Under the pieces are notes generated by a model. That model ran no database searches and was not told where the DNA came from. It saw only the letters and a list, made by a program, of their open reading frames with translations. Positions 1 through 64,000 of a stretch of DNA of 64,000 bases are shown here, piece after piece. This DNA is from Eledone cirrhosa (lineage: Eukaryota). The stretch spans positions 290,470,001-290,534,000 of the forward strand of contig OZ024743.1 in NCBI GenBank assembly GCA_964016885.1. Direction: 5' to 3'. Numbering within the stretch: the stretch's first letter is position 1; every line of letters starts with the position of its first letter. Made by a program: the position numbers and the translations under genes.

Positions 1-3000
1 TTGAGGCTTTCTACACTGCCATGTACTACCCATCAAATACATCGAATACAGAACAGACATATATCAACTGGAAAAAGAAACATCCCGAAAACAGAGGCTA
101 TATTGACAGTAACAAACTAGCCAATATACGAAGAAATATTGTAAGAAAAAAGTTACTAACTGATATAGAAATTGATCAGATCAAGCTATTAGCACAAAGT
201 CATCGAAGGGAAAATGAAACATGTGTCAGTGAAAACGAGGTAAACTGTAACACTTCGAATCCCAGGGTTGGGGCGGAATCACTGGCAACAGAACAAATTA
301 AAGAAAGGATTGAAAAAGTGGAGGGAGTGCATGCTCAGGATGAAACTCCAAATGAAAATAATGAGATCGTAAATGATAAAGAAATGAATGAGTATGAACT
401 TGCCAACTTGAAGGATGAAATTATGATCGAATGGATGAAAATGAAAGAATCTGACATGGGGCAACGAGACACCCTCCCTAAGATCCAGAACTCCAAACAG
501 AACCAAAAGATAATACACAAGACTAACATAATTCTCAAAAACATTATCATCACAAACAAACTAAACATTACTGATTTAAATCATCTCTATTATGCATCGG
601 CTAAAATCACCACTCACTTATGTGGAGTGAAGATGAAAAAACAAAGGAATTCCCACAAGAAATCTACTTGGCAAGAGAACATCAATCGCCAAATAAACCT
701 TCTCCGATCTGACATAGAAATTTTAACAAACTATAAAGTAGGTGAACATGTTAAACAAACTAAACTTAGAAAATTGAAAAAAAAGTAAAGTATAAAATCA
801 ATATGTGACATAGACATGCTAATAGAAATAATCAAGCAAAAAGTGTCCACCAAAGCTGCTCGTATAAGGCGCTTTGAAAAACGATCTAGATTCTATAAGG
901 ACAATAATATGTTCAAAAACAACCAAAGAAACTTCTACAGAAAAATTGGTAAGTCAACAATAACTGCTAAATCAATACCACCCAAGGAGGAAGTGCAAGA
1001 GTTCTGGGAAAAAATCTGGGCCGAAGAAAAAGTTCATAACATACATGCCCCATGGATAGACAGACAAATGAAAGATACAGCTCACCTTGAGGAACAAACA
1101 TGGGAAAATATAACAGTTGAACAGTTGCGCTTGGCTCTAAGAAAAACCAACAAATGGAAATCCCCAGGAAAAGACAAAATACAAAACGTTTGGTTAAATG
1201 CCTTCACAGAGTCTCATGAGCTGTTAGCCCAACTTTACAATGAAATAGTTAAGGAGCCAGAAAAGATACATTCATGGCTAGTTAACGGCATTACATTCCT
1301 GCTTCCGAAGAATGATGAGACAAACAATCCCAAAAATTACAGACCGATAACTTGCTTGACCACAATGTATAACATTTTAACATCAGTCCTAACTGAATAC
1401 ACATATGACCACCTGATAACAAATGACCTATTTCCCATTGAGCAGAAAGGGTGTAAACGAGGCTCATATAGCTGTAAGGATCAGCTTCTGGTTAACAAAA
1501 TGATGCTGGAAGATTGTCATAATACACACAAAAATCTATCGATTGCTTGGATAGATTATAAAAAAAGCATTTGATAGTTTGCCACACAGTTGGATTGAGA
1601 AATGTTTAGAGATTTTCAAAATGTCCCCCGTTGTCAGGAGGTTTTTGTCATTCAGTATGAAGACATGGAAAACGACACTCCTTTTGAATAGTGAAACAAA
1701 ATCACTGGAAGCTGGAGAAGTTAATATTAATTGTGGAATTTTTCAGGGTGACTCTTTATCACCGCTTTTATTCTGCATCGCACTTATACCATTAAGTAAA
1801 ATGCTCAATGAAACAAAACATGGACATAAAGTCTATGACAAAACCATTAATCACCTGTTCTACATGGATGACCTGAAACTATTTGCAAAAAATGATGACC
1901 AATTGTAAGGGCTATTATCCTCTGTGAAGCAGTTCAGTGATGACATTAAAATGGAGTTTGGACTAGATAAATGCGCCAAAGCAACGTTCACCAGAGGAAA
2001 GCTGCTGAAGAGTTCAGACATTAATCTTGATCGGGGGAACGTGATAAGAGAACTTGATCAAGAAAAATCTTACAAATATCTGAAGGAGACGGAATCAAGC
2101 ACTCGACAATGAGGGAAAGGATAAGGAAGGAATGTTACCACAGAGTATGAGCAATCTTAAGAACGGAATTGAATGCAAGGAATAGGATCGATGCCATAAA
2201 CACGCTTGCCATACCAGTAGTAACCTACAGTTACAATGTCATCAACTGGTCAAACACAGAGATCCGTAGGCTCGATACAAAAATTCGAAAATTCTTAACC
2301 ATGCACAGAATGCATCACCCTAAAGCAGATATAGATAGAATATATCTCCCTAGGAAAGAAGGAGGACGTGGGTTAATCCAGTTAGACATTGCGTTGAAAA
2401 CTGCAACAATTGGATTATCTACATATCTAAGGGAATCACATGATTGGATGATCAAAATCGTTTTGAAACACGAAAGCATCAAAAGATCATATTCCATTAC
2501 AAAAGATGCACAAAGATACAGTAATGGACTACAAATTTCAGAAGTCTCATTTACTGCTGAAATGGAAAACACAGAAAAAGCAAAGCAGGTAAAAGTAACT
2601 GCAAAGAAAGAACTGCTACAGAAACTGGCTAAGAAATGGCAAGAAAAGCCTCTGTATGGAAAATACCCAGAGCGAGCTAACAATCCTGATGTTTGACAAA
2701 ACTTTAACACATCAGTGGTTGGCATCCTCTGGACTGAAATCGGAGACTGAAGGACTGATTATATCGGCACAAGATCAGTGTCTGCCAACAAAAAATTACC
2801 AAGCCAACATAATAAAAAATGGGTGCAGCCCATTATGCCGCGTATGCAAAAAACAACCAGAGACCATTGACCATATAATTTCAATGTGCAGTCCTATAGC
2901 TCCAACCGAATACCTAAACAGGCATGACAGAGCTGCACAATACATACATTGGATAATGTGTAAGCATTTTGACCTGCCCCATCAAAAGAATTGGTGGGAG

Positions 3001-3545
3001 CATCAACCACCTCCCATACTTGAAAAAGATCACATCTCAATCTTGAGGAACTTTAGCATCCAAACAGACCGAAAAATAGATGGAAACAGACCGGATATAA
3101 TATTGAAAGACTTTCAAAAGAGGGTATGCCTGCTAATTGATATGTCTGTTCCAATAGACAAGAATGTATCTATAAAAACATTTGAAAAATTGAGCAAGTA
3201 TAAGGACCTGGAGATAGAAATTGGAAAAATGTGGAAATTGAGAACTAAAACAATACCAGTGGTTGTGGGCGCTCTGGGAATGATACCTAAGGGGTCTAAT
3301 GATTACATATTGCAAATCCCAGGAAACCCGCGTATAGGAGAAATACAAAAGATAGTACTAATGGGAACTGCCCATATACTAAGGAAGATTCTGTCAATAT
3401 AAGTACATCACAAGTCTAAACACTAAAGATGCATGTGTGAATATGTATGTTCTTTCTTGAACATGGCGGACCTTGTTGTCTCTTGAGGTCACTGGTTGTG
3501 ACTTGGTGATAACTCGTATGAACATAAAGCAAGATAAATGCAACT

Positions 3546-3546
<1 letters not shown>
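1..3546 (+). mobile_element. R4/Dong-clade non-LTR retrotransposon (family Dong-1), near full length, disrupted ORF; 5' end lies outside the window
   Basis: ORF pieces 21-3402 give RT motifs (KSPGKDKI, NYRPITCL, WIDYKK, GIFQGDSLSPLLF, HLFYMDDLKLF), a CCHC finger (CRVCKKQPETIDHIISMC) and a restriction-like endonuclease (NRPDII..LIDMSVP..KLSKY). The 3' UTR ends directly in (TAA)n at 3547. Confidence 0.93.

Positions 3547-3577
<31 letters not shown>
3547..3577. repeat. (TAA)n linker between Dong-1 tail and Tx1-A tail
   Basis: Pure TAA tract with an element 3' end on each side. Confidence 0.97.
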
Positions 3578-3578
<1 letters not shown>

Positions 3579-6500
3579 TTTTCTTTATTAACCACAAGGG
3601 TTTACATAAAGTAGACATTAAGGACAGTACAGGACAATACAGGACGGTACAAATGGGCATTTCTGCGTGTAAAAAACAGAGGATGTAATAAAATAACAAA
3701 GAAAAATTCCCCAATAGGGGGGAGACTTCCGAGGGACATTTGTGGAGAAAGCCCATTAAAAGACCACAGTGACCCTGACCACCAGGACAAGTGCCCTCTC
3801 CCAGTTTTCCACCTTTAATTTACAGACACATACTCAGAGTAGGCACATTCACTCGGGCCATTCTTGCTTCTCTCACCCATCTTTCAACAAAATGCTGGTA
3901 AGAGAGCACTTCCCTCTCTACCCTGATTTTCCTTTTCAAATGAAATTTGAAAAAGTTAATCAGGGCATCACCGAAGAGGTAAGTGCTCGTCTTCAGCCCT
4001 TTCAAACGTGTCCACCATACTATCTCTTTCGCCATGGCCACCAGACAGAGAAAAACTGCCTGCCCTTTCCGACTAAAGGAAGAGGGCGGGGCAATCCTCA
4101 CGATGGACTCAGCTGATAGCTGGATCTGTCCTACACGTGACAGCAGGTGTTCGACACAAACCCACAAGTCAGCAATGCTCGGACACTGGACGAGTGCGTG
4201 CAGGACGGTTTCGTCGCCCTGCGCGCATCTCGGACATGCCCGGCTGACGGCACCTCCATGCCTGTAGAGTTTATCCCGAACTGGCAAAGCTCCCCGGTAG
4301 CACTGCTAGGCCAGGGATTTCTGGAAGTTGTCCATAGGCCCCGGCCCGAAGCCCTTCCGAAGAGATTGGCTAGTTGATTTTCGTCGACACCTAGAGTTTC
4401 TCCAAGTACGTCGTCGCTCTTCCCCTCCACTAATCCTCTATAGAACGCCAAGGTGGAGTTTCCACCGATCACATTGCCCGATTGGTCGAGGGCTGTGAGC
4501 GCCTGAAGACATTCCAGTCTCCAAGCGCTCCCTCTCGGTCTTCACTTGATCCAGGACTGCAGCTCCGTCAAGGAGACGAGCTGGGGAAATACGTGTCTAG
4601 CAAACGGCGACCACACCTGATCACCGTCGAGGAAGAGGTGGAGATGTCGTAGCCTGAGCGCGTGTCTGCGCTTCATCAGCCACGGCATGCCCAGCCCTCC
4701 ACGTAGCGGGTTTGACAGCAGATGGACCACCTGACTATCGAAGCGCGTCCCTTCCACAATAAGCGAAAGAGCAAACGCTCCAGCGCAGTCAGGCGGGGCT
4801 TAGAACGAGGTACGACGGTCAGGGGGTAGCAGATGACAGACGCGATGTACGCGTTAGCCACCTCCGCTCGACTTTTCAGGGATAGCTTCCTCTCGGCCCA
4901 TTTCTGGCTGAGAGAAACCACCCTGCTCGTCACCTCGTCCCAGTTTTTGTCCGTCTGGAGGTCCGGACCGAACCAGACCCCAAGCAATTTATCGGTCCGT
5001 CCGTCCAGCGCCCGACGACGCTGTTGGACGACATGGACCTGCCTCTCCAGGCGACGAGCTGCAGGCCCAATGACTTTTCCTGGTTGATCATTTCTCCTGT
5101 CACCGCTTTGTATTCTCTTAGTGTAGTGCCGAACGCCTCGATGTGTTTGGCGTTCGACACCACTACGGTGACATCGTCCGCATATGGTGACACGGATCTT
5201 CCGCATCCTAGTTCGCGCATGACCCCCCTTACCGTCTCCAGTTTGTGCAGTAATGGCTCGAGAGTCAATACGTACAAGAGGCACGAGAGGGGACATCCTT
5301 GGCGGACCGAGCGCATGATGTTGAACGGTTCCGAAAGGTAACCGTTCACTCTCACCACAGAGCAGATGTCGCTGTGCATGGCAGCGATGCAGCCTCTAAA
5401 GACGCGTCCAAAGCCAGCCGCCCTCAGGACTGCCGCTAGGTAACGATGGTCGACCCTATCGAAAGCTTTCGACTGATATAAATTTATCAAAGACCCACCC
5501 GTGCCAGGTTCCCTAGCTACCCTCTCTACGATGTATCGCATGAGGTGGAGGTTGTCGTGGATGGATCTGTCGGGAATGGCGCATGTCTGCGCCTCTCCCA
5601 CCAGACCACCTACGACAAGCGCCAACTTCTTTGCTCGCACCTTGGCCAAAATCTTGAACTCTGTGTTTAGCAGAGTTATGGACCTGAAATTATCTATGTT
5701 ATCCCCCTTGGTCTGATCCTTTCTCAGCAGCGCCACCGCTCCTCGGCTCACAGACCTGGGATTTCTCGCGTTCTGTTACCAGTTGCAGTAGACGTCCACC
5801 AAGAGGCCTCCGAACAAGTCTGGCATTTGTACGTAAATTTCATAGGGCAGACCATCCAAACCAGGCGATTTACCCCTTGTGCAGCCAGTCATTGCCTCCC
5901 GTACTTCAGCGGCTGTTATCGGAATTTCGCAACACTCCGCCTCAGTGGCCTAGAGCCGCGGCAGTCCGTCGAGTTAGACACTAAAGTCCATCCCTCGATC
6001 CGGCCCGCCGCTGCCCCCGAACAGTTGAGCGAAGTGTCGCTGAAAAGCTTCACAAATTTGCCCGGGATCGAGTAGCATGCGCCCGTCGTGGTCCACAAAG
6101 ACCGGATCGTGGCTTTGTTGCCACGACGCGCCTCCTCCACTCGGGCCCATTGAACGGCTTTCGTCCCGTCGTGTCTGAGAGCACGCACCCTAGCTCTGAC
6201 AACGCAGCCTTCGTGCTTTGCATTGAAGAATTGGTCAAGGGCCAATTTCACGGCAAGTAAGTCGGTCGCGATGCCTTTGCTAAGCGCCTCGTCTAATTTT
6301 CTAACTAATTCTCCATCTGCTCTATTTTTCTCTATTGCTAAAGCCTTACTAAACCTAATGGACTCTATTCTAATTGCTCTTTTCAGAGCAAACCACCACT
6401 TGTTGTTCACGATGGCCCCCGTCAACGCCCGCTTAATTAGTTCGCTAATCCGGTCTCTGTACGCCTTGCGCGCTGGTAAGGACGCGTTTAGCTTCCAGTA

Positions 6501-9399
6501 GCCTGGTCCTCGTCTATGAAGCCTATCTAAGTCAAGCACACAGATCACGAATTTGTGGTCCGTGTAGCTGACTATCTTCAATTGTGGACAGCCTATGCTA
6601 GACCTATCTATTTTCCTACAATATACTCTATCTAGATATGATCTGGATGACCCTATGCGATTTGTCCAAATCCATATTGTTACTTTCGGGAAATCCAATC
6701 GGTACCTGTCAGACAGTTCAAAACGGCTTAGCAGGTTGGTGAGACTCTTGCACCCTCCTCCCCTATCCACAAATCCCACACAGTCCCAGCGTGCATCTAA
6801 GATCCCTTTCCAGTCGCCCACTAACACTAAAGAGCGGGACGTTCCAAGAAAGGTCTCCAGACGCCGGAAGAAATCAGGCCGCCCTGCTCCTGTCGGGACA
6901 TAGACGGCCACTAACCTTAAAGCTTTCCCGTCTCCGCTGGTCACGTCCAGCACCACCAACTTACCTTCTGGGTCCAGGAAGATGGCCCGTATGGCAAGAC
7001 CTACACCGCTCCGAAAAAGCACAGCAACTCCACCCCCCGATCCCGGACGGCTGGGAGATGCGTACACATCGTAGCCGCCGAAGATCGGTGCGAAGGCCCG
7101 TGCTTCGGAGATTCTGGTCTCGCTGATGGCCATGTTTAGTGACCTGATGTCGTTGAGCAGGTGGCCCTGCTTCCATGACGACCCTAAGCCACGCGCATTT
7201 ATGCTGACTATTCTGAGTGAGCTAATGTTGAAATGGAGTGGAAAAGATGGGAAAGACCACTTACCTTACTTCTCGTAGAGGAAGGACGGTTTTTCCATCC
7301 TTTTCACTGCTTGTGGCATCCTCAGGAGGGATGTCCTTATAAATCCTCCTGGAGAGTGCTTGTCGGAAGTCTCCGATCTCCTTGGGTAATTTTTCTTTTA
7401 GTGTCATGTACGTTTTCTGTGTGATGCGAGTGATTTGTACGTGTGGAGGTGGTGTGAATTTTTGGGTTGTTGTGTAGTCTTTTTCTGTGATGCTGGTGTT
7501 GTGTTGGATGTAGTATAATAATTGGTTGCTGTTCAAATTTAATGCTGTGTAGTGTGTATCGTTTTGGTTTTTTTGTTTGGTTTTTTTATTTGCGTTTGTT
7601 GTGGGTTTTGTTTGTTTCGCATTTTGGTGACTTTTGTGGTGTAGGTGATGGTGGTGATAGTGTTGGTGTTTGGGATGATGAGGTTGGTGTATCTGGTGTT
7701 GATGGTGGCATATCTGTCCTAACTTTTTTGATTGTTAATTTATTTGTTTCCCTCTGTATTTTGTTTTTGGAGGGGGAAGGAAGAGAATTTTTTCTTTTTT
7801 GGTTTCTCTTTTTCTTTTTTCCTGATACCGTTTCCCACTCCTCGTCGTCACAATCTGTCTCCAGTTGTGATAGGCTGGGGAGTGTAAAATCCTCCACAGG
7901 CGTTAGTTTTGGTTGTGGCGTGGTGGATGGTGTAAGCGCTGGTGCCAGTCCTGAAGCGTTGGGTGGTGGTGGTGTTTTTTTTTGCTACTGTTGCTGGGGT
8001 TGTTGCTGTTACAGTTGCTTCTGTTGTTGCTGCCATTTCTGCTGTTGGTGGTGTTGATGGTTGACTCACTGGGGTGAGTAAGAGAGGTGGCCTCAACCTT
8101 TTAGCCTGAGGGCAGAAAGGCCTTAGGTGCGTTCCTTCTCCACAAACGACACACCTAGGCCTTCTGCCCTCGACGATTACGATAAGGAGGCTGCCGTCAG
8201 TTAGGTCTATTACCTCTGGGATCTCCTCAATGCTTTTTTGGTCCGCTTGGATCAGGAGCTCCATCCCAGATCCGGACCAGTTCTCCTGCTTTTCTTTCGC
8301 TATTTCGATTATCTTGGTGTTGGCTTCGATGCCGGCGAGGACGGCAGCTATTAGCTAGGGAATTTCGATGGCCGGTGGAACGTGAGTCACCCTGATCTTC
8401 ACGAGTCTCTGGCCACAATAGCTTGGGACGAGTGTGAAATCGTCACTTCTTAATGGGGCCATGGAGTGTTCTCTGGCCTCCTGTGATGTTTCAAAGTACA
8501 CATCCACGGATCCATATTTCTGCCCACGTCTGATGTGGGTTTCTTTTTCCCACACATGTCCCAAAGCTTTTTGGAATTGGGACTCGGATGCCCGTTCCCC
8601 TCGGCGCGATTTTATGTTAATCGTCCGATAAGACACTGTGCTTAACGGTGCATAGGCACCGATGCTCCGTTTTATTATGTGTGTGTGTGTGGGGGTGGGG
8701 GTGGGGCTGACCCTATACCCATCTTTCTTAACCATTTTCTTGGCTTCTTCTAATTCCTCCTGAGTTACCTGAAATGCTTCGCACTGTTTTGCTACTCTGA
8801 CAAAACTCAGGGTGGTCTTCTTAATTTCGTTGTTGCTGTTGTTGTTATCGTTATTTTTGTTATTGTTAATTTTAGTTTCAGTTGTAATGGTGGTGGCGTC
8901 AATGGTGTTCTGTATGGAAGAGTTCATTTTGGTTGCATTAATTTCGATATCACGAGTTAATTTATTTTTTTCTTTTGTTTCTGTTGTCGCTGTGGTGATG
9001 GTGGGGGTGGCGGCTTTAACAACTGAAGTCATTGGAAATGGCGGGAAATGAATGTCTGACTGAGACAAATTTAAAATATTGCTACTGCTTATATTTTTAG
9101 TGTTGGCAAACGTAGTAATATTTACAATGGTGGTGTCGGTGTGAGGTGTTTGTTTGTGAGGAAGGTGTGACACTGAGTCGTCCATGATATTTCCAAGAAC
9201 AATCTTTGTTTGATAATTATAAAGTTTAAATTTTGGGCTCAAGGCCCCAATCCTTTTGAGTGTCCTTTTCAGAAAACAATGTATGTGCACTTATATACAG
9301 TTAACAATAAAAATTATCCATAAATGGCTATTTTAAAAAAACTGAAAATAACAAACCTTTGCGGAGCTCAAGATAGTACGATTTAGCACGTTGGTCGCC
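3578..9399 (-). mobile_element. Tx1-clade (L1 group) non-LTR retrotransposon, subfamily A, full length, disrupted
   Basis: ORF1 (about 9290-7261) has a CCHC knuckle CVVCGEGTHLRPFC. ORF2 (about 7228-3820) has an APE endonuclease (ISETR, VGDW.G, SYLDR, TDH), RT (QSKAFDRVDH, SVRQGCPLS, YADD) and C-terminal CPRC..ETVLH..QC. The 3' end is AATAAA plus (ATT)n; the 5' end GGCGACC abuts a TAA tract, as in the copy at 53811. Confidence 0.92.
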
Positions 9400-9456
9400 A
9401 ATAATAATAATATTAATAATAATAATACTAATAATAATATTAACAATAATAATAAT
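9400..9456. repeat. Imperfect (AAT)n linker between Tx1-A 5' end and Tx1-B tail
   Basis: Read directly from the sequence. Confidence 0.95.
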
Positions 9457-10698
9457 GATTTCTTTATTGGCCACAAGGGCTGACATCAAGAAAAACATTA
9501 CAGATGGCACAGTACGGTACAGGACGGTACGATGTGGGTTTTGTGCGTGTACACATGTTTATTATTTATATAAGAAAAGAAAAAAGTATATAGAAACATA
9601 TATATATATAAACAATAACAGTGAAAAGAGAAACAATGAAAACTTCCCCAATAGGGTGGAAAACTCCGAGGGTTACTCGTGGCGAAAACCACACAAAAGA
9701 CCACGGCCACCCTGACCACCAGAGCAAGCGCCCTCTCTCAATTTTTTCATTTCTCAAACTACAGCCGTATATTCAGAGCAGTCCCGTTCACTCGGACTAT
9801 TCTCGCTACATTCACCCACCTTTCAACAAACTTGCTACAGGGCAGCACTAGCCTCTGCACCCAGATTTTCCTCTTTAAGTGATACCTGAAAAATTAGATA
9901 GGGATTCGCCGAAGAGGAAGTGTTTGTCTAACCCTTTAAACCTTGTCCACCACACAATCTCTTTCGCCATAGCCACCAGGCAGATGAAATCCGCCTGCCC
10001 TTCCTCCTCAAAAGAAGACGGCGAGACCATCTGCATAATGGACTCAGTCGATAACCGGATCAGTCCTACACGCGACAGCAACTGTTCGACATACCTCCAC
10101 AAGTCAGCAATGCTCGGCCACTGAACGAATGCGTGGACGACGGTTTCGTCGCTCTGTGGGCATCTCAGACAGGCTCGGCTGACGGCACTTCCGTGCCTGT
10201 AGAGCTTATCTCAAACCGGCAGCGCTCCCCGGTAGCACTGCCAGGCCAGGGATTTTTGGGAGTTATCTATAGGCCCTGGCTGAAAGTTCTCCGGAAGAGA
10301 GCAAACAGCTGATCTTCTTCGACGTCCAGCATCTCTCAGAGAATGTTGTCGCTCTTCCCCTCCACTAGTCCTGTATAGAATGCCGAGGTGGATGTCCACC
10401 GAAACTGGTTCCCAGCTGGCAGAGGGTAGTGAGCGCCTGGAGACATTCCAGTTTCCAAGCGCTATCCCTCGGTCTTTTTCTCACCCAGGACTGCAGCTCC
10501 GTCAAGGAGACGGCCTGTGGGAAAACGTGCCTGGCGAACGGCGACCACACCTGTTCACCGTCAAGGAAGCACCAGAGATGTCACAGCCTCAGCGCATGTT
10601 TGCGCATCATCAGCCATGGCATGCCCAGTCCTCCACGCAACGGGTGTTGACAGTAGATGGATCGTCTGACCATGGGAGCGCGTCCCTACAACAACAGC
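9457..10698 (-). mobile_element. Tx1-clade subfamily B, 5'-truncated (ORF2 C-terminus plus 3' UTR)
   Basis: WSPFARHVFPQ..LTELQSWV, QKSLAWQCYRGALPV and KEIVWWTR match Tx1-A. The distinct 3' UTR ends GCCCTTGTGGCCAATAAAGAAATC(ATT)n. Confidence 0.9.
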
Positions 10699-11837
10699 AT
10701 GCCGTGGCTAATGATGCGCAGACATGCGTTGAGGCTGCGACATCTCCAGCTATTCTGGCTCAACGGTGAACAGGTGTGGTCGCCGTTTATCAAACGGGCC
10801 TTTCCGCAGCTCATTTCTTTGACTGAGCTGCAGTCCTGGGTCAAGAATAGACCGAGACTGGGTGACTGGCACCTGGAATGTTGCCAGGCACTCAATTCCC
10901 TCTACCAAGCGGGCAATGCGATCAGTGGAACTTCCACTCTCGAGTTCTATAGAGGATTAGTGGTGGGCAAGTGCGATGACGCACTCGGAGAAGCTTTGAG
11001 CCTCGACGAAGTCGAACTGACCAGTCTGTACCGGAGAAATTTTGAGCCGGGGACGATGGACAATTCCAGAAATCCCTCGCTTGGCAGTGCTACCGGGGGG
11101 ACACTGCCGGTTCGGGATAATCTCTACAGACACGGAAGTGCTGTCAGACGGACCTGCCAAAGTATGCGCACAGAACTACGAAACAGTTCTGCACCCACTT
11201 GTCCAATGTCCATGCATTACTGACTTGTGGAGTTATGTCGAACAGCTTCTGTCGCGTGTGGATCGAATCCGGCTATCGGCCGAGTCCATAGTGAAGATCG
11301 ATCCACCGCCTTTCTTAGGTCAGGAAGAGCAGGAAATTTTCCTCTGTCTGGTGGCAGTTATATGGTGGACCGGGTTAAAAGGACTGAAGACAGGCACTTT
11401 TCTCTTCGGCCAATCCCTCATCAACTACTTCAAGTTTCACCTGGAAAGGAGGGTGAGGGTGGAGAGAGAAGTGCTGCCCTCCAGTACATTTGCTAAAAGG
11501 TGGGTGAATGTGGCGAGAATGTCTCGTGTGAATGGCCCTACTCTGACCATGCGCCTATAGGCTAGCTAACTTGAGGAGAGGGGTGCTCTCCCTGGGTGCC
11601 CTAGAAACGCAGGGTGGTTCAGGATTGGTGGGGTACGAGTCACCCCAGGGTCGTACACCCCCTATCGGTGAATTTATTTTGTTAAATTTATGCATAGTTT
11701 ATTTTATATTTTTATATTTTCATTGTTAAATTAGTCTTGCCATTGTGCACATTTACTCGACCTTATTGTAATCCCCCACTGTCCCTGTCTTTGTATTGTC
11801 CCCTATATGTCGGCCCTTGTGGCTAATAAATGAAATC
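10697..11837 (+). mobile_element. Tx1-clade subfamily C, 5'-truncated
   Basis: MPWLMMRRHALRLRHLQLFWLNGEQVW through GPTLTMRL; closely matches about 52420-53574; ends AATAAATGAAATC(ATT)n. Confidence 0.9.
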
Positions 11838-11865
11838 ATTATTATTATTATTATTATTATAGAAG

Positions 11866-12049
11866 GGCAGTGGATTGGCAGTATCGGTAGAGGGTCGGAC
11901 GCCATGCTTTCCAGCATAGTTACGTCCCTTTACAGTCTGAGTTCAAATCCCGCCGAGGTTGACTTTGCCTTTCATCCTTACGGGGTCGATAAAATAAAGT
12001 ACCAGCAATGCACTGGGTAATTGCTGGCCTTGTGCCTAAAGTAGAAACA
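11866..12049 (+). mobile_element. tRNA-derived SINE with (ATT)n tail
   Basis: A-box-like TGGCAGTATCGG, B box GAGTTCAAATCC, central GCCTTTCATCCTTACGGGGTCGATAAAATAAAGTACCAG; several copies in the window. Confidence 0.9.
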
Positions 12050-12077
12050 ATTATTATTATTATTATTATTATTATTA

Positions 12078-12915
12078 CAGTTGCATTTATCTTGCTTTAT
12101 GTTCATACGAGTTATCACCAAGTCACAACCAGTGACCTCAAGAGACAACAAGGTCCGCCATGTTCAAGAAAGAACATACACTACCACACATGCATCTGTA
12201 GTGTTTAGACTTGTGATGTACTTATATTGACAGAATCTTCCTTAGTATATGGGCAGTTCCCATTAGTACTACCTTTTGTATTTCTCCTATACGCTGGTTT
12301 CCTGGGATTTTCGATAAGTAATCATTAGACCCCTTAGGTATCATTCCCAGAGCGCCTACAACCACTGGTATTGTTTTAGTTCTCAATTTCCACATTTTTC
12401 CAATTTCTATCTCCAGGTCCTTATACTTGCTCAACTTTTCAAATGTTTTTATAGATACATTCTTGTCTATTGGAACAGACATATCAATTAGCCGGCATAC
12501 CCTCTTTTTAAAGTCCTTCAATATTATATCAGGTCTATTTGCATCTATTTTTCGGTCTGTTTGGATGCTAAAGTTCCACAAGATTGAGATGTGATCTTTT
12601 TCAAGTATGGGAGGTGGTTGATGCTCCCACCAATTCTTTTGATGGGGCAGGTCAAAATGCTTACACATTATCCAATGTATGTATTGTGCAGCTCTGCCAT
12701 GCCTGTTTAGGTATTCGGTTGGAGCTATAGGACTGCACATTGAAATTATATGGTCAATGGTCTCTGGTTGTTTTTTGCATACACGGCATAATGGGCTGCA
12801 TCCATTTTTTATTATGTTGGCTTGGTAATTTTTTGTTGGCAGACACTGATCTTGTGCTGATATAATCAGTCCTCCAGTCTCCGATTTCAGTCCAGAGGAT
12901 GCCAACCACTGATGG

Positions 12916-12916
<1 letters not shown>
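12078..12916 (-). mobile_element. Dong-1, 5'-truncated (zinc finger, RLE and 3' UTR)
   Basis: ORF 12222-12905 is nearly identical to 2656-3402; TTA tracts on both sides. Confidence 0.93.
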
Positions 12917-12957
<41 letters not shown>

Positions 12958-14527
12958 AATAATAATAGTTGTTGTTTTTGTTGTTATTAGGACGTGAAAG
13001 AAGAGGATTGAGAATAAGAAAGAAAACACAATGTACTTGCAAATGATGAAAGCGACAGGCGCATGTTAGATAAACTTCGAATCAACTGGAGTACTACCTT
13101 TCATTCAATGAGATAATTCAGTAATCTAAATATCAATGTTTAGTCAGCTACGCCAAACAGCAGGGATTTATGACAATCGAAATCCTGAAGCATATGCGGG
13201 AATGTACTGGAGAAAGATTGCCGTGTAATTGTTAAACAGATTTTCTACAATAAGAATGTCATAAAACAATGTGTGTCATTGTTTATTTAGAATATCAAAT
13301 GGATTGAGCTATAGAACTTTATGTACAGATTTCACAATGGCCATGTTTGGAAATAAGAAATAATATCCTAAATTGGTGAAAAGTTATGAATGGGTATTAC
13401 AAATATCGATATGGTGTAAATATCTTTCTTGTTGACAGTTGATCTGCAAATACCCTTTGTGATTCGTTTAATACAAATGTCCGTGACTGTATCTGAAAGC
13501 TTAAATCCTAATGGAGTTTGTAGAAACAGATCCACAGTAATCTGCCCATATGATTGTGTAATATACCAACTTGATCAATAAGCATGATATATAGATAAGT
13601 CAATGATAAATGCTATCTGACTCTTCCTCTTGAGATAAATGAAAAGTATCATGATGAGAAATACACGATTCAAAATGAAATGAATATTGTTAATGAAAAG
13701 ACCGGGCGAGTATTACGTTCTGAAGGAATTTATTCGATTCAGATCAAGTATGTCAACGGCAGACAATGTTGGTCTTTAGTATTTCGTGGTATATTACAAC
13801 TTGACAGTATCAGGAATAAAGGCATGAATACAAAATTGATGAATAGAAGAACACAGTTCTTAAATGAAAACGGAACTGTCAGAATGATGTCAGTTAAACT
13901 TTAGAGTGCCTTCGATTTATTGGTTACGTATTATTGAACTTGACCGTTTATATTTGTCATAAACAGAATCGTAAAACACGTGAAAGAAAAATATAATAGA
14001 ACTGCGGTTTATAGAAGAGGGATTTTATATGTTACATGACATTTAATATAGCTACAGGTTTCAAGAATATATGAAGACGAAAATATAATTAATAACCCTT
14101 TACCAATATATTTGAACATAGGAGATAAAGATATTTTACATATTTCAAATATATTAACTCTATATTAAAAACCTGCATGTACTATTTGAATTTAAAAATG
14201 GATATATAAAACATATTCTCTTATATAGTAAATTCAAATATATTTTCACGTTTAGAGAGCCATGCTTTGAATATAATCGCATATGCTTATATAGAAAAAC
14301 GTGTTTTTATTTTATTTATATAGTTCTTCATGCAGTAGCATTCTGTACGATTTTTGTATTTTGGCTTTATTATATTTCCTCTTAGTCTCCCGTGTTATTA
14401 GCACAGTCTTCGTGTTTTAGATTCTTAATGTTAGTTTTTGTTGGTTGTATTGTGGTTGTTATTTGTTTTATGATAATATATGCTTACTTTTACGTGCTGT
14501 TATATACAAATTGCTGATATTATTGTT

Positions 14528-14712
14528 GGGGTGAATTGGCAGTATCGGTAGAGGGTCGGACACCATGCTTTCCAGCATAGTTACGTCCCTTTACTGTCTG
14601 AGTTCAAATCCCGTCCAGGTTAACTTTGCCTTTCATCCTTGCGGGGTCGATAAAATAAAGTACCAGTAATGTAGTGGGTAATTGCTGGTCTTCTGCCAAA
14701 AGTAGAAACAAT
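14528..14712 (+). mobile_element. tRNA-derived SINE, same family
   Basis: Colinear with 11866-12049; ends AGTAGAAACAATTATT. Confidence 0.88.
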
Positions 14713-14755
14713 TATTGTTGGAATAGAAAACCAAAATGTAGATATTCTAGGCTCC

Positions 14756-14963
14756 GAAAAAAAGTTCATAGGCTGAAACTCTGATAAGTTGACCAAGATA
14801 CTCTCAATGAATGACCAAAATGAGGTTTATTTTTCAACATATTTCCTGGAAATAAACAATGCTGGTATTTATAACAACATTTGAAATTAATGCATGTAAG
14901 ATTTCAAAGCTCTAGCATCAATTTTTCATAGTCAGATTATGAAAGTTTCCGCCATCCCTCGTA
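14756..14963. mobile_element. Tc1/mariner-like non-autonomous remnant
   Basis: Left GAAAAAAAGTTCATAGGCTG and right ATGAAAGTTTCC..CCCTCGTA resemble mariner TIRs ending in CCCTCG-TA; degraded. Confidence 0.45.
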
Positions 14964-16099
14964 TGGTTTAGTTATATATCAATATACGCATATTATTGGT
15001 ATGCTTCGACAAATATACTTCAATATTAGTTTAATTCTGTTATAGCTGTCGGTTAAATCCATCTATATATTACCTCGATTATGCAACTGATATATTTCCA
15101 GGTATTAATATATCGGACCTTAATTATCATATAATCTCATTAACTATTACCTTCGTAAATAATTTGACGCACAACTTATTGAAATTAAATAATTTCCGAA
15201 ACTATGCCCACCGTATTTAGTGATTCACGAATAGTTTAAACATATATGATTTTATATGAAATAAACTGAAAAAGAAAACATAAGTAAAATTCATAATTGA
15301 GTAAAAAGAAAATATTTTAGGTCGTTTTGCGTATTAAATTCACAAGACATTCCTATTTCAAGCAGTTTCAAAATGTTATGAAACTATTACGCATAATGTT
15401 TTATGGGGATTAACACAATGAATTTTAAAGTAAATAGACATATATTTTCCTCATAAATATCATAATGCATTACATACATTTTTTTTTATATTTCTGTGTT
15501 TTCCATCTCTCTTTTGAAGAGCTGATTATTTTTTCATTTGCCAAAGTTGTATTTCTTATTTCTGGCGCCTAGAGTGACCACCAACAAGGGCTTCATCCCA
15601 GCCTTAATTATTCAGCCGACAATTACTTCAAATTAATGTTTAACAATTATTGAACAACGAAGATATCTAATGCATTCTAGATGTCTATAGAATATATGAT
15701 CATATTGAATGATCTCTCCTTTTTCCTTTTTTGTTTAAATAGAAACCTATATTTTATTTCCGTCTGTGAGACTGTCAGTTCAAGCTTATTTGACATTCAA
15801 TTAATGACATTGTTCTCTATTAAATTGTGTGTCTGTTTGCGCACATTAGCTGTTAGATGTGTGTGGGTTGTTTGCTTGAAGTGTACTACATATTGTTAAT
15901 GCGTTATAAATATGTAAATGTAGTGCTTGTATGTCTAGGCAGCAGTTACATACGTATCCGTTGTCGTTACAAGTGATTTTGTGTGTTTGAGTGCTTCACC
16001 TGTATTGCAAATACGTCAATGTATTGTTTACAATAATAAGCTTTTCATTTATAGCTAATATCTATTTTCAAAAATAGAGGATTCACATGAAATAAATTA

Positions 16100-18090
16100 T
16101 TTAATAAGGTATGACTTCTTCATTTGTTGTAAGAAAAGAGCTTTAAAAAGCAGGTGGTGGGTTGCATTAAATGGAGAAGTATCGGTGAGTGTTATTAAAT
16201 AGTCAGATAAAGAACATAGAAGAGCAGAGAAAGAAAATATTCTGACGTTTTGAAGCTCGTAGCTAATGTGATTGGTGTGAGAATAACCCTCGACAATTAC
16301 TTCAAAGCAAAACGGAAAGGGTGTATTGTCCGTACAATAATGCTTTCACTAAAATATTAAGTGTCGATAACTGTTCACTGGGTCCCGATAGCAGCTGCAG
16401 AACGTTGCATTAAAGCCACCATTCGGTCTCTATTCTATCACTATTCTGACAGAACACTGAGGATTTATAAAATCTGATCCTAAGAAGGTGTATGCGATTT
16501 TCCAGCTGGCTTTTGCCGAACGTTTCGTGAGGACTGACTAAAGATGATAGACTTCAGTTTCTACATCAACATCCAGCCTCTTCTCTGGTGGATTGTTGCT
16601 AAATACTGATCTCAGCAGCTGAAATGACAGGCGTGCTGAGCCAATATGCGAGGATTAAAGTATCAGAGTTGGATGGTCTACACTATGAGTTGCACTTCCA
16701 TATGTCTGACTTGTTAACAACGGGCTTGGCAGCGGGTTACTGCAGCTGGTAGCATTCCCCGTTGTGTAAGTCAGGAAGTGGTGAAACAACTCGAAAGGAT
16801 CCAAATCAAGGTGACGTAATAAAACATTACTGGATTGCATCTCTACTGAGCACAGGGCTGTAATTTTTTGTAAGGTGCTGACACTTTTCATTTATTATGT
16901 AGCCGGGAATACACAAACTTGTGTGATCTCTGGAAGATCTATCTCGACTGTTAACCGCTACTCATGGTGGAAGATGCAGTGTGCTTTGAAAACTCGTTAA
17001 TACCAGTCAAAGTATGGGAAGTCCAATGCTGCTGTACTATTCATAAACCGTCTGGTTCGGATGGCCTACCCTAAAATGTTTATTCCAGTCCTATTAATAA
17101 AACACAGAATAATTCTCATATCTTTAAGTTGGCGAATAACAGTACCGGCGAGGAAAGGCGAGTAAAATACAAATATATTCGAAAGTTTGTGGTGCCTGGC
17201 TCTCCTTAACACACAGTTTTAGATGTTGTCCAATGTGCTAAGAAAGAGATTTGTGCTTTTTGTCAAGCGAGTGGTTGGGAAGGCACCAGTGTGTGCAATT
17301 CCAACCAGTTCTAGTCAAGACAAGCTCAATCTCATGCAATATATCATGGTGAGGGTACAGAATAAACATGGTCGCGGTAGAGCTCTGGTGATTTTGGATC
17401 AATCGAAAGTTTTCGCCTGTAGGACGTATATTTAAGTTTAGCATCGTCTGCTTTAGTCCGGACTACCAAATGTATATTACAACAGTGAGAAGTTTACGAA
17501 GGGAATCACTCTCAACTAGAAATCGGCCGATAGGAAGCTAGTCTTTAAATGTCAGGAAAACGGGAGAAATGTATACATCATCTCCGTAATATATTACTTT
17601 GCCCTAGATCATACATCACACCTCTGGAGAACCTGCTCTTTTACTTCTTCTGGAAGAAATAGGTGCTACTGGTCAGGTGTTCTGCTGCCAACGTCCTTTT
17701 TGCGGCGTGCTCAGAATTTTGTGGCTGAGCATGCGCAACCATTTTCTGAGGCTCCGACATTTGCAGATTTTCCCGAAGGTTGATCAGCTATCACCACCAT
17801 TTGACAGATATGTCTTTTACGCAGCTCGTCTCTTTGACTGAGATGCAGTCATGGATCAAGTGAAGTATTTCCCCTGCTTCCCTTTATGCTCGGTTTGATT
17901 TCGGATCTTTGGGGTACGTAATATCCACCTGGGTTGTGCTTCTGTCTATTGGGGAATTCTTTTCTTTTAAATTTAATGTTATTTTCTTACATGCTTTATT
18001 TTTATACAGACTTGATTTTGTTTAAATCGTAAACTAACCATATCCATCTATATTGTCCTTTGTTTTTCTGTCTATATGGCCAACAAAAGA
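16100..18090 (+). mobile_element. Old, internally deleted Tx1 copy
   Basis: Colinear patches: WWVAL (about 16156), LDGL.YEL (about 16668), ORF 17223-17435 resembling KILAKVL..QTCAIP..LDQSK, CTCGTCTCTTTGACTGAG.TGCAGTC.TGG (about 17825), and 3' UTR CTATTGGGGAATT (about 17946). Boundaries approximate. Confidence 0.75.
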
Positions 18091-18134
18091 ATGCAATATT
18101 ATAACCTGCTGTTTGATTTTGTCATAATTGCTAG

Positions 18135-18265
18135 AGAGTTGGGTGAAATGCATTACATTACTTCATTACACACTTCAACATTTTGGATTCAAATTACACC
18201 CAGATCCAAGTTGCCTTACCTCCTTCCCAGGTCGATAAAATAAAGTAGCAGTCAATTACTACGGT
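18135..18265 (+). mobile_element. Diverged SINE remnant
   Basis: GATTCAAAT..TTGCCTT..CCTTCCCAGGTCGATAAAATAAAGTAGCAG matches the SINE core. Confidence 0.6.
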
Positions 18266-18913
18266 CAATATAATCGAATTTCCTCGACATTCCAGGCTTT
18301 CTTCCGGACGCAGTAAATCAGGTGTCATTATCCTTTTGACAACTTTTCTAGGATAATTGTAATTTCATCCATGAAAAACCTAGCCTCGTTTTTCTCTGCA
18401 CGATAATATATTAGATAATTGAAATTATGAATCTAATTTATGTGACGTGCAACTTTTGGCGACATAAATAGTAATGGATATATAATATAGAAAATCGCTT
18501 ATATAGAAAATCGCTTATGAACAGAGATCCTCATAAATATATCGTACACATATGACTATCCTTTTTTTGAAAATAGATGCCTTAGCTGTGAAAATATGTA
18601 AATTCTTCCAAATACACCTCAAAACAACTCATGAAATTATTCTTATGTCTACAGTTCCACGATTAAATTCTTATTACCAGAACAAGATTACTCTACGTCA
18701 AATGTATGGCAGTAAGGTATATTTATTTGGTACACAGGTCTTTTTGATTTAGGTCTGCTCAGATTATTTACTTTTCAATCTTTTAACAAGTTAGCGTTTC
18801 TCTAAATTTTCTAATTTCATTTTCAAGATACTTCACAGTCTATTTCAATCTCTCATTGTCTCTCGATCCCTCTCATTCTCACTCACACACACTCTCTCTC
18901 CGTCACTCTCCCC

Positions 18914-18964
<51 letters not shown>

Positions 18965-19669
18965 GCTAGTTTTCTACTATTATTCACAGTCTCTTTTATC
19001 TCACCTTCAATTCTTGTTTCACCCGGAGGATATATCGAAGAATTCTATTGAACTAATTGTCTCCTCGGGCGATCAAAAAGACAATACTACCATTCTTAGA
19101 ATGAACAAAAAAGAACAAAAATATAACCGATCTTCCATTCATAATATAAAAACAAAAATAGAAATCGCAATATTTCGGAAATTATCACTATTATCAATAC
19201 CATCGACTCAATCCTTCATATACAAATTATTATCATTTATTTTGTTATTATACTTAATAATCGTTATCAACATCAACAATTATATTATTAATATTATTAT
19301 ATATAGTTACATTTATTAATACTGCTATTCAGTACTAATATATATATTTATTTATTATGAACATCACATCAGGATTGTATACTTGGATAATGTTTTCCAG
19401 TTTGTTTCTTGTTAACATAACGAAGCTAGAAAATCCATGAGAGATAATATTTATAATATAGTGCTCCGATGGTATTAAGACGTTAAGGCTGTCAAATTCA
19501 TTTTGAAAAGAGTATTTGTAGCTTTACCTGACAGTTACGTTAACAAAGAAATAGAAATATAGAAATAGAAAAGAAAATGAATGAAATGTTTTCAATTGGA
19601 AACAAAGAGATAAACAAATATATGAAACACAACATGGAAAGAAAGCGCACAAGTTATGTACGAACACAC

Positions 19670-20190
<521 letters not shown>

Positions 20191-20654
20191 GCAAATATAT
20201 AGAATATACGTAATAAATCCACAACATATTTCTTCATCAAACTTAATCCTCCCCAGTCTAAAGTAATTTAATCCAAATGCTGCCAATCAAAACACTTATG
20301 GATTTTTATATCCGCTTGGATTTTCAACATGTTTAGGAACTGAGAAACAACGAATTTTCTACTTGTTTACTCACTAATTTATTTCGTTATGCCTTCATTT
20401 AGCTAAAACGCACACACACATACATATATATATAGAAGTGTGGGTGGGTGTCTATGTGTGTGTGGTAAACATGTTATCCTTTCCCGTCTCCAGGTGTTGA
20501 TATATTCAATTTGATCGACTAGTTCGTTAGTCAAAACTCCATGGGTAATCCAACATACATACAGAATTCAAAAGTTTCTCAACGCTCAGTTAATACAATT
20601 GACATATGTCTCTGTCTCAGTCTCTCTCCCTCTCTCTCAATCTCTTTCTCTTTC

Positions 20655-20710
<56 letters not shown>

Positions 20711-21322
20711 GCAATCTCACTCTTTATATATATATATATATAAACACGTATATGTATGTTTGTGTGTGAGTGATTGTATGTGTGATTGTGTACGTGTAAG
20801 CATATGCATAAATACAAGCACACACGTATATATAGTGTGTGTATATCTATGTATAGTTTTGGGGTGTTAAATGTGTGTTCAATTCATACGATAGTTGTTT
20901 ATAAATTATAGATTCTGTATAATTATATTTGTCTTTTATTTTTGAATTGATTTTTTTTTTGTTGTGCTTATGGAGAATAGGAGGATTTGTTTTTTATTTT
21001 TGATGCAACTTTATATTCATAGCTGACATATTGTTCATGGATCCAGATAATTGTGGGTGAAAATATTCTGGAGTACATGGATATATAGTTACAGACTCAT
21101 AACTATGTGTGTAGTCATGCCTAGTGCATGTATAGTGTAGCTGGGAAATGGAAACCATGAAAACATTAATACAGATTGAGTATTTTGATGTTTATTCATA
21201 TATTCCTATATATGTTCGTGAGCATTGTAAGCGAGAGAGAATTCGACGTACTGTATGCATTCACACTCGTGCATACTTAATATGTATATATACCACAACT
21301 CGTGTGTCACACCTCTATTTTT

Positions 21323-21377
<55 letters not shown>

Positions 21378-21379
<2 letters not shown>

Positions 21380-24300
21380 CGAAAACTTGGACAGGAATAA
21401 AAACAGAGAGGCAGACAAATAAAGGTTTATGAGGTTCACGCTCTTGAGAGTGGGGGTTGGGGACGTTTCGGTCATAAGCTCCTCTTCAGGAGAAAATTGC
21501 GTATTAAGAGAGTTCCGAGGGTGTGTAGAGGAGGGGTGGAAAGACATTTAGAAAAAAAGGGAGAAGGAGAACAAATAAAAATAAACATAAAAATAATCAT
21601 AAAAATAAACATAAAAATAAACAATAAAATGAACAAGTGGTGGAAGGGTGTGAGAGGTGTATGGGTGGTGGCGGTTGGAGATGGGAGAGGGAGGCGGGGA
21701 AGGCTGAAGGTGGTGTTTGTGTATGTGTGTAGGTGTACGTGTGTGTGTGTGTGCGTGTGTATGTGAATGTGAGAGTTGGGGTTAGAACGAGGTTCCATGT
21801 TCAGGAAAAGGTGTGTGAGTGAGGTGGGGTGTAATTCGTGTGTGCGTGGGTGTGGATTCCGGTGTGTGTGTGAGTGTGTATATGTGGGTGTACGCACGTG
21901 TGTGTTTATGTTTATACGTGGTGTGGATGTAGGTGGCGTGGTGCGAAAAAAAATGTAAGTGTATGTCCGTGGGTAAGCTCCTAAGGTAGTTCCGTGGAGT
22001 GTGCGATGAGGGGCTGGATATTTTTCATGTAATGGAGTGGATGGCTGGAACGATGGCCGGTGGTGTACAATTCAATGTTGGTGGTGGTCGGAAGTGGAGG
22101 CAAGTGGGGTGCGCGCGCAAAGGGAAGTTGTCAGAGGGTCAAGGTAGGGTGAAGAGATAGCAGTAGAGGAGGATGACAGGCGGAGGAACGGTCAGTGTGG
22201 TGACTTCTGCGTGTGTCTGTGTGTGCGGAGGTGCGGTGGACAGGGGAACGATGGGTAGGTTTGAAGGGTTGAGGGGGAAGATGGGGATGTGGGGCATGGG
22301 GTGATATTAGTAGGGGTGATGTTAGTGCGATGTGTGTGTGTGAAGGGGTGTAAGTGGAACGCGGAGAGGGAGAGGGAGAGAAAAGGTGTTGGGGCGGAGG
22401 AGGGAGTGTAGTGCACTGGTGTATGTGTGTGTGTGTGTGTGCGTGTTTCGATGAGTGTGTATGAGGTAAAGGGGGTGTTAGTGGGTGTTAGTATTACATG
22501 TGGTGGGGAAAGAGTTGAAAGCGGGTGTGTAAGTGGTGGTTAGTGGTGGTTGGGTGTGTGGAGTGGGTAGTGTACATAGCTGTGGGTGTTTGTGTGTGTG
22601 ATGGTGTGTGTGTTCGTGTGCGTGGGGTCGGGGGAGGTTAGTGATGTTAGTTGTGGGGTGGTCAGAGTAGATGTGTGGGTGAGGGTTAGTGGTGGTAGTA
22701 AGGTGTGTGGTTAGTGTGCGTGCGTGTATATATGTTCAGGTGGGTGTGTGCGTGTTAGAGGGGACTGGGGATGTTAGTATTGTTAGTTGGGGGAGGGCCG
22801 GGGGTGTGGTCGGGGTGTTAGTATCGTTAGTTGTGGGGTGGGCCATGGGGGAGGGGCGGTGAAAAGGAGGCGTGTGTTAGTGGTGTTAGTGGGAAATATG
22901 TGGGGGGAAGGGTGAGCGGTCCAAGGCTAAAGGAATAGGGGTGGGGAGTTCAGGCCAGGGGGTGTGTGGGTCTGTAGGGTGAAGATGGTGCGTTGCTCGA
23001 CCGTGAGGCGGGTGGCGGTTGTTCCATGGCATTAGAGTATGCCACAGACTGTGAGGTGGTAGGCGGAATGTCCAGGGTAGCAAAAGTGGCGGGCGATCGA
23101 GGAACTCCCGCCGAGACGGATATCCCGGAGGTGTTCCGTGAAACTGTCCGCCAGGCGACGTCCAGTCTGTCCGACGTAGGTTGCGCTGCATTCCGTGCAG
23201 CGAAGTCCATAGACTAGGTTGGATAATGTGCAGCGGAAGGTTTGCCGGACAGAGAGAGAGTGGTCGTTGGGTCCATGGAAGGTGGTGGTGTTGGTAATGT
23301 GGGGGCAGGTGTGGCAACGAAGCCTGGAGCAGGGAAGGGATCCGGGGCAGTGCGTGGATTGAGGGGTAGGGAGCTGTGTACTAGGAGGGTGCGGAGATTG
23401 CGTGGCGTTTGAATGAGGGGGGATGGGAAGATGGGGGAGGTGGAGGGGTCGGACTGGAGGCGTCCAAAGATGCGCAGGATGGCGCGGTGGAGGGGTGGTA
23501 GGTGATGTGGAAGGGGAGACAGTGGGTGGGTGTGCGGTGGCGTGGGGTGAGTGCGGTGGAGCGGAGGACGACACGGGCGCGAGTGAGGGCGTTGTGGACG
23601 AGAGGGGGAACCTCGTCGGATGAAATTGCTGACTAGGGAAAGGCCCTGGGACTCAAAGTCAGCATCTCGGTTGCAGAGGCGGCGGATCCGGAGGAGTTGC
23701 GAGTAGGGAATAGAGTGTTTAATGTCTGTAGGGTGGGAGGAGGTGAAGTCGAAGTAGGAGTGGGAGTCGGTGGGTTTGAAGAAGGAGGAGGGGACGAGGG
23801 AGCGGTGGGAGATGTCTAAGAAGTGGTCGTGGGTGGTGGAGATAGAGGTTGTGAAATGGAGAGAGAGGTGGAAGGAGCAGAAGAAGGAAAGAAAGGAGTC
23901 GAGCTGTTCTTAGGTGAGCATCGTGGCTCCGATACGGTCGTCGATGTAACAACCGTACAGTTCGGGCGTGGGACCGGTGTACTGGGCAAATATTTGGGCC
24001 TCAACATGGCCAACGAAAAAGTTGGCAGAGTTTGGGCCCATTCTTGTGCCCATGGCTACCCCCGTGACCTGTTGGTAAAACTCACCCGAGAAGTAGACGC
24101 AGTTGAGAGTGAGGACCACCTCGGCGAGGCGAAGGGGGGTGGGGTGGAAGGGATGGGGGAGATGCGAAGGTCAAGGTAGTGCCGGGAGGCACGTAGGCCG
24201 TCGGCGTGGGGATGATAGTATAGAGGGACTTGATATCTAGAGTTTAAAGGAGGGTGTATGGGCCGGGTGGGAAAGTGAAGGACTCGAACAGGCGAAGGGC

Positions 24301-24788
24301 GTGGTTGGTTTTGGAGATGTAAGAAAGGAGGGTGGTGACAAGGGGGGCAAGGATGGAGTTAAGAAAGGCGGAGATGAGTTCGGTGGGGCAGTTGCGAGCG
24401 GAGAATTTGGGGCAGCCGGGGTTGTCGGGTTTGTGGAGTTTGGGGAGGAAGTAGATAGTAGGAGTGCGGGGGGTGCGGACGATGAGGTGGGAAACGGTGG
24501 GAGGGAGGAGGTAGGAGGAGACAAGGTGTCTGATGGTGGAGGGAACTTGTTATTGGTAGAGGGTTCGAAAGGTAGAGGTCGGTAGAAGAGGGGGTTACGA
24601 ACCTGCCTGGGGGCTTCTGTGATGTAGAGGTCAGCGCGCCAAACCACCACGGCGCCTCCCTTGTCCGCCGGTTTGATGACGATGTCATCTCGGCTACAGA
24701 GGGAGCAGAGAGCGAGGAGTTCGCCCCGTGAGATGTTATTTCGTTTGGAACGGTGGCGGAAGTTGAAGTGATTAACTGCGCAGGCGGC

Positions 24789-24790
<2 letters not shown>
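21378..24790 (-). mobile_element. Penelope-like element (Poseidon type), 5'-truncated and decayed, between (TA)n tracts
   Basis: [13 protein letters not shown] (ORF 24237-24902), QVTGVAMGTRMGP..YIDD (23910-24119) and GIY-YIG NLVYGLRCTECSATYVGQTGRRL..EH (23032-23574); C/A-rich 3' UTR with a hammerhead-like motif. Confidence 0.88.
21462..21489 (-). ncRNA. Degenerate minimal hammerhead ribozyme in the PLE pseudo-LTR
   Basis: Minus strand reads CTGAAGA-ggagcttatgacc-GAAACGTC; stems I and II are weak. Confidence 0.55.
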
Positions 24791-24830
<40 letters not shown>

Positions 24831-24903
24831 GTATACACACGCACACACACACACACATGTATATATATATATATACATACACATATATATATATATATAC
24901 ATT

Positions 24904-24978
<75 letters not shown>

Positions 24979-24982
<4 letters not shown>

Positions 24983-25100
24983 ATGTTTAAACCCGACAGC
25001 AGAACGCGAGCCGTTTCGACGGCTATTTCTGGACTTTTTACCCACTCTACTACCCTAAGTATTGAGTACTCTGGTGCTTTATGGTTCATCTGTAGTTACC
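24979..25100 (+). mobile_element. Short TA-flanked element of the CCCGACGGCAGAGCTCAAGCCG family
   Basis: Arm plus tail (CACTCTACTACCCTAAGTATTGAGTACTCTGGTGC) shared with 26408, 28603, 33569 and 42376. Confidence 0.7.
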
Positions 25101-25292
25101 GATGATGTTGATCTTTTCTACTTTTCGGTTTATAGCTACGGTCGCTTAGAGAGTGGGATTGGGTCAGTGCACAGTATTTCCTCACTTTAAAAAATATCGT
25201 CACGCACAGGCATTGAACGATAGAATTAATTAATAATTATTAATAATGGTATATCGTGCAATGGCCATACTCGATACCAATATATATATATC

Positions 25293-25345
<53 letters not shown>

Positions 25346-25518
25346 ATGTAGGAAAATGTTTATAATAATACTATTTATAGTTATGTATATACTATAATCA
25401 ACTAAAAACAGGAAAGTTCAGTAATTTCCTACTACCTTATTACCAGTAAGGGAAATAGCTCAATGTAAGAACATCAGCTGTTTAACAGAGCATGAACATA
25501 ATTATTTATTCATTTATT

Positions 25519-25606
<88 letters not shown>

Positions 25607-25607
25607 A

Positions 25608-26298
25608 GCATTCTACACCACCGGGCATCTCTCCAGCCATCCACTCCATAACATGAAAAATATCCAGCACCTCTTCTCACACTCGATGGAACTACCTCAG
25701 GAACTTACTCACGAACATACACTCACATTTTTATTCGCACTGCGCCACCCACATTTACACCACACATAAACACAAACAAACACGTGCGTACCCCCACATA
25801 TACACACTCAACCTCCGGAATCCACACGCACCCTCACTCACCCCCTGACCCCCTCCTGCCACACGCACACACGCACCGACTTACACCCCACCCACACACG
25901 CATCTTTTCCTGAACATGGAACCTCGTTCTTCCTCTCACGTCCACACACACACACTCACATACACCTACACACATACACAAACACCACCTTCAACATTCC
26001 CCGCTTCGACCCCTCGCCCAACTCCACACGCCACCACCCTTACACGCCTCACATCCTTCCACCACTTGTTCATCTTATTGTTTATTATTTTTTTTATTTT
26101 TACGTTTATTTTTATTTTTATTTGTTCTCCTACCCCCTTTTTTCTAAATGTATTTCGACACACCCTCGGAACTCTCTTCCTAACCTATTTATCCTGAAGA
26201 AGGACTTATGCCCAAAACGTCCCACCACTCTCATGAGCGTGAACCTAATAAACCTTTATTTGTCTACCTCTCTGTTTTGTTCCCGTCTAAATTTGCAC
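25608..26298 (+). mobile_element. 3' pseudo-LTR fragment of the PLE family at 21378-24790, diverged, opposite orientation
   Basis: Colinear with the reverse complement of about 21380-22050; decayed hammerhead CTGAAGA-aggacttatgccc-AAAACGTC at 26194-26221. Confidence 0.82.
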
Positions 26299-26310
26299 TA
26301 TATATATATA

Positions 26311-26388
<78 letters not shown>

Positions 26389-26407
26389 TACATATATATA
26401 TATATAT

Positions 26408-26607
26408 AGGAAAAGTGTCACAACCCCGACGGAATAGTTCAAGCCGTTTCGACAGCTATTTCTGTACTCATATATTCATAACTGACAGTTCATAGTTGAC
26501 GAAACGGCTTGATCTCTGCTGTTGGGATTCTGACTCTTTTCCTATTCGACCACTCTACTACCCAAAGTATCGTGTACTCTGATTCCTTACCACACTTCCT
26601 TTGTTAT
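26408..26607 (+). mobile_element. Short TA-flanked element: inverted arm, spacer, arm, tail
   Basis: Imperfect inverted repeat at about 26408-26460 / 26492-26544, then the family tail ending TTCCTTACCACACTTCCTTTGTTA. Confidence 0.7.
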
Positions 26608-26611
26608 ATAA

Positions 26612-26650
<39 letters not shown>

Positions 26651-26699
26651 CATATTGTTTTATAGTTTGCAGGTTGTTGAAAAAAAGCTATAAATAAAA

Positions 26700-28420
26700 C
26701 AAAACGCATGCTTCTTAGGTTCATGATTTCTGATGACATTGAAACTTCCTGGAAATTACTCAAATCTGCCATATATACTACCTCCATAGACGCCTTGATT
26801 TCCTATGACAAAACAGCAGGACTGATTTGATGAAAGCAACTCAATGTCCAATGACTTAACATCAATATTCATAATCTACATAGGCTCTGAATTAGAGATA
26901 CAAGCTCGTCAACTCAAAGAAAAGACTCGAAGTAACAGACACAGTCCTCAGAAAGAGGAAGTATGTCTGGTGGGCAGCTAAAGAATCTGGTGTACAGGAC
27001 GCTGCCTATATAAAGAACTCAACCAGATTTTTTATAAAGATCAGAAAGCCGTTTATGGTCCGTGGAAGAATCCATTTCTAACAGGCAAACATGAGATATT
27101 CTCTCGATAGAGCAAACACTTCGAAAAGGACCTAAATACTGTGTCAACTCTTGATGAAGATCTGATATCATCTAATCCACAAATGTCGCATCGAAATCAA
27201 GCTTCAATGAAGTACAAGCAGATATCCAGCTACTTTCGTCCAATAATGTCCCTGGTAAAGATGGTATCCCTCCAGAAATCTTCAAATATGGCGGTCAAAA
27301 ATTGGGCCGCATGCGATTTTGGCTAGTTCTGGAAATCCAAAAGCTCTAACATGTCCCAAGGACAACAGAGATGCATCTATAATCCATCACTTCAAGTTCA
27401 AATGTAAAAAATATATTTCTTACAACACACACGGCATCATCCTTCTCTGTAACGCTTGTAAGCTACTTGCGCGTGTCATCCTGAACATTATTCCATACTG
27501 CTTTGATAACCTGATTTGCGTACTGGTGTGGGTCGTATTGCCATGATACTCTGCCTTCACAATGTTGAGGAGAAGGTCCGTTAAAAGGACCAGAAACTGC
27601 TTATGAATCGTGCCGAGTTGAGTAATTATGTTAATCACAAAACCCTCTCTATGTCCTCAAACAACATGGCATACCTGTCATTTCTTAAGGGCATGAGAGC
27701 ATCAATTTTGTCAAATGGCAAATGCTTTGAATCCTTTGGTGCATGAAGCAGGATCTTGTGTTATTCCTCTTTGTATGCGCTAGCATGCAGTTGGAGTTTT
27801 AGACAATGCTGTCAAATTTGAATTCCGTACATCAGGTGGCATATTCATCCACCAGCTCTTCACGGCTAAGACACTTACACGAGCAAGTGCTATTCGTGAT
27901 TTACTGTTTATAATGATCCATTTGTTTCATCATCACTTGAAGATGTATGAAAAACGATGAACCGGTTGTGCCTGCCTAAACAGCATTTGGTTAAACAATT
28001 CGCGTTAAACAGAGCCTGAGATGATACATCAATAAAAGCCGGAGCACGTATGCCAACTACATTATTGATCTTGACAACAACGTGAGTAGTTCTACATCCC
28101 TAGATAATGATATCGTCAATCGCATTTCTAATTCAACTGAACCCTTTCGCAAACTACATCATCGTTTATGATTAAAGCGTTGCAGTTTATCGTACAATAG
28201 TAATGCCAACACTCTCATGCGGTTCAGTGTCATCGACACTTTATCGTAATCACATTTAAAAAGCTTGACATATTCAACAATCATTGTCTTCGATCTGTCT
28301 GTGAATATGCAATTACTGACAACATCTCCAATGCCGATCTCTACCAACCTGCTCCACTAAAATCCTGCCATCTGCATTAAATGCAACTGGATGTACAATC
28401 AAATCATCAGCTGGACTAAA
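26700..28420 (+). mobile_element. Decayed RTE-clade LINE
   Basis: Translatable patches QD.FDE, KAVYGP, PGKDGIPPEIFKYGG (about 27251), DASII, GIILLCNACKLLARVILN and IRDLLF. Boundaries approximate. Confidence 0.75.
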
Positions 28421-28502
28421 GCGTCATTTTCAGCATAACCATTCAAAATTAAACTGATATATATATGTTGAATCATCACACGTGACTATGTGACGGGTGA
28501 GT

Positions 28503-28728
<226 letters not shown>

Positions 28729-28794
28729 AAAGGGATGAAATCGAAAATGCAACTGAAGTCTTATTTTTTAAAAAATATATATATTTATTTGGTT

Positions 28795-28832
28795 CCTTTA
28801 CCGGTTTCGCAGTTCTTCTGCTTTTCAAAAGG
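28795..28832 (-). ncRNA. Minimal type I hammerhead ribozyme, U3:A8 variant (inverted pseudo-LTR copy)
   Basis: Reverse complement of 32859-32896. Confidence 0.8.
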
Positions 28833-29347
28833 TGAGTTGAGATGGAGGGTCTGTGGTTTTTCTCACATCTGGTTGGTCTCTAAATGTTACTTGTTTTATA
28901 TGGAAAAACTGGCTCGAAAACCAGGTTTTTCGAGAAGTAATTTGATTGGTTTGTCAATAATTATAATAAATTTCGCGCCAGTTCGCGTTACAATAGTTCT
29001 TCAAATAAGAGAGGGGGGGGGGGGGGTTGTCACAGGTTGTTTTTTCATATATGAGTGTTTGAATTTCTTTTTACTTGAAAAAATGAGGCTCACGAAGGCT
29101 TTTTTTTGGTTGGTTATAAATGAAATTTGGCTGTCACGTGAACAAGTTTTCATTACATTTTTGCGCCCTTATTTGGAAAACTATTCTGTAGTCTATAGTG
29201 AATGTTATGACAATGGAGAGATAGTGGTCAAGGAAAAAGGGATTGGGAGAAATGTTCTGGTTCAGTGAATATGGTCAGCTGTCAGAGTTCAGGTGTCAAA
29301 GTTCAGATTTTCTATTGAGACTGAAGATATGTGTTTATTTGTGTGCT

Positions 29348-29380
<33 letters not shown>

Positions 29381-29518
29381 ATGTGTGTATTGGAAGATGA
29401 TTCTATTAGTAGAGATGGGGGAGGGAGTTGTGTGTGTGTGTATATGGGTGTTATGTGTGTGTGTGCGAGTATGTTAGATAGAGAGAATATATATTTTTTG
29501 TGTGTGTGTATATATATA

Positions 29519-31816
29519 GACCAAGGCTACAGGACTCACGACACCCGGTGGCACAAACCGATTTTGAAAAACCGAAAATAATTAACATTTCAAATACAAA
29601 CCTCTCAGCCCAACAAGTAAACATTCTCTCCAAAGGTCTGAAATTCACACCAACACCACAATATCCTAACCCCAACGAGATAAATGACGATATCTCACAC
29701 TTCTGTAGAAAATTACGTCTCACAGAGGAATTCTTTGACAAGGAGAATAACGACGAATCAATTGTACGGAATAAAAGCAGCTACAACCCAACAAAAGGTA
29801 GAAACAGAATTCTGGACAAATTTTGTGACCACATAGCTACCTTCCCATACCATGAACTACCGCAACCTAAACCCAAACCCAACACAAGTCGAAGGGAATG
29901 GGAGATTATCCATGAACTAAAAAACAATCCGGACATTGTAATTAAGGAAGCGGACAAGGGAAGTACTGTTGTCATTATGGAGGCTGAAAAATATAAAAAT
30001 TCTATGTTCTCTCTCTTACAAAATGCTAATTACTATGAAAGAGTAAAAAACTACCAGCAATCAAAAATAATGACCAAATTAAACACACTGATTTATCGAT
30101 ACCAGAAAGACCTAACTAAAAAGGAACGCGATTATTTAACAAATTTTGAATACAAAACCAGCAACATTTACGGACTTCCGAAGATCCACAAATGTAAAAT
30201 AATCAACGATGCCTGTAAACAATCCACCTCAGCCTGCGTGAACACACAATACCCCACAGACCTTAAATTAAGACCAATTGTAGCGGGCCCACAATGTGAA
30301 ACACACAGATTGAGCAACTTTATAGACATACTACTGAAACCAATACTGAAACACATACCAAGCCTTGTAAGAGACGATCTGGACCTCTTAAACCACCTCC
30401 CCAAACATGTCAACAACGACACTATTATTGTGTCTTTCGATGTAGTGAATCTCTACACAACGATCCCACACCAATACGGACTAGAAGCAATAGGATTCTG
30501 GCTAGAGAAATATCCCAATGAGATACCTGACAGAATAGAAAAAAGCTTCATCACCGAGGGATTAAAATTCATCCTACAGAACAACTTTTTTGATTTCGAT
30601 GGCAATACTTACAAGCAAATATCGGGGACTGCGATGGGCACAAAAGCCGCTCCAACTTATGCCAACTTAGTCATGGCATACTTAGAAGTCCAGATATATG
30701 AACAGTCCAAATCAAAATACGGATTGAACTTCCACAAATATTTATCAGAGAATTGGAAACGCTACTTGGATGATTGCCTCATTCTTTGGTCCCACACACT
30801 CGACCAACTGAAGGATTTCAAAAACTTAATAAACGGCATCAATAACCACATCCAATTCACAATGGAATACAGCCAAGATCAACTCCCATTTCTGGACATC
30901 TTATCACAAAAAAAAACACAAATATCGAAACTGACATACACTACAAACCAACAGATTCCAAACAATATCTGCTATTCACCTCCAACCATCCAAAGCACAC
31001 GAAGACGAACATTCCTTTTAACCTAGCAAGAAGAATTTGCACAATTGTCTCCAATTATGAAACGCGAAATAAAAGACTTCAAGAATTAAAGGAAATTCTA
31101 CTTGAGAGAGAGTACCCACTATTACTAATAAATAATGGAATAGAAAGGGCTAAAGCAATAGGCATTGATGAATTACGGAAACAGAAACAAATTCAAGGTA
31201 CGTCCAATATTCTATCATATATCTCAACACACAACCCAAGAAATGCGGAAGCTTACAACACTATTCACAATAACATCCCACTACTAAAACAAAACCCAAG
31301 AATAAAAAAGCCCTTGAAACACACAAAATAATCAAAAGCAAAAGACAACCAAAATCACTGAAAACATTACTCACCAATGCCAAATTACCTACCACAAACC
31401 CACAACCAAGTATCAAAAAATGTGGTCGCTCTAATTGTGGAACCTGCACTCACCTCATTGAAGGCAACACGTATACATTTAAATCAGGACAAAATTTTAC
31501 TGTAAATAATCACTTCACTTGCTCATCAAAAAATCTAATTTATGCCATTAAATGTAAAGGATGCAATGAAGATTATATAGGACAAACTAAACTCACACTC
31601 AGAAACAGAATGACAGTTCATCGCCAACAATTACGAGATCCAACCACGAGACAAATACCACTAAGTGCACATCTAGACATTTGCGCAAGTAATAAGACAC
31701 CCAAATTCCAAGTCTTCCCATTTTACCTTTGCGCTAACAATACAACAGAACAAATGCGAATAAATAAGGAAAATATGTTTATTCAAAAATATAGACCAAC
31801 ATTAAATAAGGTTTAA
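29519..31816 (+). pseudogene. PLE reverse transcriptase plus GIY-YIG endonuclease, 5'-truncated, frameshifted near 30900 and again near 31260
   Basis: LSKGLKF, IKEADKG, YGLPKIHK, LRPIVAG, SFDVVNLYT, GTAMGT, RYLDD; downstream C.R..C.TC, NLIYAIKCKGCNEDYIGQT and KENMFIQKY.P.LN. Confidence 0.92.
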
Positions 31817-32309
31817 TATACATTATGTCAACACCACAATATGACATACACACACACACATAACACCTACTTTAGAAAATAAAAACCCGAACTAAATAAA
31901 CCTTAAACATACGTTTGCACTGGCAATACAACAGCAAACACGAAAAAGTCAGGAAAATATGTTCATTCAAAAATATTCCTACTAAAGGAATCATTTTCCT
32001 ACACACACACATACACACACACAATATATATATATATATATATATATATTCTCTTCATCTTAACATGCTAACCATACTCCCACACACATAACACCCATAC
32101 ACACACATAAAAACCCCCACACCTACAACACCCTCCCCGTTTCTACTAATAGAACCACTTTCCTACACACATATATATATACACACACACAAAAAATATA
32201 TATTCTCTCTATCTAACATACTCGCACACACACACATAACACCCATATACACACACACACAACTCCCTCCCCCATCTCTACTAATAGAATCATCTTCCAA
32301 TACACACAT

Positions 32310-32342
<33 letters not shown>

Positions 32343-32858
32343 AGCACACAAATAAACACATATCTTCAGTCTCAATAGAAAATCTGAACTTTGACACCTG
32401 AACTCTGACAGCTGGCCATATTCACTGAACCAGAACATTTCACCCAATCCCTTTTCCCTTGACCACTATCTCTCCATTGTCATAACATTCACTATAGACT
32501 ACAGAATAGTTTTCCAAATAAGGGCGCAAAAATGTAATGAAAACTTGTTCACGTGACAGCCAAATTTCATTTATAACCAACCAAAAAAAAGCCTTCGTGA
32601 GCCTCATTTTTTCAAGTAAAAAGAAATTCAAACACTCATATATGAAAAAACAACCTGTGACAACCCCCCCCCCCCCCCTCTCTTATTTGAAGAACTATTG
32701 TAACGCGAACTGGCGCGAAATTTATTATAATTATTGACAAACCAATCAAATTACTTCTCGAAAAACCTGGTTTTCGAGCCAGTTTTTCCATATAAAACAA
32801 GTAACATTTAGAGACCAACCAGATGTGAGAAAAACCACAGACCCTCCATCTCAACTCA

Positions 32859-32896
32859 CCTTTTGAAAAGCAGAAGAACTGCGAAACCGGTAAAGG
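32859..32896 (+). ncRNA. Minimal type I hammerhead ribozyme, U3:A8 variant
   Basis: cctt-TTGAAAA-gcag aagaa ctgc-GAAA-c cg g-TA-aagg: stem I CCTT/AAGG, stem II GCAG/CTGC, palindromic stem III ACCGGT, GUA cleavage site. Confidence 0.8.
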
Positions 32897-33029
32897 AACC
32901 AAATAAATATATATACTTTAAAAAAAATAAGACTTCTGTTGCATTTTCGATTTCATCCCTTTTTCTTTATACTTCCACTCGTGTAGGAGACCTCGGTAAT
33001 TTTTCATTTTGTAAAAAAAAAACCTCACT

Positions 33030-33093
<64 letters not shown>

Positions 33094-33568
33094 GACGGTT
33101 AAGTATTTCTTCTTGATTTTATTTTAAATTAAGATTGTTTTGCCTTTTCCCCAACTTACACAATGTCTGAGGATAAAGTTTTTCTTCTTGATTTGTTTTG
33201 AATTAAGATTGTATTACCTTTCCCTCATCTTACACTAAAAAATCTTTCATCTCGATGGTATAGTCACTTATATGTCTGAATTATTGTTGGCATTTTGCTT
33301 ACATTAATTTCCCTATTTTCATTTATATATTTATACTCGGACTTTTCCTAGAGTGCTACTTAATATTTGTGACTAATCCTAGTTTAAAAAAAAAAAAAAA
33401 AAAAAACTGCCATAATATTGCTTATGCTGAACTTCATATTTTTGTTGAATTTTTCAGAATGTTTTGACTGTTGTTTCTTGTAAACAGCTTTTTCGTATCA
33501 TACCGCCAGCACTAGCTTGTGTCCACGTTTCTTTTGTTATTTCATTTCTACACGCTGTCGCTTGCCTG

Positions 33569-33704
33569 GTCCAGAAATATCCGTCGAAACGGCTTGAGCT
33601 CTGCCGTCGGGGTCACACATTTTCCTATTACTCAATCTACTACCCTAAGTATTGAGTAATCTGGTGCGTTATGGTCCATGTGGTTCCTTACCACAACTCC
33701 TTCG

Positions 33705-33706
<2 letters not shown>
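33569..33706 (+). mobile_element. 3' end (arm plus tail) of the short TA-flanked family
   Basis: GTCCAGAAATATCCGTCGAAACGGCTTGAGCTCTGCCGTCGGGGTC through TTCCTTACCACAACTCCTTCGTTA, then (TA)n. Confidence 0.72.
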
Positions 33707-33741
<35 letters not shown>

Positions 33742-33829
33742 GATAATAATAATAATGATAATAATAACAAAAATAATATTAATTTCAATAAAAATAAACA
33801 GAATGGAGTTAATTTAGTACTTTCTATTT

Positions 33830-33904
33830 ATTTTATTATACGTATTTCGAAGATGAATGGCTTATGTATAACATAAATCAAAACATGTTCTCTTCAGATA
33901 AAAT
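33830..33904 (-). ncRNA. Type I hammerhead ribozyme
   Basis: attttat-CTGAAGA-gaacatg..catcttc-GAAA-t acgt a-TA-ataaaat: 7-bp stem I, extended stem II, palindromic loop 3. Confidence 0.75.
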
Positions 33905-34250
33905 CCAGAGGAGATGGAGATATCATGTGATATAACAGGCGGTTATATCATGTTATATCAGGTGGCCAGCAAGCATAACATAACTAAAGCAACTTTCTGT
34001 TTTGTTTATTATTATTATAACAATACTCTGGATAAACATATATTGTTGAGTGCTTTACATCTGTTATTTAAAGGTCAGGTTATTCTAAATCAACTAACTC
34101 TCTCTAATTGAACAAATATATATATATATATATCTGGTTTCGTTGACAAATATATAAATATGCCCAGACACGCAGATATATTGCCCTTGGTATGACAGTG
34201 TGGTTTTAGCTCAAAGTAGGATAACTAGTATACTATATAGCCGTTATAAC

Positions 34251-34322
<72 letters not shown>

Positions 34323-34399
34323 ATATTGTTTATATATATATATATATATTTATATATACGATATTAAATAAATGGAAATTATATTTATAAAACCATATT

Positions 34400-34465
34400 T
34401 ATTTCATTATATATATTTCAGGGATATCATATTAACAATATGTTATGCCTTCTTCAGACAAAATA
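34400..34465 (-). ncRNA. Type I hammerhead ribozyme
   Basis: tattttgt-CTGAAGA-aggcataacata..tatgatatccct-GAAA-t atat a-TA-atgaaata: 8-bp stem I with two G-U pairs. Confidence 0.75.
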
Positions 34466-34501
34466 CAATATAGACAGTCTTATAAATAAATAGATTTCAT
34501 A

Positions 34502-34536
<35 letters not shown>

Positions 34537-34630
34537 CTCTTTTACTCTTTTACCTGTTTCAGCCATCCGGCTGAGGCCATTATATATCAATAATATTAAT
34601 AAATGGAAACTATCTTTATAAAACCACATT

Positions 34631-34692
34631 TATTTTATTACATATATTTCAATGGTACCAACATTTTTGGTACGCGCTCATCAGATAAAATA
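34631..34692 (-). ncRNA. Type I hammerhead ribozyme
   Basis: tattttat-CTGATGA-gcgcgtaccaa aaatg ttggtaccatt-GAAA-t atat g-TA-ataaaata. Confidence 0.75.
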
Positions 34693-34777
34693 CAAAAGTT
34701 GTTTTACATATAGTGACATATCCAAAACAGGATCTTATCGTTTTAAGTTCAGTTTGAATAGTGTAAAACGACTTTTG

Positions 34778-34839
34778 TATTTTATCTGATGAGGGCGTAC
34801 CAAAAATGTTGGTACCCTTGAAATAAATATAATAAAATA
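34778..34839 (+). ncRNA. Type I hammerhead ribozyme
   Basis: tattttat-CTGATGA-gggcgtaccaa aaatg ttggtaccctt-GAAA-t aaat a-TA-ataaaata: perfect 8-bp stem I. Confidence 0.8.
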
Positions 34840-34993
34840 AATATGGTTTTATAAAGATAGCTTCCATTTATTAAATATTATTGATATTATACTACAGAAG
34901 AAATACTGAAGATGCTTCTAATCTGTTATAAATAAATTTGTTGAATAACCAACACATTAAATAACTCTTTGCTTATATATATGTTATATATAT

Positions 34994-35052
<59 letters not shown>

Positions 35053-35772
35053 TATATATCATATATATCATATATATATATCATATATATATATATATAT
35101 ACATATATCATATACATATATATATACATATATCATATACATATATATGCAAAAGTTTTATTTAAAATTGTTGGGTTACAACAAGTAAATATTTTAACAT
35201 ATATATATATATATATATAATATCCATTCATACATCAATATTCTTTAATAATCAGTGCATTCTGTCAAGACAACATGGTTCCTTTTAAATTCTGAACCAT
35301 TGAAATTCGATTAACTTTATTTTTCTTAATTGATCTATGTATTTCTCTCTCACAAATCAGAATTTATAAATTTACGAATTCTTATATCGTATATACATTT
35401 TAGAAACAAGTAAATTCAAATTATTTTCCTAATTCAAATATATGAATCTTGTTATGAAACTTTTAAAATACATTTTGTTTCCTACTGAATGTATTTTTTA
35501 AATTATATTTTAGACAAAATTTTATCATTTCGTGTTCACTCATGATATAAATAACAATCTATTTCTATGATGACATGTTACAAACATTCTCAAAAAGTTT
35601 AATAACATATTTAATTGTTAATTTCTGATATAAATCAATATGTAAAAGTAAGTAAAACATTCATATACATTTAAATTCATAAATCTTTAAAACGTATTTC
35701 TAGCTACAATTTCCAGTTTGTATGTTTGTTCATACTAGATCTATTTTTGTTATTTTTTTAATCTTTTCGTAG

Positions 35773-35911
35773 ATACTTAATTATCCGATGCATGTGGGTT
35801 CCCATATTTGACAAACAACGAAGACGTGTTGTAACCGAGGAAGAAACCAAGACTCTTGCATTGCCACAGAAGAAAAAAAGTACATTGTGGTATCGAGTTA
35901 TCCCTAGATAG
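35773..35911 (+). CDS. Candidate last coding exon of an unidentified host gene
   Basis: Long pyrimidine tract and TTTTCGTAG acceptor, then a rise in GC and an open frame YLIIRCMWVPIFDKQRRRVVTEEETKTLALPQKKKSTLWYRVIPR*, followed by repeat-free UTR-like DNA. Protein not recognised. Confidence 0.45.
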
Positions 35912-37127
35912 GAAATCTGTAACAGCGTGATTTCCGTTAAGAAAACCTACTAATAGGAATTCGTTTCGAACGGCAACTGAAGTAATTATATAGCCAGATA
36001 AAAATCAATGTTTCCGTAATGTAGAAACCGATTGATCAAATATCACGCATTCTGTTCAAATAAGGATAACACGTTTTAGATTAGAGCTTTGTAACTGAAT
36101 GACTATAACGTTTTAACATATTCAGTAGGAACAACATTGTGTATGATTTCTTTTTAGAGAGTTCAAAGCTGGTGGATTGTAAAAAAAGGAATGTAACTTC
36201 AAACCAGTAATTAGTCTTGAATGCTTGCAACAGGATATACTCTTCAAAATCACTCCGTAGATCAAGGTTCAGTTGTTAAGCAATGAGGTGCTTAAGTGTA
36301 CCACCCTATTTATGTCTTCCACTCTACGTTTGTATACGCTAGAGTCAGCGTAAAACATTCCACCATCTGGCATATTGCACCTTGCCTCCTTTTATTCCGG
36401 ATAATGCGGTAATTAATATACGTTACGCAGAACTGTTAATATCATGTTTATGCCTACTTAAAAATAAATGTTTTGTTTGCATATATTCGACATCTTCGTT
36501 CTTATACTTATAAGTGTTATGTGTCAATGAAATGTAGTGTATCTTTATGATTTGTTTCCAATTCACATCGATGTGAACTGAGCTTTTTATATTTGTGGTT
36601 CCATGAATGCATTCGATCTTATGCTCCTTACACATATATATGCTTGACTCAGTAATGTATATATTAAAAAAAAAACAAATATGCAAAATGTATTGTTCTT
36701 TCTTGCGAAGTCTTACACGATTCCTATTAATGTGTCTATTATTACAGCATGTGTAATTTGGTAGCATTGCAGCAAAATTGGTAAGACGTCACTTTGTAAA
36801 ATATATTGCATTTTTGTGTTAACTGAGCTCCAATCTCGGCGGACGCGAGTATGTCTTTTAATACCTAAGAATGAACCAAGTAATATGTACCCAATTCCCT
36901 ATGTCAAATAATTTGATTGTATCCTGCTGTAATATGTGTTGGCTTTTGCTGACCTCAGCAATGTGTATGAGTAATGGTAAAAGGGATGGGGGATGAACAG
37001 TTTGAACCGTAGTAGATCGAGAGAGAAATGTAAGTTGTTACGTCACTTTATATTGTTACGTCACTTTATATTCAAATGCAGTTACATTTCTATCACTCCA
37101 TCAGTGTTTCTAGAGGTGTGCCCGATG

Positions 37128-37151
37128 AGTGTGTGTGTGTATGTGTGTGCG

Positions 37152-37223
<72 letters not shown>
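37128..37223. repeat. (GT)n microsatellite
   Basis: Read directly. Confidence 0.97.
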
Positions 37224-37225
<2 letters not shown>

Positions 37226-37769
37226 TACGTTGCCCGAAACACTTAATAGGTGCATCCTTAGAAATATAAGTTCGTTATATGCAGTCGGTTTTATGATGTT
37301 AGTAATGTCAGAATAAATTCAGAATCGGTAAATTTCCTCCATATATTTTCTCTTAATTGTCAGGACTTATTTTCATATCGATGATTTGATCATGGGAGAA
37401 ATTAGGATTTATGTAAAATCCATTTCAAAGTTCTATAATATGAACGGTAACCAAGTATAAGTAAACAACATTGCACACATTTTTAAACGGAAAAGCACAT
37501 GTTCATCTTCATGAGTTATTTTTCAACGTAGATGAGAAATTTCCATTGACTATTCCGAAAATCATTATTTTTGTTGTCTCCAAAATGAATTTGTATCTAT
37601 TCAGCGAAAGTTTAATTGTGTTCAATTGAGGATATATACGGCGATTTGGTTAAACAATCTCATATAGTTCATCTAGCAACGACTGGTAACACAAAAATAA
37701 TTTGAGAGAATTTGAAGTGACAATATCAAGCAAAGAAAAGCGCTACTGATACCAAGTAACTTATCGCAT

Positions 37770-40745
37770 GGTCAGGTCAACGGTGACAAAATAGGTAACT
37801 CCCATGCTCCCTTGGTGAGAAGTTCACTTTGAACATCGTTTGAGATGAAAAACCGAACCCAAATTATGGTTTTGTTACCACGCTGTGCCTTTTCAACGCG
37901 AACGAATCGAACTGCTTTTGTTCCCTCCTTTCTCAGAGCACGTGCCTTAAATCTGATAATGCAACCTTCATGTTTCACATTGAAAAAAAGGGTCTAATGA
38001 CATTCTCGCCAATAGCAAGTCACTTGCAATGACATTACAAATAGGCTCGACTAATTTAGCTACCCTCCTATCTATTTTTCTCTAACGCTACTATATGTTG
38101 TTGACGACCCTCCTGTCAACATGCGCTGAACTAAATTGTTGACCCGAGCTCTGTAAGATTTACATGCCAGGATCAACATGTTCAGACTCCATTAACTAGG
38201 TCCTAACCAGCGTTTCCCATCTAAGTCGATTATGCCGATTACAAAATTGTGAATTGCATAGGTGACATTTTAAATGCGTGGAGAACATATACTCTCCTTA
38301 TCTACTGACCTAATAGAGAACCTATCTATATACGGTCTAGGTGACACTAGGTGGTTGGTCCGGATCCACAGTGACACATTAGGGAAATATTTTCGGTACC
38401 TGTCAGATTATTGGAATTGGCTGATCAGGTATTTCAGGATTTGCCCCTCCCCACCGCAATCAGCTGCACACACACAATCTCAAAGTGCATCTAAGATGTT
38501 GTTTCATCAGTAAAAGGTGACGTTTCCAGAAATGCTTACAATCACTTAAGCAAATCCGGCCGGGCGTTCCCAGTTGGGGGATAGACAGCCATCAGTCTAA
38601 AGGCACCACCATCGCTATTGCTCACGTCTTGGACCATTACATAACGCCCAGATCCAGGAAAATCAACTTTATCTCGAGATTCAGGGCCTTCCTAAACAGC
38701 ACTTTCACCTCATCTCCCATTCTCAATAGATGTGAAGATATGATAGTCATCGAAAATTGCGTCTAGTGCATGGTCTCGCTAACGGAGGCCACATCTTGTG
38801 AACAGCGGTCGTTGTGTAAGCGACCGTGCTTCCAGCGCGACGCCAGACCACAAACATTTAAATACTCCACTCTTCAGATGACCAAGTTGGTAGATTAAAA
38901 GAGAGAGAAAGTAGCTCTTACCTTCTTAGAACGTTTGGCGTTCGGTAGTTCGACCTCCATAATTGCTGGGTTTCCTGTTAGTAACCCTTTTAATATCGGA
39001 ATCGAGGCTTTTCTACTAGACGTTCTTACTTCTTCGGTGAAGCTTTCTCTAAAGTTGTTTTATATGTTTACTGGCATCCGCACCATCAGTAGGGTACTTT
39101 GAAGATGCAGGTGACAAATATCACCGCCTCTTTCTCAATATCTTGACTTATGTTACAAGAGATATAAGATTTTTACATTCCTATATTAGTATCACGAGGT
39201 TCGGTATTTCTGATGTTGTTTGTGCATGAATGTGTTTCCTTTTGTGAAACATAAGTTGCGGTTGTATCTGTATTGTTGTCGTTGGTTGTGTTTTTCTTGA
39301 CGCTTGTGGTATTGGTTTTATTGTAGTTGTGTCTGTATTTGCTTTGAGTATGTTTTATGTGCTTGTAGGCGTGTATGAAAATGTATATTACTTTTTGTGT
39401 TTCCGTTTTAGTGTTTTTGTTTTTTGAGGTTCCCTCTCACATGCACTAGTGGATAAAAAGGGAGTAGTGTCTTGGGATTCTGTGTAAGATGGGAAAGGAT
39501 TCTGTGTTTACGGGTGTGTGAATGTTTGCCTCTGTGTTTACGTGTGTATTCTTGCGAGGGAAGGAGTGGAGAGATTTCCTCATTTCCCATATGGGTTGGT
39601 TTAATGCTGTTGGTGCTGGTGCTGGTAGTGTTGCGGGTTCGCTTAGTGATGATAATGCTTGTGCCCGTTTTTGTGGTTTTTGAGCTGGCTATCCATGCCC
39701 CGGTGTGGGCAACATTGGAGGTTTGCGTCACCTTGTGATTTTGAGCTGGGAGAAAATTCTCGCAGGTGTGTGGTTTCACCACAGACGAAACAATGCGGCT
39801 TTTTACGTTCAGTGACCACCTGTATGGACACTCCACCTTAGTGGCGGACGAGATCTGGTATGCTTTTTATATCTTCTCGTTTGAGTCGGGTAAGGATCTC
39901 AAAATCCGCCCCAGACAAATCCACTTTAGATGATTTTGGTACCATATCCGTATCCGATCACACATCCAAGGAACTCCCACAAGTCCACTCTTGGTGGGAT
40001 CCCTGGAATGGGGACCCTGGCTGTCCATCTGTCCATCTTGTATGGATACACTGACACTTGGTCCCTCCTACAGGTATCCAATGAATGTTTCAGTGCAAGT
40101 GCTTCAAACTTAAATGAAACTAAGATGATGCCGAATTTCCTGTCCCTTGTCTTCAACCCTATGTCATCTTGGTTGCACTTCAGTGCTGCCACAACTTCAG
40201 CTCGATGGGTCACCTGGGCTTGCGGGCTCGCACCGAATTCAATTTGTTTACAATTTCAATGCGCACCACCACCTGCATTGCCTCATCCTGGAGGTTTATA
40301 TTACCCCAGGTGTTTTCACATTTGATTATCTTCCATGTCTGTACGAAATGTTTTTCTTTATATGTTGATACGTTTTTCTTGACATGTGAAAACATGACTT
40401 CTTTTTAGCTAATGAGGTAGCAAATGTTTTCTAGTTGTTGTTCTTGTTGTTGTTGACGTTCTTGATGTTGATACTATTGCTGATTGTGTCGTTGTTTATT
40501 TTGTTGTTGTTTCTATTCACGTTGTTTTTGTTCCTACTGTTGGTGGTGGTGGTGGTTGTGTCGTTCTTTTTGTTGTTGTTGCTACTCTTGTTGATCCTTT
40601 TTCTTTGCTGGTGTTTTTGTTAGTGCTATCGTTATTTATGTTCATTTTGTTACCGTGGTTCTTATAATAATAATTTACTTTAGTTGTCAGATTGACACTC
40701 GGCATGATTTGGGTAAAAAGAGAATTCAGAGGAAATTCCAAATGT
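37770..40745 (-). mobile_element. Old Tx1 copy (ORF1 plus endonuclease region), decayed
   Basis: KHEGCIIR.KARALRKEGTKAV (37772-37978), knuckle CFVCGETTHL (39643-39831), ORF1/ORF2 spacer at about 38875-38923. Boundaries approximate. Confidence 0.8.
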
Positions 40746-40784
40746 TTTTTTTATCAGTCAGATAGGGATTACATTAAGATGACA

Positions 40785-41050
40785 ATAAGGAGGATACAGG
40801 CTGGTATAGTGTGTGCGATTTTTTTTATAAAAGGAAATATGTATTACCAAGGCTAAAAATAATGTTAAAAAGCAAGCATAACAAATCTCCAAAAATAAGG
40901 ATGCCACAAATTGTCTCTCGTGGAGAAAACTCACAAAAGGCCACGGTAACCTTGACCAATAGGGCAAGTGCCCCTCTCTTAATCTGCAGTTAACAGGCGA
41001 ATACTCAGATCACGTCCAATTATTCGCAACATACTCAACATGCTCCAGCC
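40785..41050 (-). mobile_element. Tx1 3' UTR fragment, B-like
   Basis: CGTGGAGAAAACTCACAAAAGGCCACGGTAACCTTGACC matches about 9677-9719. Confidence 0.7.
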
Positions 41051-42216
41051 GTTTCTATAAGATAATCCTCTGTAGCGACATTACCAAATTCTTAAAATTG
41101 TTGAATGTTTTGAATGCTCATTCTAATATGAACAATTGGTGTATTTAATTTCAGAAATCGACATCACTTAAACATTTTTGCATATATGGATGGCACAACA
41201 TAAAATAATCCCCGCTAGGGCTGAGAACCATTTCGGCTTATGTTGCTGCGAAGGAAAAGTCCATGCTCACGCAACACGCATGTAAGTCATATTTAGGTCA
41301 ATTAATGTCTCTACTTGAAGCTTTTTCAAGTAAAGAAAGGCCATCCACCTAACAAAGGTGTCAAATATCTAAATTTGGAACAACATGTTACATCATTGGG
41401 TTCCATCAAGACAGAGATTTTACATTAGTTTTCCTTCTAACAAGAATTGTGGCTTTTATTCCCGGTGGAAAAATCGAGCGTTCAGACACCAAACCGTATG
41501 ATTCCATGTCCACACACACAGACACACACGCCCACAAATACACACAGAAACACACATGCACGCACACAAACACACACACACACACACAAACACACTCACT
41601 CACTCACGCACACACACACATACACACACACCACACACAGACACACACACATATATATATATTTATATATATATATTGCATATCAGAGTTACAGAAGTGT
41701 ATCTTAAAAAAGCTTATGCCATGATAATGTATTACTCTTGTCTACTTATGATTGAAATCTTTTAAAATAAATTTAAGTTCAAACTTTCTATTATATATTT
41801 TAGAAAGTATTGATTTTTACTCTTAGTTTTCCTGATTATATTCCAGTAAATCTCTCAAAGTGCAGAGACGCAATAGATGTCACAGGAAACAATACATAAG
41901 GAAAACAGGAAATATGGAAGAGTGACAAAAATACTTCGGACTACATTTTAAAAATCTAGTGGAAAACAAAAAAAAACAAAAAAAACTGATGTCTTTAAGA
42001 AGTCAAGTAGACAGATTATAAATGCTGGTGCATTACTGTAATCGAGGATTGGTGCATTAATTTCATGGCTTATAATTACTGGTCTTCCATTGGAAAATGT
42101 TTTAGATTGTTAGGAGTAATATACTACAAGGAAATCAGATGCAAAATTGTTCTCTCAACCTATACAAACACATACACACACATACTCACAAACAAATACG
42201 TACATCCATATGTACA

Positions 42217-42266
<50 letters not shown>

Positions 42267-42327
42267 CACATATATATATATATATATACACATATATATA
42301 TATACACATATATATATATATATACAC

Positions 42328-42358
<31 letters not shown>

Positions 42359-42375
42359 TATATATATATATATAC

Positions 42376-42580
42376 AAATAGGAAAAAGTATGACCCCGAC
42401 GGCAGAGCTCAAGCCGTATCGACGGCTATTTCTGTCCAGAAATAGCCGTCGATACGGCTTGAGCTCTGCCGTCGGGGTCATACTTTTTCCTATTTTCCTA
42501 TTTCCCACTCGACTACCCTAAGTATTGCGTACTCTGGTGCGTTATGGTCCATCTGGTTCCTTACCACAATTCCTTTGTTA
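42376..42580 (+). mobile_element. Short TA-flanked element with a perfect 59-bp fold-back plus tail
   Basis: 42376-42434 and 42437-42495 are exact reverse complements with a 2-nt loop; the family tail follows. Confidence 0.85.
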
Positions 42581-42859
42581 TATATACAAATATATATTTA
42601 TATATCTATCGTAACAATAAAATAGATGAATACATATTAATAATAGTGATCATACTACTCAATAATCGCCACCTGGAAATATAATTGTGCACCCATCAAA
42701 GATTACATTATATATATATATTTAATATTCTGCGTGAACATAAAAAAGGCATAAGAAAAGGGATAGTAAACGTAATTTATTAGAAGCGTAAATCACAATT
42801 CTTAGTGCCTAGACAGATGCTTAGAGTCAGGAGAAACAATGCTTATTGCCATGTTCCAT

Positions 42860-42977
42860 TGTGAGTTCGAATTCCGCCGAGGTCAACTTTGCCTTTCATC
42901 CTTACGGGGTCGATAAAATAAGGTACCAGTAATGTACTTTATTTTATCGACCCCGGTAAAAGTAGAATCAATTATTA
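42860..42977 (+). mobile_element. SINE 3' half with an internal fold-back
   Basis: B box GAGTTCGAATTCC, core, inverted copy of the core, then AGTAGAATCAATTATT. Confidence 0.75.
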
Positions 42978-44537
42978 GATAACTAAATGGCAAAGTTATG
43001 ATGGAAGCTCCTTTTCAGTTGGCATGCCTTAAAAACCATAAAGATATTTCCACCATCCATCCTAAAGGAAAATCGAAAGAAGGAACTTCCGGTGCGCTCA
43101 CGTATATAAATTTGATTGGATCGAAAGGGATGTTATATCATCTGCTTCTTAGACACCTGAACCCACTCAACGAATTATTAAATAATATGTTAGATTGTGG
43201 TTTCAAAATGTAGAGAACTTATTGAACTTGGATAACTATGTTTGATTATAAAACTGATGTTTCCATGTACAAACCCTAAAAAAAATCGCGATTTATGTTG
43301 ATATTCGTATTTTAGTCATCGTAGAAACCCTTAGTAGGCCCAGCGCGAAATAGAAGTTTTACTGTTTTTAGCAACTTTATGGAATGTTTGTGTCTCGCAC
43401 CACAGAATTGATGGTGGTTGCTCTTCTTTGGTTGTTAAATTTTGACAAATAATGACAAGAGAAATGCGTGTAGGTGCATTTTATAATGCGTCAGATATTA
43501 ATTTAGTTATGATTCATAATAAATGTCATGTATATCAGAGGAACCCACAATAATATTTATAGTTTAAAGAAACAGATAGGAATTTATAAGATATGAAAAA
43601 TATAGATAATATCAGAACGAAATTGTTATTTCTGTTATTTCTGGAATAGACGAAACAACGGTGTGCTATCGATGCAGGATATTTATGGATCTGCGTTAAA
43701 TACTGCTTGAATATCAGCTATGCAAATAACAATATATAGAATTGCTATTGCGAATGAAATGTAAGTGTTTTTTTTGTGTGTGGAAAATGCTAACCAAGAA
43801 CGAAATATATCATGCCTGTCTAAATGAAAGCTGCAATAAACTTTTCGATTAAACAAATATTAACAAAAGCGACTGTGATTCAATTACAAATCCAAAAATA
43901 TTTTATTGCTATTCTAGTTGGTTTGAACCAATCAATATTGAAGCAGAAGCTCGTAAGTTCTATATACCTGGGAAAGCCATATATATGTCTAGGCATGTAT
44001 GCAAACAAAAATATGACGATATTTTGAACCAAAGAATTATAAGATGATAGTGATACAAGCCTATGCTTTAAATAATCGCAAAAGAGCTGAATAAGTTACT
44101 TCCCGAATTTGAAAATGGGGAGAAAAGGATAATCAATATCAAACATCAATTTTAATATTGAATTCATATTCAGCGAAATAGTTATTAATAAGTTTAGCTT
44201 CAAAAGCAAACAGCATTGAAAGAGAGAAGTAAAACTGATGTTCAAATTAACCTGGCTGGCTACGTACCTACAAAAGGATCACTTTTATAAACATATTTAG
44301 ACATCACCGTGATGTATAAATAGAATCTTCTTTCTTAAACAGTTGATTAATGAAAACAGTTATATTTAGGTTTGCTTTAAGTAAGCTTGATTTTATACAT
44401 GAATTGTTGTAGGTAATTTCGCTTTCAGCCGATTGAACATAGTTACATCAAACATACATTCATATATACATAAATACATACATAGATGCGTATAATACAT
44501 GCATATACATTAGTACATCCATCAACATATACATGCC

Positions 44538-44641
44538 TACATACATACATACATACATACATACATACATACATACATACATACATACATACATACATAC
44601 ATACATACATACATACATGCATACATACATACTTGCATACA
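44538..44641. repeat. (ATAC)n microsatellite
   Basis: Read directly. Confidence 0.96.
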
Positions 44642-45523
44642 TTCGTAAACACTATTATAGTGTCAACTAGCAATACTATTGCCTCCAACAAGTGGCATTA
44701 CATTCCTTCGAAATCCCGGTATACGGAACACTCCTAGTCTTATCCACAATGTCGAATATGCATTCCCAGTGGTGATCTAATTCAACACAAACCTATTATA
44801 GCATTTTACCAGTTTGCATTTAAGACCTGACCTATGCCGGTGTATATTATCTATACTGTTCACAAGACCAACTCACTAGACTGTTGATAAGTACTTTTCC
44901 ACCAAAGTGTGATTTTTTCTAGATCCTGATAATTAATAGAAATACGTTGTATGTATGTATGTTGGTATGTGTGAAGGTAGGTGTGTATGTATGTGTGTAA
45001 CTATGTGTGTATGTATGCATGGATATATGCACGTACGATTTTACCTACAAGCTGCTAAATTCCATTTAAGATATGCATCTGAATATATATGTGAACAATA
45101 AACATTTAAGATGTCTAAATATCCACACATATGCAGAAAAAACCGTGAAGAGATTATATATTCTATAACGGGATTATACATGCTATTATCACGAATTGTG
45201 TATGTAATATTTTTTTCATAATCTTTGTGGAATGGTTTGTGTGTATGAGTGCGAAAATCTAGAGCAAAGGTTCTCAACGGGGGGCAATTCGGAGCTCCAG
45301 TGGGGCGCTTTGGAGCAAGGGGGCGTTAGCGGGGCTCGTTTAAGCTTTGAGGGCTATCTTGTAGCGGATACAAATTTGTCCGGGAAAGACTGCCCTAACA
45401 CCGGCCAGAGTTACTTTCCTTGACCTGCTGCAAAATCAAAACAAGCTATTTTTGCGAGCAATGAACCTTGACGTGAATTTAACCCCCAACACTCTTTCCC
45501 ATCATTGTAAGGAACACTTTTGA

Positions 45524-45583
45524 TTATTTAAGCCCTTGAGAAGCCCAACTGGGCGAAACGTACGTATGTGCTGTTTTAAATAA
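45524..45583 (+). ncRNA. Hammerhead ribozyme, U3:A8 variant, stem I partly decayed
   Basis: TTGAGAA-gccc aact gggc-GAAA-c gtac g-TA; distal TTATTTAA/TTAAATAA pairing. Confidence 0.65.
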
Positions 45584-45786
45584 ACATGTTTTAACGGTCT
45601 ATTGTCCGATTTCTTACTTTCCCACGTGCTTACGCTCTGCTAACTCTCTAGCCCACTAAATATTAACACTTCGAATATTTAATGCTGCCGGCACTAGTAG
45701 CGAGCACCTTTGGCATACGCTACTTGGCAAATAACTATATGTATGACATATCCTCCCCTTTTTTTCTCTCTCTCGATTCCTAAATA

Positions 45787-45828
<42 letters not shown>

Positions 45829-45843
<15 letters not shown>

Positions 45844-46558
45844 TGAGGTTGTCTGTCTGTCTGTCTACTAAAATGGTCGGCAAACATCTCCCCCTAAACC
45901 GTGCGTTCAAATGTCGATGAAATTGCTACACTTATAGATGAAGGTCCGGCGGAGACATCGGTCAAAACGATTTTCAAATCGAACCACGCCAAGTGCAAAA
46001 ATAGAATTTGTAATGTATTGATTTTTCATTTCAAATGTATAAATAGAGATGAGAGACGAATTATTTCCCTTTTATGGCGTCATTTGCTTATCTATTTATG
46101 TTACGTATAAACGATGCGTGCAAAAGTACAAAAATACGCGAAAAGTTTTCGAACCGGCAACATTTTAACCTGCGAAATCCATGAGTTCGAAGTTTCAACA
46201 TTAAGCTTCTATTTTGCTTCACTTCCATGAAAAAGTCTTTTAAAACAATATTTTTACTTGAAAACAAGCCTATTTGAATACACCGTAAAACAAGCAAATA
46301 TTTTGTAAAATGTTAGTTATTCAGAGAGAGAGGGGGACAGAGGGAGACAAGCAGTATATCTTTCATCTGTCGTCGCTCGCATAAGTAATACACACAAACT
46401 CACAAACGCACACACATACATACACACACAAATACACATACTTTCACAACTGATTTCGCCAATTGCCGGATAACATCAAAACAAAACACAAAGACACACA
46501 CATGCACATACACACATACATAAACACATACACACATATCTATACTTGTAAAGTTGAC

Positions 46559-46589
<31 letters not shown>

Positions 46590-47246
46590 CGATATGTATG
46601 TATGTATGTATGTATGTATATTCTTAGCTTTACTCTCTCCGTCGCTCTCCCCTCTCTCTATAATAGATCATTCCCCCTCTCTATAATTTAACTGCTTTAC
46701 TCTCTCTGTCGCTCTTTACTCTCCTATATGACAACACTGTTTTAGTTTCCGTATCTCCCTTATACACACATAGAGAGACAGAGATATAGTTAAGGAAAAA
46801 TACAAACACACATCTACAGAGAGAGACAGAAAAACAGCGGGAGGGGAAAGAGAGAGATAGGCCGTCAGACAGCGAGAGAGATACAATATATAATCTCGAA
46901 TAAAGCCTTATGAGATTTTTCATTTTGAAGCAATGATTTTAAACGACAGACTGATAACGCATTTTTTTTTTTTTTTTTTCATGTCCATCCAATTTCTTTG
47001 TTTCAAAATAACTGATAGTTTGGTTACGCTGATGTTTTTCTCTCCTCTTTTGTTTTAACATTCGGGTTATGGTTATGCTTTCTTAAATTCATAAGGCATA
47101 CTGTTGGTTGAGGGAATATTAATCAAAAGTACCACATGAAAGTCTACACTGTAGACTCTACAGTTTTTAAGCCAAGAAGGTACTTAACATTGTAACTTTA
47201 ACACAGCTACTAAGCAGCCAGGAGCTACAACGGGCTTTACTGCTAG
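45829..47246 (+). mobile_element. Non-autonomous Helitron-like element
   Basis: 5' TATATATAAAACTGAGGTTGTCTGTCTGTC; 3' imperfect GC hairpin (GCCAGG..CGGGC) shortly before CTAG|T. Confidence 0.6.
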
Positions 47247-47460
47247 TATATATATATATATATTACACGCACACACATATATATTTTTTTCTTTTTTCAG
47301 TCAGGTTTACCATGTTTGAGCCCCCTGTTGGAGATAGATAGAGAGATAGATAGCTAGATAGTTAGATAGACGTGTACCAAACACACACACACACACATTT
47401 CTTACTCCATCTGTCCCTCCCTCTTTCTCTCTTCATTTATATATATTATTTATCGCTGAG

Positions 47461-47645
47461 GGCGGTGGATTGGCAGTATCGGTAGAGGGTCGGACGCCAT
47501 GCTTTCCAGCAGATTTACGTCCCTTTACGATCTGAGTTCAAATCCCGCCGAGGTTGACTTTGCCTTTCATCCTTACGGGGTCGATAAAATAAAGTACCAG
47601 TAATGCACTGGGTAATTTGCTGGCCTTGTGCCAAATGTAGAAACA
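47461..47645 (+). mobile_element. tRNA-derived SINE
   Basis: Full-length copy, GGCGGTGGATTGGC through TGTAGAAACAATTATT. Confidence 0.9.
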
Positions 47646-47757
47646 ATTATTTGGCGTTGTTGAAAAGAGCATTGGCCTTTGACCTGGCAATAAAAACTGG
47701 AGACAAAATTATTTCTGTACCAAAACCAAGGTACACACACACAAGTTTGTGCGTGTA

Positions 47758-47821
<64 letters not shown>

Positions 47822-48776
47822 CGCGTTTATGTGTGTGTGTGTATCTATGTATATAAAATAAGGGATACAGATATAGCTTTCTGTCACCCTTCGTTTCTAC
47901 TAAGTATTTTGTTTTACTACAAGGTATTTTATTTTGCAAGGTACTATTTTTCGCCTGAGTTTGTGATTTCAGGTACAGGTAAGAAATTCTTCATATTTTG
48001 CATCTTTTGTATTTTGACTTTACAGTTTGAATTGTGGAATTGTTTATGCACTCAAAATATTTACACCAGCTAACAGTGAAATATAGAATTTAAAAAAAAA
48101 AGCTTTTTCGACTGAGATCAAATCTTTTTTTTTTTTTTTTTAAATATATAATTTGAAATAGCTTGCTTTTGTTTTGGACTGAAACTTTTTTGTATTTAAT
48201 TCGTGCGATTATTTTTTTAAAGATTCTAACATAATTGATTTGGCCCAGTAATCTACTGATATCAAAATCAGTAGTATATTGAAAAATGGAAAAATAGAGG
48301 AGAGGGGCGTTTCGTGATTTCGATGAGCAAAAGGCGCGTTTGGCCGAAATGGGTTGAGAACCTTTGATCCAGAGCGATATATATGAAGTTGACGCTAGTC
48401 AGGCTAGTGGCTACTGTGATAATTAATCCTAACATATTAAATGTGTTTTTTAAGTTTTTATCTGAAAGTGTGAGTGGGAAAGCGTTTCAACATATGCATA
48501 TGTGTTTGTGCTTATGTTATCACTTTTTTCTTAATTTTCTTTTCTAAACTAGCTTTTTTTAGCATGCATTACTTTTAACGGTATCGCATAAACTCATTTA
48601 AGCGCCTGAAGATAATTCACGATTTTGATCTCTTTTAAATATCTGGAGATATGGTCAATATTGGGATTTGCAACGTTAGGTAAAACACATTTGTATAACC
48701 ATAGACATGCGTATAAACGTGTATAAACATAATAAAAAAAAAATATATAAAATAAGATAATATAAAATAATATATA

Positions 48777-48851
<75 letters not shown>

Positions 48852-48914
48852 TTATTAAAATAACAGATTAAAGTTTAAGCAAAAAATCGCCGCTTTCACC
48901 CTTAACAGGATTAT

Positions 48915-51900
48915 TCGGGAAGCAGCATCTGCAAGCCTTCTGCCCTCAGCGCAAACATGCAGGGGGTTGCAAACCTCCTTTGTTGCCAACGCCAGTGTCA
49001 GCACGGAAAGCTGCACCACCACCACCACCAAAACCAACATCAACAAAAACACGGACACCAACATCAAAAGCAGCCGGTTCACCACCAACACCAAAACCAA
49101 TCCAAGGGAAAAACGAGGAAAGATCCCCCCCCCCCCAATTATACACATAGACAAAACAATAAACGAACACACAGACACAGAGAGACTCACAGCCACAGAC
49201 CCTTTGTCTTCCAGTAGCGAAGATGAAGGGAAACCCAAAAGTGCAAAAAAACAGACAAAACTCACAAAAAAAAAAGCCCCAACAAAACATAAAAACATAC
49301 ACAACAAAAAATACAGACACCACTAACGCAAACACTTACCCAATAACATCATTACCAACAGCAACATCGACACCGCCTCCACAATCCCCGAAACGCAAAC
49401 AACCTAAACAAACACAAGTACAAATAAACACACAAATACCTGAAATTGCAGACACCACACCTACAACAAACACAGACATACCCGAAACAACACCACCAAA
49501 ACCATCACCCCACAGTCACCAAAACGAAAACATATAAAACCACACCAGCAAAATGTTAAAAACTTCGTGCTTGTCAGAAGGGCCAACGATAAACTGATGG
49601 CCCTCATAGCACGAAGCGAGGACATTCAAACAGAGGGGAAGATTTTTGAAATGAGCACATTTTGCGTGCCAGAAGATTTGCTTCTGGTCCGAATGTCACT
49701 CAATTCGTTCAAAGAAATTCGAGAGAGTTTCCTCGGGACGTGGGAACCTGAATGTGAAACACACATCAATACTTTTAAAGGGGTTCCCAAAATAAACCCC
49801 ACCAACCATGGAGGTCGAACCACCCGACCTTCACAAGACCCCGGGAGGTAAGTAAACCTTCCCTCTCTCTCTTAGCTTACCAATATGGCCATATTAAGAG
49901 TAGGAAGTTTAAATGTTCGCGGCCTGGGGTCACCCTGGAAGCAGGGTCGCCTGCTCAACGACCTCAGGTCGCTGTAAATGGATGTGATTGCAGTCAGCGA
50001 GACCAGAATTTCCGACACGCACGCACTAGCCCCCATTTTCGACAACTATGAGATCTTCGCATCTGTTAGCAGACCGGGAATGGGGGGTGGGGTGGCAGTG
50101 CTGTTTAGGAAAGGACTGGATCTCGAGGTAAGATCAATCTTCCGGGACCCGGACGGTAAGTTGGTGGCCTTGGATGTGAGCAGTAGCGAAAGTGGTGCTT
50201 TTAGACTGCTGGCCGTCTACGCCCCTACAGGGGCCGGACGACCGGACTTCTTTAGGCGCCTGGAGACCTTTCTGGGTACATCTCGCCATTTACTGTTAGC
50301 AGGGGACTTGAATGGTATCTTAGACGCACGCTGGGATTGTGTGGGAATAGCCGATAGGAGCAGGGAGTGCGAAAGCCTCCAGCACCTTCTCAGCCAGTTC
50401 CAACTCTCTGACAGGTATCGACTAGATCTCCCCAATGTGCCAGTATGGACATGTACCAACCGAATGGGGGTAATCTAGATCGTCTATAGACAGGATCTTC
50501 ATTAGGAAAATAGATAGAAATAGTGTGGGATGCCCACTTTTTAAAACGGTCGCCTATTCAGATCACAAATTCGGTCGACCTAGATAAAACGCGTAGGTTA
50601 GGACCGGGTTACTGGAAGCTGAACATGTCATTTCCGGCACGTAAGGCTTACAGGGACCGAGTCAACAATTTAGTTAAGCAAAAGTTGACAGGGGGGCTCA
50701 TCAACATCAGATGGTGGGGGGCTCTCAAAAGAGAGATTAGAGTAACTTCGATAGAGTTCAGCAAAGAACTAGCGTTAGAGAAAAATAGAAATGAGGGGGA
50801 GCTGGTAGATAAGTTAGACGAGGATATTTGTAGTGGCATTGCAACTGACGTGCTAGCGGCGAGAATGGCATTAGACCATTTCTACAATGCGAAACACGAA
50901 GGTTACATTGTCAGAGCTAAGGCGCGTGCGCTGAGAAACGAGGGAACCAAAGCTGTTCCATGGGCCCGCGTGGCAGAGGCGGAGCGTTGTAATAAAACCA
51001 CAATTCGGTCTTTCGCGGACCGAGACGGACACGAGATAAGCGATTCCAAGCAGATGTGTGAGGCCTTTCGCCAGCAATTTGCTCGGTTGTTCGGGGAGAG
51101 TGGCGAGTCAGAGTGATTAGCGGATTTCAGTCCCTACCTTGACGGCTTGCCGCGCATCTCGTCGGTTGACGCTGAGCGCTGCGAAAGACTGATTACTTCA
51201 GCCGAAATTCAGGACGCCCTTGTCGTTTGCATAAGGCGCAAGTCACCGGGTTTGGATGGCCTGCCCTACGAGCTTTACGTAAATATGCCAGACTTGTTCT
51301 CCGAACTCCTCGAAGCACTTTACTGCAACTGGCAGCAGAATGGAAGTATTCCCAGTTCTGTGAGCAGGGGAGTGGTGACGCTGATAAGGAAAGACGAGAA
51401 CAAGAAGAATACATTAGAAAACTTCCTGGCCCGTAACTCTGCTCAACACAGAGTTTAAGATTTTGGCCAAGGTATTAGCAAATAGATTGGCGCTTGTCGT
51501 CGAGGATTTGGTTGTGGAGGCGCAAAATTGCGCAATCCCAGCCAGGTCCATACACGACAATCTCCACCTCAGGCGATACATCATAGAGAGGGTAGGTGTA
51601 AACCTGGCTTCGGTGGGGCACTGATCAATTTAGATCAATCGAAATCATTCGATAGGGTCGACCATCGGTATCTGGAATTTGTCCTCAAAGCAGCTGACTT
51701 CGGCCCTGTCTTCAGAAGCTGGACCGCTGCAATGCACGGCGGCACACGCTCGGTTGTCAAGGTTAATGGCCACATCTCGGAACCATTTCGGCTCTCCCGA
51801 TCGGTCCGTCAAGGGTGCCCTCTCTCTTCCCTTCTGTACGTATTGACTCTCGAACCTTTACTGCGGAAGCTGCAGCTGTTGCAGGGCATACCGCTCGAAC

Positions 51901-53574
51901 CGGGACGTGGAGAGGCGGTGTCGTCTTATTCGGACGACATCACCGTGATGGTGTCGAACACCTCAGAAATCGAGGGGGTCGGCACCTCATTGATGGAATA
52001 TGAAAGGTGGACAGGAGCCAAACTTAACCCGGAAAATCGGTGGGCTTGCAGCTCGGAACCTGGAGAGGCAAGCCCATGCCGTCCAACAGCGTCGTGGGGC
52101 GCTGAACGGATGGACCGGTAAAGTTGCTCGGGGTTTGGTTCGGACCAGACCTCCAGGTGGAAAAAATAGGGACGAGGTAACGAGCAGAGTAGCCAGTCTC
52201 ACCCAAAGATGGACTGGCAGGAAGCTATCACTGAAAGGTCGAGCGGAGGTGGCGAACGCGTACATCGCGTCCGTCATCTACTACCGCCTGACCGTCGTGC
52301 TTTGCCCCCGTCCGCCCCTCGTCAAGTTGGAACGGCTTCTCTTCACATTTTTGTGGAGAGGACAAGTTCCGTTGGTGAGGCGGTCAATCTGCTGCCATCA
52401 CCCTCTACGCGGAGGGCTGGGCATGCCGTGGCTATTGATGCGCAGGCATGCGTTGAGGCTGCGACATCTCCAGCTATTCTGGCTCAACGGTGAACAGGTG
52501 TGGTCGCCGTTTATCAGACGGGCCTTTCCGCAGCTCATTTCTTTGACTGAGCTGCAGTCCTGGGTCAAGAATAGACCGAGACTGGGTGACTGGCACCTGG
52601 AATGTTGCCAGGCACTCACTGCCCTCTACCAAGCGGGCAATGCGATCAGTGGAACTTCCACTCCCAAGTTCTATAGAGGATTAGTGGTGGGCAAGTGCGA
52701 TGACGCACTCGGAGAAGCTTTGAGCCTCGACGAAGTCGAACTGAACAGTCTGTACCGGAGAACTTTTGAGCCGGGGACGATGGACAATTTCCAGAAATCC
52801 CTCGCTTAGCAGTGCTACCGGGGGGCACTGCCGGTTCGGGATAATCTCTACAGACACGGAAGTGCTGTCAGACGGACCTGCCCACTATGCGCACATAACG
52901 ACGAAACAGTTCTGCACGCACTTGTCCAATGTCCGTGCATTACTGACTTGTGGAGTTATGTCGAACAGCTACTGTCGCGTGTGGAACGAATCCTGCTATC
53001 GGCCGAGTCCATAGTGAAGATCGATCCACCGCCATCCTTAGGTCAGGAAGAGCAGGACATTTTCCTCTGTCTGGTGGCAGTTGCGAAAGAGGTTATATGG
53101 TGGATCAGGTTAAAAGGACTGAAGCCAGGCACTTTTCTCTTCGGCCAATCCCTCATCAACTTCTTCAAGTTTCACCTGGAAAGGAGGGTGAGGGTGGAGA
53201 GAGAAGTGCTGCCTTCCAGTACATTTGCTAAAAGGTGGGTGAATGTGGCGAGAATGTCTCGTGTGAATGGGCCTACTCTGACCATGCGCCTATAGGCTAG
53301 CTAACTTGAGGAGAGGGGTTCTCTCCCTGGGTGCCCTCAGAAGCGCAGGGTAGTTCAGGATTGGTGGGGTACGAGTCACCCCAGGGTCGTCCACCCCCTA
53401 TCGGGGAATTTATTTTGTTAAATTTATGCATAGTTTATTTTATATTTTTATATTTTCATTGTTAAATTAGTTTTTGCCATTGTGCACATTTACTCGACCT
53501 TATTGTAATCCCCCACTGTCCCTGTCTTTGTATAGCCCCCTATACGTCGGCCCTTGTGGCTAATAAATGAAATC
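48915..53574 (+). mobile_element. Tx1-C, truncated within ORF1, ORF2 complete but disrupted
   Basis: ORF1 stop at 49851; ORF2 ATG at 49885 (MAILRVGSLNVRGL); APE, RT (SVRQGCPLS, YSDD) and zinc finger; stop at 53295; AATAAA plus (ATT)n. Confidence 0.92.
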
Positions 53575-53596
53575 AGTATTATTATTATTATAGAAG

Positions 53597-53780
53597 GGCG
53601 GTGGATTGGCAGTATCGGTAGAGGGTCGGACACCATGCTTTCCAGCATAGTTACGTCCCTTTACAGTCTGAGTTCAAATCCCGCCGAGGTTGACTTTGCC
53701 TTTCATCCTTACGGGGTCGATAAAATAAAGTACCAGTAATGCACTGGGTAATTGCTGGCCTTGTGCCTAAAGTAGAAACA
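53597..53780 (+). mobile_element. tRNA-derived SINE between ATT tracts
   Basis: Nearly identical to 11866-12049, including the 5' flank TATAGAAG. Confidence 0.92.
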
Positions 53781-53810
53781 ATTATTATTATTGTTATTAT
53801 TATTATTATT

Positions 53811-56800
53811 GGCGACCTACGTAGTAAATCGTATCATCGTGAGCTCCGCAAAGGTTTGTTATTTCCGTTTGTTAAAAATTGACATTTATGGAAAATTTTT
53901 ATTGTTAACTATATATATGAGCACATACAATGTTTTCCGAAAAGGACACCCAAAAAGATTGGGGCCTTGTGCCCAAAAGTTAAACTTTTATGATTATCAA
54001 AAAATTTCTTTGAAAAAAAATGGCTAATTCACCACTGCACCAAGCATCTGAAAGCCTTTCTCACAAATTAACACCTCACACCGAGACCACCATTGTAAAT
54101 GATTATACGTCTTCCAACACAAACAATTTATGCACTAGCAATATTTTAAATTTGTTTCAGGCAGACATTCATTTCCCGCCATTACCAATGACTGCAGGTG
54201 TTAAAGCCGCCGCCACCACCACCACCGCGACAACCCCCACCCGCACCACCACCGCGACAACAGAAACAAAAGGAAAAAATAAATCAACTCGTGATGTCGA
54301 AATATTTTCAACCAAAATGGACTCTCCCAAACCGAACTTCACTGACGTCACCACCACCACAACTGAAACTAAAATTAATAATAACAAAAATAACGATAGC
54401 AACAACAACAGCAATGACATTAAAAAACCACCCTGAGTTTTGCCACAGTAGCAAAACAGTTCGAAGCATTTACGGTAACTCAGGAGGATTTAGAAAATGC
54501 CAAACAAATGGTAAAGAAAGATGGGTACAGGGTCAGCCTCCCCCCCTCCCCCCTAATAAAACGGAGCATCGGCGCCTGTGCACCGTGTCGTATCGAACAA
54601 TAAATGTAAAATCGCGCCGAGTGGAACGGGCATCCGAGTCCCAAATCCAAAAAGCTTTGGGACATGTGTGGGCAAGAAAAACCCACATCAGACGTGGACA
54701 GAAGTATGGAACCGTGGACGTGTTCTTTGAAACACAAGAGGAGGCTAGAGAACACTCCATGGCCCCATTAAAAGTGACGACTTCACACTCGTCCCAAGCT
54801 CTTGTGGCCAGAGACTCGTAAAGATCAGGGTGACCCACGTTCCACCGGCCATCGAAATTCCCTGGCTAATAGCGGCCGTCCTCGCCGGCATCGAAGCCAA
54901 CACAAAGATAATAGCAATAGCAAAAGAAAAGCAGGAGAACTGGTCCGGATCTGGGATGGAGCTCCTGATCGAAGCGGACCAAAAAAGCATTGAGGAGATC
55001 CCAGAGGTAATAGACCTCACTGACGGCAGCCACCTCACCGTAATTGTCGAGGGCAGAAGGCCTAGGTGTGTCGTTTGTGGTGAAGGAACCCACCTAGGGG
55101 CTTTCTGCCCTCAGGCTAAAAGGTTGAGGCCACCTCTCCTACCCACCCCAGTGACACAACCATCAACACCACCAGTAGCAGAGATGGCAGCATCAACTGT
55201 AGCAGCAACAACAGAAGCAACTATAACAGCAACAACCCCAGAAACAGTAGCAAAACCAACACCACCACCACCCAACGCTTAAGAACTAGCACCAGCGGCT
55301 ACACCATCCACCACGCCACAACCAAAACTAACGCCTGTGGAGGATTTTCCACTCCCCGGCCTATCACAACTGGAGACAGATTGTGACGACGAGGAGAGGG
55401 AAACGGTATCAGGAAAAAAAAAAGAGACCAAAAAATAAAAAAATTCTCTTCCTTCCCCCTCCAAAAACAAAATACAGAGGGAAACAAATAAATTATCAAA
55501 CAAAAAAGTTAGGACAGATATGCCACCATCCACACCAGCATCACCAACCCCATCAACCCAAACACCAACACCATCACCATCATTAACCTCAACACCACCA
55601 TCACCTACACCACAAAAGTCACCAAAATGCGAAACAGAAACAAACCCACAACAAACGCACACAAAACAAAACAACCAAAACGATACACACTACACAGCAT
55701 TAAGTTTGAACAACAATGGCGGTGGATTGGCAGTATCGGTAGAGGTTCGGACGCCATGCTTTGACGCATAGAGTTACGGCCCTTGCCATTCTGAGTTCAA
55801 ATCCCGCCGAGGTTAACTTTGCCTTTCATCCTTACGGGGTCGATAAAATAAAGTACCAGTAATGTACTGGGTAATTTTCTGGCCTTGTGCCAATAGTAGA
55901 AACAATTAAGTTTGAACAACAACCAATTATTACACTACATCCAACACAACACCAGCATCACAGAAAAAGACTACACAACAACCCAAAAATTCACACCACC
56001 TCCACACATACAAATCACTCGCATCACACAGAAAACGTACATGACACTAAAACAAAAATTACCCAAAGACATCGGAGACTTCCGACAAGCACACTCCAGA
56101 AGGATTTATAAGGACATCCTTCCTGAGGTGGCCACAAGCAGTTTAAAGGATGGAAAAACCGTCCTTCCCCTACGAGAAGTAAGGTAAGTGGTCTTTCCCA
56201 TCTTTTCCACTCCTTTTCAACATGACCTCACTCAGAATAGGCAGCATAAATGCGCGTGGCTTGGGTCGTCATGGAAGCAGGGCCACCTGCTCAACGACCT
56301 CAGGTCAGTAAACATAGATGTAGTGGCCATCAGCGAGACCAGAATCTTCGAAGCACGGGCCTTCGCACCGATCTTCAGCGGCTACGATGTGTAGCATCTC
56401 CCAGCCGTCCGGGATCGGGAGGTGGAGTTGCTGTGCTTTTTCGGAGAGGTTTGGATATTTCCATACGGGCCATCTTCCTGGATCCAGAAGGTAAGTTGGT
56501 GGTGCTGGACGTGACCAGCGGAGACGGGCAAGCTTTAAGGTTAGTAGCCGTCTATGCCCCGACAGGAACAGGGCGGCCTGATTTCTTCCGGCGTCTGGAG
56601 ACCTTTCTTGGAATGTCCCGCTCTTTAGTGTTAGTGGGCGACTGGAACGGGATCTTAGATGCACGCTGGGATTGTGTGGGATTAGTGGATAGGGAAGGAG
56701 GGTGCAAGAGTCTCACCAACCTGCTCAGGCGTTTTGAACTGTCTGACAGGTACCGAATGGATTTCCCGAATGTACCAATGTGGACTTGGACAAATCGTAT

Positions 56801-59800
56801 CGGGTCATCCAGATCATATCTAGATAGAGTATTTTGTAGGGAAATAGATAGGTCTAGCATAGGCTGTCCACAATTCAAGATAGTCAGCTACACGGACCAC
56901 ACATTCGTGATGTGTGTGCTTGACTTAGATAGGCTTCATAGACGTGGACCTGGCTACTGGAAGCTAAACACGTCCTTACCAGCGCGCAAGGCCTACAGAG
57001 ACCGGATTAGCGAACTAGTTAAGCGGGCGTTGACGGGGGCCATCGTCAACAACAAGTGGTGGTTTGCTCTGAAAAGAGCAATTAGAATAGAGTCCATTAG
57101 GTTTAGTAAGGCTTTAGCAATAGAGAAAAATAGAGCAGAGAGAGAATTAGTTAGAAAATTAGACGAGACGCTTAGCAAAGGCATCGCGACCGACGTACTT
57201 GCGGCGAAATTGGCCCTTGACAAATTCTTCAATGCAAAGCACGAAGGCTGCGTTGTCAGAACTAGGGTGCGTGCTCTCAGACACGAGGGGACGAAAGCCG
57301 TTCAATGGGCCCGAGTGGCGGAGGTGCGTCGTGGCATTAAAGCCACGATCCAGTCTTTGGTGGACCACGACGGGCGCATGCTACTCGATCCCGGGAAAAT
57401 GTGTGAAGCTTTTCAGCGACACTTCGCTCAACTGTTCGGGGGCAGTGGCGGGCCGGATCGAGAGATGGACTTTAGTGTCTACCTCGACGGACTGCCGCGG
57501 CTTTCGGCCACGGAGGCGGAGTGTTGCGAAAAGCCGATAACAACCGCTGAAGTACGGGAGGCAATGACTGGCTGCACAAGGGGTAAATCACCTGGTTTAG
57601 ATGGTCTGCCCTATGAACTTTACGTACAAATGCCAGACTTGTTCGGAGGCCTCTTGGCGGACGTCTACTTCAACTGGCAACAGAACGGGAGAATTCCCAG
57701 CTCTGTGAGCCGAGTAGCGGTGGCGCTGCTGAGAAAGGATCCGAACAAGGGGGATAACATAGATAATTTTAGGCCCATAACTCTGCTAAACACAGAGTTC
57801 AAGATTTTGGCCAAGGTGCTAGCAAAGAGGTTGGCGCTTGTCGTTGGTGGTCTGGTGAGAGAGGCACAGACATGCGCCATTCCCGACAGATCCATCCACG
57901 ACAACCTCCACCTCATGCGATACATCGTAGAGAGGGTAGCTAGGGAACCTGGTACGGGTGGGTCTTTGATCAATTTAGATCAGTCGAAAGCCTTCGATAG
58001 GGTCGACCATCGTAACCTTGCGGCAGTCCTGAGCGCGGCTGGCTTTGGGCCCATCTTCAGAGGCTGGATCGCTGCCATGCACAGCGACATCTGCTCTGTA
58101 GTGAGAGTGAACGGTCACCTTTCGGAACCGTTCAACATCATGCGCTCGGTCTGCCAAGGATGTCCCATCTCGTCCCTATTGTACGTACTCCTCTCGAGCC
58201 ATTACTGCACGGACTGGAGACGTTGAGGGGAGTCCCGCGCGAACTAGGATGCGGAAGATCCGTGTCAGCATATGCGGACGATGTCACCGTAGTGGTGTCG
58301 AACGCCAAACACATCGAGGCGAGTGGCACTACACTAAGAGAATAAGAAGCGGTGACAGGAGCAATGATCAACCAGTAAAAGTCAGTGGGCCTGCAGCTCG
58401 GCACCTGGAGAGGCAGGTCCATGCCGTCCAACAGCGTCGTCGGGCGCTGGACGGACGGACCGGTTAAATTGCTAGGGGTCTGGTTCGATCCAGTCCTCCA
58501 GACGGACAAAAACTGGGAGGAGGTGACGAGCAGGGTGGCTTCTCTCATCCAGAAATGGGCCGAGAGGAAGCTATTTCTGAAAGGTCGAGCGGAGGTGGCT
58601 ACCGCGCACATCGCGTCCGTCATCTACTACCGCCTGACCGTCGTACCTTGTCCTAAGCCCCGCCTGACTGCGCTGGAGCGTTTGCTCTTTCGCTTCTTGT
58701 GGAAGGGACGCGCTCCGATGGTCAGGCGGTCCATCTGCTGTCAACACCCGCTAAGTAGAGGACTGGGTATGCCGTGGCTGATGATGCGCAGACACGCGTT
58801 CAGGTTACGACATCTCCACCTCTACCTCGACGGTGATCAGGTGTGGTCGCCGTTTGCTAGACACGTTTTTCCCCAGCTCGTCTCCTTGACGGAGCTGCAG
58901 TCCTGGGTCAAGTGAAGACCGAGAGGGAGCGCTTGGAGACTGGAATGTCTTCAGGCGCTCACAGCCCTCGACCAATCGGGCAATGTGATCGGTGGAAACT
59001 CTACCTTGGCGTTCTATAGGGGATTAGTGGAGGGTAAGAGCGACAACGTACTTGGAGAAAATCTAGGCGTCGACGAAAATCAACTAGCCAATCTCTTCGG
59101 AAGGACTTTCGGGCCGGGGCCTGTGGACAACTTCCAGAAATCCCTGGCCTGGCAGTGCTACCGGGGAGCTTTGCCAGTTCGGGATAAATTCTACAGGCAT
59201 TGAGGTGCCGTGAGTCGGGCATGTCCGAGATGCGCGCAGGGCGACGAAACCGTCCTGCACGCACTCGTCCAGTGTCCGAGCATTGCTGACTTGTGGGTTT
59301 ATGTCGAACAACTGCTGGCACGCGTAGGACGGATCCAGCTATCAGCTGAGTCTATCGTGAGGATTGCACCACCCTCTTCCTTTAGCCGGGAAGGGCAGGC
59401 AGTTTTTATCTGTCTGGTGGCCATGGCGAAAGAGATAGTATGGTGGACACGTTTGAAAGGGCTGAAGACGAGCACTTACCTCTTCGGTGATGCCCTGATT
59501 AACTTTTTCAAATTTCATTTGAAAAGGAAAATCAGGGTAGAGAGGGAAGTGCTCTCTTCCCAGCATTTTGTTGAAAGATGGGTGAGAGAAGCAAGTATGG
59601 CCCGAATGAATGGGCCTTCTCTGAGTATGTGTATGTAAATTAAGGGTGTAAAACTGGGAGAGGGCACTTGCCCTGGTGGTCAGGGTCACTGTGGTCTTTT
59701 AATGGGCTTTCTCCACAAATGTCCCTCGGAAGTCTCCCCCCTATTGGGGAATTTTTCTTTGTTATTTTATTACATCCTCTGTTTTTTTACAAGCAGAAAT

Positions 59801-59881
59801 GCCCATTTTTACCGTCCTGTATTGTCCTGTACTGTCCTTAATGTCTACTTTATGTAGACCCTTGGGGTTAATAAAGAAAAC
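53811..59881 (+). mobile_element. Tx1-A, full length, disrupted, with a nested SINE
   Basis: 5' GGCGACC directly after (ATT)n; ORF1 about 54020-56187; ORF2 56222-59638 (long open stretch to 58226); 3' AATAAAGAAAAC(ATT)n. Confidence 0.94.
55718..55904 (+). mobile_element. SINE inserted in Tx1-A ORF1 with an 18-bp TSD
   Basis: ATTAAGTTTGAACAACAA at 55699-55716 and 55905-55922; the empty site is present in the other Tx1-A copy at about 7526-7543. Confidence 0.95.
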
Positions 59882-59903
59882 ATTATTATTATTATTATTA
59901 TTA

Positions 59904-62362
59904 CAGTTGCATTTATCTTGCTTTATGTTCATACGAGTTATCACCAAGTCACAACCAGTGACCCCAAGAGACAACAAGGTCCGCCATGTTCAAGAAAGAA
60001 CATACATATTCACACATGCATCTTTAGTGTTTAGACTTGTGATGTACTTATATTGACAGAATCTTCCTTAGTATATGGGCAGTTCCCATTAGTACTATCT
60101 TTTGTATTTCTCCTATACGCGGGTTTCCTGGGATTTGCGATAAGTAGTCATTAGACCCCTTAGGTATCATTCCCAGAGCGCCTACAACCACTGGTATTGT
60201 TTTAGTTCTCAATTTCCACATTTTTCCAATTTCTATCTCCAGGTCCTTATACTTGCTCAATTTTTCAAATGTTTTTATAGATACATTCTTGTCTATTGGA
60301 ACAGACATATCAATTAGCAGGCATACCCTCTTTTGAAAGTCGTTCAATATTATATCAGGTCTATTTGCATCTATTTTTCGGTCTGTTTGGATGCTAAAGT
60401 TCCACAAGATTGAGATGTGATCTTTTTCAAGTATGGGAGATGGTTGATGCTCCCACCAATTCTTTTGATGGGGCAGGTCAAAATGCTTACACATTATCCA
60501 ATGTATGTATTGTGCAGCTCTGTCATGCCTGTTTAGGTATTCGGTTGGAGCTATAGGACTGCACATTGAAATTATATGGTCAATGGTCTCTGGTTGTTTT
60601 TTGCATACACGGCATAATGGGCTGCACCCATTTTTTATTATGTTGGCTTGGTAATTTTTTGTTGGCAGACACTGATCTTGTGCCGATATAATCAGTCCTT
60701 CAGTCTCCGATTTCAGTCCAGAGGATGCCAACCACTGATGGGTTAAAGTTTTGTCAAACATCAGGATTGTTAGCTCACTCTGGGTATTTTCCATACAGAG
60801 GCTTTTCTTGCCATTTCTTAGCCAGTTTCTGTAGCAGTTCTTTCTTTGCAGTTACTTTTACCTGCTTTGCTTTTTCTGTGTTTTCCATTTCAGCAGTAAA
60901 TGGGACTTCTGAAATTTGTAGTCCATTACTGTATCTTTGTGCATCTTTTGTAATGGAATATGATCTTTTGATGCTTTCGTGTTTCAAAACGATTTTGATC
61001 ATCCAATCATGTGATTCCCTTAGATATGTAGATAATCCAATTGTTGCAGTTTTCAACGCAATGTCTAACTGGATTAACCCACGTCCTCCTTCTTTCCTAG
61101 GGAGATATATTCTATCTATATCTGCCTTAGGGTGATGCATTCTGTGCATGGTTAAGAATTTTCGAATTTTTGTATCGAGCCTACGGATCTCTGTGCTTGA
61201 CCAGTTGATGACATTGTAACTGTAGGTTATTACTGGTATGGCAAGCGTGTTTATGGCATCGATCCTATTCCTTGCATTCAATTCCGTTCTTAAGATTGCT
61301 CTTACTCTGCGGTAACATTCCTTCCTTATCCTTTCCCTCATTGTCGAGTGATTTATTCCGTCTCCTTCACAAACACCTAGATATTTGTAAGTTTTTTCTT
61401 GATCAAGTTCTCTTATCACGTTCCCCCGATCAAGATTAATGTCTGAACTCCTCAGCAGCTTTCCTCTGGTGAACGTTGCTTTGGCGCATTTATCTAGTCC
61501 AAACTCCATTTTAATGTCACCACTGAACGGCTTCACAGTGGATAATAGCCCTTGCAATTGTTCATCATTTTTTGCAAATAGTTTCAGGTCATCCATGTAG
61601 AACAGGTGATTAATGGTTGTGTCATAGACTTTATATCCATGTTTTGTTTCATTGAGCATTTTACTTAATGGTATAAGTGCGATGCAGAATAAAAGCGTTG
61701 ATAAAGAGTCACCCTGAAAAATTCCACAATTAATATTAACTTCTCCAGCTTCCAGTGATTTTGTTTCACTATTCAAAAGGAGTGTCGTTTTCCATGTCTT
61801 CATACTGAATGACAAAAACCTCCTGACAACGGGGGATATTTTCAAAATCTCTAAACATTTTTCAATCCAACTGTGTGGCAAACTATCGAATGCTTTTTTA
61901 TAATCTATCCAAGCAATCGATAGATTTTTGTGTCTATTATGACAATCTTCCAGTATCATTTTGTTAACCAGAAGCTGATCCTTACAGTCATATGAGCCTC
62001 GTTTACACCCTTTCTGCTCAATGGGAAATAGGTCATTTGTTATCAGGTGGTCATATGTGTATTCAGTTAGGACTGATGTTAAAATTTTATACATTGTGGT
62101 CAAGCAAGTTATCGGTCTGTAATTTTGGGGATTGTTTGTCTCATCATTCTTCGGAAGCAGGAATGTAAGGCCGTTAACTAGCCATGATGGTATCTTTTCT
62201 GGCTCCTTAACTATTTCATTGTAAAGTTGGGCTAACAGCTCATGAGACTCTGTGAAGGCATTTATCCAAAAGTTTTGTATTTTGTCTTTTCCTGGGGATT
62301 TCCATTTGCTGGTTTTTCTTAGAGCCAAGCGCAACTGTTCAACTGTTATATTTTCCCATGTT
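59904..62362 (-). mobile_element. Dong-1, 5'-truncated just upstream of RT
   Basis: ORFs 60775-62334 (RT) and 60048-60794 (CCHC plus RLE) are nearly identical to about 1097-3546; TTA tracts on both sides. Confidence 0.94.
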
Positions 62363-62394
62363 TTATTACTATTATTATTATTATTGTTGTTATT

Positions 62395-64000
62395 CCTTGA
62401 ATCTCAGTCATTGATGTTGGTTAACTGGAAAGTCCGTTGGATTGAATATCAAGCCACTACCTGCAGCCTCAGATATTCAGGACGTATCGGAGGGTTCTTT
62501 CTGTTCCAAACTAGCATGCCTTTTGAAGCGTTCCAAAAAGCGTGAAGGGGCCGATTTTCTTTAACCATCCCTGGAAACTTTTGGAGATAGTCCCCAGTGC
62601 GCCTATGACAATCGAGATCACTTTGACTTCATGGCAGTTCCAAATCCTTTTCACCTCCCACTTTAGGCCTGGTATCGGTTAATTTTCTCCCTCTCCTTCT
62701 CTTGCACTCTCGTGTCGAATGGGCAGGCCACATCCACAATCAGACACGACCTTTTTTCTTTGTCCACAACCACCAGGTCAGGTCTATTGTGTTCCAGTTT
62801 TTTGTCCGTCTGTATCCTAAAATCCCACAGCACCTTCACCTGATTGTTCTCCATCACCGCCTCTGGCCTATGCTCATACTATTTCTCAGAATGTGGTAAA
62901 TTGTTTACTTTGCACAGGTGCCAGTGGATCACCCTGCCCATCACATCGTGTCTCCAGCCCTTATAGTGGGTCTGAGCTAGGTGTTTACACTCGGACACAA
63001 TGTGAGCCACAGTCTCCTCTCTCTCTCCACAGATCCTGCACAGTGGGCTAGCCTCCTCCTTGTAAATATGGTGCTTCAACCACTTCGTTTTGAGGGCCTG
63101 CTCCTGCGCAGCCATTAGCATTCCTTCTGTAGCCTTTTTGAGGTCTCCTCTTCTCAACCAGTTCCATGTCTGTGGATCTCTAAATTCAGTTTTCTCAAAG
63201 AAGGTACTATGAAGGGATTTTCCCTTAAGGCTGCTCTTCCTCCTTGATGTTATTTCCTCCTTGGACATCCCCTGGCCTACTGTCCCCTCCTTCAGTACAG
63301 TTCTGAGCATTGGCTCCTTACTATAGGTCACGTATTTGTATAGGTTGTTTTTCTCCATCTGAACACAGTCCTCTATGCTGATAAGACCTCTTCCACCCTC
63401 AGATCTCCTTAGGTAGAGTCTATTGACATCACTCCTATTGTGGAACATGTTGTAGATAGTCAATAGCTTCCTAGTCTTCCTATCCATTTCTTTTTGTTCA
63501 GCAACATTACATCTCAGAATTCCCGAACTGTACCTAATAATAGACACAGCTCGGGAATTTACTGCGCTTATGGCATTTCTGCTGTTCAGATGTGACTTCA
63601 ATACGCTCCTTACTCTCCGAATGTATTCAGTTCTTAACAATTCCTTCATTTTTTTGTTCTTTATGCCATCAGCCTCCAGAACGCCCAAATACTTGTATCC
63701 TTCCTCAGAGTCAATTTCCTTTATCATCTCACCTGTTGGTATCTGGATCCCGTTACTTCTGCTCAACCTACCCCTCCTCATCACAATGACTCTATATTTA
63801 CCAATACCAAACTGCATACATATATCACTGCTGAAAATACGGACAGTGTCAACAAGCACATCCAACTCCTTCTCACTTTTCCCGAAGAGCTTAAGATCGT
63901 CCATGAAGAGGAGGTGATTGATGGTAAGCTCTCCCCTTCCCAACTTGTATCCTGCTCTCACTTTTCGCAGCATAATGGTCAAGGGCATCAGGGCAAGGAC
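62395..64000 (-). mobile_element. Second R4/Dong family (Dong-2), continuing beyond the window
   Basis: HLLFMDDLKLF, EGGRGL, CRICGEREETVAHIVSEC and NRPDLVVVDK..IVDVACP; 3' end runs into a (TAA)-type tract. Confidence 0.92.

Follow-up and report, generated by a model that had tools for sequence, protein, structure and literature searches.

Polarised trains of Tx1-like and Dong-like LINEs on an (ATT)n/(TAA)n microsatellite in Eledone cirrhosa

How do retrotransposons of two unrelated kinds come to lie end to end, each in a fixed orientation, with little between them but a trinucleotide repeat? This question is raised by a 64,000-nucleotide stretch of the Eledone cirrhosa genome (GCA_964016885.1, contig OZ024743.1, positions 290,470,001 to 290,534,000; hereafter, the window), in which elements fill 12,777 of the first 12,967 bases (98.5%). 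We consider it probable that such polarised trains are formed by APE-type Tx1-like LINEs that read (ATT)n and RLE-type Dong-like LINEs that read (TAA)n, each of the two likely using as primer a nicked strand complementary to the 3' end of its RNA. Behind this reading stand direct observations: how the elements are oriented, the phase of their junctions, their domains, their clustering and, at some imperfect sites, duplications of 14-17 bp.

Layout of the trains

The left train (window 1-12967) runs Dong(+), Tx1-A(-), Tx1-B(-), Tx1-C(+), SINE(+), Dong(-), with TAA/ATT tracts, given here as read on the plus strand, between the elements except at 10697. Its first member, the Dong-like RLE element Dong-1 (1..3546, +), is 5'-truncated, starts 123 bases before the window (at -123) and retains, in a broken frame, an RT and C-terminal motifs that we take to be CCHC, RHD and PD..D..K. 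A (TAA)10 tract (3547..3576) forms its tail-to-tail junction with Tx1-A (3578..9399, -), a full-length 5.8-kb copy with an ORF1 region and an ORF2 carrying APE, RT and zf-RVT in broken frames; its 5' end, GGCGACC, directly follows ATT, and its 3' end, AATAAAGAAAAC, runs directly into ATT. An imperfect (TAA)19 tract (9400..9456) separates the head of Tx1-A from the tail of Tx1-B (9457..10696, -), which is 5'-truncated to the 3' 1.24 kb and 78% identical to Tx1-A. Tx1-B and Tx1-C then abut directly at 10696/10697, head to head and with a flip of polarity (10690..10705); both stop at near-homologous ORF2 positions, and the junction exists in one copy genome-wide. Tx1-C (10697..11837, +), likewise 5'-truncated (3' 1.14 kb), has its paralogue at window 52421-53575 and is joined by an (ATT)7 tract (11838..11860) to a 189-bp SINE (11861..12049, +), which is 98.4% identical to window 53592-53780 and has a 3' end like those of Tx1. 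An (ATT)9 tract (12050..12077) makes the tail-to-tail junction with the second Dong-1 (12078..12916, -; 5'-truncated, 3' 0.84 kb), and (TTA)13 followed by (TAA)4 (12917..12965) ends the train with a second, small polarity flip.

The left train consists of two sub-trains of opposite polarity that meet head to head at 10697. Upstream of the window, a TAA tract precedes Dong-1, followed outwards by a full Tx1-A as seventh element (-5764..-173) and another TAA tract. Full-length Dong-1 measures about 4.9 kb, so both Dong copies described here are 5'-truncated, and the Dong, Tx1-A and Tx1-C copies all have reading frames interrupted by stops or frameshifts. A preliminary description had listed six elements abutting through TAA/ATT tracts with one direct junction at 10697, Dong reading along the TAA strand and Tx1 and the SINE along the ATT strand; all six were located accordingly, and each copy agrees with its own neighbouring tract.

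A second train (48917..64000) has a single polarity, with Tx1-C(+), SINE(+), Tx1-A(+, itself containing a SINE), Dong-1(-) and Dong-2(-), and carries a Tx1-C+SINE block of its own, 42 kb from that of the left train. The Tx1-C and SINE of the left train are a copy of this block; two of the six elements arrived as one duplicated unit, which departs from the preliminary description of an array growing insertion by insertion. A later rearrangement that introduced the copied block is the likely origin of the polarity flip at 10697; no record bridging this junction was among the public matches listed, which proves nothing either way. A duplication of the whole cluster was considered and rejected, as only Tx1-C+SINE are nearest neighbours between the trains; the Dong parts and the 5' Tx1-A parts of the left and right trains are not.

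Elsewhere in the genome, trains extend to about 30 kb and 13 elements. They are interstitial and mix families in varied orders and ages, and which member inserted first cannot be read from their adjacency. Neighbouring Tx1-A ends lie no more than 15 kb apart in 40/99 cases against 3.4 expected, 34 of the 40 being same-sense and 6 opposite-sense. Upstream of the tract, a LINE is present at 19/30 Tx1-A heads vs 5/23 random tracts (p=0.005). Duplicated locus pairs are present among the sampled loci.

Domain content and genome-wide junctions

The preliminary description had assigned two unrelated endonuclease types, APE to Tx1 and RLE to Dong, and domain content bears this out: the Tx1-type nuclease is an N-terminal APE and the Dong-type nuclease is C-terminal and restriction-like. 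An intact Tx1-D ORF2 matches Exo_endo_phos (1.6e-14), RVT_1 (1.3e-29) and zf-RVT (1.1e-8), the window fragments show the same domains, and the closest solved relative is LINE-1 ORF2p (E 2.4e-56). A separate ORF1 lies upstream of ORF2; in locus L108 it is a 642-codon frame that abuts ORF2 and matches no Pfam family. None of the 23 homologues is a named Tx1, Kibi or Koshi, and we apply the label Tx1 provisionally, on architecture, target specificity and the naming in the preliminary description. The architecture of Dong is a single long ORF with RT, then CCHC and a PD-(D/E)xK nuclease. In locus L122, Dong-1 has a 1071-codon open stretch that R2 proteins match over residues 304-1022 (E 3e-27); a Pfam search of the protein returned no APE family, and no named Dong/R4 reference is among the matches listed (120 of 705 homologues). 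A general Rfam scan of a full-length Dong copy gave no HDV-like ribozyme match, and Rfam gave chance matches only on four full-length loci. Homologues of the elements in other organisms are 41-44% identical. Contigs of four public runs cover ORF2 at 80-95% likeness, with no flanks visible in the loose ends listed, and the public runs listed include no RNA data with the elements.

By exact pattern over the whole genome, 1681/1757 Tx1-A 5' ends (95.7%) are directly preceded by ATTATT, whereas only 1968/114080 random positions (1.7%) have at least two ATT units within 15 bp upstream; the ATT at Tx1-A 5' ends is far beyond chance. Two further sets of full-length Tx1 copies with different first bases have ATT upstream in 19/19 (two pairs being duplicates) and 14/14. 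The 5' tract comprises 3-24 units (median 16) behind varied upstream neighbours, so the ATT is not a fixed element end. A first 3'-end pattern had matched Tx1-C/D/E/G and no Tx1-A, which was collected with a second pattern. Inner deletions and shared flanks confounded an all-against-all comparison of 5' ends, and chained annotation was used instead.

The junctions of 5'-truncated copies, scored by eye, have a clear tract in 14/32 (44%), about 25-fold above the 1.7% background. The preliminary description had named Tx1 5' junctions mostly without ATT, or random orientation, as evidence against its reading; full-length copies show neither, but 12/32 truncated copies lack ATT at the 5' junction. 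One of these copies (L098) lies within TAA-strand sequence and has its own duplication. Later deletions may partly account for these junctions, internal deletion or shortening being found in 8/17 full-length loci of one sample. Left out of the counts were L102 (a duplicate of L087), L088 and L101 (both old and much diverged), L152 (sequence stopping short of the end), L161 and L044 (sequence taken from the wrong side), and L043 and L059 (5' flank beyond the sequence examined). Where target specificity in Tx1 is defined as over 20% of flanks (PMC4494074), the share found here is 1681/1757 for full-length and 14/32 for truncated copies.

Dong-1 stands in the opposite sense. Dong sites were found by exact patterns, the 3'-end words of Dong being too common for ordinary DNA search. 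Genome-wide, 517/605 minus-strand Dong-1 5' ends have TAATAA within 9 bases, only 6/1154 5' sites have the opposite-strand TTATTA, and TAA stands at 26/27 scored Dong 5' junctions, full-length and truncated together. Among 369 distinct tracts in the sampled DNA, Tx1 5' ends read ATT in 127/127 cases and Dong 5' ends read TAA in 68/69.

The SINE was believed to be tract-specific like Tx1, which it is not. Its duplication, detected at 24/41 random copies, starts with ATTA in 21/24 and is preceded by C or T in 20/24; the SINE needs only ATTA and no tract. About 21/29 terminal bases agree between SINE and Tx1 3' ends by eye, Tx1 being the sole LINE compared, and the SINE likely borrows the Tx1 enzyme while accepting bare ATTA.

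Target duplications and the proposed mechanism

Four of 12 imperfect sites show duplications of 14-17 bp that begin at the element 3' end with no added tail; at the other 8, including two full-length copies with a 3' tract of one or two units, no duplication was found. Tx1 3' ends with no more than two perfect units make up 7/30 in Tx1-A and 18/40 in Tx1-C/D/E. The preliminary description had each Tx1 insertion write its own tail; no long added tail is present at sites where it would be visible, and splitting of the tract with a duplication of about 15 bp is the likely process.

The fixed opposite orientations likely arise because copying starts from opposite repeat strands. Under target-primed reverse transcription, an ATT-reading element is primed from the TAA strand. 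The Tx1 APE may cut first between T and a purine in the AAT strand (5'-TAAT/R), and the freed ...TAAT-3' end would pair with AUUA at the end of the Tx1 RNA, a second cut falling some 15 bp further on; on the TTA strand, Dong would do the same in mirror image. With every insertion one tract would become two and about five units would be duplicated, so that each new member would leave the train with one more landing site. As pairing between RNA 3' end and primer can set polarity, a nuclease restricted to one strand is not required; of the opposite-strand use proposed earlier, what stands is the fixed opposite orientation on one microsatellite genome-wide.

Could the nucleases nevertheless each recognise one strand only, with every copy writing a fresh RNA-derived repeat tail as the next target? 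Polarity is almost absolute, and the TAA runs at Dong-1 3' ends are long (just 1/30 has two units or fewer), so Dong may add a tail. We nonetheless find this account quite improbable: many Tx1 3' tracts are as short as counted above, the duplication at imperfect sites begins right at the element end, and the uniform junction of ATT with G is consistent with a second cut made in the ATT strand, likewise at a T/A step. More weight, though still modest, belongs to a 5' tract of full-length Tx1 that is partly RNA-borne, transcription beginning within the donor's upstream tract or running through it, the cDNA end pairing with whatever ATT run the target offers, and the nuclease being as loose (ATTA) as that used by the SINE. 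At a median of 16 units, the 5' tracts far exceed 3' tracts (7) and random tracts (3), which plain splitting and duplication does not predict, whereas cDNA pairing with an ATT run would give precise and long 5' tracts. Precision is indeed 96% in full-length vs 44% in truncated copies, two loci (L247 and L120) have no unique duplication, and R2 RNA has been described with upstream target sequence (PMC3774820). However, truncated copies are still enriched about 25-fold for tracts, 0/30 sampled Tx1-A heads have fewer than three units, and pairing would still need a pre-existing tract. We regard this account as unlikely by itself; an RNA-borne 5' tract can be compatible with splitting and duplication.

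Absence of any targeting, with wide insertion, slippage-grown tails, trains made by tandem or segmental duplication and selection sparing insertions into dead DNA, would draw on the duplicated Tx1-C+SINE block and the duplicated locus pairs. It cannot yield a one-phase, one-strand 5' tract in 1681/1757 copies, the trains vary in family order and age, and the Dong and 5' Tx1-A parts of the two window trains are not nearest neighbours; it is largely refuted already and we give it hardly any credence.

Precedents and significance

Each ingredient of this system has a precedent in the sources consulted. Dong elements of the R4 lineage (Dong of Bombyx mori, DongAg and DongBg) target TAA microsatellites (PMC3812793), a primer places the 5' junction after TAA on the sense strand (PMC3774820), and Dong-R4 is listed as abundant in an octopus genome (PMC13282606). 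Target, TAA-sense 5' junction and RLE type are common to both systems, but in the present genome the tracts are divided between two Dong-like families and APE elements, in trains that are long and interstitial. In the Tx1 clade, Kibi, Koshi and families from crocodilians are APE elements on (TC)n, (TTC)n and (TTCC)n/(TTTC)n, and one Tx1 group likely mobilises a SINE that shares its target preference (PMC4494074). These too are microsatellite-specific, but the Tx1 described here is on (ATT)n and has a sister lineage on ATCT. In PMC4494074 the text has no match for an ATT or TAA target, its Fig. 3 and supplements listing further targets. No (ATT)n-specific Tx1 partnered with Dong turned up in the literature searched, outside which lie Repbase and that figure.

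TRAS1 and SART1 insert in opposite directions into (TTAGG)n, for which RNA-to-target pairing was proposed (PMC7265360). Both systems have a pair of families oppositely oriented on a single repeat, but TRAS1 and SART1 are both R1-clade APE elements and telomeric, whereas RLE and L1-like APE elements meet here on a microsatellite dispersed through the genome. Keno (Tx1, APE) and Utopia (RLE) converged on U2 snRNA genes (PMC4640811), so that APE and RLE share one target in both cases; they use the same site with the same 3' flank, unlike the opposite strands of a repeat that each insertion duplicates.

The sister Tx1 lineage ends on ATCT rather than ATT, and the APE hairpin reads TWTNRIGSSRSY in the ATT lineage and TWSNRSGTSRSY in the ATCT lineage. 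It is possible, though we hold it only tentatively, that an undescribed Tx1 radiation split between (ATT)n and (ATCT)n through a few APE changes and, in concert with unrelated Dong RLE elements acting on the opposite strand, gives rise to self-feeding interstitial trains amounting to at least a percent of the 3-Gb genome, the strand being set by RNA-primer pairing and not by the nuclease. Because close ATT and ATCT relatives coexist with near-intact Tx1-D copies (99-100% identical), a ready pair is at hand for asking whether a nuclease hairpin or RNA-DNA pairing sets the target of a LINE. The trains add a target to the Tx1 list, unite opposite-strand sharing with APE/RLE convergence and offer thousands of natural junctions. 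For genomes of this kind, they also provide one concrete reason why transposable element hotspots form and trinucleotide markers prove unreliable.

Orientation of Tx1 and Dong elements at a shared microsatellite

The arrangement in which Tx1-like LINEs (types Tx1-A to Tx1-G, with an APE nuclease) and Dong-like LINEs (Dong-1 and Dong-2, with a restriction-like nuclease, RLE) share one TAA/ATT microsatellite is real. The left train, a string of elements joined by such tracts, occupies 1-12967 of the window (G000:C4:290470001-290534000; genome size 3.0 Gb). Its six elements, with their strands and tracts, agree with the preliminary description and make up 12777 of its 12967 bases. Upstream of the window comes a seventh member, a full minus-strand Tx1-A with a TAA tract on either side. 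The train consists of two sub-trains, the plus strand reading TAA to the left of 10697 and ATT to its right, and a second train, of single polarity, occupies 48917-64000.

An ATT tract precedes all 30 best Tx1-A 5' matches, including the window's copy, and genome-wide ATTATT stands immediately 5' of 1681 of 1757 Tx1-A 5' ends; the contrary possibility, that Tx1 5' junctions mostly lack ATT, does not hold for full-length Tx1-A. Where copies were chosen by their 3' ends alone, every full-length one among them had the tract, 14/14 for Tx1-A and F and 19/19 for Tx1-C, D, E and G (two pairs being duplicates). Because these tracts vary from 3 to 24 units and their neighbours also vary, they are not a constant part of the element's end. 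For Dong-1, TAATAA lies within 9 bases of 517 of 605 minus-strand 5' ends (plus-strand matches, counted several times over, were left out), and TTATTA was found at 6 of 1154 sites. At 369 distinct tracts (>=4 units, all fetched DNA), a set collected via element ends and not an independent sample, Tx1 heads (5' ends) read ATT in 127/127 cases, Dong heads TAA in 68/69, the lone exception being a SINE piece miscalled Dong, and SINE heads ATT in 38/39. The fixed opposite orientation proposed earlier for Tx1 and Dong is thus borne out.

Truncated Tx1 copies are less uniform. Among 32 truncated Tx1 5' junctions scored by eye, 14 had a clear tract (background, 1.7%), 6 a single ATT or near-cognate repeat and 12 none; TAA was present at 26 of 27 scored Dong 5' junctions, full-length and truncated copies together. 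This gap in truncated Tx1 counts against strict target specificity. Deletions are common (8/17 loci examined), and some Tx1 junctions without a tract join two headless neighbours; a share of the missing tracts was therefore probably lost secondarily.

Proposed growth of the trains

The preliminary description held that each insertion regenerates the target with its own tail. For Tx1 this is mostly not so: the 3' run comprises at most two perfect units in 7/30 Tx1-A and 18/40 Tx1-C/D/E, and at 4 of 12 imperfect Tx1 sites a 14-17 bp duplication begins directly at the element end, with no extra bases (no duplication was found at the other eight). Dong 3' tracts run long in nearly all copies, and Dong may add a tail on insertion. 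The elements do cluster. On contig C1, 40 of 99 neighbouring Tx1-A ends lie within 15 kb, as against 3.4 expected, and 34 of these 40 pairs have the same sense; at 19/30 Tx1-A heads the tract has a LINE upstream of it, versus 5/23 random tracts (p=0.005). Five regions picked for dense matches contain single-polarity trains of up to ~30 kb and 13 elements. Self-feeding is therefore supported in a weaker form, in which clustering means adjacency rather than insertion order. The median tract is 16 units at 5' ends, 7 at 3' ends and 3 at random, an excess at 5' ends that plain splitting and duplication of a tract would not predict.

At 10697, the junction sequence is single-copy in the genome. For the Tx1-C and the SINE on its right side, the nearest neighbours lie at 52421-53780 (rank 1/26 and 1/86; 42 mismatches over 1396 columns), and of six genome copies of their 28-base shared junction, the two following a Tx1-C tail are the two window blocks only. 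These nearest neighbours and the junction indicate a local copy of the block, which arose through either DNA duplication or read-through retrotransposition. The positions of the six elements stand, but they represent at most five events, not six separate insertions. Tx1-B and Tx1-C both stop within ~70 bases of one ORF2 position, which would fit loop loss from an inverted pair, although this is speculation.

Other repeats were also noted. Two inverted repeat pairs lie at 21323-26354 and 28720-32971 (79% over 0.79 kb and 98.9% over 0.8 kb), the 98.9% pair flanking an RT-bearing frame at 29482-31026. Immediately past the right end of the window is a 771-codon frame (L063:6480-8792, minus strand; L numbers denote loci of the same assembly), presumably Penelope-like by its look, without Pfam support; the end of this repeat adjoins ATT tracts in L031, L041, L182 and L237. 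A separate repeat ending …CACTGTACACAATAATTTC, followed by ATT runs (L184, L185, L208, L215, L217, L232), carries a Tx1-A insertion twice.

The elements, the SINE and a sister lineage

Tx1-D (L111), an intact Tx1 relative, has APE, RT and zf-RVT domains, its closest solved structure relative being LINE-1 ORF2p, and L108 has an ORF1-sized frame 5' of ORF2. The Dong-1 protein (L122), without APE, matches R2 protein from RT through the C-terminus, with visible motifs that we take to be CCHC, RHD and PD..D..K; Dong-2, a second RLE family (62385-64000), has the same motifs. Homologue searches with Tx1-type and Dong-1 proteins gave no named Tx1, Dong or R4 among the matches listed; architecture and target, rather than a reference tree, are thus the basis of the clade names. 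Exact 3'-end counts genome-wide are at least 10012 for Tx1-A/F, 3685 for Tx1-C/D/E/G and 2397 for Dong-1.

Tx1-F (L066:7766 minus strand, L097, L242, L247) has a different 5' 2.2 kb (UTR + ORF1) on Tx1-A ORF2, and appears to be an ORF1 swap that retained the ATT target. At L097:6548-7552 and L112:634-1647 (minus strand), two copies of another Tx1 family's first 345-408 bases flank a truncated Tx1, possibly a very long target duplication or a 5' capture. Full-length Dong-1 contains a fixed SINE 3' fragment inside its 5' UTR (L126:940-1010) and, at L126:1090-1190, nested complementary stretches ordered, by eye, like a double pseudoknot, with a loop sequence unlike the usual HDV and no Rfam match.

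The SINE was sampled in 40 evenly spaced 10-kb stretches, giving 41 3' ends. Most copies lie outside any microsatellite, so the tract landing proposed for it was not upheld; 24/41 have a duplication of 7-25 bp, starting ATTA in 21/24 and preceded by C or T in 20/24. Its last 29 bases resemble Tx1 3' ends, and the SINE is likely mobilised by the Tx1 enzyme under a looser sequence requirement. By its look, this SINE suggests an octopod host. Many Tx1-A copies contain a SINE at ~base 1857-1876 (window 55715-55904, L073, L075, L078, L225, L270-L280 region), that in the window having a 17-19 bp duplication starting ATTAAG; this reflects either a subfamily carrying the SINE or a hot site. A 45-bp SINE head also forms tandem arrays (L087:31-5022, >100 copies; L081:5021-5914; L083:7819-8408).

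Sister Tx1 copies ~72-74% identical to Tx1-D (L214:1430-5550, L212:5848-7553, L295:2730-8370, L219:3256-3400, L261:744-2418) have TATCTAT or (ATCT)n at their 3' ends, of which nine were seen. Three truncated heads come directly after ATCT tracts, and one shows a duplication that begins with TATCTAT. When C-terminal ORF2 sequences were placed in a tree (18 rows), the ATCT-ending copies grouped in a supported clade next to two supported ATT clades; the tree does not fix the branching order of the three. From this small sample, ATCT appears to be a second microsatellite preference inside the same Tx1 radiation. The sister APE differs in the stretch aligned to the LINE-1 hairpin, a region linked to target specificity in TRAS1 and R1Bm (PMC1919474).

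Proposed mechanism and known systems

In target-primed reverse transcription, the strand nicked first is the one opposite to the sense of the element (PMC1919474); the primer would therefore come from the AAT strand for Tx1 and from the TTA strand for Dong, every insertion leaving two tracts, a scheme that we regard as probable. As placed by the duplications, the first nick of Tx1 and the SINE would be at 5'-TAAT/R, and a second cut at ATT/ATT would fit the uniform ATT|G head of Tx1. Since both are T/purine steps, a single APE could make the cuts in both strands, and polarity might be set by base pairing between the primer and the AUUA at the end of the RNA, not necessarily by the nuclease.

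Octopus repeat papers (PMC13282606, PMC9115989) name Dong-R4 and L1-Tx1, or Dong, and give no targets for them in their accessible text; that of PMC3747384, PMC4824008, PMC4758252 and PMC8869645 holds nothing further on an ATT/TAA target. No account of a Tx1 specific for ATT, or of such an element paired with Dong, was found in the literature searched; a prior description is quite possible, because Repbase, the further Tx1 targets listed in PMC4494074 (Fig. 3 and supplements) and most subscription papers lay outside that search. The single ingredients are known, namely Dong on TAA (PMC3812793, PMC3774820), Tx1 on other microsatellites (PMC4494074), opposite-strand sharing of one repeat by TRAS/SART (PMC7265360) and APE/RLE convergence by Keno/Utopia (PMC4640811); an ATT-specific Tx1 paired with Dong is possibly new.

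What the first reader, a model, noticed from the sequence alone, without database searches (positions are those of the whole stretch)
33830..34839. Four covarying AU-rich hammerhead ribozymes within 1 kb and no ORF
Seen: hammerheads at 33830-33904, 34400-34465 and 34631-34692 (minus) and 34778-34839 (plus). All fit ATTTT(A/G)T-CTGA(A/T)GA-stem II-GAAAT-NNNN-RTA-AT(A/G)AAAT. Stem II has three unrelated sequences yet pairs each time, and loop 3 is palindromic (ACGT, ATAT) in three. Known: type I hammerheads mark PLE pseudo-LTRs and non-LTR retrozymes, which yield circular RNAs. Inference: a minus-strand transcript would be cut into pieces of about 230 and 570 nt with ends that RtcB could ligate. 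This may be an undescribed retrozyme-like family or stacked solo pseudo-LTRs whose proximity permits dimeric cleavage.
Basis: partly seen in the sequence, partly recalled or inferred. Interest (0 to 1): 0.75.

Follow-up and report, generated by a model that had tools for sequence, protein, structure and literature searches.

The report
Stacked ends of Hydra-clade Penelope retroelements
The four ribozyme motifs are the clipped ends of three families of a known, very abundant protein-coding retrotransposon piled into AT microsatellite, not a new circular-RNA element, but the families share a duplicated small RNA hairpin that likely tells their reverse transcriptase where to start.

Summary
The four type I hammerhead motifs are real (0 in 300 shuffles), but they are not a retrozyme. 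Each is the 5'-truncated 3' end (pseudo-LTR) of a Hydra-clade Penelope-like element (PLE). Three families are involved, and each was traced elsewhere in the genome to an RT/GIY-YIG frame with Hydra motifs. HHR3 and HHR4 are one ordinary inverted insertion; HHR1 and HHR2 are separate insertions into (TA)n. The shared 23-nt ribozyme end occurs 40,250 times (control 0). The 231- and 571-nt 'units' are one-off mosaics. No RNA data were available.

The better lead is a by-product. In two families, all 80 of 80 copies that end in (TA)n stop at one of two fixed points. Each point lies just before a copy of a duplicated bulged hairpin (CUC-stem-UN-GAG-YRC). The same hairpin, with unrelated but pairing upper stems, is visible in published coral and sea-cucumber Hydra consensi. 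I did not find it described. It likely positions the two internal RT start sites known for PLEs. A C-C mismatch in stem II is also conserved across families.

The parts
33787..33976 (-). Family A Hydra-PLE end: inverted, 5'-truncated arm stopping at the short terminus
   Evidence: 81-89% to L076, L080, L083, L094; family joins a GIY-YIG frame upstream in 8 of 24 loci
33830..33904 (-). HHR1, type I hammerhead of family A; predicted cut after 33837
33983..34115 (+). Family A forward arm: tail only, hammerhead truncated away; ends in (TA)n
   Evidence: 84-87% to the tails of L076, L080, L083, L094
34026..34053 (+). Decayed copy of the bulged hairpin (CTC...TT-GAG-TGC) in the family A tail
34133..34249 (-). 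Terminal piece of a further hammerhead-bearing repeat family; its hammerhead is not included here
   Evidence: 786 candidates, 40 scored at 93-95%; hammerhead upstream in 4 of 4 loci checked
34351..34503 (-). Family B Hydra-PLE end: solo arm stopping at the short terminus, between (TA)n tracts; young family
   Evidence: 98-100% to 53 matches; 96-98% to the pLTRs of coding copies L125 and L128
34400..34465 (-). HHR2, intact hammerhead of family B; predicted cut after 34408
34536..34581 (.). Fragment of an unrelated repeat that looks like a LINE end
   Evidence: matches L078 and L041, which continue differently; loose ends at 34580 in contigs of X1 and X2
34584..34761 (-). Family C Hydra-PLE end: inverted arm stopping at the short terminus
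34631..34692 (-). HHR3, family C hammerhead with a broken lower stem II; predicted cut after 34639
34762..34975 (+). Family C forward arm with tail of about 88 nt, ending at the long terminus in (TA)n
34778..34839 (+). HHR4, family C hammerhead with a non-palindromic loop 3; predicted cut after 34831
34892..34915 (+). Decayed copy of the bulged hairpin in the family C tail
34974..35148 (.). (TA)n tract. Other tracts at 33706-33739, about 34116-34133, about 34250-34358 and 34499-34534 separate the insertions

Best explanation
The four hammerheads are the truncated 3' ends (pseudo-LTRs) of three families of coding Hydra-clade Penelope-like retrotransposons, each lying in (TA)n microsatellite, and they likely arrived by separate, aborted target-primed reverse transcription events. 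Shown: family identity, the link to RT/GIY-YIG frames, the inverted-arm-plus-tail layout, the (TA)n flanks, two fixed 3' termini about 88-90 nt apart, and a duplicated hairpin just beyond each terminus. Inferred from PLE biology: the GIY-YIG nicks (TA)n; the RT starts inside the element RNA at one of two sites; copying that stops early leaves 130-400-nt ends that keep the ribozyme; each insertion leaves (TA)n on both sides, so later ones pile up. In full-length copies the ribozyme likely cuts tandem transcripts into 3.7-kb units, as a dimer or with help from the element's protein. In this window it is probably a passenger. More tentative: the hairpin positions the RT, and the 5-9 TA-like bases before it pair with the nicked (TA)n primer.
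For: Family C: loci extend 1.25-1.5 kb upstream of the ribozyme into a GIY-YIG end and a broken, near-full RT frame in L048. Family B: a 654-aa open frame in L126 and 618 aa in L128. L128 reads inverted copy, pLTR, ATG, ORF, 1.2-kb 3' UTR, pLTR, with ribozymes 3,745 nt apart. Family A: GIY-YIG upstream in the same sense in 8 of 24 loci, 5 of them with a regex-detectable core. Motifs RWR, DKT, CxCx5C, CxxC and CxH, with no CCHH, match the Hydra definition (PMC8557442 section 11). The shared 23-mer occurs 40,250 times against 0 for the reversed control. In the first 30 of those, 28 have an intact core; among the first 100, 20 of 26 neighbour pairs within 5 kb are divergent, the layout of Fig. 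2 in PMC8557442 (legend read). Termini: 56 of 62 B copies and 24 of 29 C copies end in (TA)n, and all 80 end at one of two sites.
Against: Clade membership rests on motifs and on by-eye comparison with the paper's sequences; no tree was built. Pfam and PDB sequence searches gave no RT hit for the 654-aa frame. The unit (3.7 kb) and tail (about 88 nt) are longer than published (<3 kb; 30-40 nt). No cleavage or expression was measured. Another family's intact ribozyme lies within 1.5 kb in 7 of 55 family-picked loci but in only 1 of 26 unbiased loci, so pile-ups are only modestly enriched and this cluster is denser than most.
Confidence: 0.93

Rival explanations
1. Non-LTR retrozyme: the 231- and 571-nt segments between same-strand ribozymes are non-autonomous units that are cut out, circularised by RtcB and re-inserted.
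For: Three same-strand ribozymes give pieces of retrozyme-like size. Retrozymes are reported to derive from PLE pLTRs (10.64898/2026.07.22.740005; abstract, introduction, methods and passages read).
Against: No tandem array. The units differ from each other and are mosaics of other repeats. No scored candidate besides the window spans the HHR3-HHR2 join (40 scored). Only 1 of 99 adjacent intervals among the first 100 genome matches is same-strand and under 1 kb. All three families are coding.
Confidence: 0.03
2. Accidental ribozyme cassette: the pile-up arose as debris, but a minus-strand transcript is cut by cross-family dimers (HHR2 with HHR3 or HHR1), releasing small RNAs or ending a host transcript.
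For: Stem III is not formed in monomers (pair probability <=0.003). The stem III octamers cross-pair 8 of 8 (HHR2 x HHR3) and 7 of 8 (HHR1 x HHR2). Dimeric activity of PLE ribozymes is published (PMC4209133, passages).
Against: HHR3 has a broken lower stem II. A transcript through both C arms folds into a -212 kcal/mol hairpin that buries HHR3. Published PLE ribozymes cleave weakly or only with the element's protein (PMC11167929). The window copies of A and C have drifted 4-19% from other copies, which gives no sign of selection.
Confidence: 0.08
3. The hammerheads belong to the adjacent PLE at 29518-33032, as a long multi-ribozyme 3' extension.
For: An RT plus GIY-YIG frame lies 2 kb away, and Terminon-type elements carry several ribozymes (recalled).
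Against: That element has GxKF, DKG, CxxCxxC and CCHH (Neptune-like) and its own decayed ribozyme near 32860-32898, and it ends in (TA)n at 33033. It is on the opposite strand to three of the motifs. The family B protein has no tblastn hit in the window.
Confidence: 0.01

Closest known systems
Hydra clade of C-terminal EN+ Penelope-like elements (Craig et al. 2021, PMC8557442), including Hydra-1_Obim
   Same: Single RT-GIY-YIG frame; RWK/RWR, DKT, CxCx5C, CxxC and CxH motifs; no CCHH; sense-strand type I hammerhead near the 3' end; (TA)n targets; 5' truncation, inverted arm, and a tail on one arm.
   Different: Unit 3.7 kb with a 1.2-1.35-kb 3' UTR (published: mostly <3 kb). Tail about 88-90 nt (published for PLEs: 30-40). 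AU-rich ribozyme with a long stem II and an invariant C-C mismatch, absent from the 26 Hydra rows of File S2 (read by eye). [quoted passage not shown] The ribozyme sequence differs from that of Hydra-1_Obim.
PAc, Poseidon PLE of Anolis (Frangieh et al. 2024, PMC11167929)
   Same: Two internal RT start sites downstream of the hammerhead define the tail; AT-rich targets; the uncleaved ribozyme is kept in insertions.
   Different: In PAc the starts lie in an AC-rich stem-loop inside the ORF, at sites not homologous to the target. Here both ends lie in the 5' UTR, each before a copy of a duplicated hairpin, and the adjoining bases are TA-like.
Non-LTR retrozymes (Cervera and de la Pena 2020, PMC7229834)
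   Same: Type I hammerheads, low GC, short spacing.
   Different: Those are non-coding head-to-tail repeats of 150-450 nt expressed as circles. These are mixed, mostly divergent ends of coding elements.

Membership tests
Type I hammerhead ribozyme | CUGANGA, GAAA and NUH joined by three helices, helix I open | tested here: met
   HHR3 has a damaged lower stem II
Type I hammerhead ribozyme | Compensatory variation in helices | tested here: met
   Stem II: 54 of 63 cells paired in 9 family representatives, shuffle mean 40.4, 0 of 2000 shuffles reach it; one representative is a one-base-shifted copy that lowers the count; relatedness not controlled
Type I hammerhead ribozyme | Self-cleavage | not testable with these tools
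   no assay; monomer stem III probability <=0.003
Penelope-like element (EN+) | One frame with RT and C-terminal GIY-YIG | tested here: met
   YRDD and IY..C..YVG motifs in L048, L126 and L128; 71 homologues of similar length; no Pfam or PDB hit
Penelope-like element (EN+) | pLTRs from partial tandems, inverted 5'-truncated copy, tail on one end | tested here: met
   L128 layout; window arms; 11 of 19 family B loci are inverted pairs
Hydra clade | RWK motif, DKT in place of DKG, N-terminal GxKF/Y not conserved | tested here: met
   RWR and DKT in L048 and L128; a GVKF string lies 34 aa before DKT in L126, not at the N-terminal position
Hydra clade | CxCx5C linker, CxxC and CxH around the catalytic E and N, no CCHH | tested here: met
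Hydra clade | Insertion into (TA)n | tested here: met
   80 of 91 B and C copies end in (TA)n
Hydra clade | Generally shorter than 3 kb (descriptive, not diagnostic) | tested here: not met
   unit 3,745 nt in L128
Hydra clade | Phylogenetic placement of the RT | not tested
   labelled reference sequences were seen only in a paper supplement and compared by eye
Non-LTR retrozyme | Head-to-tail tandem repeats of 150-450 nt, each with a hammerhead | tested here: not met
Non-LTR retrozyme | Non-coding, non-autonomous | tested here: not met
   all three families lead into RT/EN frames
Non-LTR retrozyme | Expressed as linear and circular small RNAs | not testable with these tools
   no RNA holder listed

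The most novel reading that the evidence does not exclude
Hydra-clade PLEs across phyla carry a duplicated bulged RNA hairpin (CUC, variable stem, 2-nt U-N bulge, GAG-YRC) that works like a telomerase template-positioning element. The RT binds it and starts 0-9 nt upstream, where a short U/A(G) tract pairs with the nicked (TA)n primer. Two copies give two start sites and hence the PLE tail, and the pairing tract helps explain (TA)n targeting. Young family B offers a near-intact system to test this.
Probability: 0.5. Interest if true: 0.65.

Novelty: new member of a known kind. Interest (0 to 1): 0.38.

Why it matters
The cluster itself is ordinary transposon debris. Two by-products matter. First, this genome holds at least 40,000 copies of one hammerhead lineage that Rfam misses, from a PLE clade described as having few families outside cnidarians, with at least one very young family. 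Second, how a PLE reverse transcriptase, the sister of telomerase RT, chooses its internal start sites is open. A hairpin that is duplicated, sits at a fixed distance from both ends, and keeps its pairing from coral and sea cucumber to this animal gives a direct mutational test.

Tried and rejected
Rfam at gathering and E-value thresholds: no hammerhead model hit, only microsatellite-driven miRNA matches. Naiad clade was my first guess from the C-terminal motif; rejected because the GIY-YIG is C-terminal and canonical ribozymes are present. The adjacent Neptune-like PLE as the source: its proteins gave no tblastn hit to the family C loci, and the family B protein gave none to the window. Pfam and PDB sequence searches with the 654-aa frame were blank. 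Sequencing runs: no RNA holder listed. Contigs of X1 and X2 (one sample) lie on the stretch in thousands of short pieces and none spans it, so they say nothing on expression or on whether the insertions are polymorphic. Earlier findings of the scan: nothing. The family classifier mislabelled B as A; the counts were redone after dropping 16 overlapping or segmentally duplicated loci. The repeat at 34133-34249 could not be tied to a PLE frame within 1.5 kb. Local alignment overshoots the termini into the TA-like spacer, so the exact end base is uncertain by up to 8 nt. The window ORF at 63456-63917 was not scanned against Pfam. No covariance model was built, because motif and pattern searches answered the question.

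Full report
Observation. The four motifs are present as described. A relaxed type I descriptor finds exactly these four in 64 kb, and none in 300 dinucleotide shuffles of 33000-36000. Rfam does not see them. No ORF of 120 aa overlaps them. HHR3 and HHR4 are the arms of one 113-nt, 94% inverted repeat. HHR3 has lost stem II pairs 2 and 3, and HHR4 has lost the loop 3 palindrome. HHR2 is identical to its family.

Each motif is a dispersed repeat. The window lies in a 3.0-Gb genome. The host is not identified. One of the few named homologues of the element protein is from Argonauta at 35% identity, so a cephalopod is a guess. HHR3/4 (family C) gave 1,975 candidates, with the 40 scored at 86-97% apart from the window itself. 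HHR2 (family B) gave 228 candidates at 98-100%. The HHR1 region (family A) gave 1,277 candidates at 73-91%. [quoted passage not shown] Only 2 of the 4 window motifs match it exactly, so 40,250 is a lower bound. Of the first 30 matches, 28 have an intact CUGANGA at the right place. Of 26 neighbour pairs within 5 kb among the first 100 matches, 20 are divergent, 4 same-strand (1 under 1 kb) and 2 convergent.

Each family is the end of a coding PLE. For C, L009, L010 and L015 share 1.25-1.5 kb upstream of the ribozyme. A search with that body led to a GIY-YIG end and to L048, a broken, near-full frame with RWR, DKT, YRDD, CNCx5C, CxxC and CxH. For B, the upstream sequence leads to the same domain in 9 of 20 loci at the expected distance, and to open frames of 654 and 618 aa. 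L128 shows the textbook layout: inverted truncated copy, pLTR, ATG, ORF, 1.2-kb 3' UTR, pLTR, with the two sense ribozymes 3,745 nt apart. For A, 8 of 24 loci carry the GIY-YIG end upstream in the same sense. B and C proteins are 61% identical over 510 aa; B and A are 36-67% identical in pieces. These motifs define the Hydra clade (PMC8557442: sections 6 and 11, passages, and supplement parts 2, 52, 53 plus two searches read). That paper lists one octopus family, Hydra-1_Obim, whose ribozyme differs from these. No tree was built.

Anatomy of the locus. From left to right, separated by (TA)n: a family A insertion (inverted arm with HHR1, then a forward tail); the tail of another hammerhead-bearing repeat; a solo family B arm with HHR2; a fragment that looks like a LINE end; a family C insertion (inverted arm with HHR3, forward arm with HHR4 and tail). 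The RT/GIY-YIG element at 29518-33032 is Neptune-like, has its own decayed ribozyme and is not the source. Other clusters exist. After dropping 12 duplicate loci, 7 of 55 family-picked loci have another family's intact ribozyme within 1.5 kb and 3 have three or more. L014 has four within 1.3 kb, one of them degenerate. Among 26 unbiased loci the counts are 1 and 0, about what one copy per 74 kb predicts. By hand arithmetic, roughly 30,000 uniform insertions would give one or two triple pile-ups within 1 kb per genome; (TA)n targeting and uncounted degenerate copies would raise that. The cluster is dense but needs no special cause.

The retrozyme reading. The predicted pieces are 231 and 571 nt. 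Retrozymes, however, are non-coding tandem repeats (PMC7229834, passages; 10.64898/2026.07.22.740005, first fifth and passages). There is no array here, and none of the 40 scored candidates other than the window covers the HHR3-HHR2 join. In favour of some activity: monomer stem III is unformed (<=0.003), so dimers would be needed, and the octamers cross-pair. Against it: HHR3 is damaged; a read-through of both C arms folds at -212 kcal/mol and buries it; and PLE ribozymes cleave weakly (PMC4209133, passages) or only with the element's protein (PMC11167929, main text read to the start of the assay methods). Expression could not be tested.

By-product 1, stem II. Across 9 representatives, stem II positions 1-3 and 5-8 pair in 54 of 63 cells (shuffle mean 40.4; 0 of 2000 reach it). 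Position 4 is C-C in 8 of 9; the exception is a copy shifted by one inserted base. It is C-C in 27 of 28 unbiased copies. The Hydra ribozymes in File S2 of PMC8557442 have short, fully paired stems II (by eye). The mismatch is likely a tertiary or protein contact (inference).

By-product 2, termini and hairpin. Copies end at two fixed places. Of 62 B copies, 56 end in (TA)n: 32 at the short and 24 at the long terminus. Of 29 C copies, 24 do: 12 and 12. The other 11 are interrupted, run on, or end at the same sites without (TA)n. Full-length copies, where the pLTR runs on into the ORF, show what follows each terminus: 8-9 TA-like bases, then CTC, a short stem, a 2-nt bulge, GAG and YRC. This occurs once after the short terminus and again about 88-90 nt later after the long one, 40-50 nt before the ATG, in B (L128), C (L167-L185) and, with one change, A (L123). 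Of 27 distinct first copies, 22 have an upper stem of 3 bp or more, against a mean of 0.9 and a maximum of 5 when the inner letters are shuffled; the bulge starts with T in 32 of 32. That control ignores common ancestry. Second copies have only 1-2 upper pairs and fold weakly or not at all on their own, which counts against a purely structural reading. Independent support comes from the six consensi in File S7 of PMC8557442, read by eye. The hairpin is clear in 3 of 6: coral Hydra-2_Amil (upper stem TACAC/GTGTA), sea cucumber Hydra-2_Ajap (TGCT/AGCA), and Hydra-1_Ajap, which has two copies about 62 nt apart at its 5' start (TGTCC/GGACA and CTGAC/GTCAG). It is degenerate in Hydra-1_Crog and Hydra-1_Obim, and not seen in Hydra-1_Amil, an incomplete consensus that ends shortly after the ribozyme. 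PMC11167929 showed that a PLE RT starts at two internal sites that match the tail ends, and called those sites non-homologous to the target. The hairpin is therefore a candidate positioning element, and the TA-like tract a candidate priming segment. Both are inferred. The main text of PMC8557442 has no 'hairpin' or 'stem-loop', and searches listed no paper that describes it, judged from listings and abstracts. Supplementary figures of these papers, the supplements of PMC11167929, Repbase notes and subscription journals were not seen.

Verdict. The finding is a real but ordinary pile-up of Hydra-clade PLE ends (confidence 0.93): new families of a known kind. Interest is 0.38, carried by the hairpin and the copy number rather than by the cluster.

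Noticed in passing
window 28726-33032: Neptune-like PLE (GxKF, DKG, CxxCxxC, CCHH; frameshifted RT plus GIY-YIG at 29518-31816) with an 800-nt, 98.9% inverted copy of its 3' end and a decayed minimal hammerhead near 32860-32898, mirrored near 28793-28831.
   Followed up: partly
window 33569-33705; also 28604-28680, about 26400-26640, 42333-42609: Ends of a further (TA)n-targeting repeat that carries the 3' half of a GC-rich hammerhead (GAAAC, stem III, GUC) and shows the same short-arm and tail-arm inversion; frequent in other loci.
   Followed up: partly
window 34133-34249; L131-L135: Tail of another abundant repeat (786 candidates) with an intact hammerhead upstream; no PLE frame found within 1.5 kb.
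   Followed up: partly
window 35148-35200: Minus-strand tail fragment of a family-B-like element between (TA)n tracts.
   Followed up: partly
L014:1278-2704: A second locus with four AU-rich hammerheads within 1.3 kb: an inverted C pair (one degenerate) and an inverted B pair.
   Followed up: yes
L125-L129: Family B is young: many ends are 99-100% identical and frames of 618-654 aa stay open; L125 is a 4.6-kb, 99.2% palindrome of two truncated copies.
   Followed up: partly
L013, L024, L037, L041, L061, L077, L094, L099, L116: Further hammerhead subfamilies with different stems II, nearly all with the C-C mismatch at position 4.
   Followed up: partly
window 789-12983 and 49978-62403: Several broken APE-RT (LINE-type) elements with zf-RVT domains; the window is largely retroelement debris.
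   Followed up: no
L002-L006, L016-L018: Near-identical 3-kb contexts at 0.12-0.3-Mb spacing on contig C4 suggest a large segmental or tandem duplication.
   Followed up: no
L120 (reverse strand, 4627-6800): Frames that resemble a Helitron Rep/helicase (label recalled, not tested) next to a family A copy.
   Followed up: no
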